Source: Kiritimatiellia bacterium (lineage in GTDB: Bacteria; Verrucomicrobiota; Kiritimatiellia; JAAZAB01). Taken from it: DNA of 64,000 nucleotides. The notes beneath the pieces are model-generated. The model saw only the letters and a program-made list of their open reading frames with translations. It did no database searches and was not told where the DNA came from. The DNA lies in the NCBI GenBank assembly GCA_041653875.1, contig JBAZEM010000003.1:34587-98586 (forward strand), in the 5' to 3' direction. Made by a program: the position numbers and the translations under genes. Shown here in pieces: positions 1 through 64,000 of the stretch. The number at the start of each line of letters is the position of its first letter. Position 1 is the first letter of the stretch.

Positions 1-1661
1 GTCAGGCCGGCGACACGAATTGGAACGCGGCGCCGGACGTGATCGACACATTCAACGTGAGCAAAATCGCGGCATCCGTGTTCCTGGGCAATCTGACGCA
101 GACATATGACGGCACGGCCAAATCGGTGACAGTGACGACGGCACCGACAGGTTTGACGGTCGTGGTGACGTACGACGGGAATGCCTGGGCACCGACGAAT
201 GCGGGCACATACGCGGTATCCGCGGTGGTGAATGAAACGCTGTATGAGGGCGCGACAAACGGAACGCTGACCATTATTGCCAATGCGCCGCCGGCGCCGA
301 CCGGCCTGACCGCGAGCAAGGGCACATATACGGACAGGGTGGCGTTGTCATGGACAGCGGTTTCGGGCGCCGCGGGATACGAAGTTTGGCGCAGTGCGTC
401 GTCCGATACGAACACGGCTGTCAAAATTTCGAATCCGGACGTTGCCGGGACAAGTTATGACGATACGAGCGCGACGAACGCGGTGCTTCACACCTATTGG
501 GTGAAGACCAAGCGGGCGGACGGCGTGGCCAGCGCCTTCAGCGCGCCGGACACGGGCTGGCGCGGTCTTCTTTCGCCGGTGGTGAGCGTCATCCGGGGGT
601 TGCAGCGCGAAGTGCGTGTGGCGTGGAGCGCGTCGGCGGGCGCCACGAGTTATGAGTTGTGGAAAAACACGATCGACGACAGCAGCAGCGCGGAATTGCT
701 GGCCGGCGGTTCGGTGACGTTGTATCGCGATATGGCGGTGTTGCCTGGGACCAACTACTTTTATTGGGTGAAGGCCCTGTGCGCCTTGGGCGACAGCGGT
801 TTTGGGGCTTCGAGTGAAGGATGGTGCGGCGCCTCCAAGTGGGACTTCAATGGAGACGGCCGGGCCGAACCGTGGTATTACAACGAGGCGGGCGGGCGTT
901 GGTATGCGATGATGACGACCAATGCTCTGAGCACGGCCGAACAGGGCGGACCGGGTTGGGATGCCGTGCCGGCGGATTATGACGGGGACGGCAAGATGGA
1001 TCTGACGGTGTATAACCGCGGGGACGGCGCATGGCAGGTGCTGAAGTCCGGGAGCGGATACGAGCCGGCAACGATCACGGACTTCGGCGGCGCCGGTTTC
1101 ACGACGGCCGTTGGGGACTACGATGGCGACGGGAAAGCCGATCCGGCGATCTACGCGCAAGTTTCCGGAACGTGGCAAATAGCGATGTCGGCCAATGAGT
1201 ATCGATTGCAGGAGGCTTCGGGATTTGGCGCGCCGGGATATCGGGCCGTGCCGGCCGATTACGACGGGGACGGCAGGACCGATCCGGCGGTGTATGAGGA
1301 GGTTTCCGGCGATTGGGTGATTTCGCTTTCCGGGAGCGGCTATCAAGTCCGTTATGTGCCGCATTTCGGGCAGAGCGGGTTCGCGCCGGTCCCCGGCGAT
1401 TACGAAGGGCGGGGCTATGCGCAGATCGCGGTATATCAAGAGTTGTCCGGGAACTGGATTATCAGAACGGGGTCCGGGCCGGGGGAATACACCATTATTT
1501 ACTTCGGCCATCCGGGGTACGCGCCGATACCGGCGGACTATGACGGCGACCGCTACGATGACGAAGCCGTGTTTTTCCGCGATCGCCATAATGCGATCTG
1601 GTATCTCTTGATGTCCACGGAAGGATTAAAGATAGTTTCCGGGCGTGGCAGCCGTCCATGA
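1..1661 (+). CDS. 5'-truncated secreted repeat protein (MBG-like + Fn3-like modules + FG-GAP/VCBS beta-propeller repeats)
   Basis: Frame 3 is open from the window edge, so the listed Met at 39 is probably internal. MBG-like module LTQTYDGTAKSVTVTTAP...NAGTYAVSA. Fn3-like modules (LTASKGTYTDRVALSWTAVSGAAGYEVWRS; VRVAWSASAGATSYELWKN). About six FG-GAP-type repeats (DYDGDGKMDLTVY, DYDGDGKADPAIY, DYDGDGRTDPAVY, DYEGRGYAQIAVY). Confidence 0.8.
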   Translation, partial: QAGDTNWNAAPDVIDTFNVSKIAASVFLGNLTQTYDGTAKSVTVTTAPTGLTVVVTYDGNAWAPTNAGTYAVSAVVNETLYEGATNGTLTIIANAPPAPTGLTASKGTYTDRVALSWTAVSGAAGYEVWRSASSDTNTAVKISNPDVAGTSYDDTSATNAVLHTYWVKTKRADGVASAFSAPDTGWRGLLSPVVSVIRGLQREVRVAWSASAGATSYELWKNTIDDSSSAELLAGGSVTLYRDMAVLPGTNYFYWVKALCALGDSGFGASSEGWCGASKWDFNGDGRAEPWYYNEAGGRWYAMMTTNALSTAEQGGPGWDAVPADYDGDGKMDLTVYNRGDGAWQVLKSGSGYEPATITDFGGAGFTTAVGDYDGDGKADPAIYAQVSGTWQIAMSANEYRLQEASGFGAPGYRAVPADYDGDGRTDPAVYEEVSGDWVISLSGSGYQVRYVPHFGQSGFAPVPGDYEGRGYAQIAVYQELSGNWIIRTGSGPGEYTIIYFGHPGYAPIPADYDGDRYDDEAVFFRDRHNAIWYLLMSTEGLKIVSGRGSRP

Positions 1662-1744
1662 TAATAATAGATGTGATTTCACCGGCGTTCCATAGGGAGG
1701 TCGATTTTCTTGGGTTACGGGAACAGTTTGGATTATAATATCGA

Positions 1745-1969
1745 AACAACTCAGGTAGTCAGGAGTCAGAATTCAGGATACAGAATAAAATACGTAAGAA
1801 TCGGAAGAACGCGACAGACATTTCGCCAAGGCCTTGTGTTTAGCGCCGATTATCTTCGTATTCGCTTGGCCTATACGGGTTCTTTATTCTGACTACCTGC
1901 CCGCAGTGCTGTGCACAGCGTTGCAGGCGGGCTGACTCCTGACTTCTGAATTCTGGCTGAGCAGTTACA
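1745..1969 (+). repeat. Copy 1 of a ~225-bp highly structured intergenic element (second copy at 37414-37637)
   Basis: Near-identical to 37414-37637, differing by a handful of substitutions plus small indels near both ends (by eye). Nested inverted repeats: ggtagtcag...agaataa / ttattctgactacc; tcaggagtcagaattcagg / cctgaattctgactcctga; internal hairpin gcccgcagtgctgtgcacagcgttgcaggcgggc. Ends 8 nt before ATG 1978. Confidence 0.85.
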
Positions 1970-1977
1970 TAATATCT

Positions 1978-3357
1978 ATGAAACCATCTATCATCGCAAT
2001 TATCGGTATCAGTCTGGCATTGGCATTTGCGCCGTTCGCCGTGGCGCAGGATGCTGCGCTGGATGCGCAGGCCCGGCAAGATATAGCGAAGAGGGCGGAT
2101 GCGGCCAAGCGCCTTGCGGATGACAAGGCTAAGGCGCTGGCCGAACAGCAAAAGAGGAGCGCCGAGCAAAAAACGGACCTCGAAGCCCGGCCTGGAATGG
2201 CGGCGCCTCAGGCGGACCAGCCGGTGAGTGCGGCGAAGGTGGGAGGCGCGAGACCGGTTCCCGTGACGCAAAATGATCTTGAAAAAGACAAGTGGCGGGT
2301 GGCGGCGGGGGCGCTGTATCGGCGGATCGGCGTCCAGAGCTTTCGGACGATGGGGTCTTATTCCGCCGCTTATCCGATCGGGGCCAAATCGAGCAACGAT
2401 CGCTGGACCGGACCGGCGGGCGGACTGAACGATGCGGGCAACCGTGTTTACGATGACGGCTATGTGAAATTCGACAACTTTAGCGATTTGGATGGCGGAA
2501 CATGGAACTGGGGATACGACCGCGGCCGCCAGGTGAAGGGCAACCAGATCGAATTCACGGGCGTGGACCGGGTCTGGCGCGAAGCCAGCCGTCAAACGGT
2601 CCTGACGGATGCGGAAAGCGGCGACGATGCGGCCGGCAGAGGGGGCTTGATGCTTGAGGTCGAGCGCTCCATGGCCAAGGCCGGATTTGTGGATTATGGA
2701 TTGAGTCTGGGTCTGTCGCGGGCGCAAACATTCGAGGCCTCGGCGTATGGAATGAATACGTTCAACGACAATCAGGCCTGGGCAACGTATAATTCGCGCG
2801 TTTCGGACTCCTACAATATTTCCGGGTTGGGGATCACGCCCGATAGTGTGCCCTATAAAGGCAACGCCAACGACAAGGGCCCGGTGATCGATTCGACGCC
2901 GATGAGCCGAAAGAGTTTGGGCAGCGAACTGGTGTCGGCGGGATCGTATCGGGCGTATAACTCGGTGTCGGAATCGCTGGACATGGATTTATCGACGCTC
3001 TCGCTGGGAGTGAGCGTCAAGGGAAATTACCGGCGGGTGTATGTGGTGGGATCCACGGGGCCGACGCTGAACATGGTCGAAAAGGACGCGTCCTACGAGG
3101 AGACGCTCTATGAGTCGCGCAACGGGGGAGCGCCGCAGGTGTTGAAGGCCTGGGGCGACACCTCGAGCGGGACCGAATGTCTCTTCGGTTACTACGTGCA
3201 GGCGGAGGTGGGTGTGCGGATATACCGGGAACTGCACCTGGGCATATTTGGGCGCTACGACTGGCTGGAGAACGTGTCGGGGAGCGTGGGGCCCTCCCGC
3301 TACGAAGTCAATCCCTCGGGCGGCTCGTTGGGCGGCACCGTGGGTATTGATTTCTAA
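1978..3357 (+). CDS. Putative outer-membrane beta-barrel protein (hypothetical)
   Basis: Signal peptide MKPSIIAIIGISLALAFAPFAVAQ, then a charged coiled segment and a Gly/Ser/Tyr-rich beta-type sequence. C-terminal ...GGTVGIDF ends in Phe, as in OMPs. Confidence 0.7.
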   Translation: MKPSIIAIIGISLALAFAPFAVAQDAALDAQARQDIAKRADAAKRLADDKAKALAEQQKRSAEQKTDLEARPGMAAPQADQPVSAAKVGGARPVPVTQNDLEKDKWRVAAGALYRRIGVQSFRTMGSYSAAYPIGAKSSNDRWTGPAGGLNDAGNRVYDDGYVKFDNFSDLDGGTWNWGYDRGRQVKGNQIEFTGVDRVWREASRQTVLTDAESGDDAAGRGGLMLEVERSMAKAGFVDYGLSLGLSRAQTFEASAYGMNTFNDNQAWATYNSRVSDSYNISGLGITPDSVPYKGNANDKGPVIDSTPMSRKSLGSELVSAGSYRAYNSVSESLDMDLSTLSLGVSVKGNYRRVYVVGSTGPTLNMVEKDASYEETLYESRNGGAPQVLKAWGDTSSGTECLFGYYVQAEVGVRIYRELHLGIFGRYDWLENVSGSVGPSRYEVNPSGGSLGGTVGIDF

Positions 3358-3372
3358 CGCGGCGTAGGGATT

Positions 3373-3402
3373 TCCGCCTTTGGCGGATCCGCCTCCGGCG
3401 GA
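3373..3402. repeat. Family D mini-palindrome: tandem (tccgcc-N3-ggcgga)x2
   Basis: tccgcctttggcggatccgcctccggcgga. The same architecture recurs at 6582-6611, 7062-7091 (degenerate) and 30366-30387. Confidence 0.65.
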
Positions 3403-3410
3403 CAATCCAA

Positions 3411-3512
3411 TGTAGAGCCGGTTTTATACCGGCTATCCCATGCCGAAGATAGCCGACGTAAAGTCGGCTCTACATAAAAAAGGCGCCCCGCTTTGCGGGG
3501 CCTAACTTAATG
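3411..3512. repeat. Composite REP/BIME-like element (family A hairpin pair + family B GC hairpin)
   Basis: tgtagagccggttttataccggctat ... atagccgacgtaaagtcggctctaca, followed by ggcgccccgctttgcggggcc. Related composites at 8342-8481 and 35193-35250. Confidence 0.75.
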
Positions 3513-3549
3513 CACAGGAAATTTTCGTCTTTGGCGGCTTAATTCGCGT

Positions 3550-4413
3550 ATGAGTTTATTACTGGCCGATAAGTGGACCGATTACCAACTGCTGGATGGC
3601 GGCGACGGTATGAAGCAGGAGCGCTGGGGCGATGTCGTTGTGGTGCGCCCGGACCCGCAGATCATCTGGCCGCGGCCTTCCCGATCCCCCTGGAGCGGCT
3701 ACGATGCCATCTATCGCCGCAGTGAACAGGGCGGCGGGCGCTGGGAATTCAAAAGAGCCATGCCGGCCTCCTGGACCGTTCGCTATCGCCATCTGACGTT
3801 CAATATCCGGCCGACGGGGTTCAAGCATCTTGGGCTTTTTCCGGAACAAGCCGTCAACTGGGATTGGCTGGCTGAAAAAATCAAAGGACGCAAAACGCCG
3901 GTGGCCTTGTTGAACCTGTTCGGCTACACGGGCGGCGCAACGGTGGCGGCCGCCGCCGCGGGCGCCGGAGTTTGCCATGTGGATGCCGCCGCCGGCATGG
4001 TGGATTGGTGCCGCGAAAACGCGGCCTTAAACGGACTGGCCGGGCATCCCATCCGCTATATCGTGGACGATTGCCTGGCTTTCGTGAAAAGGGAAATCCG
4101 GCGGGAAAAGCGCTACGATGCGCTGGTCATGGATCCGCCCTCTTTCGGGCGCGGCCGCCGCGGCGAAGTCTGGAAACTGGAAGACCAGTTGTGGGAGCTT
4201 TTATCGGAAACGCGCAAGTTGTTGTCCGAACATCCGCTTTTCTTCCTGCTGAACTGTTACACGACCAATGTCTCGGCGCTTGTGATGGCCAATATGCTCT
4301 CCGACATCCTGGCCGGACTGCACGGCCGGATTACCTGCGGCGAACTGGGTTTGCCTTTCCAGGAAAGCTCCAAAATCCTGCCCTGCGGAATCTACGCGCG
4401 CTGGGAAGCATAA
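3550..4413 (+). CDS. Class I SAM-dependent (rRNA) methyltransferase, RlmI/RlmK-like
   Basis: SAM-binding region LNLFGYTGGATVAAAAAGAGVCHVDAAAGMVDWCRENAALNGL. Catalytic-type motif YDALVMDPPSFGRG. Confidence 0.85.
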   Translation: MSLLLADKWTDYQLLDGGDGMKQERWGDVVVVRPDPQIIWPRPSRSPWSGYDAIYRRSEQGGGRWEFKRAMPASWTVRYRHLTFNIRPTGFKHLGLFPEQAVNWDWLAEKIKGRKTPVALLNLFGYTGGATVAAAAAGAGVCHVDAAAGMVDWCRENAALNGLAGHPIRYIVDDCLAFVKREIRREKRYDALVMDPPSFGRGRRGEVWKLEDQLWELLSETRKLLSEHPLFFLLNCYTTNVSALVMANMLSDILAGLHGRITCGELGLPFQESSKILPCGIYARWEA

Positions 4414-4422
4414 GAAATTCAG

Positions 4423-4625
4423 TGATTTAGCGATTCAGCGATTCAGCGATTGAAGCAAGGAGTCGGATCTTAAATCGCTCAATCTCTAAATCGCTTAATC
4501 ATAAATTGTTTATTCGCAAACACTTGTGTTTCCATCTGCGCTTCGAGTTGCTGGGGAGCGATTAAGCGATTCAATGATTGAAGAAAAAAGTGCTTAAATC
4601 GCTCAATCTCTAAATCGCTTAATCA
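4423..4625. terminator. Two tandem long imperfect hairpins between convergent genes (probable bidirectional terminators)
   Basis: tgatttagcgattcagcgattcagcgattgaag pairs with cttaaatcgctcaatctctaaatcgcttaatca (4469-4501). gagcgattaagcgattcaatgattgaag pairs with an exact 33-nt second copy at 4593-4625. The last copy overlaps the addA stop codon. Confidence 0.5.
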
Positions 4626-7600
4626 CTTAATTTCTTCAGCGCGTGGCAAAGCGGTGAAAAACAATACCGTTCGAATGCGCGCCGGCGGCATGCTCAGCGC
4701 CTTGGCGGTCATTTCCCGGTACGCGCCAAGCTGCGGACGGTAGCGCTCGATCTCCGACGTCAACCAGGCATCGTAATCTTGGATGGGCCGGCCGGTCTTG
4801 AAATCCACCAGGACAATATCATGGGCGGTTTTCAAGACCAGATCGATGCGACCGACACGGATAACGTTTTTATCGAAACGATCCTCGAGCGCCCATTCGG
4901 GGATCGTTTCGCGCGCGGCCGCGCGTAATGCGGTCAAGGCCGGAAATTCCCAGGCCCGCCGGCATTCGTCCAAAATTTCCTGCGCCAGCGCGCGACATTG
5001 CGCGTGAGCCAGGCCTTCGCCGGCGAGCGCCGCGGCCACCGCCGGCGGTTGCGGCATGGGTGCCTTCCGCGCCAATGTCTCGAAGATCCGATGCATGACC
5101 ACGCCCCGCGCCCTGGCATGGGGGTCGGACTCGTCGGCGCCGGAGCGCGCGGCGGCGGCGGTCTCATCCTCTATTTTCGACGGGCTCCGAATCAGATAGG
5201 GCAGGGGTTCCGGATCGAACGGCGCCGGGGCGGGTGGGAGCTTTTGGGGCTCGATGAAAGGCGCTCCGGTATGGTTCGAAACGGGGGAACCGTCTAATGT
5301 GTCATTCCGAGGAGCGTAGCGACGAGGAATCTCAGGCATCTGGTGACCGTCGGATTGAGATTCCTCGCTTCGTTCGGAATGACATGGCTCACGGGCGCCC
5401 GTTTGGGCCGGTTGCGGATTTTGAAGCGTTCGCACCGGCAAGCCCTCGAACACCCCTTCCCGGCTCATGGCGTCGAACCAGGCGATCGCCGCAGTTCTCG
5501 CCTGGGATTCTTGCGCTCCGTTGGTTTTGGGCATCAGGCCGCTCAAGGTGAGCGTCTCGCGGGCGCGCGTCGCCGCAACGTAAATCAGGCGTTTATATTC
5601 GGCCGCGTTTCGCCGAAATCCCAAATCGCTCAGGAGGAGCTGCGCCAGCGACCGGACATCCGTTCGCCGGTCCCCGGCGGCGGCGGCCAGAAATGACGGA
5701 GGACAGACAACGGACGGCGGACAACGGACGACAGGCAACGGATGACGGCCTTGCGGCAGGCGTTCCATCAGGAAGGCGGAGTCCGGCTCACGGTGCGCGG
5801 TCCGGCCGCCGGGGGCGCGGTCGAGTCCGACCACGAAGACATGGTCGAATTCCAGGCCTTTGGCCTTGTGAATGGTCATGATGGCTATGGGCGAAAATGC
5901 GGCGCGCGGATCGGGCGGCGTATAGGCGCGTTCCAGCCGCCGTTCAAAGGCGTCGAGCGTCTCCTCGCCGCGGCCTGCTGGGCATTGCGCAAGCAAATCG
6001 AGGCACCGCATGCTGTTGGCCAGTCCGGCCGGACCGTACATCCGCGCCACGGCGGCGGGTCCGCCAAGTTCCTCCCACAGGCGCTGAAGGCTGATCGCAT
6101 AGCTTTCGCGCCCGAAATCGGGCCGGATTTTGTCCAACGCGGCATTAAAACTCGAAAGCTCCGGATGGAGTTGACGGCCCGGTCCGCTGATTTTTTCGCC
6201 CCACCGCGCCGGCGCCGGCATCCCGGCCAGCTTTTCCAGCATCGCACCGGGAAGGCGGCGCCAGGGCGCCCGCAGCGCCCCGGCCCAGGCGACGTCGTCA
6301 TGCGGACGCAAGAGCGCCTTGAACAGGTTCAAGAGGTGGCGCACCTCGGGGCAATCCGGCATCGGCACGCCTTCCATCAACCGGATGGGCAGGGAGAGCG
6401 CTTCCATGGCCCTGACATAGGGCGTCAGGTGGGTGCGGGCTGGAATCAAAATCGCGACGCTGGCGGCGCGATCGGCCCGGTGCAACTCGGCCACACGGCC
6501 GGCCACGTAACGGGCCTCCTGTTCGCGCGCCTCGCCTGCCGGCGGCAGGGTCGTTTGGAAACTGTTGGCATGGCGGCAATTTCCGCCTGCGGCGGATCCG
6601 CCTTCGGCGGAAAACAAGGCCAGTGTAATCGGCATGGCCGCCGCGGCGCCGTCGCGGGCGGGTTCCGATGCGTTAAACGACACTTCGTCGAACGCCGCCT
6701 GCGGCGATCGCATAATGCGCGCAAATGCGGTGTTGGCGAATGCCACCAGGTGCGGACGCGATCGGAAGTTGGCGTTGAGCTGCAAGGCTTTCAGCGGCAA
6801 GGGCGCTTCGGCGCTGCGCTCCAGCCCGTTGGCCTGGAGCGCCTCGAAAAGGCTGACCTCGGCCCGGCGGAACCGGAAAATGGATTGCTTGGGATCGCCA
6901 ACGATGAATACGGTGCGCCCATCGTCCGGCGCCCAGCCCTCGGTCAGCGTGCTGAGAATACGGACCTGATTGTCGTTCATGTCCTGCGCCTCGTCCACGA
7001 GAATATGCCGCAGATGCTCGTGGAAGAAAATCAAACTGTCGCTTGGGCAACCCCTCTGGTTTCCACCGGCGGCGGGTCCGCCTGTGGCGGAGAAGGCCCG
7101 CAGGGCCGCCAGTTCCAGCTCCATAAAGTCCAGGCCGCGCGCGCTCATCAGCCTGCCGAAGCGTTCCAGCGCGCCCTGGGCCAGGCGCAGGCAGTCGCTT
7201 AACGCCTCGAAGCCGCCGGCGGCGCCGGTCTCTTGCCCGTCGGCTTGCCTTGGCGTCGGAGGCGCCTGCCACTCCCGCGTGAAATTTAGAATCCGGGCAA
7301 TTTCCGGCGGGAGATTGCGGATAAAATCGGCTTGGGGTGTCTTGGCGAAGTTTTGGCCGAACTCCGCGCTCTTGAATTGTTTGCGGGGCGCGCCGGACTT
7401 GACCAGAAAAACATCGGCGGCCGCTTGCCAGGCCGATACGGCGCGCAAGGTCGTTCCGGGTATCTCCTCTGACAGGGGTGTGCGTTCATCCAAATAGCGC
7501 TTCACCGCCAACCAGCTTTCTTTATGCCGGGCAAAATAATCGCGGAGCATTCCCAGGTAATGTCCGGCCAACTGTTCTGTGCGGCGCTCCAGTTCGTCTT

Positions 7601-8297
7601 TCGCAAGCGGATGCTTGAAAATATCGATCAGACCGCCCAGCCGGTCGCGCCGCGCCAGGAGATCGGCAAGTTGATTGGAAATGACACGGACGCTGTTGTT
7701 GGCCACCGCCATTCTGCGCTGGAATGCGGCGATTTCCGCCGGATCCAGCCGGGAATCGCCCGCGGCAAAAGCATGCACATATTCGGCCACGGCTTCGTCG
7801 ATCAGGGCCGCTTGGCCGATTTCGTCAAGCAGTGCCCCGACTCTCCGAGAGGTTTGGGCGGGCGGCGTTCGGGCTTCCAGCGGCCAGTTTCGGGCAACCC
7901 GTCCGCAGAAACCATGAAAAGTATCCACCAAGAAAGCGTCCGGGCTCCGCAGCAGGATGTCCCAATCCGGGTGGGCCTTAATCGCATTGCGGGCCAGTTC
8001 CAGCAGGCGGGCTTCCCACGAACCGGGCGGGGCGGCGCAGGTGTCGTCTTGCGCCTGGCGCAGGGTCCGCGTAATACGATCCGCCATTTCGGCGGCCGCT
8101 TTGCGCGTAAAGGTGACGGCCAGAATTTGGCGCGGATGCCTGACATCGGCAAGCAGGGCCAGAAAGCGGGCGGTCAACAATGCCGTCTTGCCGGAGCCGG
8201 CGGGCGCTTCCAGGACGAAACTTCGGCGCGGGTCCAGCGCTTCCCGGCGAACCTGAATGTCCGGCGCCTGGGATTTTTTATTGCGGTCAATGTTCAT
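4623..8297 (-). CDS. addA: ATP-dependent helicase/nuclease subunit A (UvrD/Rep helicase + C-terminal PD-(D/E)XK nuclease)
   Basis: Helicase motifs EAPAGSGKTALLTARF (Walker A), ILVDEAQDMNDNQ, FIVGDPKQSIFRFRRAE, TIHKAKGLEFDHVFVVG and YVAATRARETLTLSG. C-terminal nuclease GRIDLVLKTAHDIVLVDFKTG...YRPQLGAYREM. Sits downstream of addB on the same strand. Confidence 0.9.
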   Translation of the reverse strand: MNIDRNKKSQAPDIQVRREALDPRRSFVLEAPAGSGKTALLTARFLALLADVRHPRQILAVTFTRKAAAEMADRITRTLRQAQDDTCAAPPGSWEARLLELARNAIKAHPDWDILLRSPDAFLVDTFHGFCGRVARNWPLEARTPPAQTSRRVGALLDEIGQAALIDEAVAEYVHAFAAGDSRLDPAEIAAFQRRMAVANNSVRVISNQLADLLARRDRLGGLIDIFKHPLAKDELERRTEQLAGHYLGMLRDYFARHKESWLAVKRYLDERTPLSEEIPGTTLRAVSAWQAAADVFLVKSGAPRKQFKSAEFGQNFAKTPQADFIRNLPPEIARILNFTREWQAPPTPRQADGQETGAAGGFEALSDCLRLAQGALERFGRLMSARGLDFMELELAALRAFSATGGPAAGGNQRGCPSDSLIFFHEHLRHILVDEAQDMNDNQVRILSTLTEGWAPDDGRTVFIVGDPKQSIFRFRRAEVSLFEALQANGLERSAEAPLPLKALQLNANFRSRPHLVAFANTAFARIMRSPQAAFDEVSFNASEPARDGAAAAMPITLALFSAEGGSAAGGNCRHANSFQTTLPPAGEAREQEARYVAGRVAELHRADRAASVAILIPARTHLTPYVRAMEALSLPIRLMEGVPMPDCPEVRHLLNLFKALLRPHDDVAWAGALRAPWRRLPGAMLEKLAGMPAPARWGEKISGPGRQLHPELSSFNAALDKIRPDFGRESYAISLQRLWEELGGPAAVARMYGPAGLANSMRCLDLLAQCPAGRGEETLDAFERRLERAYTPPDPRAAFSPIAIMTIHKAKGLEFDHVFVVGLDRAPGGRTAHREPDSAFLMERLPQGRHPLPVVRCPPSVVCPPSFLAAAAGDRRTDVRSLAQLLLSDLGFRRNAAEYKRLIYVAATRARETLTLSGLMPKTNGAQESQARTAAIAWFDAMSREGVFEGLPVRTLQNPQPAQTGAREPCHSERSEESQSDGHQMPEIPRRYAPRNDTLDGSPVSNHTGAPFIEPQKLPPAPAPFDPEPLPYLIRSPSKIEDETAAAARSGADESDPHARARGVVMHRIFETLARKAPMPQPPAVAAALAGEGLAHAQCRALAQEILDECRRAWEFPALTALRAAARETIPEWALEDRFDKNVIRVGRIDLVLKTAHDIVLVDFKTGRPIQDYDAWLTSEIERYRPQLGAYREMTAKALSMPPARIRTVLFFTALPRAEEIK
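5301..5383. repeat. Family E long palindrome embedded in frame in addA
   Basis: gtcattccgaggagcgtagcgacgaggaatctc ... gagattcctcgcttcgttcggaatgac. A half-copy lies at 11511-11540 (gtcatcccgagcgaagtcgagggatctgaa). Confidence 0.75.
5697..5749. repeat. Family F low-complexity 'cggacg/gacgacag' word repeat embedded in addA
   Basis: gacggaggacagacaacggacggcggacaacggacgacaggcaacggatgacgg. Related word strings lie at 11549-11597 (opposite orientation) and 54303-54345. Confidence 0.5.
6582..6611. repeat. Family D mini-palindrome embedded in frame in addA
   Basis: tccgcctgcggcggatccgccttcggcgga. Translated on the addA strand as ...AEGGSAAGGN... Confidence 0.7.
7062..7091. repeat. Family D mini-palindrome (degenerate first unit) embedded in frame in addA
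   Basis: tccaccggcggcgggtccgcctgtggcgga. Translated as ...ATGGPAAGGN... Confidence 0.6.
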
Positions 8298-8341
8298 AGT
8301 GCATGGCCAATTTATATGTGGTTGTCATTTCAATCCTTAAA

Positions 8342-8481
8342 TTAAGTCCCGCAAAGCGGGGCGACTTTTCATGTAGAGCCGACTTTATGTCGGCTATCTT
8401 CGGACAGAATAGCCGGTATAAAACCGGCTCTACCCGGATTGAAATTCCTATACATTAAGTTAGGCCCCGCAAAACGGGGCA
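8342..8481. repeat. Composite REP/BIME-like element (B hairpin - A hairpin pair - B hairpin) in the addB-addA spacer
   Basis: ttaagtcccgcaaagcggggcg; gtagagccgactttatgtcggctat ... atagccggtataaaaccggctctac; ttaagttaggccccgcaaaacggggc. Confidence 0.75.
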
Positions 8482-8672
8482 TCTTTCGCAACTGAGATTA
8501 GCCGCAAAAATGCACAAAAAGCACAAGAAGGAACCAAACAGTCAAATCTTTTTTGTGTCTCTTGCGCCTCTTTGCGGCAACTTTGTCATGCCATAGGCAA
8601 ATCCGCCTCCCGCCGTCGCATAAAGCTATGGCGGGCAGGCTGGCGGAAATTTCCCATGCATTAAATGGACTC

Positions 8673-11477
8673 TTATCCGTCCTCGCTATCGTCCTCCGGC
8701 TGGCCATGCCGGTCGAAAAACCCGCACAAGTTGAAAAACTCGCAAAACCGGCAGGCCCCGGCCCGCGCATGGAATATTGCGGGACTTCCCGGGCGAGGGT
8801 CGGCCTCGAAGCGCCCCTGGCGCGGGGCTTCCACGCGTTGCGCCAGCGCCGTTTCCCATTGCGGCAAAACTTCGCTCCAGTTGACGGGATTGCGCCGGTA
8901 ACTGAGCGGGGCGACTTGCACGTCCTCCGCCTTTCCCAGGCAAATGTATCCAGCCTGCATCGGCCCTTCGGCGGTATCCTGGAGTCCTTCAATAAGTCCC
9001 CGCTGTAATGCAAGCAAGTAGGCCGGCAATTGCAGTTCCGTTACATGGTCGATTACGGATGCCGCGGTGGGCGCGGCTCCGGACTTGTAATCCCAGACGG
9101 CGAAGCCTTCGGAAGCATGCCGGTCGATCCGATCGATCCGGCCGCGCAGAATAAGCCCGGCCACCGCAAGGCCGGTGAACGGCGCTTCGGTCGAGGCAAA
9201 CCGCCAGCCGGCGCGCGCGCGTTCCCGCTCCTGATCGAGCCAGGCCGGCAATATGCCCGGCATTTCCGAATCGCCCAGCAGCCGGAGCCGCTCCACGTGC
9301 CAGAAAACATTGTCCGGACAATGCGAGAATTCATGTGCGACGGCTTGTTCGAGCCAGATGCGGGCGCTGTGGCCGTCTTCAGGCCAGCCGGGCGCGTGGC
9401 CGGACAAACCATCCGCAAACGTTTTCAAGATGCCGTGCAGGACCTTGCCGCGCATCCGCGGATCGATGCCCTCATCGGCCAGGGCCAGCGGCTCCAATTT
9501 GAGCAGACGTTTGCAAAAAAACTGGAACGGGCATCCCGCCAGGTCCTCGACCGCCGTCACACTCCATTCCGCGGCCAACGGCGCGGCCGACATTTCGGAC
9601 TGGCGAGGCGGCTTAATACTGCCGCGATCAGTGAGCGCGAGATATCCGTCCCGCAGCCAGCGCGCCCGCATCCATTCCGCCGTCGGGTTTTCCCAGAGAT
9701 TGTAGGCTGTCTGAACCGGGTTGCCGTCGGCGCCGGCCTCGTCGGGCAAAAGGGCGCAGGGCGCATACGGCGTTTGCTCGTCGCCTTCCGCGGCGCGGCT
9801 GACATGGATCCGCGGCGCGGCGGCCATGAGCGCCGCCAAACGCCGTTTGCCTTGCTCCCATTGCCGCTCAATGGTACCGCCCGCCAGAAGCCGTTGCTCG
9901 TCCGGGTCCAGGAACGGCCATTCCTGCGCGGGCGGCAAAAGGGCCGCGTCGTGGGCGCCGACCAACCACAGATAGTCAAAGGCCAAACCGCGCGCCTCGT
10001 CCGGATCAAGGATCTGGATGCCGGCGGTTTCCGGTGTTTTTTCGGCGACAATAATTTTTTCGGCGGCCGTGGAAAGCCAGGCTATGGCGGAAGAAGCGTT
10101 CACGACGGTCGCGCCAGCCTCCCGCGCCAATTGACGGACGATCTCTTCCAAATGCTGATGGGCCAAGGCGTCGGCGGAGCGGTGCCGGCCTTCATATCGG
10201 CAAAAACCCAAGGCGCTCAGGCACGCCTGGGCGCCATTCAACCAATCGGCCAATGGCGCCGTTTGACGGTCGGTCAAGCGTTGGAAGTCCGCCATGAGAT
10301 AGCCCCGATCGGCCAAGGCCTTAAACGCTTCCTTTAGCGACAGGACCCGCTCCGGTTCCCAGAGTGCGGCGCGCAGGTCGTCCGCCGTCCGGGGTTCCGG
10401 TTTCCGGATATAAGGCGACACGAGCAGTGAAGTTAACAGCGGCACGGGATTGGGTTCGTCCGAGAGGCGCAGAGGGATAATCGCAGTTTGAAAAAGCGGG
10501 TGCTCGATGAGCGGAGTGCCGATCGAAAGGTTGTAGCGGATCGCATGTTCGAAGTCCGGTCGTTCCAATCCCGCCAGTTCGTCGAAACAGCGCTTGAGCA
10601 GGGGGAAACAGGACTGATCGGCAAAAACAACCGCCAGTTTCTTTTCGCCGCCGTTCCAGGCGCGCAAGACATCGGCGCAAACTGCGCGGCATTCCTGTTC
10701 CGGGGTGGCATACAGGCGGACACGCGCCGCCGGGCCGGGTTCGACCTCGGAACGCCAAAGCGCGGTCTTGCTCCTCACGGCCAAAGCGTCGCAAAGCGAT
10801 CGTTCGAGCGGCGCCACATTGTCAAGACCCGCCAAAATCGCATGTTGCGGAATAGTCGCGCGCCCGTCGGTGACGGCTGCGCTTACGGCCCGAACCATGT
10901 CGCGCCAGAGCGCAACGCCTTCGCGCTCGATGAGCGCCAGAAAACGGGCGGTAACCTCGCGCCGGAATCCGGCCAAGGGGTGCTCGCCGGCGCCTCCAAC
11001 CGGATCCAGACCGCTCTCCAGCAGGGCATCCAGCGAAGTTTGCAATTGGGCATAGAGCGCCGGTTGCGCAATCAACCCCTCGGGCATGGACACACCCCGC
11101 GCGGCTTCGTGCCAAAGTTGCAGCGACAAGGCCGGGGAGAGTGGGCGGCGCGGCGGCCAGAGCGCGGCATAGGTTTCACGAACCCATCCGCGCAACGAGT
11201 GCGCCGGCGGCGTTTCCCAGCCGCTTGTAGCCTTGGCTATGTGCTCCTGGCGATAGCGGTGCAATAGCCGCCGCGCCAGGCGCGCCGTGGCGCACAACAC
11301 CAGGGCGCCCTCCGCCGCCGCCCCAATCGCGGCGCGCTCGAACTCGCCGGCGGAGGAAAAGAGCCGCGTTTCCCCCCGCCAGCCCGCATCCGCCGGTATG
11401 CCTTCGCGTGTTGCCATGCCGTAAAAATAGCACGCATCAGGGGGTGGCAACAAGTCTCCATCCTGGTTTGTCGGCAA
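8673..11477 (-). CDS. addB: ATP-dependent helicase/nuclease subunit B-like (inactivated helicase + RecB-type nuclease with Fe-S Cys cluster)
   Basis: C-terminal LRGRIDRIDRHASEGFAVWDYKSG ... LQLPAYLLAL. Cys pattern CPFQFFC ... CRFCEFFNLC, as in AddB iron-sulfur nuclease domains. Synteny with addA. An alternative start is the Met of MATREG at 11417. Confidence 0.85.
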   Translation of the reverse strand: MPTNQDGDLLPPPDACYFYGMATREGIPADAGWRGETRLFSSAGEFERAAIGAAAEGALVLCATARLARRLLHRYRQEHIAKATSGWETPPAHSLRGWVRETYAALWPPRRPLSPALSLQLWHEAARGVSMPEGLIAQPALYAQLQTSLDALLESGLDPVGGAGEHPLAGFRREVTARFLALIEREGVALWRDMVRAVSAAVTDGRATIPQHAILAGLDNVAPLERSLCDALAVRSKTALWRSEVEPGPAARVRLYATPEQECRAVCADVLRAWNGGEKKLAVVFADQSCFPLLKRCFDELAGLERPDFEHAIRYNLSIGTPLIEHPLFQTAIIPLRLSDEPNPVPLLTSLLVSPYIRKPEPRTADDLRAALWEPERVLSLKEAFKALADRGYLMADFQRLTDRQTAPLADWLNGAQACLSALGFCRYEGRHRSADALAHQHLEEIVRQLAREAGATVVNASSAIAWLSTAAEKIIVAEKTPETAGIQILDPDEARGLAFDYLWLVGAHDAALLPPAQEWPFLDPDEQRLLAGGTIERQWEQGKRRLAALMAAAPRIHVSRAAEGDEQTPYAPCALLPDEAGADGNPVQTAYNLWENPTAEWMRARWLRDGYLALTDRGSIKPPRQSEMSAAPLAAEWSVTAVEDLAGCPFQFFCKRLLKLEPLALADEGIDPRMRGKVLHGILKTFADGLSGHAPGWPEDGHSARIWLEQAVAHEFSHCPDNVFWHVERLRLLGDSEMPGILPAWLDQERERARAGWRFASTEAPFTGLAVAGLILRGRIDRIDRHASEGFAVWDYKSGAAPTAASVIDHVTELQLPAYLLALQRGLIEGLQDTAEGPMQAGYICLGKAEDVQVAPLSYRRNPVNWSEVLPQWETALAQRVEAPRQGRFEADPRPGSPAIFHARAGACRFCEFFNLCGFFDRHGQPEDDSEDG

Positions 11478-11510
11478 TTCTCATTATGGCATTCCGTCAT
11501 CGGCGAACAT

Positions 11511-11597
11511 GTCATCCCGAGCGAAGTCGAGGGATCTGAATTTTCTCCGGTCTGTCGTCCGGCGTCCGTCCTCTGTCGTCCGTCTTCCGGCGTCCGC
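11511..11597. repeat. Family E half-site followed by family F word repeat
   Basis: gtcatcccgagcgaagtcgagggatctgaa, then ggtctgtcgtccggcgtccgtcctctgtcgtccgtcttccggcgtccgc. Confidence 0.5.
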
Positions 11598-12126
11598 TTC
11601 CCGCCTCTTTCAACTGGCAATTCCGAACACGCCTTGCTACATTCAAAACCGTTGGGCACACGCAAACGGGGCATTCCTGCAAATCGTGCTGTGGGATGAC
11701 AGGGACATGAAACATCGATCGGCACACTGCCGGGACTAAAGCAATGGCCTGGAGTAGAGTGGGGCGCGTATGACGGATTCACAATCATCGAGATTGACCG
11801 GGTGCTGGCGGGGCACGATGGATTCACACCCAAATCCTCGCCTAAGCACCCTTGTGAATGGCGAGATAGTTGATGCGGACCCTTGTGGCAGCGGTCCAGC
11901 CGGCCGTTGTCGCGCCGAAGCGGCGCTATGCCGTGCCGCGAAGGCGGAAGGCTGGGCGCTACCCAAAGACATCCATGGACTGTATAGGGCTTCAGGTAGG
12001 GCTCGACTGCCTGCCCGCCATAGCCCCGGGCGACGGCGGATCCCTGCCGAGCCCTGGAATTAGGGCATCGCCTGATAACCGCAAGAACGTTTTGTCTTAG
12101 GCGAGGATTTGGTCACACCGGAGGAG

Positions 12127-12155
12127 TTGGACTTCATAATCAATTATGATATAAA
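12127..12155 (+). promoter_or_regulatory. Putative sigma70-type promoter with a 7-2-7 palindromic operator in the spacer
   Basis: TTGGAC (12127-12132), a 17-nt spacer, then TATAAA (12150-12155). The spacer contains the perfect palindrome tcataat-ca-attatga (12134-12149). It lies ~90 nt upstream of ATG 12245. Confidence 0.35.
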
Positions 12156-12244
12156 GCGACGCACGGGTTTGGATGGCGGAGAGGATGCGGGCCCGAAGCG
12201 AACGAATAATGTGGAAACACAAAGGGATTTGTAGGGAGCTAACG

Positions 12245-13366
12245 ATGCCCGAACTGGATTATATTACAGTCAAGGGCTTCAAGAGCATTGCCTCAGTGGA
12301 AAAACTGGCTCTGAAGCCGGTCAATGTAATCATTGGCCCAAACGGCTCCGGCAAGTCCAACTTCATAGGTGTTTTTGCGTTCCTCCATGCCATGCGTGAA
12401 GGCCGCCTGCAGGATTATGTTGCCCAGGCCGGCGGTGCGGATAAACTTCTGCACTTTGGGGCGAAGGTGACTCCCGGAATGAAGATTCTTATATCGTTCC
12501 AAGACGAGAAGAACCAATACGAGATAACGTTAAAGTCGACTGAGACCGACACGCTTTTTCCATCCGAGGAACTCGTCTATTATTGGGATAAGGCCGCTTA
12601 CCCGAAAGGACCGATGGGCCGCGGTCTTTCAAGAATTGGCAACGAAGCCGGCATTAGTCAGGATTCAAGTGACCGAATAGCCGGTTGGGTGCGTAAGCGT
12701 CTGGGAAGCTGGCGGGTATATCATTTCCATGACACAAGCGCTTCTTCTCCAATGAAGAAGACTGCGGACCTTAACGACAACCGATTTCTTCGGCCTGATG
12801 GTTCGAACCTGTCCTCTTTCCTCTACTACCTTCGGACAAAGCGAAAGGATTCCTATGCGCTTATCCGTAGCACAGTTCAGAGGGTAACGCCATTCTTTGA
12901 TGATTTTCAATTGGAGCCGTCGAAACTCAGTCCCGACAAGATGCGTTTGGAGTGGAAACACAAGAACTCTGACAAATATTTTGATGCGTCTTCTCTGTCG
13001 GATGGCACACTCCGCTTCATGGCCTTGGCAACGTTGTTTCTTCAACCGGAGCTGTATCGCCCATCCGTCATATTGATAGACGAACCTGAACTTGGACTCC
13101 ATCCCTACGCTATCGCGATGCTGGCTTCACTTGTCAAGATGGCATCGGAGAAGACGCAGGTGATTGTCTCCACGCAATCGCCCATGCTTCTCGACCACTT
13201 TACCCCTGAAGATGTTCTTGTGACTAATCGTGTGGCAGGAGGCACGCGATTTGAGCGATTGGATTCACAAAAACTCGCTTCCTGGTTGGAGGATTATAGT
13301 TTGGGTCAGTTGTGGGAGAAGAACGAGTTTGGAGGACGTCCATCCGGGGCGGGGGATAAAAGATGA
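12245..13366 (+). CDS. ABC/SMC-head-type ATPase (AAA_15/AAA_21-like)
   Basis: Walker A GPNGSGKSN, signature-like LSDGTLRF, Walker B/D-loop VILIDEPELGLHP, then VSTQSP. A GGGAG Shine-Dalgarno lies 6 nt before ATG 12245 (the track ORF starts at 12173). G+C is visibly lower than the flanks. Confidence 0.88.
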   Translation: MPELDYITVKGFKSIASVEKLALKPVNVIIGPNGSGKSNFIGVFAFLHAMREGRLQDYVAQAGGADKLLHFGAKVTPGMKILISFQDEKNQYEITLKSTETDTLFPSEELVYYWDKAAYPKGPMGRGLSRIGNEAGISQDSSDRIAGWVRKRLGSWRVYHFHDTSASSPMKKTADLNDNRFLRPDGSNLSSFLYYLRTKRKDSYALIRSTVQRVTPFFDDFQLEPSKLSPDKMRLEWKHKNSDKYFDASSLSDGTLRFMALATLFLQPELYRPSVILIDEPELGLHPYAIAMLASLVKMASEKTQVIVSTQSPMLLDHFTPEDVLVTNRVAGGTRFERLDSQKLASWLEDYSLGQLWEKNEFGGRPSGAGDKR

Positions 13367-14073
13367 AGCGGCTCCTAATCCATGTAGAGGGAGAAACGGA
13401 AGAAGACTTTGTGAACTATGTGCTTGCCCCGCATCTTTACGATAAAGGTTACGAAACCGTTGGGGCTAGACTCGTTGGCAATGCCCGGCTTCGTCAACGT
13501 CGTGGCGGGATCCGGGCATGGTCTTCCGTGCGGGCAGACATTGTGAAGCACTTGCGTGAGGACCAAGGCTCCGTTGCGACAACAATGGTGGACTACTATG
13601 CGTTGCCCAGTACCGGCGAAAAAGCATGGCCGGGGCGCGATGAGGCTGGGCGTCTTCAATTCGATCGCAAAGCGGACACCGTTGAACAGGCCTTGCAGGC
13701 GGACCTGACGGCGTTCATGGGTGTTGACTTCGATCAGCGAAAGTTCATTCCGTTCGTCATTATGCATGAGTTCGAAGGCCTGCTTTTCAGCGACTGTGCG
13801 GCGTTCAGTCGTGGTATTTACCGCCCGGAACTGCAGGCCGATTTTCAAGTCATTCGTGATGCGTTCAAAACACCGGAAGAGATTAACGATTCCCCGGTTA
13901 CATCGCCGTCGAAACGAGTGCTCGCTATCATTCCGAATTATGAGAAACCTCTGTTGGGAACCTTGGCCGTTCTGGCCATTGGGCTCGACAACATCCGGGG
14001 CGCGTGTCCGCATTTTAGCGACTGGGTTACTCGATTGGAAAGAGCCACAATAGGACCAAACATGGCCTTATGA
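13363..14073 (+). CDS. DUF4276-like protein (possible TOPRIM-like effector)
   Basis: N-terminal strand plus acidic motif LLIHVEGETEEDF. Central FVIMHEFEGLLF, which is the conserved FE motif I associate with DUF4276. Its ATG overlaps the ATPase stop (ATGA at 13363-13366). Confidence 0.8.
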   Translation: MKRLLIHVEGETEEDFVNYVLAPHLYDKGYETVGARLVGNARLRQRRGGIRAWSSVRADIVKHLREDQGSVATTMVDYYALPSTGEKAWPGRDEAGRLQFDRKADTVEQALQADLTAFMGVDFDQRKFIPFVIMHEFEGLLFSDCAAFSRGIYRPELQADFQVIRDAFKTPEEINDSPVTSPSKRVLAIIPNYEKPLLGTLAVLAIGLDNIRGACPHFSDWVTRLERATIGPNMAL

Positions 14074-14301
14074 TGAATAACCCAATAACGCGAAATGACC
14101 CAATTAATGACGCAATCATTGGCTGTCGCAATGAATGGGCCTATGACCTGCGATGCGATTGATCGGGTATTGGCGAAATGCTGCCCGCTTTTCCACCCAA
14201 TGCGCGCTGAATTTGCTTGCCGGAACGGGGCGAATCCTTAACAATATCCGAGTGCAGTCGGGCAAACAATCTGCCGGCATTCCGATCGCTGGGCGTGTCA
14301 C

Positions 14302-15303
14302 ATGAAAAAACGGATCGATCTCAAGGGGCGCAGTCTGCTGAAAATCTCCGATCTGTCGGATGACGAATTGATCTACCTGCTGGATTTGGCGGACCGCCTG
14401 AAGCTCAAAAAGAAAAGGGGCGTGCGCGGCAATCTCCTGGCGCGCAAAAACATCGCGCTGATTTTCGAAAAGGCGTCCACCCGCACGCGCTCGGCTTTCA
14501 CCGTGGCCGCCGTGGACGAGGGCGGCAGTGTGGAATTCCTGGGCATGCACGATATTCATCTGGGCAAGAAGGAATCCATCAAGGACTCCGCCCGTGTGCT
14601 GGGCCGCATGTTCGACGCCATCCAGTTTCGGGGCTTCGCGCAAGCCACGGCGGAAAGCCTGGCGCAGCATTCCGGGGTGCCGGTCTGGAATGGGTTGACG
14701 GACGACGCGCATCCCACGCAGGCCCTGGCAGACCTGATGACCATCCGCGAGCATTTCCACCGCCTGAAAGGCCTGAAGGTGGTGTATCTGGGCGATGGCC
14801 GCAACAACGTGTGCCTTTCGCTCATGATGGGGTGCGCCAAGACGGGCGCCCATTTCGTGGATTGCACGCCGCGGGAGCTTGCGCCCGCCCCGGCGCGTTT
14901 GGAAGAAGCTCGCGCTGTGGCGCGCCGGAACGCCTGCACGGTGACGGTGGAGCCGGATCCGGCCAAGGCCGTGGCCGGCGCCCAGGTTGTTTACACGGAC
15001 GTCTGGGTCTCCATGGGCGAGGAATCCAAGTTCGACGAGCGCTTGCGGCTCCTGAAACCATACCAGGTCAACATGGACCTTATCCGGCAAACCGGCAATA
15101 CGGCGCGGGACGGCGTGATTTTCCTGCATTGCCTGCCGGCCTTCCATAACCACGAGACGGAGCTGACCCGCAAACTGGGCGCGCTGGAAGTCACGGACGA
15201 AGTGTTCGAGGCGCCGTTTTCAAAGGTTTTCGACCAGGCCGAGAATCGGATGCATACCATCAAGGCCTTGATGGTGGCGACCCTGACGGGATGCAAGGGG
15301 TAA
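14302..15303 (+). CDS. argF: Ornithine carbamoyltransferase
   Basis: STRTRSAF carbamoyl-phosphate motif, HPTQALADLMTI, FLHCLPAFH. About 333 aa, as in ArgF/ArgI. Confidence 0.92.
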   Translation: MKKRIDLKGRSLLKISDLSDDELIYLLDLADRLKLKKKRGVRGNLLARKNIALIFEKASTRTRSAFTVAAVDEGGSVEFLGMHDIHLGKKESIKDSARVLGRMFDAIQFRGFAQATAESLAQHSGVPVWNGLTDDAHPTQALADLMTIREHFHRLKGLKVVYLGDGRNNVCLSLMMGCAKTGAHFVDCTPRELAPAPARLEEARAVARRNACTVTVEPDPAKAVAGAQVVYTDVWVSMGEESKFDERLRLLKPYQVNMDLIRQTGNTARDGVIFLHCLPAFHNHETELTRKLGALEVTDEVFEAPFSKVFDQAENRMHTIKALMVATLTGCKG

Positions 15304-15407
15304 TGGAGGATGGTTTATGGTCAATGGTCAATGACTCGACCTCCACGGGGCAAAACCGTGTGTTCTTTCAGACTGCATCAACCATTGACCATAAACCATA
15401 AATCATT
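15304..15407. repeat. Family W 'ccattgaccat' word hairpin (probable terminator between argF and pyrB)
   Basis: gatggtttatggtcaatggt ... accattgaccataaaccat are complementary arms. The same word vocabulary occurs at 45588-45668, 51256-51345 and 53145-53200. Confidence 0.55.
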
Positions 15408-15448
15408 CCCGATCTGCGCGCTTACGCGCGGATCGGGCGATAGGAGCG

Positions 15449-16531
15449 ATGAGTTCAACCATGCGCACGCTGGCGGAAATGGAATGGGACGACCTGCAGC
15501 GCCTGGGGCCGCTGGAGAAGGCCGAGTGCTTCAATTTGGCGGGCCGTCCTTTCCATGTGCTGATGGCCCAGCAGTTTACGCGGCCGCTCCTGGAGGAACT
15601 GGGCGCGATGGCCACGCGCATCCGCCAGATTGCCAAGAGCAAAGCCGGCATGGATTTCCTGCGCGGCCTGCTTGCGCATCGGACGGCGATGCTCTATTTC
15701 TCGCAGCCCAGCACGCGCACGTTTCTCTCCTTTCATTCCGCCTGCCAGATCCTGGGCATGAAAACGGTCGAAGTGCGCGACACCTCCACCTCCAGCGAAA
15801 TGAAAGGTGAGACCCAGGAGGACTCCATCCGCACGTTCAGCTCGTTCGCCGATGTCATCATCATGCGCAGCGCCGTCGGCGGGCTGGCGGAAAAAATGGC
15901 CTGGGTGCTTTCCAACACCGAACGGCCCGTGCCGATCGTCAGCGCCGGCTCCGGCAAGGACCAGCACCCGACCCAGGCCCTGCTCGATATTTACACCCTC
16001 CAGCGCAGTTTCGAAACGCGCGGCGGCATCGACCGCAAGAAAGTGGTGTTCGTGGGCGACCTCGCCCGGGGCCGCACGGTGCGCTCGCTCGCTTTCCTGC
16101 TGACCCGCTACCAGGGCGTCAAACAATACTTTATTGCGCCGCCGCAACTGCAGATCAAGGACGATATCCTCGATCTTTTGCGCGCGGCGCGCGTCGAGTT
16201 CGAAGTCGGCGACGATTTCGAGAAAGTTATCCCGCAAGCCGACGCCATCTACATGACGCGCATCCAGGACGAGTGGGACGAGAACAAGGGCGACAGCGGC
16301 AAGATCGACGTTTCCAAATTCGCTTTTACGGCCGAGCATCTCAAACTGCTTCCGCCGCAGGCCGTGATCATGCACCCCTTGCCCCGCCGCCTGGAAATCG
16401 CCGTCGAGGTTGACCGCGATCCGCGCGCCGTCTATTGGCGCCAGGTGCGCAACGGCATGTGGGTTCGCGTGGCCCTGCTGGCCGCCATCTTCGAGTGCTT
16501 CGACGCCGTGCGCGAGTTCCCAGTCGCCTGA
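15449..16531 (+). CDS. pyrB: Aspartate carbamoyltransferase catalytic chain (with ~40-aa N-terminal extension)
   Basis: SQPSTRTFLSF, HPTQALLDIYTL, IMHPLPR. No pyrI is adjacent. Confidence 0.85.
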   Translation: MSSTMRTLAEMEWDDLQRLGPLEKAECFNLAGRPFHVLMAQQFTRPLLEELGAMATRIRQIAKSKAGMDFLRGLLAHRTAMLYFSQPSTRTFLSFHSACQILGMKTVEVRDTSTSSEMKGETQEDSIRTFSSFADVIIMRSAVGGLAEKMAWVLSNTERPVPIVSAGSGKDQHPTQALLDIYTLQRSFETRGGIDRKKVVFVGDLARGRTVRSLAFLLTRYQGVKQYFIAPPQLQIKDDILDLLRAARVEFEVGDDFEKVIPQADAIYMTRIQDEWDENKGDSGKIDVSKFAFTAEHLKLLPPQAVIMHPLPRRLEIAVEVDRDPRAVYWRQVRNGMWVRVALLAAIFECFDAVREFPVA

Positions 16532-16561
16532 TTAACTTGCATTGTTACTGCTCCGCGAAAT

Positions 16562-17683
16562 TTGGCCGATTTCGACGTATCGAACGGATTTATGCTACAC
16601 GCCAAAACAGTTGCCGTCATCGTTCCCTGTTTCAACGAGCAGGACCAAATCGTCAAGGTCCTCAGCGCCATGCCGGACTTCGTGGATCTGATCGTCGTGA
16701 TCGACGACAAGTCCACGGACGACACGGCCGCGCGGATCCGCGAGTTCATCCGCTCGGACACCCGCCCGGCCGGGCGCATTGCGAAGCGCGCGCGGACTTA
16801 CGGCGCCGGACTTTACGACCATGCCGACAACCTGGCGATCGAGCGCGAGAAGGAGGAGGAGCGTTTTTTCATTCCCGTCGGGACGACGCGCGCGGATAAC
16901 AGCCGCGTGACGCTCCTTTCCCACGTCCGCAACGGCGGCAAGGGCGCCGGCGTGGCCACCGGCTTCAAGTTCGCCCGGGACCACAACATCGCCTGCACCG
17001 CCGTCATGGATGGCGACGGCCAGATGAATCCCGCCGAGTTGGAAAGCATCTGTTTGCCGGTCGTGACGGGCAAAGCCGACTACGTCAAGGGCAACCGCTT
17101 CAAGCATCGCATGGCCAGCCGGGCCATCCCCAAAGTCCGGTTCTACGGCAATGCCGTCCTGTCCATTTTGACCAAGGTCGCCACCGGCTACTGGCGGGTG
17201 GCCGATACGCAGACCGGCTACGCGGCCATCAGTCTGGAGTGCTTGGACAACATCGAGATTCACAAGCTTTACGGATCGTACGGCGTGTACAACGACCTGC
17301 TCCAGAAGCTGAATATCGCCTGTTTCACGATCACCGAGGTCCCCATCACGCCGGCCTACAATATCGGCGAGAAATCCAAGATGAAAATTTTGAAGGTGAT
17401 TCCGCGCATCTCGCGTCTGCTCGTATGCCTCTTCTTCGAGCGATTGTTCAAGAAATACCTCTACACGAGTTTTCATCCGCTTTTCCTGCTCTATATGATG
17501 TCGTTTTTCACGTTCCTGGTTTCCATTCCGGTCGTCATCCGGTTTCTTTACGCTTATTTCGCCCTGGGCCAGATCTGGTCCGCCCATATGCTGGTATTCA
17601 TCAATCTGCTGCTTTTTTCCTTCCAGTCGCTCGTCTTCGCCATGTGGTTCGACATCAACGATAACGACCGGCTGTACGTATAA
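16562..17683 (+). CDS. Family 2 glycosyltransferase with C-terminal TM segments (polyprenyl-phosphate sugar synthase-like, GtrB/ArnC-like)
   Basis: VAVIVPCFNEQDQIVKVL...LIVVIDDKSTDDT and DGDGQMNP. Hydrophobic C-terminus (FHPLFLLYMMSFFTFLVSIPVVIRFLY...). An alternative start is at 16592. Confidence 0.82.
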   Translation: MADFDVSNGFMLHAKTVAVIVPCFNEQDQIVKVLSAMPDFVDLIVVIDDKSTDDTAARIREFIRSDTRPAGRIAKRARTYGAGLYDHADNLAIEREKEEERFFIPVGTTRADNSRVTLLSHVRNGGKGAGVATGFKFARDHNIACTAVMDGDGQMNPAELESICLPVVTGKADYVKGNRFKHRMASRAIPKVRFYGNAVLSILTKVATGYWRVADTQTGYAAISLECLDNIEIHKLYGSYGVYNDLLQKLNIACFTITEVPITPAYNIGEKSKMKILKVIPRISRLLVCLFFERLFKKYLYTSFHPLFLLYMMSFFTFLVSIPVVIRFLYAYFALGQIWSAHMLVFINLLLFSFQSLVFAMWFDINDNDRLYV

Positions 17684-17689
17684 ACGGCG

Positions 17690-18754
17690 ATGACCACGGA
17701 CGAACACACCAAAGTTATTGTGAGCGTTGACGTGGAGGACTGGTATCACGGGCCGACCATGTCCGCCCGCTGGGATTCGCGCAACTCGCTGGATAAACTG
17801 CTCGCCGCCAACCCCGGCATCGAGCGGGCCTGTTCTTATATCGACATTGTCCTCGAACTGCTGGAACGCCGGCGCGTCAAGGCGACTTTTTTCTGGGTCG
17901 CCGAGTATGCCCGGCGGTTTCCGGCGCTTTTCGCGCGGGTCGCCGCCGCGGGGCATGAGATCGCCTGCCACGGCCTGACGCATTTCTCCAAGCTCGATTA
18001 CCGCACCAAGCAGGCCGTCTTCAGTCCGCGGGAATTCAAGGCGCGCGCCTTGACCGCCCGGAAAATCCTGGAAGACATGTCCGGCCGGCCGGTTCGCGGT
18101 TACCGGGCGCCGAACGCCTATGTGTCGGGCGCCATGCTCGACGCCCTCGAGGAAACCGGCTTCACCTACGATTCCTCCGTGTCGGTCAGCTCGATCTACA
18201 ATAAGACCGATTCCAGTCTGGCGGGCGTGACGAGCGCGCCTTATTATCCCGCGCCCGGCGAATTGCGCGCAAGCAACCAGTCGCGCAGCTTGGTCGAATT
18301 TCCGTGGCCGTATTATTCGGCCGCCGGAGTGAAAATCCAGAGCGCCGGCGGGCCGTATCTGCGTTTTTTCGGCAGCGGCCTGATTATCCGCGGCCTGCGG
18401 CAGTCCCTGCGCCGGGGACACGCGGTGTTCTATTTCCATCCCATCGATCTCTGCAACGAGTCCATTCCCATGCGTTTTTCGCCGCGCCGTCCTTTTTTGT
18501 GGCTTTTCAAGGGCGACCTTGTCAAACGGCGCGTCGAACGGGTGCTGGACACGTTCCCAAATCGGACCGCTTGCTTCGGGCAAATTATGGAAGAGCAAAA
18601 AAATGAATTAGGCCTTCGAGCTATGCCGTTCTATCGAACGGCCACTACACCGGACGGCCTGTCTGAACTCGGCCAGGGGTGTAGTTGCGGTTCGATAGAA
18701 CCGCTGTGTTTTGTCCACCGTAGGCAGGGCCGCCTCCGTCGAAAAATAATTTAA
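17690..18754 (+). CDS. Polysaccharide deacetylase family protein (DUF3473-type), with a repeat-encoded C-terminal tail
   Basis: VSVDVEDWYH, HEIACHGLTH, GYRAPN. The last ~50 codons run through the family C REP (18625-18704) before the first stop. Confidence 0.82.
   Translation: MTTDEHTKVIVSVDVEDWYHGPTMSARWDSRNSLDKLLAANPGIERACSYIDIVLELLERRRVKATFFWVAEYARRFPALFARVAAAGHEIACHGLTHFSKLDYRTKQAVFSPREFKARALTARKILEDMSGRPVRGYRAPNAYVSGAMLDALEETGFTYDSSVSVSSIYNKTDSSLAGVTSAPYYPAPGELRASNQSRSLVEFPWPYYSAAGVKIQSAGGPYLRFFGSGLIIRGLRQSLRRGHAVFYFHPIDLCNESIPMRFSPRRPFLWLFKGDLVKRRVERVLDTFPNRTACFGQIMEEQKNELGLRAMPFYRTATTPDGLSELGQGCSCGSIEPLCFVHRRQGRLRRKII
18625..18704. repeat. Family C REP pair
   Basis: gccgttctatcgaacggccactacac ... 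ggtgtagttgcggttcgatagaaccgc. Relatives at 27251-27330 and 33327-33385. Confidence 0.75.
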
Positions 18755-18802
18755 CAGCGAGGACAGCCGCGGCAACACCGTCAGGGTGACGGGGGATTAT
18801 CA

Positions 18803-20152
18803 ATGAACGCAATCTGCGAACGTTTGCAACGCGATGTTATTCGAGCCGGGATCTGCACCTCGTGCGGCGCATGCGCGGCGCTGGATCCCTCCGGACGGGC
18901 GTACATGGAAGACACGCTTTACGGTCCGCGGCCGGCGTTCCCCGCGGACGGCGCCGAACTCCCCCAATTAGCCTGGGAGGCCTGCCCCGGCAAAGGCATT
19001 CGTTACGCCGACCTTTATTTGAAGCACTACGGACGCCTGCCGGAAAACTGGCTGTTGGGCTGTTTCAAATGCGTCCGCACCGGCCACTCCGCCGACCCCG
19101 TTATCCGCCGCAACGGCGCCTCGGGCGGGGTCATCAGCCATACGCTCATTTATCTGCTGGAGCAAAAACTCGTTGACGCCGCATTGGTCGTGCGCCAGGG
19201 AATTCCGACCCCGGAAAAAGCCCGCGTCACGATCGCCCGCAGCCGCGCCGAAGTGCTTGCCGCCGCCCAATCGGTGTATATTCCCGTTGCCACGCTCGAC
19301 ATTCTCGCGCAATTGCTTCCGCACGAGCGTTACGCCATGGTCTGCCTGCCCGACCAGGCCGCGGCCCTGCGCACGCTGCAACTGGCCGGGCACGCCGCGG
19401 CCCGCCGGATCCGCTTTCTGCTCGGACCCTATACCGGCACCGCGCTCTATCCTTCCGCGATCCGCTGTTATCTGCGCTCCAAGGGCGTAAACGACAACGA
19501 TGCCATCGCCGCGCTCAAGTGGCGCGCCGGTGAATGGCCCGGCTACCTTGAAATCCGAACGGCCTCCGGCAAAGTATTCCGCTCGAAAAAATTCTATTAT
19601 AATTTTTTAATCCCGTTTTTCATCACCCAGGCCAGCCTGCAGGGCATGGATTTCACGAACGAATTCTGCGACCTTTCCGTCGGCGACGCCTGGTCGCCGC
19701 GCTTCGAGTCGGAGGGCGGCGGACACTCGGTCATCGCCACGCGCACGGACGAGATGGAAGGCATTATCCGGGACATGGAGCGCTCCGGCCTGCTGGCCGC
19801 AACCATGGCGGACCCGGCCGAAACTTTGGCCATGCACGGGCACATGCTTGATTTTAAGAAGCGCGGCAGTTATATTCGCAACCGTATTCGGAAACTCTTC
19901 GGCCGGCGGGCGCCGGATTATGGCTTGGCGCCGCGGCCCCTGCCGGCGTCGCGTGTGCTGGTGGAACTGGTGATCGGCGGCTTGTTTCTTGTTTGCGGCA
20001 CGCGGGCGGCGCGCTGGGTTGTGGCGCGCATCCCGGAATCCGTGATCGGGCCGCTGTTCAACCGCCTGCGTCTGGCCTGGAAGTCCCTGAGCAAGCCGAC
20101 CAAGCGCAAGGGGCTCGGCAAACTCGAAATGGTCGTGACGCCGCCGGAATAA
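18803..20152 (+). CDS. Coenzyme F420 hydrogenase/dehydrogenase beta-subunit-like (FrhB/FdhB family) Fe-S flavoprotein
   Basis: N-terminal Cys motif CTSCGACAALDP, then GASGGVISHTLIYLLEQKLVDAALVV, typical of FrhB-family proteins found in polysaccharide loci. Confidence 0.7.
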   Translation: MNAICERLQRDVIRAGICTSCGACAALDPSGRAYMEDTLYGPRPAFPADGAELPQLAWEACPGKGIRYADLYLKHYGRLPENWLLGCFKCVRTGHSADPVIRRNGASGGVISHTLIYLLEQKLVDAALVVRQGIPTPEKARVTIARSRAEVLAAAQSVYIPVATLDILAQLLPHERYAMVCLPDQAAALRTLQLAGHAAARRIRFLLGPYTGTALYPSAIRCYLRSKGVNDNDAIAALKWRAGEWPGYLEIRTASGKVFRSKKFYYNFLIPFFITQASLQGMDFTNEFCDLSVGDAWSPRFESEGGGHSVIATRTDEMEGIIRDMERSGLLAATMADPAETLAMHGHMLDFKKRGSYIRNRIRKLFGRRAPDYGLAPRPLPASRVLVELVIGGLFLVCGTRAARWVVARIPESVIGPLFNRLRLAWKSLSKPTKRKGLGKLEMVVTPPE

Positions 20153-20161
20153 AATATTGAT

Positions 20162-21883
20162 ATGGAAATCGATGCCATGCGCGATTTAGCGACCGTGACC
20201 GAACGGCTTGGGGCGCACGCCGCGCTTATCGCGCCGCGCATTTTGACCCAGGTCTGCCGCGATCCGAACTCGGCCGCCTACGGCTCGTTCGACCGCGACT
20301 GGTGGCATTACCGCATCCGCGATTTTCCCTCCGTCATCCTCCAGCAGGGCGCGTATGCCGTCTGGCTGGCGGGTCGTTTGGATGCCTGGACGGACTGCCG
20401 CGCCGATCTCGCCCGGCTGGCCGCCGCCGGCGGCCGGTTCTGGAACGCGCGCGCCGTCCGGCGGGGCGCCTTCGAGGAGTATTACCCCTGGGAACGCGGC
20501 TATGCGCCGCTGGCCTTTGCGGCCCTGGCGGTCATGAAGCTGGCCGCCGCCGGCGTTATATCCGCCGGCGAAGTCCAGGCCGGCGCCCGGATTGCCGCCC
20601 GCCAGTTAATGCGGCGCTTCGAATCGGAGGCCGGCAATCAGCAGGTCGCGGGATTGGCGGCGCTGGCCTGGATCGGCAAAGTATTTCCCGATCTCGTGGC
20701 GCCGGGCGCCTTCGCCGTTCTGGCGCAAAAAACCATGGCGCTTCAGACCGCCGAAGGCTGGTTCATCGAGTACGGCGGGCCGGACCTGGCCTATCTTTCG
20801 GTGGCCCTCGACTGTCTTTGGGACTTGCACGACGCCGCCGGCGACGCTTGTTATGTGCCGGCCGCCGAACGCGCCCTGGAATACATGGCGCCCTATGTGT
20901 TGGAATTCGGCGCAAGCATCGGCATGCATAATGCCCGCAATACCGACTACATCCTGCCTTATGGATTGAGCCGTCTCGCAGTCCACGGCCAAGGGCCTTC
21001 GGCCCAGTTGGCGGCTTCCGTGCTTGTGCGTCTGTATGAATCGCTGGCGGCGCCCGACCATTTCGCCCATGCCATCGATGACCGCTACCACAGCCATTAT
21101 GCGGGCCACTCGTTCATCCGGGCCTATCTGTGCTTAAGCGGCAAGGTCGCCTGCGAGACCACGCGCGACCCAAAGACCGGCGCTACGATCCGGATCGCGG
21201 AAGAAAAGATCGATCGGGAAAAGGCGGGGCGCGGCGTCCCCGCCGCGCCGCCCGGTTCCAATGAACCGGATCGCCCCGCCGAATTTCTCTTGCCGGAATG
21301 CGGCCACTATCTGAAGCGCGCCCGGAACGGCGATCCGGCCCTGCTCTTGTCTCTGCGTAAAGGAGGAGTCCTGACCGCCGTTCACGGCCGGCGGCGGGTT
21401 TCGGATTACGGCTGGCACGTCGGCATCGGCGCCCAACAATTCGTGAATCATTGGTGGTCGGATCGGTGGACCTGGACGCGCGCGGGAAACAGCTTCGTCA
21501 TTCGCGGACGGCTGGTTGTCCACCGCGAGACGATCAGCACGCCCTTCAAGCACCTGGCGCTGCGCGCGCTTAGCTTTTTCCTGGGCGACCTGATCATCCC
21601 CGGCCTGAAGCGGCTGCTGATCTTCAAGCACCCCGGCAGTCCTTATACTTTCGAGCGTGTTGTGGCGATCGAGTCCCGCCGGATCGTCGTGCGCGACCGC
21701 ATCGCCAACCTGCCCCCGCAGGCGGTCGTATGCCCGGCGCCCCGCGCGTCGAAGCGCCACGTATCGAGCGCCGACAGTTATCACCGCGAGGACTTGCGCC
21801 TGGCCGAGGGCGTGGAATGCCGGCGGACCAGGAACACGGCGCAAGGGGTCTTCACGTCCGAAACTTCATACGATTTCTTATGA
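20162..21883 (+). CDS. Hypothetical protein (573 aa) of the glycan cluster
   Basis: Long ORF with coding-like composition. It is tightly packed (9-nt gap upstream, ATGA overlap downstream). I recognise no motif. Confidence 0.7.
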   Translation: MEIDAMRDLATVTERLGAHAALIAPRILTQVCRDPNSAAYGSFDRDWWHYRIRDFPSVILQQGAYAVWLAGRLDAWTDCRADLARLAAAGGRFWNARAVRRGAFEEYYPWERGYAPLAFAALAVMKLAAAGVISAGEVQAGARIAARQLMRRFESEAGNQQVAGLAALAWIGKVFPDLVAPGAFAVLAQKTMALQTAEGWFIEYGGPDLAYLSVALDCLWDLHDAAGDACYVPAAERALEYMAPYVLEFGASIGMHNARNTDYILPYGLSRLAVHGQGPSAQLAASVLVRLYESLAAPDHFAHAIDDRYHSHYAGHSFIRAYLCLSGKVACETTRDPKTGATIRIAEEKIDREKAGRGVPAAPPGSNEPDRPAEFLLPECGHYLKRARNGDPALLLSLRKGGVLTAVHGRRRVSDYGWHVGIGAQQFVNHWWSDRWTWTRAGNSFVIRGRLVVHRETISTPFKHLALRALSFFLGDLIIPGLKRLLIFKHPGSPYTFERVVAIESRRIVVRDRIANLPPQAVVCPAPRASKRHVSSADSYHREDLRLAEGVECRRTRNTAQGVFTSETSYDFL

Positions 21884-23808
21884 CCAACACCCCGCAACGT
21901 CAAGTCGGCCAAAGTCTGCAACGTGGATTCGATTACATCAAGTTCATGGCCGCCGGGTTGCCTTCCTTCATCCTGGCCATTCCGCTGAACTATGCGCTAG
22001 TCGAATGGGCCGCGCTCCCCAAAAGTCCGGCGTATGCCCTGGTGCTTGCCTTCCAGGTGACCGTCAACTTCTTTATGTTGCGGCGCTTCGTGTTCAAGGA
22101 ACGAACCGGTCGCGCCCTGCTCGGCGATTTTGCGGCCTTCTTTTCCGGAATTATGCTGTTCCGTTTCGCCGATTTTCTGCTCTATGCCGCCTTGGTGCAT
22201 TATGCCGGCGCCTGGTTGTGCGCCGCGCTCGGCCCGCGCTATTACATCGCCATCCAGTTGGCCAACGTGCTCGTTTTCAGCGTGCTGAAGTTTCTATTCT
22301 CCGAACGCCTGTTCCTGCCCGGCGCCCATGCCGGCGCGCCGCCATTGTCCCGGCCGGGCGTCAAACTGTGCCTTAAACTGGCGGCCGGTCTCTGCCTGCT
22401 CGCCGGGATCGCGGCGGCGGGGGCGGCATCGGCGGGAGTCGCCGCGCTGGCCGCCAAAGCGGAGGGGACCTGGGCGCAGGTCGCGCTCGCCATCCGCCCG
22501 ATATACCTTTATGCCGTCGCCGGCGCGTGTTGGCTTGGCTGGTACGTCCTGGCGCGCGGCATTCACAACCGCCTTGCGGACTGGGTCCGTTTTGCCGCCC
22601 GCATGTTTTTCATGGGCGGCGCGCTGTTTGCCGGCATCGTGTTGCTGCTCATTTACAAGGGTGGGGAACCCTGGGCCTTCGTTTTCTATGCCGACAAGCC
22701 CATTCGCAATCTCGCCCTGAGCGCGGCGTGCTTCCTGCTCTGGTATGTCCTTGCGCGCGGCATCCATAACAGCCGCCGGGCATGGGCGCTTCTGATCGCC
22801 CGGATGATCATGCTGGTCGTCAGCCTGGGATTGACGCTGTTGGCGGCTGAAATCGGGATGCGCTTTTACCTGGAAAAATATTGCCGGGAAAATTCCTTCG
22901 AGCATTGGGAAAAACTATGCGCGGAAGGCAAGACCATGCCGCTGCGCACGACCCACCCCATGTCCATAATCATCCGGCCCTGCGAGAATCGACGCCTGGT
23001 TTACGAGCTTCAGCCCGGCCTGGACCTTGATTTCGGGCACCGCCGCTTGAGAACCAACCGCGCCGGCATGCGTTCTTCCAGGGAATATGCCCTGGAGCGC
23101 CCGCCCCACAGCATTCGTATTCTCGGGATCGGCGACTCCGGCATGTTCGGCTGGGACCAGGAGCAAGACGACAACTACATGGACGTATTGGAACATAACT
23201 TGAACGATCGCCATGACGGCGTCGCCTACGAGGCCTTGAACATGGCCGTGCCGGGTTACAATACCCAGCTCGAAGCCGAGACTTTGCGGACCAAGGGCCT
23301 GGCCTATAAGCCCGATATCGTCATCGTGGGATGGTGCAACAACGATTACGGCCTGCCGTTTTTCCTGATCCAGCAACCCGATTTCCGGCGCCGGGACATA
23401 TCGTTCGTCAACCTCCTGATTTTTCATCGCAAGCGCCTGCCCGAAATCATGGAGCCGGTGCAATTCCGAGAACTGCGCAAATACGACGCCAAGAGCGTAC
23501 TGCCGGAAATTGCGTCCGGCACGAACATCGAGGGCGTCCGGCAGGCCATGCGCGAGCTAAAACAGCTAAGCAGTCAGTACGGCTTCCGCCTGCTGGTCTT
23601 CGGGCCCATGGACGGCGATTGCGTCAAAATCTGCCGGGCGGAGGCGATCCCTTATTTCAACACGCGCGAAAAGATTCCCGGCGGCAAATACCCCAAGGAA
23701 TACTCCGTGCACTTCATGCATCCGGCCAAGGGCGGCCACGCCGTGCTGGCCAGGGAATTGGAAGCATATCTGGAGAAGCAAGGCTGGCTGAAGCCACAAT
23801 CGAATTAG
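21880..23808 (+). CDS. GtrA-like membrane domain fused to extra TM segments and a C-terminal SGNH/GDSL hydrolase-like domain
   Basis: GtrA-type N-terminus FDYIKFMAAGLPSFILAIPLNYALVEW...VTVNFFMLRRFVFKE. Duplicated TM module WYVLARGIHN (x2). GDS motif ILGIGDSGMFGW. The ATG at 21880 overlaps the upstream stop; the track ORF from 21730 is an over-extension. Confidence 0.8.
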   Translation: MTNTPQRQVGQSLQRGFDYIKFMAAGLPSFILAIPLNYALVEWAALPKSPAYALVLAFQVTVNFFMLRRFVFKERTGRALLGDFAAFFSGIMLFRFADFLLYAALVHYAGAWLCAALGPRYYIAIQLANVLVFSVLKFLFSERLFLPGAHAGAPPLSRPGVKLCLKLAAGLCLLAGIAAAGAASAGVAALAAKAEGTWAQVALAIRPIYLYAVAGACWLGWYVLARGIHNRLADWVRFAARMFFMGGALFAGIVLLLIYKGGEPWAFVFYADKPIRNLALSAACFLLWYVLARGIHNSRRAWALLIARMIMLVVSLGLTLLAAEIGMRFYLEKYCRENSFEHWEKLCAEGKTMPLRTTHPMSIIIRPCENRRLVYELQPGLDLDFGHRRLRTNRAGMRSSREYALERPPHSIRILGIGDSGMFGWDQEQDDNYMDVLEHNLNDRHDGVAYEALNMAVPGYNTQLEAETLRTKGLAYKPDIVIVGWCNNDYGLPFFLIQQPDFRRRDISFVNLLIFHRKRLPEIMEPVQFRELRKYDAKSVLPEIASGTNIEGVRQAMRELKQLSSQYGFRLLVFGPMDGDCVKICRAEAIPYFNTREKIPGGKYPKEYSVHFMHPAKGGHAVLARELEAYLEKQGWLKPQSN

Positions 23809-23992
23809 GTCAACTGTAGCCGTCGGACGTTTAGGCCGACTCGCCTGGGCGAAGCGCTCCGGCGAAGCCTGGCGTTTCCGGCCAATAACGCGAGCCTGTC
23901 GTCTCGCGGCTACAACAAAAACCATAAAATTCCGGGCAGGATCAAGGGATCGCGGGCGGCGCGGCCGGTTCCACGGCGGCGACATTCCGGGA

Positions 23993-26900
23993 TCAGTCCC
24001 GGACCTCGAAGGTCAAAGGCAGGTGCACGTCGTTCTTGCCGTGCGGCACGGTCCCATCCCGGACATCATACCGGTCGCCGGTGTCCGAATCGTAAATTCC
24101 CATCCGCACGCTGTAGCGTCCGGTTTTGACGTCCGCCGGCGCCCGCACTTCGTTGTCAAACGGGCCGGCCCGCTCCGGCAAGCGCGGGAACCGCAAGCAG
24201 TCCGCCAGGCGATAATCGGCCTGGAACGCGATCCGGCCGGCCTGATCCACAAAGTGGACAAACACCACCAAGCGTTCCAATGGAATTCCCGCCGTTTCGA
24301 ACCGCCAGTCGAACCCAACGCCAAGCGGGTCGCCGCGGCGGACAACATCGGCGCTGAGCCGGGCGCCGATTAAACGCACACCGCCTTTAAACCGCACGGA
24401 AACGGGAATGTCCGGAAATGCCCGAACAGGTTTGGGTTCCGCCGGTTTGGGCGCCATGCGTCCGGCGTCGCGATCGATCGCGGCCTGGCACTGCTCGTTC
24501 AGCGCGGTCACGGTGGCCATGCAATCGGGCTTAATGGCAAGACTGTCGATTTCGACGTCGGCGCCCTCAAGCGGTTGAAGCGCAATCACATATTCTCCGC
24601 CCTTCGAGATGCGCAGGGGGCTTTGAATGTCAAAAAAATCGCCGCCGGCCATTGCGCGCGCATCCTGTCCGGGCGCTTCCAACTTGACCCGGTTTTGGCC
24701 GCAGACCGCGCCGGTCATATCGGAGGCCCGGATCAGAATTTCCCCGGCGCCCGAAGCGGATGGCGTCCGACACCGCAACCGGACCGCCACGGTATAACCG
24801 CCGGGATCGAGCCGCAACGGCGTGGCGCCGGCGATTGAGCGGACAACAGGATTGGTTTGGCTCGAATCCGCCGGGGTTGCGCGAATCGTTTTTCCGCCCG
24901 CGGCATTGTCCGCAATCGCGCCCCCGTCGAGCGTCAATTGCTCCGCCGCCAGGCGGATAAAATCCAGCGATTCGAGATAGGCGGGGCTGATGCCATAAAC
25001 CCGGCGGAACGAATCGGCATCGCGCACATTGCGGAGCGGAGCGGCGAGCGCTTGCAGTGTCTCCGCTTCCGGGCCTTTTAGCGGCCGCCCGGCGGCGGCC
25101 GCGCCGATCAAGGCCTGGGCGGCCAGGGTCGGGTTTTTCGTTTCCAGCGCGGCCCGGCATAAGAGCGGAGCGGCTTCCTGAAAACGGCCGAGGTTATACA
25201 ACATCGTGCCCGCATCCTCGGTGCCGGTGGCCCATCCCACCCAGACATTGCCGTAGGCCGCGGAAACCTGCAGGCGGTAAAACCACGGCCCGCCGTCCGT
25301 TGTCGGGAATTGGGCGCGCGGCTTGGGTATTTCGATGCAGGCGGCCTCTCCGGCCGCCAGGCTGATTTGACGGCGCGCGCCGCCGAGGGTCAACGCGATA
25401 TAATTGGGAACTGCGGAATTTTGCAGGATAACGCGGGACATTGCCGGCGGCCGCTCGCTCACCAGCCATTTGACCAGGGTTTTTGCCGGTTCAGCCCGCA
25501 TCAGTTTTTCACTGCGCAGGAATTCCGGGCCGTTGTCGAAAATGAACTGGTTGCCGGTCAACGACGGCTGGCGCTGATACACCGGCCTGCGAAAATCGTT
25601 CCGGATCAGCGGACTTTCCCCGAGGCACAGCGTGATCGGCAGATTGCGAAAAACCGCCAATGAAATCGGCTCCAGAAAAAACCGCTTGAGCGAGGGCAGG
25701 TCTTTGCGCGGCGTTTCCACATTGACCAGATGAACCGTGCCTTTGGCGGTTTCCGCCGGGGCGAACCCTTCCGGGCTGCACGTGTAATAATCGGCTGCGA
25801 CATGAAAGCTGCGCGGGATATTTTCCTTGATCCAGGCTTGCGCCATGCGGCCGACATCCTGATGCCAGAAAAAATAATCTTCATGAATGGCGGAGCGGAG
25901 CAGGAACCCGCAGGCGGCTGTAATCAATCCGACCTGGGCAAGCCGCCCCGCCCAACGCCAGGAGCGCAAGACGATTCGTTCCAGCCCCGTCGTCAACACG
26001 ACCGCCGCCATGAGAAAAATGCAGGGGGTAATCAGCGTATGATAGACGGGATGCGCGGCGGGGCGCAGAAGCAGGGCGACCAGAAACATAACCGGCATCG
26101 AATATAAAACGACATACCGGCCCCGGCTCCGCGCCAGGCCGATCAAACCAAGGATGGCGCCCATGCAAACGATCGGCCCCAAAATATGCGCCATGATGGG
26201 AAGGTTCCGTTGTATGGAATACATGAATTTGACCAGCTTCCCGCCGAAGCGGATATTTTCGGGAATTCCCCGATAACTCGATATTTGAAAGAAAAAGGCA
26301 ATGATATTTTGCGCCGTTTCCGTAAAATGCGTGAAAAGAGTGGGCATGGCCAGAAAAGTCATAATGACGCCCGCAACCGCCATCAGGGCGATGCGTCCGA
26401 GCGCGCCGGGCTTGAAAAGCGGGCGCAGGCCGCCGGCGCGCAGGACATGGGCGGCCAGGGCCGGCAAAATCGCCATACCGCCGTGATATTTAGACGCAAA
26501 GGCGCAGGCCGCGCTGATGGCGGCCAGCGCGTAGTCGCGGCAGCGGCCATGGCGGTAAATGCGGAAGGCATACAAAACCGAAAGTGTCGCGAAAAACGCG
26601 GCGGTCGTGTCGCAGGTGGCATAGTGGCAGGAAACGATGTCGGCCGGCGACAACGCCAGAAACGCGGCGGCGGTTAGTCCCGCCGCCCGGCCGAAATTTT
26701 CACGTCCAATCTTGAAGACCACCAGGATCAGCAGGGTCGCCAGGAACGCGTTCCATATCCGCATCAGGAACCACAAAGTCAGGAGGTTGGGCGCGCCTTT
26801 TTCGTAAGGCACGCCGATCAGGCGGAAGCACCCGTTACGCGCCAATTCGGCCGCGCGATACAGATATTCGACCAGGTGGGCATTGAAATACGGATAGGCG

Positions 26901-27235
26901 TCATAATCCAGGTCCCCGTAATGGACATAGTATTGGCCGTGCAAGAACCGTTCGACGGCCCGGATCTGCTTGGCCGTGTCGGGATGATAGTCGTTCCATT
27001 CGTGCAGATCGTGCGACAAACCCCAAAACCGCAGAATGAATCCGAAGACCATAATGGCCAACAGCAGACCGCGCAGTGCCGGCCCCATCGGCGACGAAGG
27101 AATTGGCTCACTGCCATCGGCGCTATTTGAGGCGGGGGCGGCGGAGTGTTGCGGGCACCGATTCGGGCGGAATATGGCGGATAAATTCATCGGACACAAC
27201 TTGCACCGACTTTCAACGTTGGCAATGTCATTCAA
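23993..27235 (-). CDS. Large polytopic membrane protein, GT-C-fold glycosyltransferase-like (PMT_2/ArnT-like) with ~600-aa periplasmic C-terminal extension
   Basis: The N-terminal half has many hydrophobic helices (LLLAIMVFGFILRFWGL..., LTLWFLMRIWNAFLATLLILVVF...). The C-terminal half is soluble and includes a TPR-like stretch. Context is GT2 plus GtrA genes. The start codon is uncertain. Confidence 0.65.
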   Translation of the reverse strand: MNDIANVESRCKLCPMNLSAIFRPNRCPQHSAAPASNSADGSEPIPSSPMGPALRGLLLAIMVFGFILRFWGLSHDLHEWNDYHPDTAKQIRAVERFLHGQYYVHYGDLDYDAYPYFNAHLVEYLYRAAELARNGCFRLIGVPYEKGAPNLLTLWFLMRIWNAFLATLLILVVFKIGRENFGRAAGLTAAAFLALSPADIVSCHYATCDTTAAFFATLSVLYAFRIYRHGRCRDYALAAISAACAFASKYHGGMAILPALAAHVLRAGGLRPLFKPGALGRIALMAVAGVIMTFLAMPTLFTHFTETAQNIIAFFFQISSYRGIPENIRFGGKLVKFMYSIQRNLPIMAHILGPIVCMGAILGLIGLARSRGRYVVLYSMPVMFLVALLLRPAAHPVYHTLITPCIFLMAAVVLTTGLERIVLRSWRWAGRLAQVGLITAACGFLLRSAIHEDYFFWHQDVGRMAQAWIKENIPRSFHVAADYYTCSPEGFAPAETAKGTVHLVNVETPRKDLPSLKRFFLEPISLAVFRNLPITLCLGESPLIRNDFRRPVYQRQPSLTGNQFIFDNGPEFLRSEKLMRAEPAKTLVKWLVSERPPAMSRVILQNSAVPNYIALTLGGARRQISLAAGEAACIEIPKPRAQFPTTDGGPWFYRLQVSAAYGNVWVGWATGTEDAGTMLYNLGRFQEAAPLLCRAALETKNPTLAAQALIGAAAAGRPLKGPEAETLQALAAPLRNVRDADSFRRVYGISPAYLESLDFIRLAAEQLTLDGGAIADNAAGGKTIRATPADSSQTNPVVRSIAGATPLRLDPGGYTVAVRLRCRTPSASGAGEILIRASDMTGAVCGQNRVKLEAPGQDARAMAGGDFFDIQSPLRISKGGEYVIALQPLEGADVEIDSLAIKPDCMATVTALNEQCQAAIDRDAGRMAPKPAEPKPVRAFPDIPVSVRFKGGVRLIGARLSADVVRRGDPLGVGFDWRFETAGIPLERLVVFVHFVDQAGRIAFQADYRLADCLRFPRLPERAGPFDNEVRAPADVKTGRYSVRMGIYDSDTGDRYDVRDGTVPHGKNDVHLPLTFEVRD

Positions 27236-27250
27236 AACACAGCGGCTCTA

Positions 27251-27330
27251 TCCACCGTAGGCGGACAAGTCGAACCGCAGCTACACCCGTTCGGTGTAGT
27301 CGCCGTTCGATAGAACGGCATCGTTGCCGA
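27251..27330. repeat. Family C REP pair
   Basis: tccaccgtaggcggacaagtcgaaccgcagctacaccc ... ggtgtagtcgccgttcgatagaacggc. Confidence 0.65.
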
Positions 27331-27339
27331 AATCTGAAT

Positions 27340-28569
27340 TTATCGGATTTGCCTCGCCCGGGCCAGACTGCGGGCCTCGACGCTTTGGATCTCCACAAAT
27401 CCCTGCGAGCTGACGGGGTTCAGCCCCCGGCTGGCTTCCATGGAAGAATCCGCCGGATTATAGAGCGAGCCGGGACAGTCGGTCAGTTTCTGGAAATAGA
27501 TGTTGCCTTTGTAAAGGCCCACCTGCACGCTTCCCGTGGCGGATGCGGCCAGAACGTCGATGGCGGCCAAGGCCGCGCGCGTGGCCGGGTCGAAATAGCG
27601 GCCGTCATAGATCTGATTGGCCGCCAGGTTCGAAAGCTGCTTGAACAGCAGGGTGGCGCGCCGATCCAAGGTCGCCTGATAAACGAACTCCAGACAGCGG
27701 CCCAGCAGTTCCATGCCGGGCGCTTCATAAACCCCGCGGCTCTTGGTGCCGATAATCCGATTTTCCAGGGCGTTCTTCATGCCGACGCCATTGCGCCCGC
27801 CGATCCGGTTGGCCATCCGCATGGCCTCCAGGGTCCCGACTTTTTTGCCGTTAAGGCGCGTGGCGCGCGCCTTCTCGAAATGCACGCTAAACCGTTCCAC
27901 TTTGTCCGGGGCCTTCTCCGGCCAGACGCCCATGGTGGGCGTGACGATCGTGCAGGGGGTTTGAAGACTTTCCAGGTCCTCGGCCTCGTGGGAGAGTCCC
28001 GCCAAATTGGCGTCGGTGGAATATTTTTTCTTGCCGCCGGCGAAGGCATCCATGCCAAAACCCTTGAGATAGGCCGCCATCTGGGTGCGGCCGGGAAATT
28101 CGTTGAGCAAGGCGGGATCGCGCCAGGGCGCATACACGTTCATCGCGGGGGCCAGCACATTGGTGTAGCGCTCGAAACGCACCTGGTCGTTGCCCCGCCC
28201 GGTGGCCCCATGCGCCAGCACCGTGCAGCCGCGCTTTTTCATTTCAGGAATCAGGCCCCGCACAGTCACCGCCCGCGCCAGGCCGGTGCTGTTCCAGTAG
28301 CCGCCGTCATACATGGCCTGGGCCTTGATGACCTCGAAGCAGGCCTCGGCCATGGCGAGCTTGAGATCCACGATCACCGTGCTCGCGCCGCAGGGCGCCA
28401 TGCGGGCGCGGACGGCGCGAATATCGGATTCGTCCGGCTGGCCGAGGTCGGCCGTGAAGCACACGACATCAACACCCAGGTCAACGAGCTTTTTTGTGAT
28501 GGTCCGGCTGTCCAAGCCGCCGGAAACGCACAGGCCGACTTTTTCGTTCTTCAGTTCGTCAATCGTCAT
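27340..28569 (-). CDS. argG: Argininosuccinate synthase (E. coli-type)
   Basis: VGLCVSGGLDS, YSTDANLAGLSHEAEDLE, NRIGGRNGVGMKNALENRIIGTKSRGVYEAPGMELL. Confidence 0.92.
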   Translation of the reverse strand: MTIDELKNEKVGLCVSGGLDSRTITKKLVDLGVDVVCFTADLGQPDESDIRAVRARMAPCGASTVIVDLKLAMAEACFEVIKAQAMYDGGYWNSTGLARAVTVRGLIPEMKKRGCTVLAHGATGRGNDQVRFERYTNVLAPAMNVYAPWRDPALLNEFPGRTQMAAYLKGFGMDAFAGGKKKYSTDANLAGLSHEAEDLESLQTPCTIVTPTMGVWPEKAPDKVERFSVHFEKARATRLNGKKVGTLEAMRMANRIGGRNGVGMKNALENRIIGTKSRGVYEAPGMELLGRCLEFVYQATLDRRATLLFKQLSNLAANQIYDGRYFDPATRAALAAIDVLAASATGSVQVGLYKGNIYFQKLTDCPGSLYNPADSSMEASRGLNPVSSQGFVEIQSVEARSLARARQIR

Positions 28570-29522
28570 AGGAATTTCCTTTCTCCAAAAACGCGCTGAA
28601 CGGCAACGCCGGTAATGTCCTTGATTGTGGCTTCGCTCACCCCCCAGTAGGGCAAAACATCCTCCACCAGCGATCGGTACAGGCAGAGCGAAGGATAGCC
28701 GGATTCGTAGGGCGGGTACAGTTTTTCGCTGATGGGGTGGGGAGCATGATCGGTTTCGATCCAGTCGATTTCACCCCGCTTGAGCGCCTGGCGCAGGGCG
28801 ATGGTATCGGCCAACTCGCGCAACGGCGGATTGACTTTATAAAGCAGGCCTTCCCGGCCTTTCATGTGATCCGCCGACCACAGCAGATGGTGGGGGGTGA
28901 CGCCGCAGGTGATATTCAGGTCCGAGCGCGCGGCCTTGACAAGCTCCAACGACGACGCGGTGGAAAGGTGGCAGATGTGCAAAGTTCCCTGGAAATTAAC
29001 CGCCCGGGCGAACGCGATCTGATCGGCGATCGAGGCCGTTTCGGCCTGGGGCGGACGGGCCAGGCTGTGACTGGCCGGGCGGGCGGGATCGAAACCGCGG
29101 GTGAAAATGGACTCTTTTTCGGCATGCACCGCCAGCATGCCGTGATAACCGGCGGCGGCCAGAAACGCATATACTTTTTTTTGGTCGGCTTCGCGCGCCA
29201 GGGCCAGGGCGCCCACCGAAGGGCCGGCATAGAGTTTGATGCCGACGACCTGGCCGCAATGATCGACCAGGCCGGCGGCTTCGCGCAATTGCTTTTCGTC
29301 GGCCGTGGCGCCCATGTAAAGCCGGTAACGTTTCAGGTCGGCGCGCGGGACAAGCGCCAGACGCGCCGTCACGTCGCGTTCCGTCAGGATCGGCGGGTCC
29401 GTATTGGGCATATCGAAAATCATGTCCACCCCTTGCGCGTCGCACAGCTTCAGGACGTGGGTAATGGTTTCCTTGTAAGCCTGTTGACCGTCGCGGCAAT
29501 GGACGTGGGGATCGATTCTCAT
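28566..29522 (-). CDS. pyrC: Dihydroorotase (short amidohydrolase type)
   Basis: IDPHVHCRD, IKLY, AVHAE, ICHLSTA, ETDHAPH metal-ligand pattern. 4-nt overlaps with both argG and pyrE. Confidence 0.82.
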   Translation of the reverse strand: MRIDPHVHCRDGQQAYKETITHVLKLCDAQGVDMIFDMPNTDPPILTERDVTARLALVPRADLKRYRLYMGATADEKQLREAAGLVDHCGQVVGIKLYAGPSVGALALAREADQKKVYAFLAAAGYHGMLAVHAEKESIFTRGFDPARPASHSLARPPQAETASIADQIAFARAVNFQGTLHICHLSTASSLELVKAARSDLNITCGVTPHHLLWSADHMKGREGLLYKVNPPLRELADTIALRQALKRGEIDWIETDHAPHPISEKLYPPYESGYPSLCLYRSLVEDVLPYWGVSEATIKDITGVAVQRVFGERKFL

Positions 29523-30295
29523 GGCGTCTTCGCAATGCGCTCAAGGTCGGCGCCGATTCGGGGATATGTGTTTATAATCCGGGCGGCTTTGGCCTGGGTT
29601 TTGGGGTCCTGGTAAAATTTGCGAAAATAGTCCGGACGGCTAAGCAAGGCGCGTTCCGCCCAGGCATCCCGGCTGCCCTGGCGGGCGACCAGTTCGGCAT
29701 AAAGCGCCGCGGAGACGCGCCCGGTTTCCCGCGCGATACTCCAGGCGCGCGCATCCAACGGCACAACGCAAAACAGCCGGATGCCCAGTTCTTTCAGAAG
29801 CGCGAACCCGTCTTCCATGCGGTCCACGAACGAAACCACCCCGGCCAGCCGGCCGCCGCCGCGCTCGATGATCGGTTTCCAATAATCCCGCACCGAGGAT
29901 CCCTCGTTATTCAGGTCGGCCACGTGAAGAAATATTTTCCCGGCAATATCGGCCCCCAGCACCTTGCCGTCCTTGTACATCTTGAGATGCGGCTTGCGCA
30001 GGGCAACGGCGACCGGATTGGAGAAATCCCAGTCGCGCGTTTCGCCGCCGGAAATGGCGTCGAACGCGCCGAACTCCGTCCGGATCAGGCCGGCAAGCGA
30101 CTGGATCGCCGCGGCATAGGCCGGCCCATCCTTTTCCACCGTGATGCTCTGGACATAGTAAGGGCCCACCTGGCCGGAGGTGTAAGGGAACCAGGGTGTG
30201 CGCTCATCCACGAACCGGAATGCGCCGGTATTCAGCAGGTTCCGCAGATTGATTGCCTGTGCGGCAATGGCATCGAATGCAGTCATGGTCGGCAT
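29519..30295 (-). CDS. pyrE: Orotate phosphoribosyltransferase-like
   Basis: Start taken at MPTMTAFDAIAAQ. PRPP-type loop FLHVADLNNEGSS and ISGGETRDW. The 507-aa track ORF is an over-extension into the ATPase gene. Confidence 0.7.
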   Translation of the reverse strand: MPTMTAFDAIAAQAINLRNLLNTGAFRFVDERTPWFPYTSGQVGPYYVQSITVEKDGPAYAAAIQSLAGLIRTEFGAFDAISGGETRDWDFSNPVAVALRKPHLKMYKDGKVLGADIAGKIFLHVADLNNEGSSVRDYWKPIIERGGGRLAGVVSFVDRMEDGFALLKELGIRLFCVVPLDARAWSIARETGRVSAALYAELVARQGSRDAWAERALLSRPDYFRKFYQDPKTQAKAARIINTYPRIGADLERIAKTP

Positions 30296-30444
30296 CGTCT
30301 TCCCCCGTGTGTGTTTCGCACCATACCAATGCGAAAACCCCGCAACCCAAAGTTTTTTCTGCCTTAGGCGGACCCGCCTCCGGCGGGTACCACGAAACAC
30401 ACAAAACACACGAAAGTTCAGCAAAACAATATTACAGATTCTAT

Positions 30445-33219
30445 TCAGGCCGGCGCCTTGCGGCGCAACAAAAACTTCTCCAGCTCGACCGCCCAGAACA
30501 GCGTCGAGCTCAGGACGGCGCAGATCGCCAGATCGAAGGCCGATAACGGCGCGGTTTGAAAGAACTTCTGGAGGAAAGGCGCGTACACCAGGGCCAACTG
30601 CAGAACGATCGTCAGCAACACCGCGCCCAGCAGCGGCTTGTTGGTGAACACCCCCACCGTGAAGAGCGATTGCCGATTGGATCGGATCGCCATGACATGC
30701 GCCAGTTGGAGGAACGTCAGCGTCGTAAAAACGACGGTGCGGAAATGCGCGATGACGTCCTGGCCGCCGCCATGCGCCTTGCCCAGACCGGCGACCCAGT
30801 AACCGGCGCCCAGCGACACCGCGCACATCAGGAGCCCCACCCACAGGATGTGCCAGCCCATGCCCTGGCCAAGGATGTTGTCCGTCAAACGCCGGGGCCG
30901 GCGGCGCATAATATCGCGCTCGGCCGGCTCGACGCTGAGGGCCAGCGCCGGCAGGCCGTCGGTCACCAGGTTCATCCAGAGAATCTGGATCGGCAGCAAG
31001 GGCAGGGGCATTCCCATGAACGGCGCCAGCAGCATGACCCATAACTCGCCGGAGTTCGTGCTCAGAAGATACTTGATGAATTTACGGATGTTGTCGTAAA
31101 TCGCGCGACCTTCCTCGACGGCGGCGACAATCGTGGCGAAATTGTCGTCCTGCAAGACCATGTCGGCGACCTCCTTGGTGACATCGGTGCCGGTAATGCC
31201 CATGGCCACGCCGATATCCGATTTCCGCAGAGCGGGCGCATCGTTGACCCCGTCGCCCGTCATGGCGACAACGTGCCCGCGTTGCTGCAAGGCCTGGATG
31301 ATTTTGAGTTTGTGTTCCGGGGAAACGCGCGCGTAAACGGCCGTGTCTTCAACCCGGTCGTAAAGCTCGGCGGGCGACAGTTTGTCGAGGTCGGCCCCCG
31401 TCAAAACCGCGCCGTCGGCGGCGATGCCCAGTTGCCGGGCTATTTCCCGGGCGGTCAGGGGGTGGTCGCCGGTGATCATCACCGGCCGGATGCCGGCCGT
31501 CCGGCAGGTTTGAACCGCGGCGCGCACCTCCTGGCGCGGCGGATCGATCATGCCGATCAAGCCGAGGAAAACCATGTTTCGCTCCAGGTCCTGCTTTACG
31601 CCGCCGCCATCCAGCAGGCGGAACGCGACACCCAGCACGCGCATGCCGGCCTGCGCAAGCGCGTCGTTGGCGGCAAGTATCTCCTTGCGCCTGTCCGCGG
31701 TCAGCGGCCGGGCGCCGGCCGAAGTCCAGGCTTCGGCGCAGACATCAAGCAGGCTGTCAACGGCGCCTTTGCAAAAGGCCGCATCAGGCCTCCGGCCGCC
31801 GTCATCCGCCCGCATGGCCTTGGCGAGATCCGGAGGAACAGCCGGGCCGATGCTATGAACGGTCGTCATCCGCTTGCGATCCGAATCGAAGGGGATTTCG
31901 TCCACGCGCTGAAAAACCTGCTCCAATTCCTGCTTGAACAATCCCATGGCGGCGGCCGCCACCACCAGGGCGCCCTCGGTCGGATCGCCGATGGCCTGCA
32001 GGTGTTCGTTCCGGCCGGCGCGCGGTTTCAAAATGGCGTCGTTACAAAGAGCGCCGGCCGTCAAAAGCAGGCCGATGCCCGGATGGCCATCCAACGGCAG
32101 GCGCCGGTCGGTCTGGTCATCCCAAACCGGGCCATCGCGCCCCAACCGCTCGGTCAGGTCGATTCTATCCCCGCCAACGTCCAAGACGGTGACGGTCATG
32201 CGATTTTCCGTCAACGTGCCGGTTTTGTCGGAGCAGATGACTGTGACCGACCCCAGCGTTTCAACCGCCAGGAGCTTGCGAATCAATGTCCGCCGCGAGA
32301 GCATCCGTTGCGCGCCAAGGGCCAGCGCGATCGTCACCACCGCCGGCAAACCCTCCGGCACGGCGGCAACCGCCATGCTGATGGCGGTCAGAAACATGAG
32401 TTTGACGTTCGCCATGCCCAGGCCGCCGCGAATCAGGCCCTGGAAAAAGATGACGGCCACCAGGGCCAGGGCCGCCAGCGCCAGACCTTTGCCCAGTTGG
32501 TCGAGCCTTTTTTGCAAAGGGGTTGCCTCGCGCTTGACGCCCTGAATCAGCGTGGCGATGCCCCCCAATTCCGTGCGCATGCCGGTGGCCGTGATCAAGG
32601 CCAGCCCGCGGCCATACGTGACGATCGTTCCCATATAGGCCATGTTGCGGCGGTCCCCCAGCGCAACCTCCGCGCCCTCAAGACGGGCGACATTTTTTTC
32701 CACCGGCTCCGACTCGCCGGTGAGGGCCGCTTCCTGCACGCGCAGATTGGCCGTCTCCAGCAGGCGGCAATCGGCCGGAACGAGGTTGCCGGCTTCCAGA
32801 AACAGAATGTCGCCCGGCGCCAGGTCGCGCGAGGAAATCTCCTGCACGCCGCCGTTGCGCCGCACCTTTACGGTCGGCACGGACATTCTCCTGAGGGCCG
32901 CCATGGCCTTTTCGGCGCGGTATTCCTGGCTGAGTCCCAGCAGTGCGTTCAGCACGACAATGACGAAGATGACCGCGGCATCCGCATATTCGCCCAGGGC
33001 GGCGGAAACGATGGCGGCGGCGATCAGGACGACGATCAGGACGCCCGTGAATTGCTCCCGCAGAATCACCCAGGGACTCTTGATGCCCCGCTCCTCCAGC
33101 GCGTTGGGCCCGTAAGCATCCAGGCGTCGTTGGGCTTCCCGGTCGCTCAAGCCGCGTGAAGCATCGCTGTCGAGTTCGGCCAGAGATTCGGCGGTCGAAA
33201 TGTTCCACCAGGCGTTCAT
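30445..33219 (-). CDS. P-type (P2A, SERCA/PMCA/SPCA-like) cation-transporting ATPase, probably Ca2+(/Mn2+)
   Basis: [56 protein letters not shown]. The likely start is MNAWWNIST at 33219; the track ORF extends to 33291. Confidence 0.92.
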
Positions 33220-33294
33220 ATCGCGCGTCTCCCGATTCTGACAATGGCTGAAAACGGATATCATAAAGATTTTTGCCGGCCCATGCAACATTAA

Positions 33295-33442
33295 CCGGCG
33301 GCAATATGGGTCACTATTTGGGGGGGGGTGTAGATGCGGTTCGATAGAACCGCGGATTGCCGTTCTATCGAACGGCCACTACACCTCAGCCCGCGACCGC
33401 ATTAGGTTGCCCGCCCCCCATTTACTGACCCATTACCGGCGG
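33295..33442. repeat. Large composite palindrome (outer arms enclosing a family C REP pair) in a divergent promoter region
   Basis: Outer arms ccggcggcaatatgggtcactatttggggggg / ccccccatttactgacccattaccggcgg. Core ggtgtagatgcggttcgatagaaccgc ... gccgttctatcgaacggccactacacc. Confidence 0.75.
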
Positions 33443-33555
33443 CACGACTTTACGGTTGCAGGGGAGGCGGCGCTTCTGTTAAAAGACCTGCTTGTGTCAA
33501 TCGGAACAAGATGTTTTTCCGCGGTGGAACGCGCCGGTGCGCAAAAGGGGACGCC

Positions 33556-34308
33556 ATGCTGACGGCATTCGGGATTTCCGCGGCCGCGGTGGTCTTGGCC
33601 GAAATGGGCGACAAGACCCAACTGCTGGCCATGTCCTTTGCCATGCGCTATCGCTGGCAAACCGTGCTTTGGGCGGTGGCCGCGGCCACCCTGCTGAACC
33701 ACTTTCTGGCCGTCGTTGTCGGCAACGTCATTACCGACATTGTGCCCATTGCATGGGTGAAATTGCTGGCGGCTTTATCGTTTCTGTTGTTCGGTCTGTG
33801 GACCCTGCACGACGACACCGCCCCGGGCGCCCGGCAGCGCGCCGTGACAAGCCCGTTTATGACTGTGGCGCTTGCGTTTTTTATCGCGGAGATGGGCGAC
33901 AAGACGCAGTTAATGACGATGACCCTGGCCGCGGACCAGGTCGTCAAGGTCGGCGGCGCCGGGCTTGCGGCCAAAGCCCAGCAGATCGTGCCCGTCTGGA
34001 TGGGCACCACTTGCGGAATGATCGTTGCGGACGCTATCGGCATTCTGGTCGGTATTGTCCTGCATAAGCGCCTTCCGATGCGCGTGGTCAAGTGGCTGGC
34101 CGCAATCGCATTTGCGGTGTTCGGAATGCTGGGGTTGCACGCGAGCCTGGACCATTTGCTGCCGAAGGGGGTGACGATCCATCATGGATACCTCATCGGA
34201 CTAATACCGGTAATGGCCTTGTTTATGATCGTAATCGCCAGACGGAGTGCGCGGCGCGGCGTCTTAGGGCGTTATTGCCATGTGCGCCCGGGGGTGATAC
34301 AGTCTTGA
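33556..34308 (+). CDS. UPF0016 (GDT1/TMEM165/MneA) family cation transporter
   Basis: Two copies of the E-x-G-D-K-T signature (LAEMGDKTQLLAMSFA and IAEMGDKTQLMTMTLA). The likely start is MLTAFGIS at 33556. Confidence 0.88.
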   Translation: MLTAFGISAAAVVLAEMGDKTQLLAMSFAMRYRWQTVLWAVAAATLLNHFLAVVVGNVITDIVPIAWVKLLAALSFLLFGLWTLHDDTAPGARQRAVTSPFMTVALAFFIAEMGDKTQLMTMTLAADQVVKVGGAGLAAKAQQIVPVWMGTTCGMIVADAIGILVGIVLHKRLPMRVVKWLAAIAFAVFGMLGLHASLDHLLPKGVTIHHGYLIGLIPVMALFMIVIARRSARRGVLGRYCHVRPGVIQS

Positions 34309-34342
34309 CGCAAACGCGCTTAATACGGCATGCGGATCGGCT

Positions 34343-35185
34343 TTGGACCCAACCATTATGGCCTTCGATATGAATGACGCACCCGAAGATCGCCGGCTAT
34401 TGGCCGGGCTTGCCCGGCGACGCCGCATTGTTTTGGCGTTGACCTGGCAGGATCTGCGCAACCGCTATGTCGGCGCGACCTTCGGTTTGCTCTGGTCGTT
34501 CATCCAACCGCTGGTCATGGCCGTGATCATGTGGTTCGTGTTCACGGCCATGGGCGCCCAGCCCCGACACGGCATACCGTTCATCGTCTGGTTCCTGACA
34601 AGCGTCGCCGCCTATAACTTTTTTGCCGAGTCGCTGGGCACAGCCGCGCAGGTCTTCCGGGAATACGCCTTCCTGGTCAAGAAAGTCAGGTTTCAGATTG
34701 AAGTCCTGCCGCTGGTTAAAATACTCGCCGCCGCCTTTGTGCATGTTTTGTTCCTGGCCGTCGTCATCGTCGTCCTGTTGGCCCAGGGCGTGAGCGTGTC
34801 GTGGTTCTGGCCGCAAACCTTGTATTATATGGCCGCGCTGATCCTGCTCGTGCAAGGCCTGAGCTGGATCGCGGCAACGCTCAACGTCTTCAGCCGCGAT
34901 GTGGCCTACGGGATCCAGGTGCTGTTGCAATTGGGCTTATGGGTGTCGCCCGTGTTCTGGGAGTTCGAGATGATCCCGGCGCGCTTCCAGGCGCTGGCCG
35001 CCCTGCTGAAATTGAATCCGCTGGTGTATATCGTCCAGGGGTACCGCCACAGCCTGATCGAGCAGATCCCGTTCTGGGCGGATTGGCGGCTCATGCTCTA
35101 TTTCTGGTGCTTTACGCTGGCCGTGTGGCTGGCGGGCTACGGGCTCTTTAAGAAACTCAAGCCCCAGTTCGCCGACGTGCTGTGA
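34343..35185 (+). CDS. ABC-2 type polysaccharide/teichoic-acid export permease (Wzm/TagG/KpsM-like)
   Basis: LTWQDLRNRYVGATFGLLWSFIQPLVMAVIMWFVF plus six hydrophobic segments. No ATPase partner is adjacent. Confidence 0.8.
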   Translation: MDPTIMAFDMNDAPEDRRLLAGLARRRRIVLALTWQDLRNRYVGATFGLLWSFIQPLVMAVIMWFVFTAMGAQPRHGIPFIVWFLTSVAAYNFFAESLGTAAQVFREYAFLVKKVRFQIEVLPLVKILAAAFVHVLFLAVVIVVLLAQGVSVSWFWPQTLYYMAALILLVQGLSWIAATLNVFSRDVAYGIQVLLQLGLWVSPVFWEFEMIPARFQALAALLKLNPLVYIVQGYRHSLIEQIPFWADWRLMLYFWCFTLAVWLAGYGLFKKLKPQFADVL

Positions 35186-35191
35186 ATCGAA

Positions 35192-36103
35192 CTATAGCCG
35201 ACGTAAAGCCGGCTCTACATTCTTGGTGGAGCCGGTTTTATACCGGCTAAGTTTTTTCCCGGCGCCCGTCAGCGCCCTGATCCGCGCAATCACGGCCTGC
35301 GTGGTCGTCTCGGGCGTCGAGGCGCCCGCCGTGATGCCCAGCGAACGAACGTTCCTGAACCAGCGGGAATCGAGCTCCTCCGGCGATTGAATCCAATGCG
35401 CGCGCGCATTCAGGGCTTTGGCGATCTCGTAGAGCCGTTTGGTGTTGGCGCTCGTGCGCGATCCGATGATCAGGATGGCGTCGTTTTGCAGGGGGAGCGT
35501 TTTGATTTCCTCCTGTTTCATGCGCGTCGGCTTGCAAATCGTATTGAAAAAGCGCGCGTCGGCAATCCGGGCCTTCAGCCGTTCCACGATGGGCAGAACC
35601 CGGTCCAGGTTCTGGGTGGATTGCACCACGATGGCCGCCTTGCGCACCCTCCGCAGAGCCTTCCAGGGAATATGCCCGGCATGCTCGATGATCACGGCCC
35701 GGCGCGCAATCTGGCCGATAATGCCCAGCACCTCGTCGTGGCGGCGGTCGCCGATAACGATCACACGCCGCCCCTGGCGGTCCATGGCGCGAACGATCCG
35801 GTGAATTTCGCGCACCATCGGGCAGGTGGCGTCCACGATGGCATAACCGTGGCGGCGGGCCAGCGCCAGGGTCCGGCGGGACGCGCCGTGCGCGCGGATG
35901 AGCAGTTTGGCGTTGAGGCCCGCTCCCAGGCGCTTTATTTTCCGGATGCCGGCCGCCTCCAGTTCCCGGATCACCGCTTCGTTGTGCACCAGATCGCCGA
36001 GCATGCAGACGGGTTTGCGCGCGGAAGCCAGGTCCCGCGCGATCCTGATCGCGCGCCGCACCCCGAAACAAAACCCCGCCGATTTGGCCAGATGAATTTG
36101 CAT
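35192..36103 (-). CDS. ispH: 4-hydroxy-3-methylbut-2-enyl diphosphate reductase
   Basis: AKSAGFCFGVRRAI, LGDLVHNEAV, DATCPMV, SANTKRL. The likely start is MQIHLAK at 36103. The last ~20 codons are encoded by the family A REP. Confidence 0.9.
   Translation of the reverse strand: MQIHLAKSAGFCFGVRRAIRIARDLASARKPVCMLGDLVHNEAVIRELEAAGIRKIKRLGAGLNAKLLIRAHGASRRTLALARRHGYAIVDATCPMVREIHRIVRAMDRQGRRVIVIGDRRHDEVLGIIGQIARRAVIIEHAGHIPWKALRRVRKAAIVVQSTQNLDRVLPIVERLKARIADARFFNTICKPTRMKQEEIKTLPLQNDAILIIGSRTSANTKRLYEIAKALNARAHWIQSPEELDSRWFRNVRSLGITAGASTPETTTQAVIARIRALTGAGKKLSRYKTGSTKNVEPALRRL
35193..35250. repeat. Family A REP pair (units in swapped order)
   Basis: atagccgacgtaaagccggctctaca ... gagccggttttataccggcta. 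Confidence 0.7.
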
Positions 36104-36177
36104 AAAAACCCCCGTTATGCTAACGTCCATCTCTTTATATCAGAAACAGACCGGCATTGTCATCGTCATTCCATCGT

Positions 36178-37401
36178 ATGAAAAAATCATTTGTCGGGTT
36201 CGGGTTCGGCGCGATCCAGGCGGGACTCTTTCTTTACGAGGCGCACGCCTCGGGACAATTCGACCGTTTTACGGTGGCCGAAGTGATGCCGGAGGTCGTG
36301 GAGGCCGTTCGCAAGGCCGGCGGCCGCTACCGCGTGAATATCGCCGGCGCGCAGGGAATCGCCAAAAAGGAAATCGGCGGAATCGCGATCCTGAATCCGG
36401 GCGACCCGTCCGACCGCGCGGCGCTCGTGGCCGCCGTGGCCGGCGCCGACGAACTGGCCACGGCCCTGCCCAGCGTCCGGTTTTATGAGACGGGCGGCGC
36501 GGCTTCCGTGGTCAGCGTGCTCGCCGATGGGCTTGCCGCGCGCCGCGCCCGGGGCGAGGCGCGCCGCAGTATCGTTTATGCCGCCGAAAATCACAACCAC
36601 GCCGCCGAGATCCTGGAAGGGCTTTTGACCGCGCGCCTGGCGGTTCCGGCGGCGGCGCTGCGCGCTTCCGTGCAATGCCTTAACACCGTTATCGGCAAGA
36701 TGAGCGGCATCGTGACCGATGAGGCGCAAATCGCGGAGCAGGGTTTGGCCCGCCTGGCGGACGCCACGGAACGCTGTGTGCTCGTCGAGGCTTTCAACCA
36801 CATTCTCATTACGCGAATCGCCTGGAACGATTTCGCGCGCGGGATTCCGATTTTCATCGAAAAAGACGATCTCCTGCCGTTCGAAGAGGCCAAGCTTTAC
36901 GGCCACAATGCGACGCACGCCCTGATGGGCTATCTCGCGCGCCGGCAGGGCTGCGCCACGATGGCCGACGTGCGCCGGAATCCGCGGATTTTGGAACTGG
37001 CCCGCGCCGCCTTCCTGCAGGAATCCGGCGCGGCCCTGATCCGGAAATATCATGGACTCGATCCGCTCTTTACAGAAGCCGGGTATCGCGAGTATGCCGA
37101 GGATCTTTTGGCGCGGATGACGAATCCGCACCTGCGCGACCTGGTGGAGCGCGTCGTTCGCGATCCGCGCCGCAAGTTGGGCTGGGACGACCGCCTGGTG
37201 GGCGCCATGCGCCTGGCGCTGGGGCAGGGGATCGCACCGCGCTGTTATGCCCTGGGCGCGCGCGCGGCGCTGGACATGCTGTGCGAGAGCGAGCCGGAAC
37301 GAAACGAAGCCCGGCTCCTGGACGCGCTTTGGGCCGAGGCCAAAGCCGATGAACGCGAGAAACAGCAGGTCAAGGATTTGATTCTCCAAAGCAAGTTGTA
37401 G
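36178..37401 (+). CDS. Putative NAD-dependent polyol dehydrogenase (mannitol dehydrogenase family-like)
   Basis: N-terminal Rossmann-like FVGFGFGAIQAGLF. C-terminal FEEAKLYGHNATHALMGYLA resembles the mannitol-dehydrogenase C-domain. The function is tentative. Confidence 0.55.
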   Translation: MKKSFVGFGFGAIQAGLFLYEAHASGQFDRFTVAEVMPEVVEAVRKAGGRYRVNIAGAQGIAKKEIGGIAILNPGDPSDRAALVAAVAGADELATALPSVRFYETGGAASVVSVLADGLAARRARGEARRSIVYAAENHNHAAEILEGLLTARLAVPAAALRASVQCLNTVIGKMSGIVTDEAQIAEQGLARLADATERCVLVEAFNHILITRIAWNDFARGIPIFIEKDDLLPFEEAKLYGHNATHALMGYLARRQGCATMADVRRNPRILELARAAFLQESGAALIRKYHGLDPLFTEAGYREYAEDLLARMTNPHLRDLVERVVRDPRRKLGWDDRLVGAMRLALGQGIAPRCYALGARAALDMLCESEPERNEARLLDALWAEAKADEREKQQVKDLILQSKL

Positions 37402-37413
37402 AAAAACCAGGGT

Positions 37414-37637
37414 AACAACTCGGAAGGTAGTCAGGAGTCAGAATTCAGGATACAGAATAAAATACGCAAGAATCGGAAGAACGCGACAGACATTCCGCCA
37501 AGGCCTTGTGTTTAGCGCCGATTCTCTTCGTATTCGCTTGGCCTATACGGGTTCCTTATTCTGACTACCTGCCCGCAGTGCTGTGCACAGCGTTGCAGGC
37601 GGGCTGACTCCTGAATTCTGACTCCTGAGCAGTTACA
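37414..37637 (+). repeat. Copy 2 of the ~225-bp structured element
   Basis: Same orientation and near-identical sequence to 1745-1969. It ends 15 nt before ATG 37653, with AGGAGG between the element and the start codon. Confidence 0.85.
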
Positions 37638-37652
37638 AACCAGGAGGGTTCA

Positions 37653-38330
37653 ATGGAATACGTCATTACCAAAGCCGCCCAACGTCCGAGCCTGAAAGGT
37701 CTGTGGGACGAGGTTCCCTGGCATTCGGTCAACGCCATAACGCTCGATAATTTTCTGGCCCAGAGCAAGTCCCGCCACCCGCGCGCGGAGGCCAAGGCGG
37801 TTTATCGCGACGACGGCCTGTTTATATTCTTCCGGGTTTTCGATAAATATATCCGTTGCGTGCATACCGAGTACCAGGCAAGCGTTTGCGAGGACAGTTG
37901 CGTGGAGTTTTTCGTGGAACCCAGAGCGGGGCGCGGCTATTTCAATTTTGAGATCAATTGCGGCGGCACGATGCTCCTGTTCTTCCAGGAGCAACTGTCG
38001 GGCCGGCCCGGCGCGCGCATCGCTTATAAGCCCTACAGTATCCCATGGGAACTCGGCCGCCAGGTCGCAATTTACCATTCCCTGCCGAAAGTCGTGGAGC
38101 CGGCGATCGAAACGGACACGGAATGGCGCATCGAGTATTTCATTCCTTTTGCGATCTTCGAGCATTACCTGGGGCCCTTGGGTTCGATTCCCGGCCAGGT
38201 CTGGCGCGCCAATTTTTACAAATGCGGCGGCGCAACCTCCCATGCCCATTGGGCCGCCTGGGCGCCGATGGGGCCGGAATTGAATTTTCACTTGCCGCAA
38301 TACTTTGCGCCGATCAGATTCGGCGCATGA
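37653..38330 (+). CDS. Hypothetical protein, possibly carbohydrate-binding family 9-like
   Basis: AGGAGG SD upstream and coding-like composition. FNFEINCGGTMLLFF ... WRANFYKCGG resembles CBM9-like/DOMON-like proteins, which is a weak recollection only. Confidence 0.6.
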   Translation: MEYVITKAAQRPSLKGLWDEVPWHSVNAITLDNFLAQSKSRHPRAEAKAVYRDDGLFIFFRVFDKYIRCVHTEYQASVCEDSCVEFFVEPRAGRGYFNFEINCGGTMLLFFQEQLSGRPGARIAYKPYSIPWELGRQVAIYHSLPKVVEPAIETDTEWRIEYFIPFAIFEHYLGPLGSIPGQVWRANFYKCGGATSHAHWAAWAPMGPELNFHLPQYFAPIRFGA

Positions 38331-39445
38331 TCCCAACAAGGAGAATGCTCGTGCAGATCGTTTCCAAAACCGCGCGCGGCCGGCAGGGATGGGAATTGAG
38401 CAACGACAAACTGGCGTTGTTCCTGATGGCCGGCGGCGGAAATATCGCCGGACTGCGGGTGCAAGGCCGGCCGGCGCTCAATCCATACTGGAACCCGACC
38501 TGGAAATCCATCGAGCCCGGCGCCTATCGCCCGCAGGACGCCAAGCGCTATGGCGCCAAGTTGTTGGCCTGCATTGCCGGCCACAATCTGTGCCTGGGCG
38601 CGTTTGGCGACCCCTCGCCGGAAGAAGCCAGGGCCGGGCTGGGTTGCCACGGCGAGGCGCCCGTGGTTCGTTGGCGGGTTTTAAAGCGCAAGGTTACGGC
38701 GCGGCGCATAGTCTTCCAGTATGGCTGTGTCCTGCCGATCGCACAGATGCGCCTGGCGCGGACCGTGACGCTCGAAGCCGGTTCGGCCATCGTGCGCATT
38801 CGCGAGGCGGTTGAAAACATGGCGCGGCGCGATCTCCCGTTCACGATGTGCCAGCATGTGACTTTCGGACCGCCGTTCGCGGAACCCGGGGAAACGATTT
38901 TCGATCTGCCGGCCACGAGAGGACACACGTTCCCGGGCCGCTTCGGCCGGCGGCAGCGTCTGAAACCGGATACGCCCTTCACCTGGCCTTTCGGCCCGGG
39001 TGTGAAGGGGGAAGTGGATTTGCGATTCATTGGACGCCCGCCCTGCGGCGACTATACGGCCAACCTGATGAACCCCAAACAGGAACATGCCTGGTTCAGC
39101 GCCTTGAATCCGCGGCTTGGCTTGATGGTGGCCTATGTCTGGCGCCGGGCCGATTTTCCCTGGCTCGGCATCTGGGAGGAAAACCGCGCCCGCGCGGAGC
39201 CGCCCTGGAACGGCAAAACGCTGGCCCGCGGCATGGAATTCAGCAACAGCCCCTTCCCGGTGGGTCTGCGCAAGGCCGTGGAGCGGGGCCGCTTCCAAGG
39301 CCAGCCGACCTATCGATGGTTGCCGGCGCGCGGCACGATCGCGTATGACTACGCCATTCTGGCGTGCCCGGTGGAAGCCTCTTGCAAGGGCGTTGCGGCC
39401 ATCGCCCCGACCGGCAAAACGTTCGGCGTGGATCTGCTCGTCTGA
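38327..39445 (+). CDS. Hypothetical protein (possibly mutarotase-like beta-sandwich)
   Basis: In-frame ATG at 38327 overlaps the upstream stop (ATGA). Alternative starts are ATG 38345 and GTG 38351 after AAGGAGA. The track ORF from 38045 overlaps the previous gene and is over-extended. Confidence 0.65.
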   Translation: MIPTRRMLVQIVSKTARGRQGWELSNDKLALFLMAGGGNIAGLRVQGRPALNPYWNPTWKSIEPGAYRPQDAKRYGAKLLACIAGHNLCLGAFGDPSPEEARAGLGCHGEAPVVRWRVLKRKVTARRIVFQYGCVLPIAQMRLARTVTLEAGSAIVRIREAVENMARRDLPFTMCQHVTFGPPFAEPGETIFDLPATRGHTFPGRFGRRQRLKPDTPFTWPFGPGVKGEVDLRFIGRPPCGDYTANLMNPKQEHAWFSALNPRLGLMVAYVWRRADFPWLGIWEENRARAEPPWNGKTLARGMEFSNSPFPVGLRKAVERGRFQGQPTYRWLPARGTIAYDYAILACPVEASCKGVAAIAPTGKTFGVDLLV

Positions 39446-39500
39446 GAAGGCCGCAGGCTATAGACTAGACTGTAGGCTGAAGGAAAATCTTTCGGCGGCG

Positions 39501-41435
39501 TCATTTCACCACGGCGCCGGGCGGCATCGCGCCATCCACCGTGACCAACCGCAATCGGTTGGCGTCGGACGCGGCCAACAGCATGCCCTGGGATTCGACG
39601 CCCCGGATTTTGGCCGGTTTCAAGTTGGCCACGACCACGACCGTCTTGCCGACCAACTCTTCCGGTTTGTAATGCAGCGCGATGCCGGCCACGATCTGGC
39701 GCTTTTCTTCGCCGCATTGAACCTGCAGGCGCAAAAGTTTGTCGGCGCCTTCAACTCCGGCCGCCTCCAGAATAACGGCCGCGCGCAGACTGATCCTGGC
39801 AAAGTCCGCATATTCCACCAAAGTCACACCGGCGGGACGGGCAGCCAGCGGCTCTTTCGCCGCTTGCGGTTGCGGAGTCGTTTCCTTGTCCGCACTCCCG
39901 GCTTGAATACGCGGGAATAACGACAGCATGGCGCCCACCGGCGTGCCCGGCGCCGTCCGGCCCCACGTCTTCAGCATGGATAGCGCAGGCTCTTCCGTGC
40001 CGAGCCCCAGGACCTGGCGCAGTTCCCTCATTTTTGCGGGCATGACCGGATACAACAGGCCGCTCACGATTCGCAACGTTTCCGCCGCGTTATAAAGCAC
40101 GGTTTCGAGCGGCCCACGATCCGCCTGCTTGGCCAGCGTCCAGGGCTGGCGCTTTTCCAGATAGCGATTGGCCTCCCGCACGGCGCCGGCCACCGCCGCC
40201 AGTCCCAGGTCCAGCCGCATCTGATCCAGGCATTCTTCCATGCGCGCGGCGGCGCCAAGGACGGCCTGATGCAACTGTTGTTCGTCGGCGTTTTCGGCTT
40301 CCGCCGCGGCGGACGGAATCTTGCCGCCGCAATGGCTGGTCACCAGCTTCATGACGCGGCTCAAAAGGTTTCCCAAATCGTTGGCCAGGTCGGCGTTGTG
40401 GCGGCGAACGAAAGCTTCCTCCGAAAAATTGCAGTCCTGGCCCAACGTCATTTCGGCCATCAGAAAATAACGGAAGGCATCCACGCCGTAGCGATCGGCC
40501 ATCTCGATGGGATTGATCACGTTGCCGGACGATTTGCTCATCTTGCTGTCGCCGACCAGCCACCAGCCGTGGGCAAAGATCGTTTCCGGCATGGGCAGAT
40601 TCATGGCGTGCAGCATGGTCGTCCAATACACCGTGTGGGTCGTCAGGATATCCTTGCCGATCAACTGGCAAGACGCCGGCCACCAGCGCTGAAACAGCCG
40701 GTCGTCGGCTAGATAGCCGATGGCGCTGATGTAGTTGACGAGGGCATCGAACCAGACATAGGTCACAAAATCATGGTCGAACGGAAGTTCGATCCCCCAG
40801 CTCAAGCGGCTCTTGGGGCGGGAAATGCACAGGTCGTTCAGCGGTTGTTGGAGAAATCCCAGGGTTTCGTTGCGCCGTGATTCCGGCTGAATAAACTTGG
40901 GATGCGCGTTTATGTAATCGATCAGCCAGGCTTGATAGGCGCTCATGCGAAAAAAATAGTTCGATTCCCGGATGGGTTCCAGCGCGCGACCGCATTCCCG
41001 GCAGGTTCCCGCCTCCAGTTCCCGCCCGGTGTAAAAACGCTCGCAGGGCACGCAATAGCCGCCGTCGTATTCCGCGCGGTAAATCTCGCCATGATCGAAG
41101 AGCGTCTGGAGAATCCGCCGGACAACGCGAACGTGCCGGTCCTCCGTGGTGCGGATAAAGTCGTCATGCGTAATGTCGAGTTTTTTCCACAGCGCCTGAA
41201 AACGACCCACCGTCAGATCCGCCTGTTGCTGGGGAGTCATGGACTCTTTTTCCGCCGCGCGCTGGACTTTCTGGCCGTGCTCGTCGGCGCCGGTCAGGAA
41301 AAAAGTGGGAACCCCGCGCAGGCGATGATAGCGCGCCAGGACGTCCGCCAGGATGGTGGTGTAAGCGTGCCCGATATGGGGCGCGGCGTTGACGTAATAG
41401 ATCGGCGTCGTGACATAGAATTTTTTGTTTTCCAT
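39501..41435 (-). CDS. metG: Methionine--tRNA ligase with C-terminal tRNA-binding (EMAP/Trbp111-like) domain
   Basis: HIGH motif NAAPHIGHAYTT, KMSKS motif KMSKSSGN. C-terminal VVVVANLKPAKIRGVESQGMLLAA. Start is MENKKFYVTTPIYY at 41435. Confidence 0.93.
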   Translation of the reverse strand: MENKKFYVTTPIYYVNAAPHIGHAYTTILADVLARYHRLRGVPTFFLTGADEHGQKVQRAAEKESMTPQQQADLTVGRFQALWKKLDITHDDFIRTTEDRHVRVVRRILQTLFDHGEIYRAEYDGGYCVPCERFYTGRELEAGTCRECGRALEPIRESNYFFRMSAYQAWLIDYINAHPKFIQPESRRNETLGFLQQPLNDLCISRPKSRLSWGIELPFDHDFVTYVWFDALVNYISAIGYLADDRLFQRWWPASCQLIGKDILTTHTVYWTTMLHAMNLPMPETIFAHGWWLVGDSKMSKSSGNVINPIEMADRYGVDAFRYFLMAEMTLGQDCNFSEEAFVRRHNADLANDLGNLLSRVMKLVTSHCGGKIPSAAAEAENADEQQLHQAVLGAAARMEECLDQMRLDLGLAAVAGAVREANRYLEKRQPWTLAKQADRGPLETVLYNAAETLRIVSGLLYPVMPAKMRELRQVLGLGTEEPALSMLKTWGRTAPGTPVGAMLSLFPRIQAGSADKETTPQPQAAKEPLAARPAGVTLVEYADFARISLRAAVILEAAGVEGADKLLRLQVQCGEEKRQIVAGIALHYKPEELVGKTVVVVANLKPAKIRGVESQGMLLAASDANRLRLVTVDGAMPPGAVVK

Positions 41436-41445
41436 AGTTCCTCGC

Positions 41446-41775
41446 TTATTTCTGAAACATCTCGGTAAGAATGTCGAGGATTCGGTCGCCGGATGTCTGT
41501 GAGAGTTGGCCAAGTTTCTTAACAAGTCGAGTCTTGTCCACTGTTCGGATCTGGTCGAGCACGATTTGCCCTTCGACGCCTTGAAAAGAACAATCCGTTC
41601 GTGTCGGATAAGGCCGCCCCTTGGTTGTCAGCGGGGCGACAATAATTGTGCCAATATTGTGATTCATCTCGTCAGGCGAGATGACCACGCAAGGCCTGGT
41701 CTTCTTGATCTCATGCCCGACAGTTGGGTCGAGGGTGACAAGAAAAACGTCGAATCGATTCACTTCCATTGCCAT
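41446..41775 (-). CDS. mazF: Type II toxin, MazF/PemK family endoribonuclease
   Basis: FDVFLVTLDPTVGHEIKKTRPCVVISPDEMN...IVAPLTT. 109 aa, lower G+C, overlaps the antitoxin gene by 16 nt. Confidence 0.88.
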   Translation of the reverse strand: MAMEVNRFDVFLVTLDPTVGHEIKKTRPCVVISPDEMNHNIGTIIVAPLTTKGRPYPTRTDCSFQGVEGQIVLDQIRTVDKTRLVKKLGQLSQTSGDRILDILTEMFQK

Positions 41776-42014
41776 TCCTCATCATCCCAACGCGTTGAAA
41801 CTGGCTGTGGATCCAACAACTTGTCGTCACCAAGCCGAGCCATCTGTTGAAAGGCTTTGCGCCATCCAGATCGGGTACGGCGGGGAGAATAGATCAGGAT
41901 CATCCTGTCCCTAATATCCATCTCGACTTTCCCTGTCAGTCCGCATTGCTCTATGAGAGGCTTTGGTATGCGAACTCCTCTTGAATTGCCGATGGAAATT
42001 AGTGTTGTTTTCAT
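41760..42014 (-). CDS. mazE: Type II antitoxin, AbrB/MazE/SpoVT family
   Basis: MKTTLISIGNSRGVRIPKPLIEQCGL... swapped-hairpin DNA-binding motif. 84 aa from Met at 42014; the track ORF from 42212 is over-extended. Confidence 0.8.
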   Translation of the reverse strand: MKTTLISIGNSRGVRIPKPLIEQCGLTGKVEMDIRDRMILIYSPRRTRSGWRKAFQQMARLGDDKLLDPQPVSTRWDDEEWQWK

Positions 42015-42023
42015 GCCGTCACC

Positions 42024-42049
42024 GTAAGCACATTGTGGGTACTTGTCAA
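42024..42049 (-). promoter_or_regulatory. Putative mazEF promoter -35 box and palindromic operator
   Basis: On the minus strand, TTGACA (42049-42044) is followed by the imperfect palindrome gtacccacaatgtgcttac (42042-24; core cacaatgtg) just upstream of the mazE start. Confidence 0.3.
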
Positions 42050-42217
42050 GATGTCTTTTCTTTTTACGCTGAATCCACCGCCGACGGGCTGTGAAAAGGT
42101 TTAACAGGTTGCCTTGAAACGACAAATTGCCAAAAAAAATTACAACCCGCCAAGAGATTTCGGCATTGACCCGCCTGTGTTGGCCCGCTATCGTATTCGT
42201 TTCCAAACCCAAGGACG

Positions 42218-43999
42218 ATGTTTATCCGCCTGCGGAGAATTATTATGATGTTTATATCCAAGTTCAACAAATTGATTCGCAACAAATTTGTCTGGAGTGG
42301 TTTTGCCTTTATCGTCATTCTTTCGTTCGTGGCGTGGCAAACCCAAACGAGTGGCAGGGGCGGAGATGAAACCAAGAACGCCGCCGGCAAGCTTGACGGC
42401 AAGCTGGTGCCTGAGGCCGAAATGCGTTCGGCTTATTTCAATTCCTACCTGTACATGGCGCTCATGACGGGTCGGGCGCTGCAGATGACACCCCGGGTCG
42501 AGGAGGCGCTCCGGCACATGGCCTGGCGGCGGCTGATCGCCTTGCGCGGCGCCCGGGAGGCGGGCATCGAATCCAGTCCGGAAGAAGTGGTGTCCGCCAT
42601 TCAGCAGCAGCCTTTCTTTCAGGAAAACGGCCGGTTCAGCCGCGCGCGCTATGGCGCCTTCGTTCAGCAATTTTTAGCGAACATGCACGCCACCGAAAAC
42701 CAGTTTGAAGACCATATTCGCCAGGAAATCGCGCTGAGCAAAGCCCGCTTGATGCTGGCCCAGTCCGTGTGGGTGGCGCCGTTGGAAATCGAGGAAGTCT
42801 ATCACCAGCTTTACGATACGTTTGTCGTCAGTTATGTAAAGCTTACCCGTGACGAACTGGAGCACGCCGTGAAGGTCAACGACGCCGAGACGCGGGCGTA
42901 TTTCGAGGCGCATACGAACGACTTTACGATCCCCGAGAAAATGAAGGTCAAGTATGTGACGTTCCCATTCGCGCGCTTCATGGATGAAGGCGCCGTGGAA
43001 GACGCGGCCTTGCGCAGTTACTATGACGAGCACATTGAGGAGTTCACCGCGCGCGGGACGGGCGATCTGCTAAGCGCCCGCTCGTTCGAGGAGGTTGAGG
43101 ACACGCTCCGCGACCGGCTGGCGCAGGAAGCGGCGGCTGTGGCGGCCGGCGACCATGCCGCCGATTTTGAGGTCGCCCTGGCGCCGGATCGCAAGGGGCA
43201 AGCGCCTTCATTCGATGCGGTTGCGCGCGCCGGCGGCCTGGCAGTGACAACTTCGGCGGTTTTCACGTTGAACGGCCCTGTTCCCGGCCTGCAGGTCGGG
43301 CCGGAATTCAACAAAGCCGCCTTTGCCCTGCGGCCGACGCCGGACGATTATTTCAGCCATCCTGTGCATGGCAGCAACGCGTTTTATGTGCTGGCATTCG
43401 ACGAAAAGTCCGACGCGCGTGTGCCTGCGTATGACGAGGTCAGGGCCGAGGCGCGCCGGGCGGCGCTGGCGCAGGCGACTTCCAACAAGCTGGCGCAGAC
43501 GTCCGAAAGCATTCACCAGGCCGTGGCCGACGCGCTCCAGCACGGCAAGACGTTTGCCCAGGCCATTCGCCCCTATCACCTGGAAGTGCTCACCACGGAG
43601 CCTTTTGAGGCACGCACCGGGTTGGACACGGAAGATAAGGACGCGTTCAACGAACTGACCAAAAACATCCTGTTTTTAAATGCCGGCGAATTGACCCATA
43701 TTCTCCCGATCGAAGGCGGCGTGGCGATTGGCCACGTGGATTTCCGGATTGCGGCCGACCGGACCTTGTTGGAATCCATCAAGAATGAACTGGGCCAGTA
43801 TATTCGCAAGCACCGCGAGGAGTTGGCCTTTCGCGAATGGCAGGAGTATTTGCTGAAGGCCCATAAATTCGAGGATCCCGCCGCCAGGAAAAAATCACTT
43901 GCGGAAGAAGCGGCGCCGATGACGGAAGACGGGGCGCCGGCGCCGTCCGGCGTGAGACAGCCGGAGGGCGAAGGCAAGGGCAATTACATTGTGGATTGA
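42218..43999 (+). CDS. Periplasmic chaperone / peptidyl-prolyl isomerase, PpiD/SurA-like
   Basis: N-terminal anchor KFNKLIRNKFVWSGFAFIVILSFVAW, then a SurA_N-like region and a long alpha-rich body. An alternative start is at 42245. Confidence 0.7.
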   Translation: MFIRLRRIIMMFISKFNKLIRNKFVWSGFAFIVILSFVAWQTQTSGRGGDETKNAAGKLDGKLVPEAEMRSAYFNSYLYMALMTGRALQMTPRVEEALRHMAWRRLIALRGAREAGIESSPEEVVSAIQQQPFFQENGRFSRARYGAFVQQFLANMHATENQFEDHIRQEIALSKARLMLAQSVWVAPLEIEEVYHQLYDTFVVSYVKLTRDELEHAVKVNDAETRAYFEAHTNDFTIPEKMKVKYVTFPFARFMDEGAVEDAALRSYYDEHIEEFTARGTGDLLSARSFEEVEDTLRDRLAQEAAAVAAGDHAADFEVALAPDRKGQAPSFDAVARAGGLAVTTSAVFTLNGPVPGLQVGPEFNKAAFALRPTPDDYFSHPVHGSNAFYVLAFDEKSDARVPAYDEVRAEARRAALAQATSNKLAQTSESIHQAVADALQHGKTFAQAIRPYHLEVLTTEPFEARTGLDTEDKDAFNELTKNILFLNAGELTHILPIEGGVAIGHVDFRIAADRTLLESIKNELGQYIRKHREELAFREWQEYLLKAHKFEDPAARKKSLAEEAAPMTEDGAPAPSGVRQPEGEGKGNYIVD

Positions 44000-44004
44000 C
44001 GGTA

Positions 44005-44715
44005 TTATTCCCGTTGGCGCGACCGGTTGCGCTCCCGATAATAGCGCGACAACATCAGGAAGAACCGGAAGGTGTCGCGGAGCGGGTTGATTTTGCTTTT
44101 GCCCTCGTTATAGATCACGGTAATGGGCACCGCATCCATGCGAATGCCCCGGGATGCGATGTGCAGAAGGATTTCGGACTCCGCCGCGAAACGCGTGGAC
44201 TGGGCCTCGATGAACGGCAGAACATCGCAGCGGTAAAGACGGAACCCGCACTGGGTATCCGGCACATACTGGTTCATGGCCCGGCTCAGCAACCAACTCA
44301 TGTAGCAGTTGGTCCATTTGCGAACCTGCGGCATATTGCTCAAGGCCCCCATCCGATTTCCAATCAGCACGGGAATGCCGGTGCGCTCGTAGGCCTCGAT
44401 AAAGCGCGGGATATCGGCGGGATCGTGCTGGCCATCGGCGTCCATCGTGATCAGATAATCGAACCGGTTTTGGCGGGCATAATCGAACCCCGTATTAAGC
44501 GCCACCCCTTTGCCCTTGTTGGCGGTGTGGCGGATCACCACGGCACCGGCGTCGGCGGCTTCCTCGGCCGTCCGGTCAGGGGAGCCATCATCGACGACGA
44601 TAACCGTTTGGACATATTTCCGGACGCTTTGGACGACGTCGCGGATCATGCGCTGTTCCCGATAGGCCGGGATGACGACGCAGAGTTTCTGTTCATGGCG
44701 TGTGGTTGTACTCAT
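44005..44715 (-). CDS. Family 2 glycosyltransferase (polyprenyl-phosphate glycosyltransferase-like)
   Basis: LCVVIPAYREQRMIRDVVQSV...VIVVDDGSPDRT and DADGQHDP. The start at 44715 overlaps the end of the upstream acyltransferase gene. Confidence 0.85.
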   Translation of the reverse strand: MSTTTRHEQKLCVVIPAYREQRMIRDVVQSVRKYVQTVIVVDDGSPDRTAEEAADAGAVVIRHTANKGKGVALNTGFDYARQNRFDYLITMDADGQHDPADIPRFIEAYERTGIPVLIGNRMGALSNMPQVRKWTNCYMSWLLSRAMNQYVPDTQCGFRLYRCDVLPFIEAQSTRFAAESEILLHIASRGIRMDAVPITVIYNEGKSKINPLRDTFRFFLMLSRYYRERNRSRQRE

Positions 44716-45583
44716 GATTGCTCCTTTGGTTCCAAAAATCGTCGAACATAAACCACTGCAGGGGATTGCGTCCGATTTCCTGTTCCAGCACATCGCGGAT
44801 CCGCTCCTGCAACTCCGCCACCGTGGCCCATGGTTCCGGCACGATCGGGGGATAAAGGCGCAGGAGAAACGTATCGTCCGGCTGGCGCAACAGGAAGGTC
44901 GGCACTAAAGGCGTCCGGGTCTTGACGGCAATTCGCGCCGGGCCGCTGGAGAGGTGCGCCAATTTGCCGAAGAACAAGATCGGCAAATGGTGGGCGGTAA
45001 AATCGCGGTCGGCCAGCATGGCCACGCATTCCTTGCGCTTCAGCGCTTCCATGACGCCCCGCGCCGCGTGCCCGATCGGGATACATTGAAGCCCGCGCTG
45101 GCTGCGATATTTTTGAAACAGCGCATTGATTTTACTGGTCCGTTGCGGCAAATAAACGGCATGGATGCGCCGCCCTTGGGATGCCAGGATGGCGCCGCCC
45201 AATTCCCAGTTGCCCAGATGCGCCGTAATTAATATAACGCCGCGCCCCAGCGCTTCGGCCTGCTCAAGATACTCGATATGCTCCAGACTCACAAGGCGCT
45301 GGAGCCCCCCCGGCGTGAAACGCGCAAACTTGAAAAAATCGACCAGATATTTGCCGAAATACTGGAAATTTTTGCGCGCCATCTGTTCAAGCGTTTTATC
45401 CGAAGCGGCGATGCCCTGTATTGCCAGAATCTGTCGGAAGTTGGAAATGACGGCGTGGCGTCCGATGCGATCCGACGCATAGAAACGGTCGGCAATGCGC
45501 AGTCCCAGCCAATAGGCAAACCGTCGCGGCAGCGCCCGGCTGACAATCTGCGCCAGACGATAACATATATATTTGTCCGGCAT
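44693..45583 (-). CDS. Lipid A biosynthesis lauroyl/myristoyl acyltransferase family (LpxL/HtrB-like)
   Basis: ITAHLGNWELGG (family H-x-GNWE motif), FAYWLGLRIADRFY, LADRDF. Confidence 0.8.
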   Translation of the reverse strand: MPDKYICYRLAQIVSRALPRRFAYWLGLRIADRFYASDRIGRHAVISNFRQILAIQGIAASDKTLEQMARKNFQYFGKYLVDFFKFARFTPGGLQRLVSLEHIEYLEQAEALGRGVILITAHLGNWELGGAILASQGRRIHAVYLPQRTSKINALFQKYRSQRGLQCIPIGHAARGVMEALKRKECVAMLADRDFTAHHLPILFFGKLAHLSSGPARIAVKTRTPLVPTFLLRQPDDTFLLRLYPPIVPEPWATVAELQERIRDVLEQEIGRNPLQWFMFDDFWNQRSNHEYNHTP

Positions 45584-45587
45584 AATG

Positions 45588-45668
45588 AGGAATGGTTAAT
45601 GGAAAATGGTTGACGGTCAATGGGCAATGGTCGATGGTTGATGGTTGATGGAAAATGGTCAATGATTC
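45588..45668. repeat. Family W 'aatggt/caatgg' word repeat
   Basis: gaggaatggttaatggaaaatggttgacggtcaatgggcaatggtcgatggttgatggttgatggaaaatggtcaatgattcg. Confidence 0.55.
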
Positions 45669-45728
45669 GTCATCTCAAGATGTTTTCCGTTTTTCGCTTC
45701 CGCTCTCCACTTTCCGCTTCCTGCTTTC

Positions 45729-46634
45729 TCAATTATCTTCCTGCGCCTGCGCGTCGCCCATGAGCTGGTCCGCCTGGTAAGAGGAGCGCACCAAGGGACC
45801 GGAGGCCACGGCCATGAACCCCATTTCCAGGGCGCGCCGGCGATAGTGCTCGAACCGTTCGGGGGGCACAAAGCGCGCAATCGGCCAGTGGCGCGGAGAG
45901 GGCGCCAGATACTGGCCAAGCGTCAGGCCCCGGCAGCCGGCGGAGCGCAGATCGGATATGGCCGCCATCAATTCGTCGTCGGTTTCGCCCAGACCGACCA
46001 TCAGGCCGGATTTCACGATCAGCTTCGGCCGCCATGCGGCCGCCACGCGAAGCACTTGGAGCGAGCGGTCGTAATCCGCCTGCGGCCGCACGTCCGGCTG
46101 GAGCCGGCGGACAGTTTCCAGATTGTGATTGAAGACATGCGGCGCGGCCGCCAGGACGGTCTCCACCAGATGGCGCCGGCCCTGAAAATCGGGCGTCAGC
46201 ACTTCAACCGTGACGCCTTCCCGGCATTTGAGCCGGATAACGGTTTCGGCAAACAGCCCCGCGCCGCCGTCGGCCAAATCGTCGCGCGTGACGCTGGTGA
46301 CGACCACGTGCCGCAACCCCAGGGTGCGGGCCATTGCGACCACGTGTTCAGGCTCGCGGGTGTCGGGAGGGTGGGGGACTCCGCCGCGCACGGCGCAAAA
46401 CTTGCAGGAACGCGTGCATGTTTCCCCGAGGATCAGGACCGTGGCCGTGCCCCGGTTATAGCACTCCAGTTTATTTGGACAGCGCGCCCCTTCGCACACC
46501 GTGCGCACTCCTTCCGCGCGGATGGTCGCATGCACTTTCGAGAAATGGCCGTCCGCCCGCAGGCGGACCCGGATCCAGGGCGGCAGGCGTTGCGCGGTGT
46601 TTTGGGAATGAATTTTGGGTGTGTCTGATATCAT
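45729..46634 (-). CDS. lipA: Lipoyl synthase
   Basis: CPNKLECYNRGTATVLILGETCTRSCKFCAV (both LipA Cys clusters). The likely start is MISDTPK at 46634; the track ORF extends to 46724. Confidence 0.9.
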   Translation of the reverse strand: MISDTPKIHSQNTAQRLPPWIRVRLRADGHFSKVHATIRAEGVRTVCEGARCPNKLECYNRGTATVLILGETCTRSCKFCAVRGGVPHPPDTREPEHVVAMARTLGLRHVVVTSVTRDDLADGGAGLFAETVIRLKCREGVTVEVLTPDFQGRRHLVETVLAAAPHVFNHNLETVRRLQPDVRPQADYDRSLQVLRVAAAWRPKLIVKSGLMVGLGETDDELMAAISDLRSAGCRGLTLGQYLAPSPRHWPIARFVPPERFEHYRRRALEMGFMAVASGPLVRSSYQADQLMGDAQAQEDN

Positions 46635-46805
46635 AGGCCCACTGTTCCAAAATCTTCGTTCGCGCGGCGGCGCAAAAATACTGGACGGCGCTTTAACCAT
46701 ACATGGCTGGAGGCATTCTGCCAAATAAAAACGATGCGGGCGATTGACACTTTCACGTCGTTATGCGAAATTCAAGCCAAGTCCGTCGGGAAAGGAAGCG
46801 GAACA

Positions 46806-47681
46806 ATGATGTTTAATCGCGTTGCCATTGTCGGGTTGGGGCTCATGGGCGGGTCGCTGGGACTGGCCATCAAGCGGAAAGGTTTGGCCCGGGTTGTGGC
46901 CGGCTTTGCGCGTCGCGCGGAAACGCGCGAACTGGCTTTGGAACTGGGAATCGTGGACCAGGTTTTCGAACGCCCCGAGGATGCCGCGCAAGACGCCGAC
47001 CTGGCGATTTTCTGCACCTCGGTCAGTTCGATCCCCGAATTGATCGGGGCGTGCCGCCGCCGGCTGGCGGCCGATGGTGTCATGACGGACGTCGGCAGTT
47101 GCAAAGCCGAGATTGTGAGACGCGTGGAGGGATTGTTCCCGCGCGCGCCGGCGCCTTTCATCGGCAGTCACCCGATCGCCGGCTCCGAGCGCCAGGGGAT
47201 TGAGGCGGCGTCCGCTACGCTTTACCAGAACGTGCTTGTGGCGCTGACGCCCACCCGCCGGACGGCGCCGGAAGCCCGCGCGCAGGTGACGCGTTTATGG
47301 CAAGGGCTGGACGCCCGTGTGCAAGAGTTATCGCCGCGGGCTCACGACAATCTCATGGCAAAAACCAGTCATGTGCCGCACCTGGTGGCCGCGCTATTGG
47401 CTGCGTGCGTGGGCCGGGCTCAACCCGGACGGGTCGGGCTGTTCTGCGGCGCCGGTTTCTTTGACACCACGCGCATTGCGGAAGGCGATCCCCAGTTATG
47501 GCGGGATATCATTCGCGCCAACCAACCGGCGATTTACAACGAACTGAAGGCGTTTTCCGGGGAAGCGGATCGTTTGTTGAACATCTTTAAAAGCGGCGAT
47601 CTGGAGATGCTGGCCAAGTTTCTGCAAACAAGCCGGGAGCGTCGGCGCGCCCTGACGCGGGCCCATGGTACCGCCTCATGA
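46806..47681 (+). CDS. tyrA: Prephenate (arogenate) dehydrogenase
   Basis: VAIVGLGLMGGSLGLAIKRKG Rossmann motif, GSHPIAGSE. Its stop overlaps the aroA start. Confidence 0.85.
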   Translation: MMFNRVAIVGLGLMGGSLGLAIKRKGLARVVAGFARRAETRELALELGIVDQVFERPEDAAQDADLAIFCTSVSSIPELIGACRRRLAADGVMTDVGSCKAEIVRRVEGLFPRAPAPFIGSHPIAGSERQGIEAASATLYQNVLVALTPTRRTAPEARAQVTRLWQGLDARVQELSPRAHDNLMAKTSHVPHLVAALLAACVGRAQPGRVGLFCGAGFFDTTRIAEGDPQLWRDIIRANQPAIYNELKAFSGEADRLLNIFKSGDLEMLAKFLQTSRERRRALTRAHGTAS

Positions 47682-48994
47682 ATACGGCCGATAGTGCAAC
47701 CATCCACCCCTGCCGCGCGCTGACCGGCGCTGTGCGCGTTCCGGGGGACAAGAGCATTTCACACCGCGCGGCCATGCTTGCGGCGCTGACGATCGGCCCC
47801 TCGCGCTTGACTGGATTTTTACGGAGCGAAGATTGCCTGAACACCCTCAAGGCCATGGAGTGCCTGGGCGCACAGGTTGAGATCGCGCCGGAATTCATCC
47901 AGGTTACGGGCAGGCCCTGGGCCTGTCCGCGCCGGCCCCTGGATATGGGCAACTCGGGAACCGGCCTGCGGCTCCTGACCGGGCTCCTGGCCGGGCGGCC
48001 ATGGACCACGGAATTAACCGGCGACCGATCGTTGCGTTCACGTCCCATGCAGCGCATCCGGGCGCCGTTGGAGCAAATGGGCGCCCGGGTCGAACTGCTG
48101 GGGGCGGGGAACTGCGCGCCAATCCGCATCACCGGCGGGGCCTTGCGGGGCATCGCATATCCCATGCCCGTCGCCTCCGCCCAGGTCAAATCCTGCATTC
48201 TATTGGCGGCTCTTTTTGCGGAAGGCGAAACGCGCATCGAGGAACCGCTGCCCACGCGGGACCATACCGAGCGCGCCTTCCAGGAGTTGGGCATCCCATT
48301 GCTGGCGGAAGGAAACCGGATCGCGCTCCGGGGCTATGGGCCGCGCGGGCCGGAGCTAAAATCCCGGGATTGGACCGTGCCCGGCGATTTTTCGTCGGCC
48401 GCCTTTTGGCTGGTGGCCGCCGCTGTTTTGGGGACGGATGTGACCGTTCGGAATGTTGGCTTGAATCCGCGGCGCACCGCCTTGCTGGATGTGTTGAAGC
48501 GCATGGGCGCCAATCTGGACGTTGTGCCGGAAAGCGCGCCGCCGGCAACGGAGCCGTCCGGCGCCATCGTCATTCACGGTTCCGATTTACGCGGCGCCGA
48601 GATCGGCGGCGCCGAAATTCCGAACCTGATCGATGAGCTTCCCATAGCGGCTGTGGCCGGCGCCCTGGCGCGCGGAACGACGATTATCCGGGACGCCCGT
48701 GAACTGCGGGTCAAGGAATCCGACCGCATTGCATGCATGGTCGCCAATCTGAAAGCCTTGGGCATTCCGGCAGAAGAACGCGAAGATGGGATGACGGTTA
48801 CAGGCGGGGCGGCGGTGCGCGGGAATGTGGAACTTGATTGTTACGGCGACCATCGGATCGCCATGGCCATGGCAATCCTGGCGCTCCGGGCTTCGGCGCC
48901 CGTGCGCATTCGGGGGATTGCCTGCGTGAACACCTCGTATCCTGAATTCTGGCAGCACTTGACGGCGTTGGGCGCCAAGGTCGAATTGAATTAG
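47678..48994 (+). CDS. aroA: 3-phosphoshikimate 1-carboxyvinyltransferase (EPSP synthase)
   Basis: VRVPGDKSISHRAAMLAAL, LDMGNSGTGLRLLTGLLAG, DHRIAMAMAI. Confidence 0.93.
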   Translation: MNTADSATIHPCRALTGAVRVPGDKSISHRAAMLAALTIGPSRLTGFLRSEDCLNTLKAMECLGAQVEIAPEFIQVTGRPWACPRRPLDMGNSGTGLRLLTGLLAGRPWTTELTGDRSLRSRPMQRIRAPLEQMGARVELLGAGNCAPIRITGGALRGIAYPMPVASAQVKSCILLAALFAEGETRIEEPLPTRDHTERAFQELGIPLLAEGNRIALRGYGPRGPELKSRDWTVPGDFSSAAFWLVAAAVLGTDVTVRNVGLNPRRTALLDVLKRMGANLDVVPESAPPATEPSGAIVIHGSDLRGAEIGGAEIPNLIDELPIAAVAGALARGTTIIRDARELRVKESDRIACMVANLKALGIPAEEREDGMTVTGGAAVRGNVELDCYGDHRIAMAMAILALRASAPVRIRGIACVNTSYPEFWQHLTALGAKVELN

Positions 48995-49073
48995 GTGCGG
49001 CCGCCGACGCCCGGTAAGGGCGCCGGGCCAACAGCGTTTTTTTTTGTAGGCCGGGTACCCTGACCCGGCGGGA

Positions 49074-50462
49074 TTGGCATTTCCTATGAATTCAATAATC
49101 GCCATCGACGGGCCTTCCGCCTCCGGTAAATCCACGGTCAGCCGCAAGGTGGCCGAGGGATTGGGCTATATCCACGTGGATTCGGGCGCCATCTATCGCG
49201 CGCTTACCTGGCAGATTATCCGCGACGGTCTGGCCGGGGCTTCGCCGGAAGCGATCATCCGGCATCTGCCTTCGGTAACACTGCGTTTTTTTGTGGAAGA
49301 GGGCGCCCTCCGTTTTACCATTAACGATGTCGATCCCGGGGCGGCCATCCGCTCCCTGGCGGTTCAGGAACAAGTCAGCGCCGTGGCGGCCATTCCGGAG
49401 GTGCGCGCCTGGGTGGGAGAACGCTTGCGATCGCTGAAGACGCTCGGCGACCTGGTCGTGGAAGGGCGCGATATCGGCAGCGTGGTGTTTCCGGAAGCGG
49501 CTTTCAAATTTTATCTCGATGCCGACCCCGAGGAGCGCGCCCGGCGCCGCTATCTTGAACAACAGGCTCTGGCCGGAAATAAAACGAACCCGGACGAAGT
49601 CAAACGCGCGCTTTTACGGCGTGACGCCTGCGATCAGTCGCGCTCGACGGCGCCGTTAGTCATGGCGCCCGGGGCCCGGCGCATCGAGACAACGCGCCTG
49701 ACCATTGAGGGCGTGGCGGCGCAGGTTTTTGAGATGATTCGCGCCGCCCCGCCAAAGCGCCTGCCCAAAGCCGTGAAACAGGATGGATTTATACCGTTCG
49801 TTTATCATTTATCCCGCGTATTTTTTCTGTGCTACCTGTGGATTTTTCACCGCTACAGGACGCATGACCGCAAACACTTGCCGCCGAGAGGCGGTTGCAT
49901 CCTGGTGTCCAATCACGCCAGCTTTCTCGATCCGATCGCGGTGTGCTGTAATATCTGGAACCGGCATATTTATTTCCTGGCCCGCGACACCTTGTTCCAG
50001 CAGTCGCGCTTCATGAAGTGGTGGGCGATATCGGTCGGCACACTGCCCATCGACCGCACCAAAGGCGACATTCGCGCGCTGAAAGGCGCCATTACCCTCG
50101 TGCGCCAAGGCAATATCCTCTGTCTTTTCCCGGAAGGCACGCGCACCCACGACGGACGCCTCCAGTCGGTCAAGGCCGGCATCGGGTTCTTGATCGAAAA
50201 AGCGGGTGTTCCGGTCATCCCCGCTTATGTAAGCGGCACTTTTGAGGCGTTCCCCCGCGACGCGCACAAAATCAAATTCCATAAGATTGACACTTATTTC
50301 GGCAAGCCCGTGACGCCGGCGGATTGCGCCGTGTTCAAGGACGATCCGGATAGGCACCAGAAAATCGCCGATATGGTCATGGCGCGCATCGCGGCCCTGA
50401 ATCCGGCGGGTAAAGACGTGACGGAGAACCGGGGCGCCGGCGAATCGGCGCAACACGCATAG
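49074..50462 (+). CDS. cmk: Fusion protein: (d)CMP kinase + 1-acyl-sn-glycerol-3-phosphate acyltransferase
   Basis: N-terminal half IIAIDGPSASGKSTVSRKVA...HVDSGAIYRA (Cmk). C-terminal half VSNHASFLDP and FPEGTRTHDG (PlsC H-x4-D and EGTR blocks), after a hydrophobic linker. One uninterrupted ORF. Confidence 0.85.
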   Translation: MAFPMNSIIAIDGPSASGKSTVSRKVAEGLGYIHVDSGAIYRALTWQIIRDGLAGASPEAIIRHLPSVTLRFFVEEGALRFTINDVDPGAAIRSLAVQEQVSAVAAIPEVRAWVGERLRSLKTLGDLVVEGRDIGSVVFPEAAFKFYLDADPEERARRRYLEQQALAGNKTNPDEVKRALLRRDACDQSRSTAPLVMAPGARRIETTRLTIEGVAAQVFEMIRAAPPKRLPKAVKQDGFIPFVYHLSRVFFLCYLWIFHRYRTHDRKHLPPRGGCILVSNHASFLDPIAVCCNIWNRHIYFLARDTLFQQSRFMKWWAISVGTLPIDRTKGDIRALKGAITLVRQGNILCLFPEGTRTHDGRLQSVKAGIGFLIEKAGVPVIPAYVSGTFEAFPRDAHKIKFHKIDTYFGKPVTPADCAVFKDDPDRHQKIADMVMARIAALNPAGKDVTENRGAGESAQHA

Positions 50463-50532
50463 GCGGCCTGTCATCCGGCGTCCAATTTGGGTCTAACGCC
50501 CGCCGGCTTGCGCGGCCGCCGCGCTTCTGTTA

Positions 50533-51255
50533 TTGTTGCCCGCCATGACCCCGGAAATTTATATTTGGCCTTCATTATTGGCCGGCGATTTCGGCCGGCT
50601 GGAAGAATCGGCGCTCAAGGCGCAGGCGTCCGGGGCCGACGCCCTGCACCTGGACATCATGGATGGGCACTTCGTGCCCAACCTGAGCATGGGTCCGGAT
50701 GTGGTCAAAATGGCGCGCCGCTGCCTGACTATTCCGCTCAGCGTGCACCTGATGCTCTCGCGGCCGGACCGGTTGGCGGAGGTGTTCGTCAAGGCCGGCG
50801 CCACGCGCCTGTCGATCCACGTTGAAGCCTCGTGCGATGTCCTGGGCACGCTCCGGCATATTCGCGCGCTGGGCGCCATTCCCGGTGTGGCGCTCAATCC
50901 CGAGACGCCGTTCGAGGCCTTGCTTCCATTTCTCGGCGAAGTGGACGAGGTGCTGTGCATGACCGTTCATCCGGGATTCGGCGGACAAAAATTCATGCCG
51001 GAGATGTTGCCCAAGATCGCCGCCATCCGCCGGGCTGTGCGCGCGGCGCGGAAAAAGGCGGGGGCTGGGATGGCGGACATCACGGTGGATGGCGGGATCG
51101 ACCTTGACACCGTAACACGCGTGGCGGAGGCCGGCGCCAATATCATGGTGGCCGGGAGCGCGCTCTTTAGATCGAAAACCATGGCGCAGGATTTGCGCCA
51201 AATGCGGGAAAAAGCCCGCGCGGTGTTCGGCAATGACGCAACCGGAGAACGGTAG
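50533..51255 (+). CDS. rpe: Ribulose-phosphate 3-epimerase
   Basis: PSLLAGDFGRLEE...ALHLDIMDGHFVPNLSMG, MTVHPGFGGQKF. Confidence 0.9.
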   Translation: MLPAMTPEIYIWPSLLAGDFGRLEESALKAQASGADALHLDIMDGHFVPNLSMGPDVVKMARRCLTIPLSVHLMLSRPDRLAEVFVKAGATRLSIHVEASCDVLGTLRHIRALGAIPGVALNPETPFEALLPFLGEVDEVLCMTVHPGFGGQKFMPEMLPKIAAIRRAVRAARKKAGAGMADITVDGGIDLDTVTRVAEAGANIMVAGSALFRSKTMAQDLRQMREKARAVFGNDATGER

Positions 51256-51317
51256 ATGGTTAATGCCTCGATCCCCGCCTAAACCATTTCCCATTAACCA
51301 TTGACCATGCCCTAACC

Positions 51318-53144
51318 ATGAACCATTCCACATCAACCATTCCCAATCCGCTCGCGCGTATCCGCAATTTCTGCATTATCGCGCACATTGACCACGGGAA
51401 ATCCACGCTGGCCGATCGCATGTTGCAGTTGACACATACCGTTGAAGATCGGGATTTCCGTGACCAGGTTTTGGACAGCATGGATCTCGAGCGCGAGCGG
51501 GGCATCACCATCAAGTGCCACCCCGTTACCATGAATTACCAGGCGACCGACGGCCAGACCTACGAGTTCAACCTGCTGGATACGCCCGGCCACGTCGATT
51601 TTACGTACGAAGTCTCGCGGAGCATGGCGGCTTGCGATGGCGCCTTGCTTGTTGTGGACGCCGCGCAGGGTGTGGAAGCGCAGACCGTGGCCAACGCCTA
51701 TCTGGCCATGGAGGCCAATTTGACCATCATCCCCGTGATTAACAAAATCGATTTGCCCACCGCCGATGTGGCGACCGTGACCAGGCAAATCGAGGATGTT
51801 TTGGGGCTTTCCGTGGAGGAGGGGTGCCTGATCAGCGCCAAGACAGGGCAGGGGGTGCCGGCCCTGATGGAAATCATCATGCGCAAGGTGCCGCCGCCGA
51901 AGACCGACTTGGAAGTTGGGACAAGGGTGCTGGTTTTCGATTCCATTTATGACGCCTACCGTGGCGTGATGCCATATGTGCGTGTCATGGATGGCCGGCT
52001 GAAAACCGGGGACCGAATCCGCTTCATGGGCACCGGCTATACCGGTGAAATCAAGGAAGTCGGCATGTTTTGTCCAAAGCCCACGCCGGTGGCCGTTCTG
52101 AACGCTGGTCAGGTCGGCTACATCGTGGGCACGATCAAGGAACCCCGCGATATCCTCATCGGCGACACCATTACAACCCAGGAGCGGCCGGCCAAACAGC
52201 CGTTGCCGGGCTTCAAGCTGGTTCTGCCCATGGTGTTTAGCGGGGTGTATCCGGTCAACACCTCCGACCTTGAGAAGTTAAAATCCAGTTTGGACCGTCT
52301 CAGCCTGAACGACAGCGCGTTCACCTACCAGCCGGAATCGTCCGTGGCGCTGGGATTCGGGTTCCGTTGCGGGTTTCTTGGCCTGTTGCACATGGAAATC
52401 GTGCAGGAACGCCTGCGGCGCGAGTACGACGTGGACATCATCAGCACTTATCCTTCGGTAATCTACAACGTGTTCTTGAATAACGGGGAGATGGTCAAGA
52501 TCGACAATCCCGTGCGCATGCCCGACCTGACGCGGATCGATCATATCGAGGAGCCCATGATCCGCGCGTTTATCATCTGCCAAAACGAGCATATCAGCGA
52601 TGTAATGAAGCTCATCATGGACCGGCGCGGCGCGGTGGAAAAGACGGATTCGCTGGACACACGGCGGGTCATGCTGACTTGTTCAATGCCGCTAAACGAG
52701 ATCCTGGTGGATTTTTACGATTTTCTTAAAAGCATTTCGCACGGGTATGCCTCCATGGATTATGAGCATCATGGGCACATGGCCAGCGACCTGGTGCGCC
52801 TGGATATCCTGCTCAATGGCGAACCCGTGGACGCGTTTTCCTGCCTTATTCACCGCTCCAAGGCGGAGAGCCGCGGGCGGCAGATGTGCGCCGCGCTGAA
52901 GGACGTTATCCCGCCGCATTTGTTTGTCATTCCCGTCCAGGCGGCCATCGGCAAGACAATCATCGCCCGTGAAACCATCCGGGCCTTGCGCAAGGATGTG
53001 ACCGCCAAATGCTATGGCGGCGACATCTCGCGCAAGCGCAAACTGCTGGAACGCCAGAAGGAAGGCAAGAAGCGCATGAAATTAGTCGGGCGGGTGAACG
53101 TGCCGCAGGAAGCTTTTATTTCAGTGCTTAAATCGAGCGGATAA
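51318..53144 (+). CDS. lepA: Translation elongation factor 4
   Basis: IRNFCIIAHIDHGKSTLADRML, LLDTPGHVDF, NKIDLP. ~600 aa, followed by lepB. Confidence 0.95.
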   Translation: MNHSTSTIPNPLARIRNFCIIAHIDHGKSTLADRMLQLTHTVEDRDFRDQVLDSMDLERERGITIKCHPVTMNYQATDGQTYEFNLLDTPGHVDFTYEVSRSMAACDGALLVVDAAQGVEAQTVANAYLAMEANLTIIPVINKIDLPTADVATVTRQIEDVLGLSVEEGCLISAKTGQGVPALMEIIMRKVPPPKTDLEVGTRVLVFDSIYDAYRGVMPYVRVMDGRLKTGDRIRFMGTGYTGEIKEVGMFCPKPTPVAVLNAGQVGYIVGTIKEPRDILIGDTITTQERPAKQPLPGFKLVLPMVFSGVYPVNTSDLEKLKSSLDRLSLNDSAFTYQPESSVALGFGFRCGFLGLLHMEIVQERLRREYDVDIISTYPSVIYNVFLNNGEMVKIDNPVRMPDLTRIDHIEEPMIRAFIICQNEHISDVMKLIMDRRGAVEKTDSLDTRRVMLTCSMPLNEILVDFYDFLKSISHGYASMDYEHHGHMASDLVRLDILLNGEPVDAFSCLIHRSKAESRGRQMCAALKDVIPPHLFVIPVQAAIGKTIIARETIRALRKDVTAKCYGGDISRKRKLLERQKEGKKRMKLVGRVNVPQEAFISVLKSSG

Positions 53145-53230
53145 TCCAGGCAATGGTGAATGGTCAATGGGAAATGGTCGATGAAATCCGAAATCCGAAA
53201 TCGGCAATCAAAGAATGCCGAAAGGAACAA

Positions 53231-54298
53231 ATGAATTATTTCGAGCGCAGGCGGGCGCGGAAAACCTTGTTGCACTTGATCAAGGAAGCGCGGCATGTCC
53301 GCAATCTGAGGGAAGACGTGGCCGCGGCCGATGACTTGGCGCGTTTGGATGCCGGCGTTCAACGTGTTCGGGATGTAATGAAGTCCGCCGACTGGCCGCA
53401 GGTTGAATCCTCGGCCACGGAACTGGGCGCCCGCATCGAAGCGCTGATGCCCAAACGACCTTGGGCCGGACTGCGCGAGAACCTGGAAATTATCGCGGTG
53501 GCGCTGGCCGTGGCCATGGCGTTCCGGACTTATTTCGTACAGCCGTTCAAGATTCCCACATCCTCCATGTATCCGACGCTGTGCGGCATTCATTACGCTC
53601 CGCAGGATAAACCCGACTGGTTCGACCGCACGCCTTTGCGGTTGGCCAAGTGGCTGATTTTCGGTTCGTGGTATGTGGAAATAAGGGCGCAGACCTCCGG
53701 CATGGTGCAGATCATGAATACCAACCAGGGACGCCAGTTTGTGGTCAACGGTCTGCCACACCAGGTTTTCGAGCACATGAGCGACCATGTGTCCAATGGC
53801 GATATGGTCATCCAAGGGCAATTATTGGCGTCCGGCGTGCGCCTGGCCGGGGATCATATTTTCGTCAATAAAGTGGAGTGGAACTTTCACAAGCCGCGGC
53901 GCGGCGAAATCATGGTATTCAAGACCGACGGAATTAAAGATCCGCGAATCAAGCAAAACGAGCATTATGTCAAGCGCATGGTCGGATTGCCCGGGGAAAC
54001 CCTCGGCATAGAACCCCCGTATCTGTATATTAACGGCGAAATAATGGCGCGACCTTTAGGTATCGCCCGTGTTGAGACGGCCCAGTCGGGTTATGACGGC
54101 TATCAAAAAACAGGAGACTACTTGGCCAGTCACACCAATCGTGTGCAATTGGCGGGCGATCAGTTTTTTGCCTGCGGTGATAACCAGCGCAACAGCTTGG
54201 ACAGCCGGTATTGGGGCCCCGTAAAACGCGCCAATCTGGTCGGCCCGGCCTTTTTCGTCTATTGGCCCTTGTCGCGCCGCTGGGGACTGACGGACTGA
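53231..54298 (+). CDS. lepB: Signal peptidase I
   Basis: IPTSSMYPTL (catalytic Ser), GEIMVFK, YVKRMVGLPGETL (catalytic Lys box), GDNQRNSLDSRYWGPV. The first 26 codons of the track ORF (from 53153) are encoded by the family W repeat, so Met at 53231 is preferred. Confidence 0.88.
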   Translation: MNYFERRRARKTLLHLIKEARHVRNLREDVAAADDLARLDAGVQRVRDVMKSADWPQVESSATELGARIEALMPKRPWAGLRENLEIIAVALAVAMAFRTYFVQPFKIPTSSMYPTLCGIHYAPQDKPDWFDRTPLRLAKWLIFGSWYVEIRAQTSGMVQIMNTNQGRQFVVNGLPHQVFEHMSDHVSNGDMVIQGQLLASGVRLAGDHIFVNKVEWNFHKPRRGEIMVFKTDGIKDPRIKQNEHYVKRMVGLPGETLGIEPPYLYINGEIMARPLGIARVETAQSGYDGYQKTGDYLASHTNRVQLAGDQFFACGDNQRNSLDSRYWGPVKRANLVGPAFFVYWPLSRRWGLTD

Positions 54299-54427
54299 CT
54301 AATCGGACGCCGGACACCAGACGCCGGACGACAGCCCGGATGCTTATTTGGTTTGAATTGACCATCCATTTATGCGAGATTACAAATCAGGCGACAGTTG
54401 GGTAGGGGCGCTTAACAGGAGTCATTT

Positions 54428-55183
54428 ATGACGAAAAAAACGTTGTTAGTTGCGATTATAACCGCTTGGATGCTTGGCAGTCTGCCGATCATGGCGGCCA
54501 CACTGTCCGCCTCGGATTCCCGCGAGACACTGGTTACCCAGCAAAGCCTCGATAATCTCAGCGTCGGCGGCGTATTTGAGTCGCTGAAACGAGACGTTAA
54601 ATACGACAACGGTGGAAAAACCAAGTTGGACGCCTTTAATTATTACGGGTATGTGGGTTACGACTTCCTGGAATGGCTGACTCTTTTTGGCACACTGGGC
54701 GGATGTCAGGCAAAATCCACCGAATTAGACGCACGCGCTGACGCCAAAGTCAAGTGGTCGGCCGGCTTGAATCTTAAACTCTGGCACTTCGATATATACG
54801 ATCCTTCATGGATGGCGGGGCGATGCAGCATCCGCGCCTTGGGCGAATATTCGCAATACCAGTCCGGGAACACTGACACGACCCGGTTGGAATGGCAGGA
54901 TCTATACGCTTCGGTTACGCTCAATTACGAGGTTTTTGTGGCGCGCATGGATGATATCGATAAATATCCGTATAGTCTTTTATTATATGTTGGCCCGGCC
55001 TTTTCCAAGGTGGACGGCAAGCGCGAAACGGCGGCGCAAAACTACGATTTCAGCGAAGCGCACAATTTAGGCATTGCGGCTGGCGTGGATTTGTTTGCCT
55101 CGCACAATTTATCCATCGGCGGCCAACTCCAATATTACTTCGATCAACCCACCTTGAGCGCCAGTGTGATGTATAACTTCTGA
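54428..55183 (+). CDS. Putative small outer-membrane beta-barrel protein
   Basis: AGGAG SD. Signal peptide MTKKTLLVAIITAWMLGSLPIMAA. Alternating beta pattern. C-terminal ...SASVMYNF. G+C is lower than the flanks. Confidence 0.7.
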   Translation: MTKKTLLVAIITAWMLGSLPIMAATLSASDSRETLVTQQSLDNLSVGGVFESLKRDVKYDNGGKTKLDAFNYYGYVGYDFLEWLTLFGTLGGCQAKSTELDARADAKVKWSAGLNLKLWHFDIYDPSWMAGRCSIRALGEYSQYQSGNTDTTRLEWQDLYASVTLNYEVFVARMDDIDKYPYSLLLYVGPAFSKVDGKRETAAQNYDFSEAHNLGIAAGVDLFASHNLSIGGQLQYYFDQPTLSASVMYNF

Positions 55184-55372
55184 GATCGCGCACTCGGGCG
55201 GCGAGGGCGCCGGGCTGCAACAAGAAGGAACTGTAACTCCAGCGTGTAAGAGGCAAAAGCAACGGTAATATTAACGTCGCATAATATATCTTATGTCTAC
55301 TAACACGTGCGACCCAGCACAAGCCATGGTTGTTTCCGCTCTTATGAAGCGGTCCCTGCCACAAGTGGAAAA

Positions 55373-56269
55373 TTAGCGGACTAAATAAACCATCTTCTCC
55401 GGCTTGGCTTCCCGCTCGATATCGATGACAAAACCGTTGACCCGATTCTTGACGAATTCGTTGATAAAGTATTCCGCCCGCGATTGACTGATCATGGGCA
55501 TGGAATTGACCTGCCGGATGATATCGCCCTGTTTAAGCCCAAACGCGCGGAAAATTTCCCCTTCGCCTTCAACATCCAGCGTATATCCGGCGATCTTGCC
55601 GGTCTGATAAACCGGCTTAAGCGATTCGAAAACATTGGCCAGGCGGTCGGGATTATTGAGCAATTCCTGATAGTACTTGAGCACGGCGCTGCGTTCGAGC
55701 ACCCAGCGACGCTCGCCTGTCCTCTTCCCGAATCGAACGAGAGTCGCGTCCGCCTGACCCTGGGTAACATCGGTTCCTGCGCGGTCTGCGGATGCAACGG
55801 GCTTGTCGCCCCCGGCAAAGCTTAGCCATAATTGCTCATCGTTATTGCCGTTTCGTAAAATGACCCGGTCCCTGAATATGGTCACAACCATGACATTCTG
55901 ATCCAGATTGTCGCCCTCGGCGACCAGGCATTGGGTCTTTTTCTGGATATCGTCAATTATGGCCTTGCGTGACTGCTGATAACTGTTGGCGGCAAAAAAG
56001 GTGCCTGCCAGACGGAACCGCTGCGCCAGCGGGCCTAAATTGGCGGCAATCTGTCCGCCTGCCTGTTTTTTAAAAGTGTTGCCGTCAAAATCGAGCGTCG
56101 GCGTGTCAAGCCGACGCCAAGCAGGCAACGCGACGGCTTGTGTCCGATCCGGAGGGGCATTTGGAAGCTGAAGATTCCGGTAAACGAACAAGGCGCCGAT
56201 CGCCAGCGACATGGCGACTAACACCGGACTCAAGCGCTGGACCAACGGATTTATGGCGGCGATGTCCAT
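55373..56269 (-). CDS. GspC/PulC-like protein (N-terminal TM anchor + C-terminal PDZ domain)
   Basis: TM anchor LSPVLVAMSLAIGALFVY. PDZ-like GYTLDVEGEGEIFRAFGLKQGDIIRQVNSMPM. No other T2SS genes are in the window. Confidence 0.55.
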   Translation of the reverse strand: MDIAAINPLVQRLSPVLVAMSLAIGALFVYRNLQLPNAPPDRTQAVALPAWRRLDTPTLDFDGNTFKKQAGGQIAANLGPLAQRFRLAGTFFAANSYQQSRKAIIDDIQKKTQCLVAEGDNLDQNVMVVTIFRDRVILRNGNNDEQLWLSFAGGDKPVASADRAGTDVTQGQADATLVRFGKRTGERRWVLERSAVLKYYQELLNNPDRLANVFESLKPVYQTGKIAGYTLDVEGEGEIFRAFGLKQGDIIRQVNSMPMISQSRAEYFINEFVKNRVNGFVIDIEREAKPEKMVYLVR

Positions 56270-56369
56270 GCAAATCAGTTCCTTGTTCTTCGTTCTTTGT
56301 CCTTAGTTTCAGATTAATGAAGAACGAAGAACCAGAAACCAAGAACTTTTTCGGTATTAACAAATAGCG

Positions 56370-56830
56370 GATCTCAGGCGGCCAGGCTATAAGCCGGATT
56401 TTGTGCGCCGGCGTTCCGGCGCGATGGTCATTTATCTTGCCTGTCCGACGACGGCCAGGACTTGTTGCGATCAACCCGATGCCGATCCCGAGCGCGGGAT
56501 AAAGGCGGGCAGCCTTGCCGGCATCATATTCGATCTTGCTCCAGGCGGGGTTTGCCTTGCCTTCGGTCCTTGCGGACCGGAGCGGTGGTCTCTTACACCG
56601 CCGTTTCACCCTTGCTCCGCGCCACGCTAACGCGGTGCGGGGCGGTTTGTTTCTGTGGCACTATCCGTTTCTTTCGATTAATCGAAAGACCTCCCGGCAT
56701 TACACCAGGACGCCCTACCCTATGGAGTCCGGACTTTCCTCCCCGCACACGCCGCGCCGATCGTCCCGACTTTGAAAAGTCGGGACATGTTGGGACGGCG
56801 GCACAGAGCGACCATCCGCCTGACCACCCA
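56370..56830 (-). ncRNA. rnpB: RNase P RNA, bacterial type A
   Basis: The minus strand carries these motifs. GGAGGAAAGUCCGGACUCCAUAGGG (CR-I / P4 5' strand). GUGCCACAGAAACAAACCGCC. AAGGGUGAAACGGCGGUGUAAGAGACCACC. CACAAAAUCCGGCUUAUAGCC (P4 3' strand / CR-V). P1 pairing UCAGGCGG / CCGCCUGA. It is collinear with E. coli M1 RNA. The ends are approximate to within ~10 nt. Confidence 0.93.
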
Positions 56831-56853
56831 AGATCCGGGAAGAGGGTACACGA

Positions 56854-57573
56854 TTACGCGCGCCAATACAAGAGGCGTCCGCAGAAGGAACAGGTAATGA
56901 TGGCATCGGCGCGCTTGATGTCCTGGAGGACATGGGGGGGCAGTTTCATGTGGCATCCGCCGCAGGCATTTTTCTCGACGCTAACCAAGGCCACGTCCTT
57001 GCGATTTTCCATGACGCGGTTATAGCGGCTTAACCAGTCGTCGGGGATACCGGCCACCAGGCCCTGACGATCCAACTGGAGCTGTTGTACTTCGGCTTCC
57101 AGGTTTTTAAAGCGTTCATCGAAGCGCTGGAATTCGCCCTGCACGGCGCCTTCGGCCTTGAGCAACTCGGCTTTCAAGCCGTTCTCTTCCTGACGGGTCT
57201 GCTCGACCGTCTCCATGAGTTCGATTTCACCATCCTCCAAGCCCCGAATATTTTCCTGCAGAACGGCGATTTCCCTGTTTAAAACCTTGAACTCCTCATT
57301 AGATTTGATTTGAAACTGCTGTTCGCGGAATTTCGCGATTTTTTGACGGAGACTTTCGATTTCAACTTCCTTCTGCTTGACGGCCGACAACCGCATTTTG
57401 ACAGTTGTTTTGGCGTTTTCCAGCGCCGTCTTGTGCCGATCCAAATCGGTTGAGATGTTATTTTTCAGATTGGGAATATCGTTCAATTCCCGCCGGCATC
57501 GCGCGATACGGCAATCGCGCTCCTGGATGATCAGTAATTTGTCGATAATGTCGAGAACCCTTTGTTTGTCCAT
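56854..57573 (-). CDS. Coiled-coil + C4 zinc-ribbon protein (COG1579 family)
   Basis: Long heptad-rich body ending in CGGCHMKLPPHVLQDIKRADAIITCSFCGRLLYW. Start is MDKQRVLDII at 57573. Confidence 0.8.
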   Translation of the reverse strand: MDKQRVLDIIDKLLIIQERDCRIARCRRELNDIPNLKNNISTDLDRHKTALENAKTTVKMRLSAVKQKEVEIESLRQKIAKFREQQFQIKSNEEFKVLNREIAVLQENIRGLEDGEIELMETVEQTRQEENGLKAELLKAEGAVQGEFQRFDERFKNLEAEVQQLQLDRQGLVAGIPDDWLSRYNRVMENRKDVALVSVEKNACGGCHMKLPPHVLQDIKRADAIITCSFCGRLLYWRA

Positions 57574-57584
57574 TATGATTCCAA

Positions 57585-60425
57585 TCATTTCCCAATCGGC
57601 CGATAGCCGCGGCCACCCCAATGACTGGCCCAGGCTATAATTTCACCGTCCAATGACGCGATATACCACAATCCGGTCGCTTCCTGGTACAACCCGAGGT
57701 CCCATTTGCCGTCACCGTTATAATCCCCCATTACCGGTTCAAGCCCCAGGCCGCCCCACTCTATGCCCAACGCCAAAATTCGGCCATCCAGTGCGCCGAT
57801 GTACCACCGTCCGGTTGTCTCTTGATAAACTGCGGCATCCCATAATCCATCGCCATCGTAATCTCCAGGAACGGGGCTGAACCCCGGTCCACCCCATATC
57901 GCGCCCGACGCCAGCAATTGCCCATCCAGCGTCCGAATGTACCACAGTCCCGACGATTCCTGGTACACCGCCATATCCCAGCGCCCATCGCCGTTATAGT
58001 CCCCGATCACCGGCTCATACCCGGACGAGCCCCAGTTCCATACCATCAATCCGCCATCCGATTTCAAGACGTACCAACGGCCATTACCTTCGTGGAATAC
58101 CGACATATCCCCGTGTCCCACGCCTTCGTAGTCTGCCACTAATCCCAGATACCCGGAAGCGCCAAATTCCCCGCGCGCCAATCGATAGCCGCTCCCGGAA
58201 TACAATATCTGCCATATCCCGCTTGCGCCGTCATGCGCCATGGGATCCGAACGCCGATCGCCATCCAGGTCTCCCAACACCGGCCGGCCGGCGCCGCCAA
58301 AAACCCGGGCTCCGGCTGCCAGCACGCGTTCATCCACCGATCGGACACTCCACTCCGTGCCCCGATAGACGCCCAAGTCCGAAATGCCGTCGCCATCATA
58401 ATCGTCGAAGGCATGGTAATTCAACCCGCCGCTTGAACGGATCCGCATGCTTCCACTGCGCTTGGTCACATTATTATCCGGGATCGTATCCGCCAGCAAG
58501 GATGGGAATTCCGGCAACACGCGCACAAAAATGTTATAGTCGCCCTCCGTTGACGGCATCGCCAACTGACTGCCGGCCACTTTCATCACCATGTCGTCGC
58601 CGGGCGCCAATGTTACTTTATCCACCACCTTGCCGATTAAATATTCATTTCCGGCGCCAAGGGCTTGATTTGTGGACGCAAAAAATTCCATGCCCACGGT
58701 TCCATTCGCGTCCGCCATATTCGCTCCGCCTCCATTACCCATTCGGAACGATACGACCGCCGGAGAACCTCCCACGCCCATTTGCAACGGCAAGACCACC
58801 AAATCCCTGACCCAAAGGTCCACCCCGGCCGATGCCCCATATCCGCGATCCAACGCCGACCATCCCCCGATTCCCGCCTCCAGGCTATAGGCGCGCGCCC
58901 AATAATAATACATCGTTCCCGGCAGCACACTGCCGTCGTCAAACACGGGCGTAGTCACCGTGGCGACCTTGACCGCCCCGCCGCCCGGTGGCAATACGGC
59001 GCGTATGCTACGCCAGACTTCATATTCCGAGGCCGATTCCACGGTCTCCCACGTCACCCGCACCTGGCCCACGTATGCGCCTTTGCTGGCAGTCAATTTG
59101 CCCGGGACCCCGAAGGAATAGCCCGTGTCTCCCACGCTCAGCGCGCTGCCGAACAAACCGTTGGTCGCCCCAACTTTGTATTCATAATGCATGCCGCTCT
59201 CGATGGACACATCGTCATATACCCCGCCGTATGTTCCGCCGGCCGTGAAAAAAATCTGTTCCAGCGCATCCCCCGTATTGGCCTTGCGGCGATACAATTG
59301 GTATCCGGTGGCCCCATCCACATTCGGCCAAGTCACGCGCACCTTGTCGATATAGGCGCCATCCGTCGCAAAAATGCCGCCTGGCGCCGCCAAACTGCGA
59401 TATCCGGTTTCCAGGTTTGTGCTCTTGGGCCCCTCGCCGCGCGCGCTATTCATCGAACTAACCCAGTAATAATACAACACTCCCGCCTGCGCCGTCAGAT
59501 CGTCGAAATTAGTTCCGAGCGCTTGTCCGATCGGCGCCGCCAAATCGGGATCGAACGTTTCAGCGCTATACACGACGTAACTTGCCGCCCCGGTCACGGG
59601 ACTCCAGCTCACCGCCACTTTGTTGGTATAAGTTCCGTCGCTGGCCGTCACTTCCGTGGGCGCGGGCAAGGCCGTCACGGTCACCTGCACATTTAAAGTC
59701 GCGCTCAAGTGTATCGTTCCCGTCGGCGCATAGGTTCCGTCGCCCGGGTCCCACGCGGTGATCCTCACGGACGCATTGTACACTCCCGTGCTGGCGGATA
59801 TGCCGTCCACATACGCGATCGACACGCGATTCGTTTCCCCCGAACTCACGCCGCCGCTGTGATCCAGACTGCGGATCAACTCCGGCGATCCGTTCAATAT
59901 CTCGAACGTGTAGGCCATCGGCACCCTGGGCGTCATGCTTCCGTTCCAGATCGAGAATTCCTGGTTGACCAGATTCACGCCCCTGGAGACCGTTTGCGTT
60001 ACTATCGAGGGACTAAACGCAATCACCGGCGGCGCCACGATTCGCATCGTCACATCGACTAAATTCGTCTGGCCAAAGCCCAGGCCATCCTGCGCAACAA
60101 CCTGAACTATTCCCGAATAGACGCCGTGGGTTAATCCCGTCGTTGTATATGTATTGGTTATATAAACGCTCGCGGCGGAAGAGCAGATTCCGGACAACGG
60201 CTGGGCGGACATCCAGTTCGTGCCGCTGATAACTGTCACGGCATAATCAAAGTCTGTTCCGCCGGTGTTCCCGATCGTAAAAACCTGGGTGGGGGCCGCA
60301 GCACCCTGCATGACGGCATTTGTCAAACGCGCGGGCTCCACCGTCGCGGCGGCGAAGGCATCGCCGGTCAAAACCGTCACGGCCGCCAACGCCGCGATCG
60401 CCAATGTAATGGATGGTTTGGGCAT
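57585..60425 (-). CDS. Secreted giant repeat protein (Ig/BACON-like + Fn3-like modules + FG-GAP beta-propeller)
   Basis: Signal peptide MPKPSITLAIAALAAVTVLTGDAFAA. Fn3-like VTASDGTYTNKVAVSWSPVTGAASYVVYS and LTASKGAYVGQVRVTWETVESASEYEVWRS. C-terminal FG-GAP repeats DYDGDGISDLGVY, DYNGDGRWDMAVY, DYDGDGLWDAAVY, DYNGDGKWDLGLY. Confidence 0.85.
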   Translation of the reverse strand: MPKPSITLAIAALAAVTVLTGDAFAAATVEPARLTNAVMQGAAAPTQVFTIGNTGGTDFDYAVTVISGTNWMSAQPLSGICSSAASVYITNTYTTTGLTHGVYSGIVQVVAQDGLGFGQTNLVDVTMRIVAPPVIAFSPSIVTQTVSRGVNLVNQEFSIWNGSMTPRVPMAYTFEILNGSPELIRSLDHSGGVSSGETNRVSIAYVDGISASTGVYNASVRITAWDPGDGTYAPTGTIHLSATLNVQVTVTALPAPTEVTASDGTYTNKVAVSWSPVTGAASYVVYSAETFDPDLAAPIGQALGTNFDDLTAQAGVLYYYWVSSMNSARGEGPKSTNLETGYRSLAAPGGIFATDGAYIDKVRVTWPNVDGATGYQLYRRKANTGDALEQIFFTAGGTYGGVYDDVSIESGMHYEYKVGATNGLFGSALSVGDTGYSFGVPGKLTASKGAYVGQVRVTWETVESASEYEVWRSIRAVLPPGGGAVKVATVTTPVFDDGSVLPGTMYYYWARAYSLEAGIGGWSALDRGYGASAGVDLWVRDLVVLPLQMGVGGSPAVVSFRMGNGGGANMADANGTVGMEFFASTNQALGAGNEYLIGKVVDKVTLAPGDDMVMKVAGSQLAMPSTEGDYNIFVRVLPEFPSLLADTIPDNNVTKRSGSMRIRSSGGLNYHAFDDYDGDGISDLGVYRGTEWSVRSVDERVLAAGARVFGGAGRPVLGDLDGDRRSDPMAHDGASGIWQILYSGSGYRLARGEFGASGYLGLVADYEGVGHGDMSVFHEGNGRWYVLKSDGGLMVWNWGSSGYEPVIGDYNGDGRWDMAVYQESSGLWYIRTLDGQLLASGAIWGGPGFSPVPGDYDGDGLWDAAVYQETTGRWYIGALDGRILALGIEWGGLGLEPVMGDYNGDGKWDLGLYQEATGLWYIASLDGEIIAWASHWGGRGYRPIGK

Positions 60426-60444
60426 AATCGTCTTCCAGCGGTTG

Positions 60445-63400
60445 TCAGGGCAGAACGGGAATATCTCCCAAGCGTCCCATGGGGTAGTCCCACGCCAACG
60501 GCACGCCATCGAGCGTTATAATATACCAACGCCATCTGGCCGTATCGTACAATGCAAGGTCGGCGCCCCCCGCCCCGTCATAATTGCCGGGGGCCGGCGC
60601 CAATGTTGAAGAAAGCGCCTCTCCGCCAAACGGATAAATCGCAAGGCCATAACCCCGGTCCGTCAAAGTCGTGGATGGCGCGATGTACCAGCGCCCGGCC
60701 GCCGTCTCATATACCGCCGGATCTGTCAGACCATCGCCGTCGTAGTCCGTCGGCACGGGCACAAAGCCAGTGCCCCCGAATGTTCCCGAAACGACTGACC
60801 GGCTCGTGCTGAAAAACAGGAACCACAATCCCGAAGTGCGATGATAGACGCCAATATCCACTTTGCCGTCGCCATCATAATCTCCCGACTGCAAGGGCGC
60901 ATATCCCGGACCGCCAAATATTCCGGAGACCTGCTGGTAGCCGCTGCCGCTCAGCAACAACATCCATAGCCCGGTCTTTTCCAGATAGACGGCCGGATCG
61001 GTTTTGCCGTCCCCATCATAATCGCCCGGCATGCCCACGAAATCATCTCCGGACCATTGCTGCAGTTCAATGACCCGAGCGCTTGTCTCGCCCACTTGCT
61101 GCGCATACCAGCTCCCGCTCGCCGGACGATAGATCCCCATCCAGGTGATGCCATCGCCGGTGTAATCTCCAGGCACGGCCTGGTATCCTACCCCGCCCAA
61201 ATACTGGGTCGCAGCATAGTTGCTCAGCAGATTCCTGATTTCCCAGGCGCCGTTGGCTTCCCGATACAACACCAGATCCGATGCCCCCGACAGTCCGCCC
61301 TGGAAATCGAACCCCTTAAAGCTGTGAAGGGTTATGGCAATTTTAAATGTTTGCGGCGATCCGTAGGCCAACTTGCCTGATCCTGAATCGATCGCATCGA
61401 TCTGCACCGTGCCGCGATAAACTATTTCCGGCGCCATATCGGTGGTATCCGCCTGAACCCGCACCGCAACCATGTTGCCCGTGCTCGTGCCCGATGCCGG
61501 CGTCACACTCAACCAGCTCACCGAAGGAGTGACCGTGAAAAACATGGCCCCGGGCATATTCCCGCCGTTCCATACATGCACAACCGAGTCCGGCGGCGTC
61601 GTGCCCTTGCGCACGGTATAGTCATATTCCGCATGCGCATCGGTCGCCAACGTCGCAAAGGGCGTAACCGAGAGCGCCACCGCAACATACTGGGTCGCAT
61701 CCCGCGCGCTGTCCTCATGCGTTCCGTCCCAGGCCCGGCCCACGACCGTAATCAGCGCATTCGTAGTTCCCACCGGCAGGTTCGCCGTGCTGTATTGCAC
61801 TTCGACCCGCATATGTTGCCCCGTACTGCTGCCGCTTGAGGATGTCAGCACCAGCCACGGCGTAAGGCCCTTCGAGACCGTATATCGCAACGTGTAAAAT
61901 CCATTTGCATTCCAAACATCGAAACCCTGGCTGGCCGCATCCCGCCCCTGCAATACGGTTTGGGATAAATTGGTCAAACTCAAGGCCAGGCGCGATCGCG
62001 GGTTCACCTGCGCCGTGACCGGGATGGTGACCGGCGAGCCGGTGGCCGGCAAAGAGCCGGGGGTGGCGGTTGTCGCCGCTATGGTAATGCTCCCGGGATA
62101 GTTGGACGGCACATCCCCGGCCGACCGCAGCGAACCGAGCGCCGGATAACTTATCGTCAGGATGTTCGTCGCCAGCGGCGCCAAGGAGTAGTTGTTTGTC
62201 GCCAGCACGGCGAGCCAGTTCGTGCCTGCGTTCCCCTGATTCGTCGCAATTTGATATACGATCCCATAATCCGCGCTCCCGTTCCAGACCTGCATGAATT
62301 GCGACGCGGCGTTTTGCCCCTCCATCGTCGTTTTCGTTATTGAGGACGGACTGACGTTCAGCATCGGCGCCGCCCGCACGGTGAGAATCACGTTCAGGGT
62401 GGCGCTCATGGTTTCGCTTCCGCCATCCGTTGCCGTGATCGTGATTGTGCCGTGATTTTCCCCCAGCGCCAGCCCCGCCGTATTTGTGTAGGTGACCACG
62501 ATCGTATTTGTCGCATTCGCCGTTTGCCCTGTCAAACTTCCGGCCGTTTGGCTCAATACCATCCAAGGCTGGTTCGTGGCAACGGTGTAAGTCAATACGC
62601 CCGGCCCCGCATTCCATACCCGGAAACTATCGGCGCCCCATTCCCCCTGCATGACGGCATTCGTCAATTGGGCGGGGGCGCGCTGTAATTCCATCACCTG
62701 CAGGACAAACGTCACCGTCACGCTCTCCGGATCCAAGAAAGTGTCTTCACTTGTGGCCGCCACCGTTACGCTCCCTGTGTACGAACCCGCAACAAGGGCT
62801 ACGGATGAGTTCGTCACCGCCAGCGTGGTCGTATTCCCGGCGGCCACGGAGCCGGTCGTCGGTCCCATCCCTATCCATGGGGCGACAGTACTTGCGGTCC
62901 AGTTCATCCCGGTCTCTCCCTGGTTGGAGATGGTCAGATCGATATTGGTGGGGTAACCCCGTATTACTAAATTGGTCGCGCCGGCAGGCGTAACGCTCAA
63001 ATACGGATTTACGGGCGGTGGGTTCGTCACCGAGACATTATCGATAAACGACGTGGTCATGCCGTTATAGACGCTAAAACCCGTGAAACTGGTCAGATTC
63101 GTGTTGGAAAACCTGATGTTGTTGGCCACCAGAACATGGCTGTTCGTCGTTACGTTGTACAAACCCCAGCTGTGATTCGCATAATTCAGCCGTATTTGCA
63201 CACTCACCCAGTTGGTCCCGTTTGTCCCCACACCGCCTTGCGCGGACTCCACCCAGTTGGTCGAGTTGGTTACGGATGGCGAAGCGGGGCCATTATGCAC
63301 CACAAAATTGCCGTTGCTTTTGATGTAAAAAAGCACCGCCTTGTTCGCGTCCACCACGGGGGGATTCGTTGGGGCGTAAAAGACCGGCCTCAGATCCGTC

Positions 63401-63690
63401 TGAACCCAGACATTGGTGATCTCGGCAGTGTTAACGAACAGATTGGTGAGCGCGTCGTCCTCCGGAATCATGGCGGCGTTCGTTCCCGTGCTGACCGTAT
63501 TGGTCTGCACCACGATGTCATTGGAACTTCCGTACCAGCCGTTCGTGCCGTTAACCAGGGGGGTAAGGTTGGTGTAGGCCTCGAAATCATCGGAGAAGGG
63601 AATAACGCTGAAGGTTTGGGCAAAGCCCCCGGAGGCGGTCAGAGCGATGACCGCCGCTGCAATCGCCGACATCCAGGATGATTTGCGCAT
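60445..63690 (-). CDS. Secreted giant repeat protein (LamG-like N-terminus + ~5 Ig/BACON-like modules + FG-GAP beta-propeller)
   Basis: Signal peptide MRKSSWMSAIAAAVIALTASGGFAQ. N-terminal DDFEAYTN...NGTNGWYG. Recurrent ~90-aa modules (LTNAVMQGEWGADSFRVWNAG...TYTVATNQPWMVL...). C-terminal DYTGDGITWMGIY, DYDGDGKTDPAVY, DYDGDGKVDIGVY, DYDGDGLTDPAVY. Confidence 0.85.
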   Translation of the reverse strand: MRKSSWMSAIAAAVIALTASGGFAQTFSVIPFSDDFEAYTNLTPLVNGTNGWYGSSNDIVVQTNTVSTGTNAAMIPEDDALTNLFVNTAEITNVWVQTDLRPVFYAPTNPPVVDANKAVLFYIKSNGNFVVHNGPASPSVTNSTNWVESAQGGVGTNGTNWVSVQIRLNYANHSWGLYNVTTNSHVLVANNIRFSNTNLTSFTGFSVYNGMTTSFIDNVSVTNPPPVNPYLSVTPAGATNLVIRGYPTNIDLTISNQGETGMNWTASTVAPWIGMGPTTGSVAAGNTTTLAVTNSSVALVAGSYTGSVTVAATSEDTFLDPESVTVTFVLQVMELQRAPAQLTNAVMQGEWGADSFRVWNAGPGVLTYTVATNQPWMVLSQTAGSLTGQTANATNTIVVTYTNTAGLALGENHGTITITATDGGSETMSATLNVILTVRAAPMLNVSPSSITKTTMEGQNAASQFMQVWNGSADYGIVYQIATNQGNAGTNWLAVLATNNYSLAPLATNILTISYPALGSLRSAGDVPSNYPGSITIAATTATPGSLPATGSPVTIPVTAQVNPRSRLALSLTNLSQTVLQGRDAASQGFDVWNANGFYTLRYTVSKGLTPWLVLTSSSGSSTGQHMRVEVQYSTANLPVGTTNALITVVGRAWDGTHEDSARDATQYVAVALSVTPFATLATDAHAEYDYTVRKGTTPPDSVVHVWNGGNMPGAMFFTVTPSVSWLSVTPASGTSTGNMVAVRVQADTTDMAPEIVYRGTVQIDAIDSGSGKLAYGSPQTFKIAITLHSFKGFDFQGGLSGASDLVLYREANGAWEIRNLLSNYAATQYLGGVGYQAVPGDYTGDGITWMGIYRPASGSWYAQQVGETSARVIELQQWSGDDFVGMPGDYDGDGKTDPAVYLEKTGLWMLLLSGSGYQQVSGIFGGPGYAPLQSGDYDGDGKVDIGVYHRTSGLWFLFFSTSRSVVSGTFGGTGFVPVPTDYDGDGLTDPAVYETAAGRWYIAPSTTLTDRGYGLAIYPFGGEALSSTLAPAPGNYDGAGGADLALYDTARWRWYIITLDGVPLAWDYPMGRLGDIPVLP

Positions 63691-64000
63691 GATCGACGGG
63701 CCTTTCGTTAAGGCAATCGGTTCAGCCTTGCAAGTTTTTCGCCGGTGGGCGATAAAACGCAATTGTGACGTATCCTTTTACATTAAAATGCAATACGTTT
63801 TCAGAATAGCAAATAGACTGCCGCCGTCAATAATATTTTGTCTGGTTTTTGCGATAAGCCCCTGTTGCAAGGGATGGATGCGGGAACGGATTGATATTGA
63901 ATATCGCGTGGACATGCCGTATTGTAACGCCTCATGAAAACACGCCTTACACCACGATCGCGCAAGGAACCGTATCCCGAACTGACGCTTCTGCGGCGGC

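Follow-up and report, generated by a model that had tools for sequence, protein, structure and literature searches.

[quoted passage not shown] The experimental record of HEC-01 is contradictory, with one negative test and one positive. No protection was obtained against any phage tried in E. coli (Payne et al., bioRxiv 10.1101/2024.01.29.577857), whereas for one cold-seep HEC-01, cloned on its own, a 2026 paper reports protection of E. coli B against one or more of the phages T4, T5, and T7, in a single spot assay without quantification or mutants (PMC12881386). The TOPRIM assignment of the DUF4276 partner has been published twice (Payne et al., bioRxiv 10.1101/2024.01.29.577857; Menshen paper). 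Several other systems resemble this architecture. MADS is an eight-gene methylation-associated defense system in which deletions of mad3 and mad4 weaken defense, and in which deletion of the methylase gene mad5 succeeds only together with that of mad2 or mad3. The pair "MADS3-4" has been grouped with the systems made of an ATPase and a TOPRIM protein (Menshen paper, PARIS paper). PARIS also has two genes, coding for an AAA_15/21-type ABC ATPase (AriA, 53–55 kDa) and a separate small effector of the Toprim family (AriB, DUF4435); its ATPase scaffold is proposed to sense the phage anti-restriction protein Ocr and to release the nuclease. In the OLD family (P2 Old, E. coli YbjD, Gabija GajA), a single polypeptide carries both the ATPase and the Toprim domain. 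Finally, PrrC is kept silent by its restriction-modification (R-M) partner until a phage anti-restriction factor activates it (PMC2610378).

The present pair lies between addB and an ornithine carbamoyltransferase (OTCase) gene, in a 64-kb stretch of DNA that was analyzed as a whole (the window), and to which the following positions refer.

12165–12244, + strand: leader of the cassette, starting where DNA homology with the closest relative begins on the 5′ side and holding the ribosome-binding site
12233–12238, + strand: ribosome-binding site AGGGAG, read from the sequence, preceding the ATG at 12245
12245–13366, + strand: gene 1, HEC-01A, SMC-head-type ABC ATPase of 373 aa
12335–12358, + strand: Walker A, GPNGSGKS, invariant in 40 homologs
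12995–13009, + strand: ABC signature, LSDGT, invariant in 40 homologs
13067–13090, + strand: Walker B, VILIDEPE, invariant in 40 homologs
13067–13105, + strand: Walker B with D-loop, VILIDEPELGLHP
13169–13183, + strand: STQSP, with Gln311 at the usual H-loop position
13363–13366, + strand: ATGA start/stop overlap of the two genes (translational coupling)
13363–14073, + strand: gene 2, HEC-01B, DUF4276 protein of 236 aa, putative divergent Toprim-like nuclease
13381–13404, + strand: HVEGETEE, containing Glu9, invariant in 40 homologs
13591–13593, + strand: Asp77, conserved acidic residue
13765–13776, + strand: HEFE (His135-Glu136-x-Glu138), invariant in 40 homologs
13945–13947, + strand: Lys195, conserved residue
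14075–14116, + strand: short conserved 3′ tail (identity to the closest relative, L087), the 3′ limit of the cassette

The two open reading frames and their ATGA overlap, proposed in an initial annotation of this DNA, can be read directly from the sequence. Gene 1 most likely starts at the ATG at 12245, because this codon follows the ribosome-binding site, homologs align from residues 1–4, and the public gene call agrees. Both proteins match PADLOC models end to end: gene 1 matches HEC-01A (PDLC04175, E = 3.1e-140, 465 bits, residues 3–366 on positions 5–362 of 363) and gene 2 matches HEC-01B (PDLC04188, E = 4.3e-70, 234 bits, residues 1–228 on positions 12–226 of 230). Hence, the pair is not new as a system. 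Judging from these full-length matches, it is a copy of HEC-01, a catalogued candidate anti-phage system that has been tested twice, and not a genuinely undescribed pair, as had been supposed. The genes of HEC-01 are adjacent and on the same strand, as are these, and gene order, strand, tight coupling, and the description as ABC ATPase plus TOPRIM-like protein are all common to both. The copies that served to define HEC-01 lie within Hma systems, whereas the present one stands alone between addB and the OTCase gene; they are otherwise indistinguishable.

Profile searches confirm the Pfam families that had been suggested for the two proteins, AAA_21/AAA_15 for gene 1 and DUF4276 for gene 2. The former matches AAA_21 (E = 7e-34), SMC_N (1.9e-16), and AAA_15 (7e-15), as well as ABC_tran. 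The ABC/SMC-head motif set had been described as complete, and all motifs are present, Walker A, the ABC signature, and Walker B with its D-loop (ILIDEPELGLHP) being invariant in 40 homologs. The switch histidine of the H-loop is absent, and an invariant glutamine, Gln311 in S-T-Q-S-P, assigned by position, is found about 31 residues after Walker B. In Foldseek searches of the PDB, the AF2 model of gene 1 (pLDDT 83.5) matches 852 chains at E ≤ 1e-3, mostly of SMC, Rad50, PtuA, and OLD. The best match is the SMC head 4i99 (E = 1.9e-14, TM 0.61/0.69), followed by Septu PtuA, Rad50, and Ts OLD, with leading matches at E of about 1e-13 to 1e-14. The protein is a compact SMC-head-type ABC ATPase.

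The assignment of gene 2 to DUF4276 had been based on the motif HEFEGLLF, and an acidic motif, LLIHVEGETEE, had been pointed out as well. HVEGETEE and HEFE are both invariant in 40 homologs, and the protein covers the whole Pfam profile (1–192 of 192, E = 4.6e-45). Among 109 diverse DUF4276 members, the key residues are conserved in 88–98% and the acidic ones in 92–98%. The AF2 model (pLDDT 88.8, pTM 0.86) has a β1-α1-β2-α2-β3 core and a short fourth strand, with the acidic residues at strand ends. As expected for the β1 glutamate of Toprim, Glu9 follows the strand formed by residues 3–8 in the model and is conserved in 94% of the 109 members; the stretch LLIHVEGETEE is of the same type as the LLVEGETE motif of the OLD/YbjD Toprim β1. 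The canonical DxD after β3 is absent: strand 71–77 ends in Asp77-Tyr78-Tyr79, of which Asp77 is 96% conserved. An alignment of DUF4276 with the OLD/YbjD Toprim by hhalign gives E = 8e-4 with a probability of only 24% and a score of 30.1, which is about 5 sd above column shuffles (15.1 ± 3.0), yet is reached by 3 of 40 block shuffles that keep VEGETE. A nuclease fold had been anticipated for this protein, and Foldseek returned no significant match to its confident model, either in the PDB (best E = 0.024, TM ≤ 0.33) or in BFVD (nothing at E ≤ 1e-3), so that the published structural similarity to TOPRIM is not reproduced by this route. Sequence and profile searches against PDB chains gave no matches, and in a permissive Pfam scan only 1 of 40 DUF4276 members matched OLD-like_TOPRIM (PF20469), weakly (E = 0.2). 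The identification of gene 2 as a putative divergent Toprim-like metal-dependent nuclease is only moderately supported.

The composition of the cassette (12165–14116, about 1.95 kb) is atypical, as had been remarked by comparison with the surrounding housekeeping genes. Its GC content is 0.515, against a window mean of 0.600 (sd 0.032), and the lowest-GC 1.95-kb stretch of the 64 kb falls within it (0.512 for the centered sliding window), no sliding window outside the cassette being as low. GC3 is 0.55 and 0.57 in genes 1 and 2, against 0.72–0.83 in eight neighboring genes. By this foreign composition, the cassette is apparently of horizontal origin. The second lowest-GC region of the window, near 53.7 kb, was considered as a further islet and rejected, because its products, LepA and signal peptidase, are housekeeping proteins.

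The closest relative (L087, from a Kiritimatiellia MAG) is 91.4% identical over 12165–14048 (blastn). The leader is 83.8% identical and continuous with this match, and the 3′ tail is 85.7% identical over 42 nt (L087 4511–4552). No homology to L087 was found by blastn upstream of 12165 or beyond 14116; the flanks are unrelated, homology extending no more than 80 bp before gene 1 and some 45 bp past gene 2. Since the two copies share only the two genes, the unit that moves is the pair alone, a bare two-gene cassette. No convincing flanking direct repeats or att-like sites were found around it, nor any integrase or transposase gene nearby. A search for the empty site with an AddB probe in metagenome contigs, aimed at relatives in which addB adjoins the OTCase gene with no cassette in between, returned only proteins about 30% identical, which neither date the insertion nor confirm its ends by comparison.

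The neighbors of the cassette are AddAB, carbamoyltransferases (including the OTCase), and a glycosyltransferase. Long noncoding flanks of about 690 bp upstream and 230 bp downstream had been noted, and they measure 767 bp to the ATG at 12245 (695 bp to an alternative ATG at 12173) and 228 bp, respectively. The length of the upstream spacer has a mundane explanation, as it holds the upstream region of the divergent addB, copies of a genome-wide repeat, and a 283-bp MITE-like insertion. The promoter-like signal attributed to the pair (TTGGAC-N17-TATAAA, 12127–12155) does not stand out: its hexamers match the consensus at only 3/6 and 5/6 positions, it falls outside the stretch shared with the closest relative, and a promoter scan found 2 sites against 2.0 expected in shuffled sequence. 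Overall, neither promoters nor terminators exceeded shuffle expectation in the scan, and an Rfam scan of 11300–14500 (E ≤ 1) found no RNA family.

The two genes are inseparable in hundreds of genomes belonging to many phyla. Of 80 species genomes, drawn from a wide range of phyla, 79 have the ATPase gene immediately upstream of its partner, both genes being on one strand; the exception is at a contig edge, and the co-occurrence expected for such a pair is thus essentially obligate. Among the 77 loci where the junction is measurable, 76 have between −8 and +6 nt from the stop of gene 1 to the start of gene 2, most often +4. A close relative is carried by at least 518 of 185,579 species genomes, and 2,178 clusters at 50% identity reach E ≤ 1e-10. 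Protein identity is 61–69% across Myxococcota, Desulfobacterota, Verrucomicrobiota, Planctomycetota, Acidobacteriota, Chloroflexota, and Betaproteobacteria. The pair is also found on 13 plasmids, such as a 10,958-bp Acinetobacter plasmid, and has no match in 50,697 phage records.

The immediate neighbors in other genomes are mostly housekeeping genes, and most of the 80 loci, including the present one, have no R-M or MADS gene beside the pair. The label of defense island does not fit the present locus, which sits between housekeeping genes. In 10–11 of the 80 loci (about 1 in 7), the pair is embedded in a type I R-M operon with the order hsdM-(YhcG)-hsdS-pair-hsdR-radC, in the same orientation and with tight spacing between hsdS and hsdR. 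Others adjoin type II and IIG restriction enzymes, DrmD, SoFic, BrxH, or genes similar to mad2, mad3, and mad8. AddA, AddB, or OTCase were near the pair in none of the 80 other loci. The suspicion that the adjacency to AddAB is coincidental is thereby borne out, and a functional link to AddAB is rejected.

An analogy with the ATPase plus TOPRIM systems OLD, PARIS, and AbiL had been drawn for this pair, and the literature draws it as well (Payne et al., PARIS, and Menshen papers). Mad3 and Mad4 of MADS belong to the same two Pfam families as the present proteins, in the same order; however, gene 1 scores 111.5 bits on the NCBIfam MAD3 equivalog, with a cut-off of 420, its PADLOC match to mad3 (4.8e-27) is far behind that to HEC-01A (3e-140), and there is no mad1, mad2, or mad5–8 near the pair, so that the mandatory MAD6–8 are missing. 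The pair was thus rejected as Mad3/Mad4. PARIS is set apart by its effector, which is DUF4435 and not DUF4276: none of 40 DUF4276 family members matches DUF4435, even at E up to 10, and the PADLOC search of the pair gives no AriB. Models specific for AriA score gene 1 far below HEC-01A, the ATPase is smaller than that of PARIS (373 aa, about 42 kDa), and PARIS is often phage- or satellite-borne, unlike the present family. PARIS was rejected for lack of DUF4435/AriB. With the OLD family, the pair shares the ABC ATPase fold (Foldseek match to Ts OLD 6p74, E = 1.3e-12) and the Toprim β1 motif h-h-V-E-G-E-T-E, in an alignment that is collinear over 170 columns. However, here and in 79 of 80 loci there are two open reading frames instead of one, which excludes membership in that family; OLD/YbjD has the canonical DxD (VDGD) where DUF4276 has D-Y-Y, and the H-E-x-E motif after β4 and the C-terminal helical region are specific to DUF4276. 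PrrC and RloC are ABC-ATPase-type anticodon nucleases linked to type I R-M. PrrC, a single protein with a different nuclease domain, resembles the pair by position: in about 1 in 7 related loci, the latter occupies the place of prrC, between hsdS and hsdR, whereas the present copy has no R-M neighbors. This shared position suggests, by analogy, that DUF4276 pairs may have a guard role like that of PrrC.

The explanation that best accounts for these data, and that we consider probable, is that the locus is a solo, horizontally acquired copy of HEC-01 providing defense by an ATPase-gated putative nuclease. The two proteins would form a complex, in which the ATPase would be a nucleotide-dependent sensor or scaffold. 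The conserved glutamine at the H-loop position suggests that it is an ATP-binding switch rather than a fast motor. The DUF4276 subunit would be a divergent Toprim-like metal-dependent nuclease, with a predicted active site made of Glu9 (after β1), Asp77 (after β3), and His135, Glu136, and Glu138 (after β4). When the cell is infected or foreign DNA enters it, the ATPase would detect a trigger and the nuclease would thereby be released or activated; it would then cut nucleic acid (DNA or tRNA) and thus stop the invader or the infected cell, a logic similar to that of OLD, PARIS, and PrrC. The position shared with prrC in about 1 in 7 loci suggests that interference with restriction may be this trigger. 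A more specific proposal, which we regard as tentative and rather unlikely, is that HEC-01 is a restriction guard in the style of PrrC and PARIS, its ATPase watching a type I R-M complex, another methylation-based one, or the anti-restriction proteins directed against it, and controlling a noncanonical Toprim nuclease with E…D…H-E-x-E in place of E…DxD. The invariant glutamine would then make the ATPase a slow, ATP-gated switch, and solo copies would act in trans or have become autonomous.

That about 1 locus in 7 has the pair between hsdS and hsdR, oriented alike and closely spaced, could also mean that the pair is a non-autonomous accessory effector of methylation-based restriction (type I R-M, MADS/Hma), and that the solo copy is an inactive orphan or acts in trans with an R-M system located elsewhere in the genome. 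The discovery of the family inside Hma systems, the need for Mad3/Mad4 in MADS, where loss of mad3 permits deletion of mad5, and the lack of protection by HEC-01 cloned alone (Payne et al.) are all in line with such a dependence. This is nevertheless doubtful, since most of the 80 loci have no adjoining R-M or MADS gene, the 91% identical relative shares only the two genes, which indicates that the pair alone moves, and a cloned HEC-01 was reported protective by itself in E. coli B (PMC12881386); intact reading frames with all motifs conserved argue against a decaying orphan. In another view, the cassette is a selfish addiction or toxin–antitoxin-like module, or a neutral hitch-hiker, maintained by horizontal transfer and post-segregational effects, with no real anti-phage benefit to the host. 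In its favor, the cassette is a minimal two-gene unit of foreign composition, is patchily distributed across phyla at unrelated insertion sites, and is sometimes carried by small plasmids like the one of Acinetobacter; one heterologous test found no phage phenotype (Payne et al.). We think this quite improbable: 61–74% identity across phyla and invariant catalytic-type residues imply strong purifying selection on an activity, the pair recurs inside R-M operons, and there are positive phage data for one HEC-01 (PMC12881386) and for Mad3/Mad4, not to mention that addiction and defense can coexist.

The location next to addB and the structural proximity of the ATPase to SMC and Rad50 heads could instead evoke a housekeeping role in DNA repair or chromosome maintenance with AddAB, as an SMC/RecN-type ATPase with a partner nuclease. 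The absence of synteny with AddA, AddB, or OTCase in the 80 other loci effectively refutes this, and leaves it a negligible probability. By its GC and GC3, the pair is foreign to the genome, the 373-aa ATPase has no coiled-coil insertion, its scores on the RecF and SMC NCBIfam models are far under their cut-offs, and its best profiles are those of defense systems and not of repair families.

Taken alone, the locus adds little, being a further copy of a cassette that is very common. The HEC-01 family is of wider note, since it ranks with the most abundant candidate systems of environmental bacteria and has as effector a Toprim-like domain without the canonical DxD. Most related loci, like the present one, stand alone among housekeeping genes. 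The bare two-gene mobile unit, and the presence of about one copy in seven at the prrC position of type I R-M operons, provide testable handles on HEC-01.

By profile search, the two genes are HEC-01A and HEC-01B, the components of a candidate anti-phage system catalogued by PADLOC. They lie on the same strand and overlap by ATGA, as the initial annotation had proposed and as can be read directly in the sequence. The following extents were read from the list of ORFs and from the sequence itself:

Genes of the pair (window positions)
12245-13366, plus strand, gene 1 (HEC-01A), ABC ATPase, 373 aa
13363-14073, plus strand, gene 2 (HEC-01B), DUF4276 protein, 236 aa

For gene 1, the start at 12245 is favored over an alternative in-frame ATG upstream, at 12173, because of the AGGGAG RBS at 12233-12238, the alignments of homologs from residues 1-4, and the public gene call. 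The promoter-like signal once assigned to the pair (TTGGAC-N17-TATAAA, 12127-12155) did not hold up: its hexamers match the consensus at 3/6 and 5/6 positions, the promoter scan gave sites no more numerous than in shuffled sequence, and conservation with the nearest relative does not extend to this segment.

Pfam agrees with the proposed families, ABC/SMC-head ATPase and DUF4276, for gene 1 (AAA_21, 7e-34; also SMC_N and AAA_15) and for gene 2 (DUF4276, 4.6e-45, whole profile covered). The decisive result for identity is the profile match to HEC-01 in PADLOC-DB, where gene 1 matches HEC-01A (PDLC04175) end to end at 3.1e-140 and gene 2 matches HEC-01B (PDLC04188) at 4.3e-70. Models of other ATPase + effector systems fit far less well: generic AriA, identical with the AAA_21 profile (7e-32), mad3 (5e-27), AbiLi (4e-25), NsnB (4e-22), and Old (5e-19). 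Against the NCBIfam MAD3 equivalog, gene 1 scores 111.5 bits for a cut-off of 420.

HEC-01 stands for "Hma-embedded candidate 1," an ABC ATPase with its associated TOPRIM protein, of which one representative in E. coli gave no protection against any phage tested (Payne et al., bioRxiv 10.1101/2024.01.29.577857). In 2026, a study of cold-seep microbes cloned a representative into E. coli B and reported it to be protective by itself (PMC12881386), and a 2026 wastewater study still handled the system as unvalidated. The Menshen paper places DUF4276 in the Toprim superfamily and identifies Mad4 of MADS as a DUF4276 protein (PMC12065111), and the PARIS paper counts "MADS3-4" among the ABC ATPase + TOPRIM systems (PMC11464382). 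According to the MADS preprint, deletion of mad3 or mad4 reduces defense, and mad5 tolerates deletion only when mad2 or mad3 is deleted as well. Because this literature on HEC-01 and Mad3/Mad4 already exists, the belief that an ATPase-DUF4276 pair had never been described or tested was mistaken.

The family is large, with 3,773 relatives of gene 2 at E ≤ 1e-5 in a 90%-clustered protein collection, and 3,317 clusters at E ≤ 1e-3 (2,178 at E ≤ 1e-10) in a 50%-clustered library. When one genome of each species was scanned, at least 518 species had a close relative; linkage and context were counted in the best 80 of these (61-69% identical, from many phyla). In 79 of the 80 loci, the gene immediately upstream, on the same strand, is a gene 1 homolog (57-77% identical); the sole exception begins at a contig edge. 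The distance from gene 1 stop to gene 2 start is -8 to +6 nt in 76/77 loci (mode +4); with the 79/80 pairing, this makes the pair an obligate, translationally coupled unit. Disrupted copies also occur, as in a Bryobacterales genome (L061, about 7267-10000), where an insertion of about 2.7 kb separates the two homologs, and in a Verrucomicrobiae genome (L027, about 9747-10000), where the ATPase gene is interrupted. The pair was not found in 50,697 phage records and is present on 13 of 72,556 plasmids, every time with an adjoining AAA ATPase gene.

The cassette (12165-14116; the pair with a short leader and a 3′ tail) is clearly foreign in base composition. At a GC of 0.515, it holds the lowest-GC 1.95-kb stretch of the 64-kb window (mean 0.600, sd 0.032), and sliding windows are nowhere equally low outside it; GC3 is 0.55 and 0.57 in the two genes versus 0.72-0.83 in eight neighboring genes. 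Both measures thus bear out the lower G+C noted at the outset. The nearest relative, in a Kiritimatiellia MAG, is 91.4% identical in DNA, and homology is limited to 12165-14048 plus a 42-nt tail at 14075-14116. What precedes the pair there is another AAA_15/21 ATPase gene, together with two small ORFs. Since only the cassette is common to both loci, the mobile unit is the two-gene cassette by itself, and its surroundings show neither an integrase nor terminal repeats or att-like duplications. In that MAG (L087, 203-2593 of JAUSOX010000553.1), the second ATPase gene encodes 396 aa and directly precedes the pair. Small ORFs flank this gene (upstream, 111 aa; downstream, 186 and 87 aa), none of them with a match in Pfam; this region may be a further ABC-ATPase-based defense cassette stacked beside HEC-01.

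The window, identical to part of a 126-kb metagenome contig, is not a defense island at this locus. On one side lie addA and addB, coding for a UvrD-type helicase with a PD-(D/E)XK nuclease and for a PD-(D/E)XK protein, and on the other two carbamoyltransferase genes, a GT2 glycosyltransferase, and a polysaccharide deacetylase. The carbamoyltransferase announced downstream as argF is present, but as two tandem genes of the aspartate/ornithine family rather than one (14302-15303 and 15449-16531), both with OTCace_N and OTCace domains, the second more divergent (E about 1e-28 to 1e-30). AddAB and OTCase are never next to the pair in the 80 other loci; their adjacency is therefore coincidental, as had been suspected for AddAB.

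The spacer upstream of the pair is indeed long, and a 283-bp element (11824-12118) with a MITE-like signature of terminal inverted repeats and target-site duplication explains much of its length. Its perfect 17-nt inverted repeats (CCAAATCCTCGCCTAAG at 11830-11846, complement at 12096-12112) are flanked by a 6-bp direct repeat, TCACAC (11824-11829 and 12113-12118). It is single copy in the window, folds at -143.9 kcal/mol (z = -5.7 versus shuffles), and has no match in Rfam, nor its 81-97 aa ORF in Pfam. Since the closely related copy of the cassette (91% identical) lacks it, it does not belong to HEC-01. Other repeats are scattered over the window. Within addA (4623-8297, minus strand) there are three in-frame palindromic copies, of families also found in intergenic DNA of the window: a hairpin (arms about 35 nt) encoding CHSERSEESQSDGHQMPEIPRRYAPRNDT, and two GC-rich palindromes encoding SAEGGSAAGGN and SATGGPAAGGN (copies at 5290-5385, 6579-6614, and 7059-7094). 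We take them to resemble the in-frame palindromic elements of Rickettsia. A half-copy of the hairpin family lies in the addB/HEC-01 spacer (11508-11536). A 203-nt repeat is present in two copies of 97% identity (1753-1955 and 37425-37627); it carries inverted repeats, internal or terminal (TCAGGAGTCAGAATTCAGGATACAG), and probably represents a further small element, mobile or of REP type. Short intergenic hairpin families (3409-3480, 8366-8486, 35194-35249; 18623-18704, 27287-27321, 33320-33393), such as GTAGAGCCGGTTTTATACCGGCTAT and ATGCCGTTCTATCGAACGGCCACTACACC, often follow convergent or terminal gene ends as inverted pairs placed back to back, and look like REP-like elements or shared terminators.

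All motifs quoted initially for the two genes were found and are invariant in 40 homologs of each protein, including the Walker A, signature motif, Walker B, and D-loop of gene 1. The AF2 model of gene 1 (pLDDT 83.5) is that of a compact SMC-head-type ABC ATPase without coiled coil; among solved ABC ATPases it best matches SMC heads (4i99, E 1.9e-14, TM 0.61/0.69), followed by Septu and retron PtuA, Rad50, and the Thermus OLD nuclease. The switch-histidine position of related families is S-T-Q-S-P in gene 1, with Gln311 invariant. ABC ATPases hydrolyze more slowly when the H-loop histidine is lost, and Gln311 in its place would suit a nucleotide-gated switch.

The gene 2 model is confident (pLDDT 88.8, pTM 0.86) and has an alternating β-α core (β1 3-8, α1 11-26, β2 32-37, α2 53-66, β3 71-77), followed by helices, a short fourth strand near 127-133, and a helical C-terminal half. 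Over 109 diverse family members, the strongly conserved residues, located at strand ends of the model, are Glu9 (94%), Glu13 (92%), Asp77 (96%), His135 (88%), Glu136 (98%), Glu138 (98%), Glu172 (96%), and Lys195 (94%). In the model, this arrangement is that of a Toprim-like metal-dependent phosphotransferase, although the canonical DxD is replaced by D-Y-Y. Foldseek found nothing significant in PDB and BFVD, and sequence searches gave no match in PDB. By hhalign, LLIHVEGETEE aligns with the Toprim β1 motif LLVEGETE of E. coli YbjD, and deeper profiles on both sides are collinear over 170 columns (E 8e-4, probability 24%), with a score of 30.1 versus 15.1 ± 3.0 (maximum 23.1) for column-shuffled controls. 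Block shuffles retaining VEGETE reach the real score in 3/40 trials, and therefore most of the signal is this motif alone. The best reading, if not a proven one, is that gene 2 codes for a divergent Toprim-like nuclease, in agreement with two published assignments.

Clustering of the flanking ORFs of the 80 loci revealed one recurrent context, in 10-11 loci: hsdM - (YhcG/DUF1016) - hsdS - [HEC-01A - HEC-01B] - hsdR - radC, with every gene on one strand and minimal gaps. These loci are from Verrucomicrobiota, Planctomycetota, Nitrospirota, Betaproteobacteria, and one deltaproteobacterial MAG. The embedded pairs occupy the position of prrC in the type I R-M locus; in one published account, the anticodon nuclease PrrC, of ABC-ATPase type, is kept silent by the R-M enzyme and switched on by a phage anti-restriction factor (PMC2610378). 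Defense genes are a minority of the 119 other immediate neighbors (type II REase, type IIG enzymes, DrmD, SoFic, BrxH, mad2/3/8-like genes, and other AAA_21 ATPases), many being housekeeping genes (tRNA synthetases, asparagine synthase, GlgB, DNA polymerase III alpha, and NADH dehydrogenase subunits).

The cassette is thus foreign, mobile, obligately paired, under strong purifying selection, and recurrent inside restriction operons. We propose that the two proteins would assemble into a complex in which the putative DUF4276 nuclease is under the control of the ATPase, itself the sensor of a trigger; once activated, the nuclease would destroy nucleic acid of the invader or the host. Both the genetics of Mad3/Mad5 and the placement between hsdS and hsdR make it plausible that the trigger is interference with restriction or modification. 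In the chief alternative, the pair would serve methylation-based systems solely as an accessory effector and be inert when solo; however, the pair alone is the transferred unit, and the cloned cold-seep representative was reportedly protective on its own. The locus in the window offers nothing beyond hundreds of others. The feature itself is real and was correctly characterized at the family level: it is one more member of a candidate system that has been catalogued and, in part, tested, rather than a system of a new kind.
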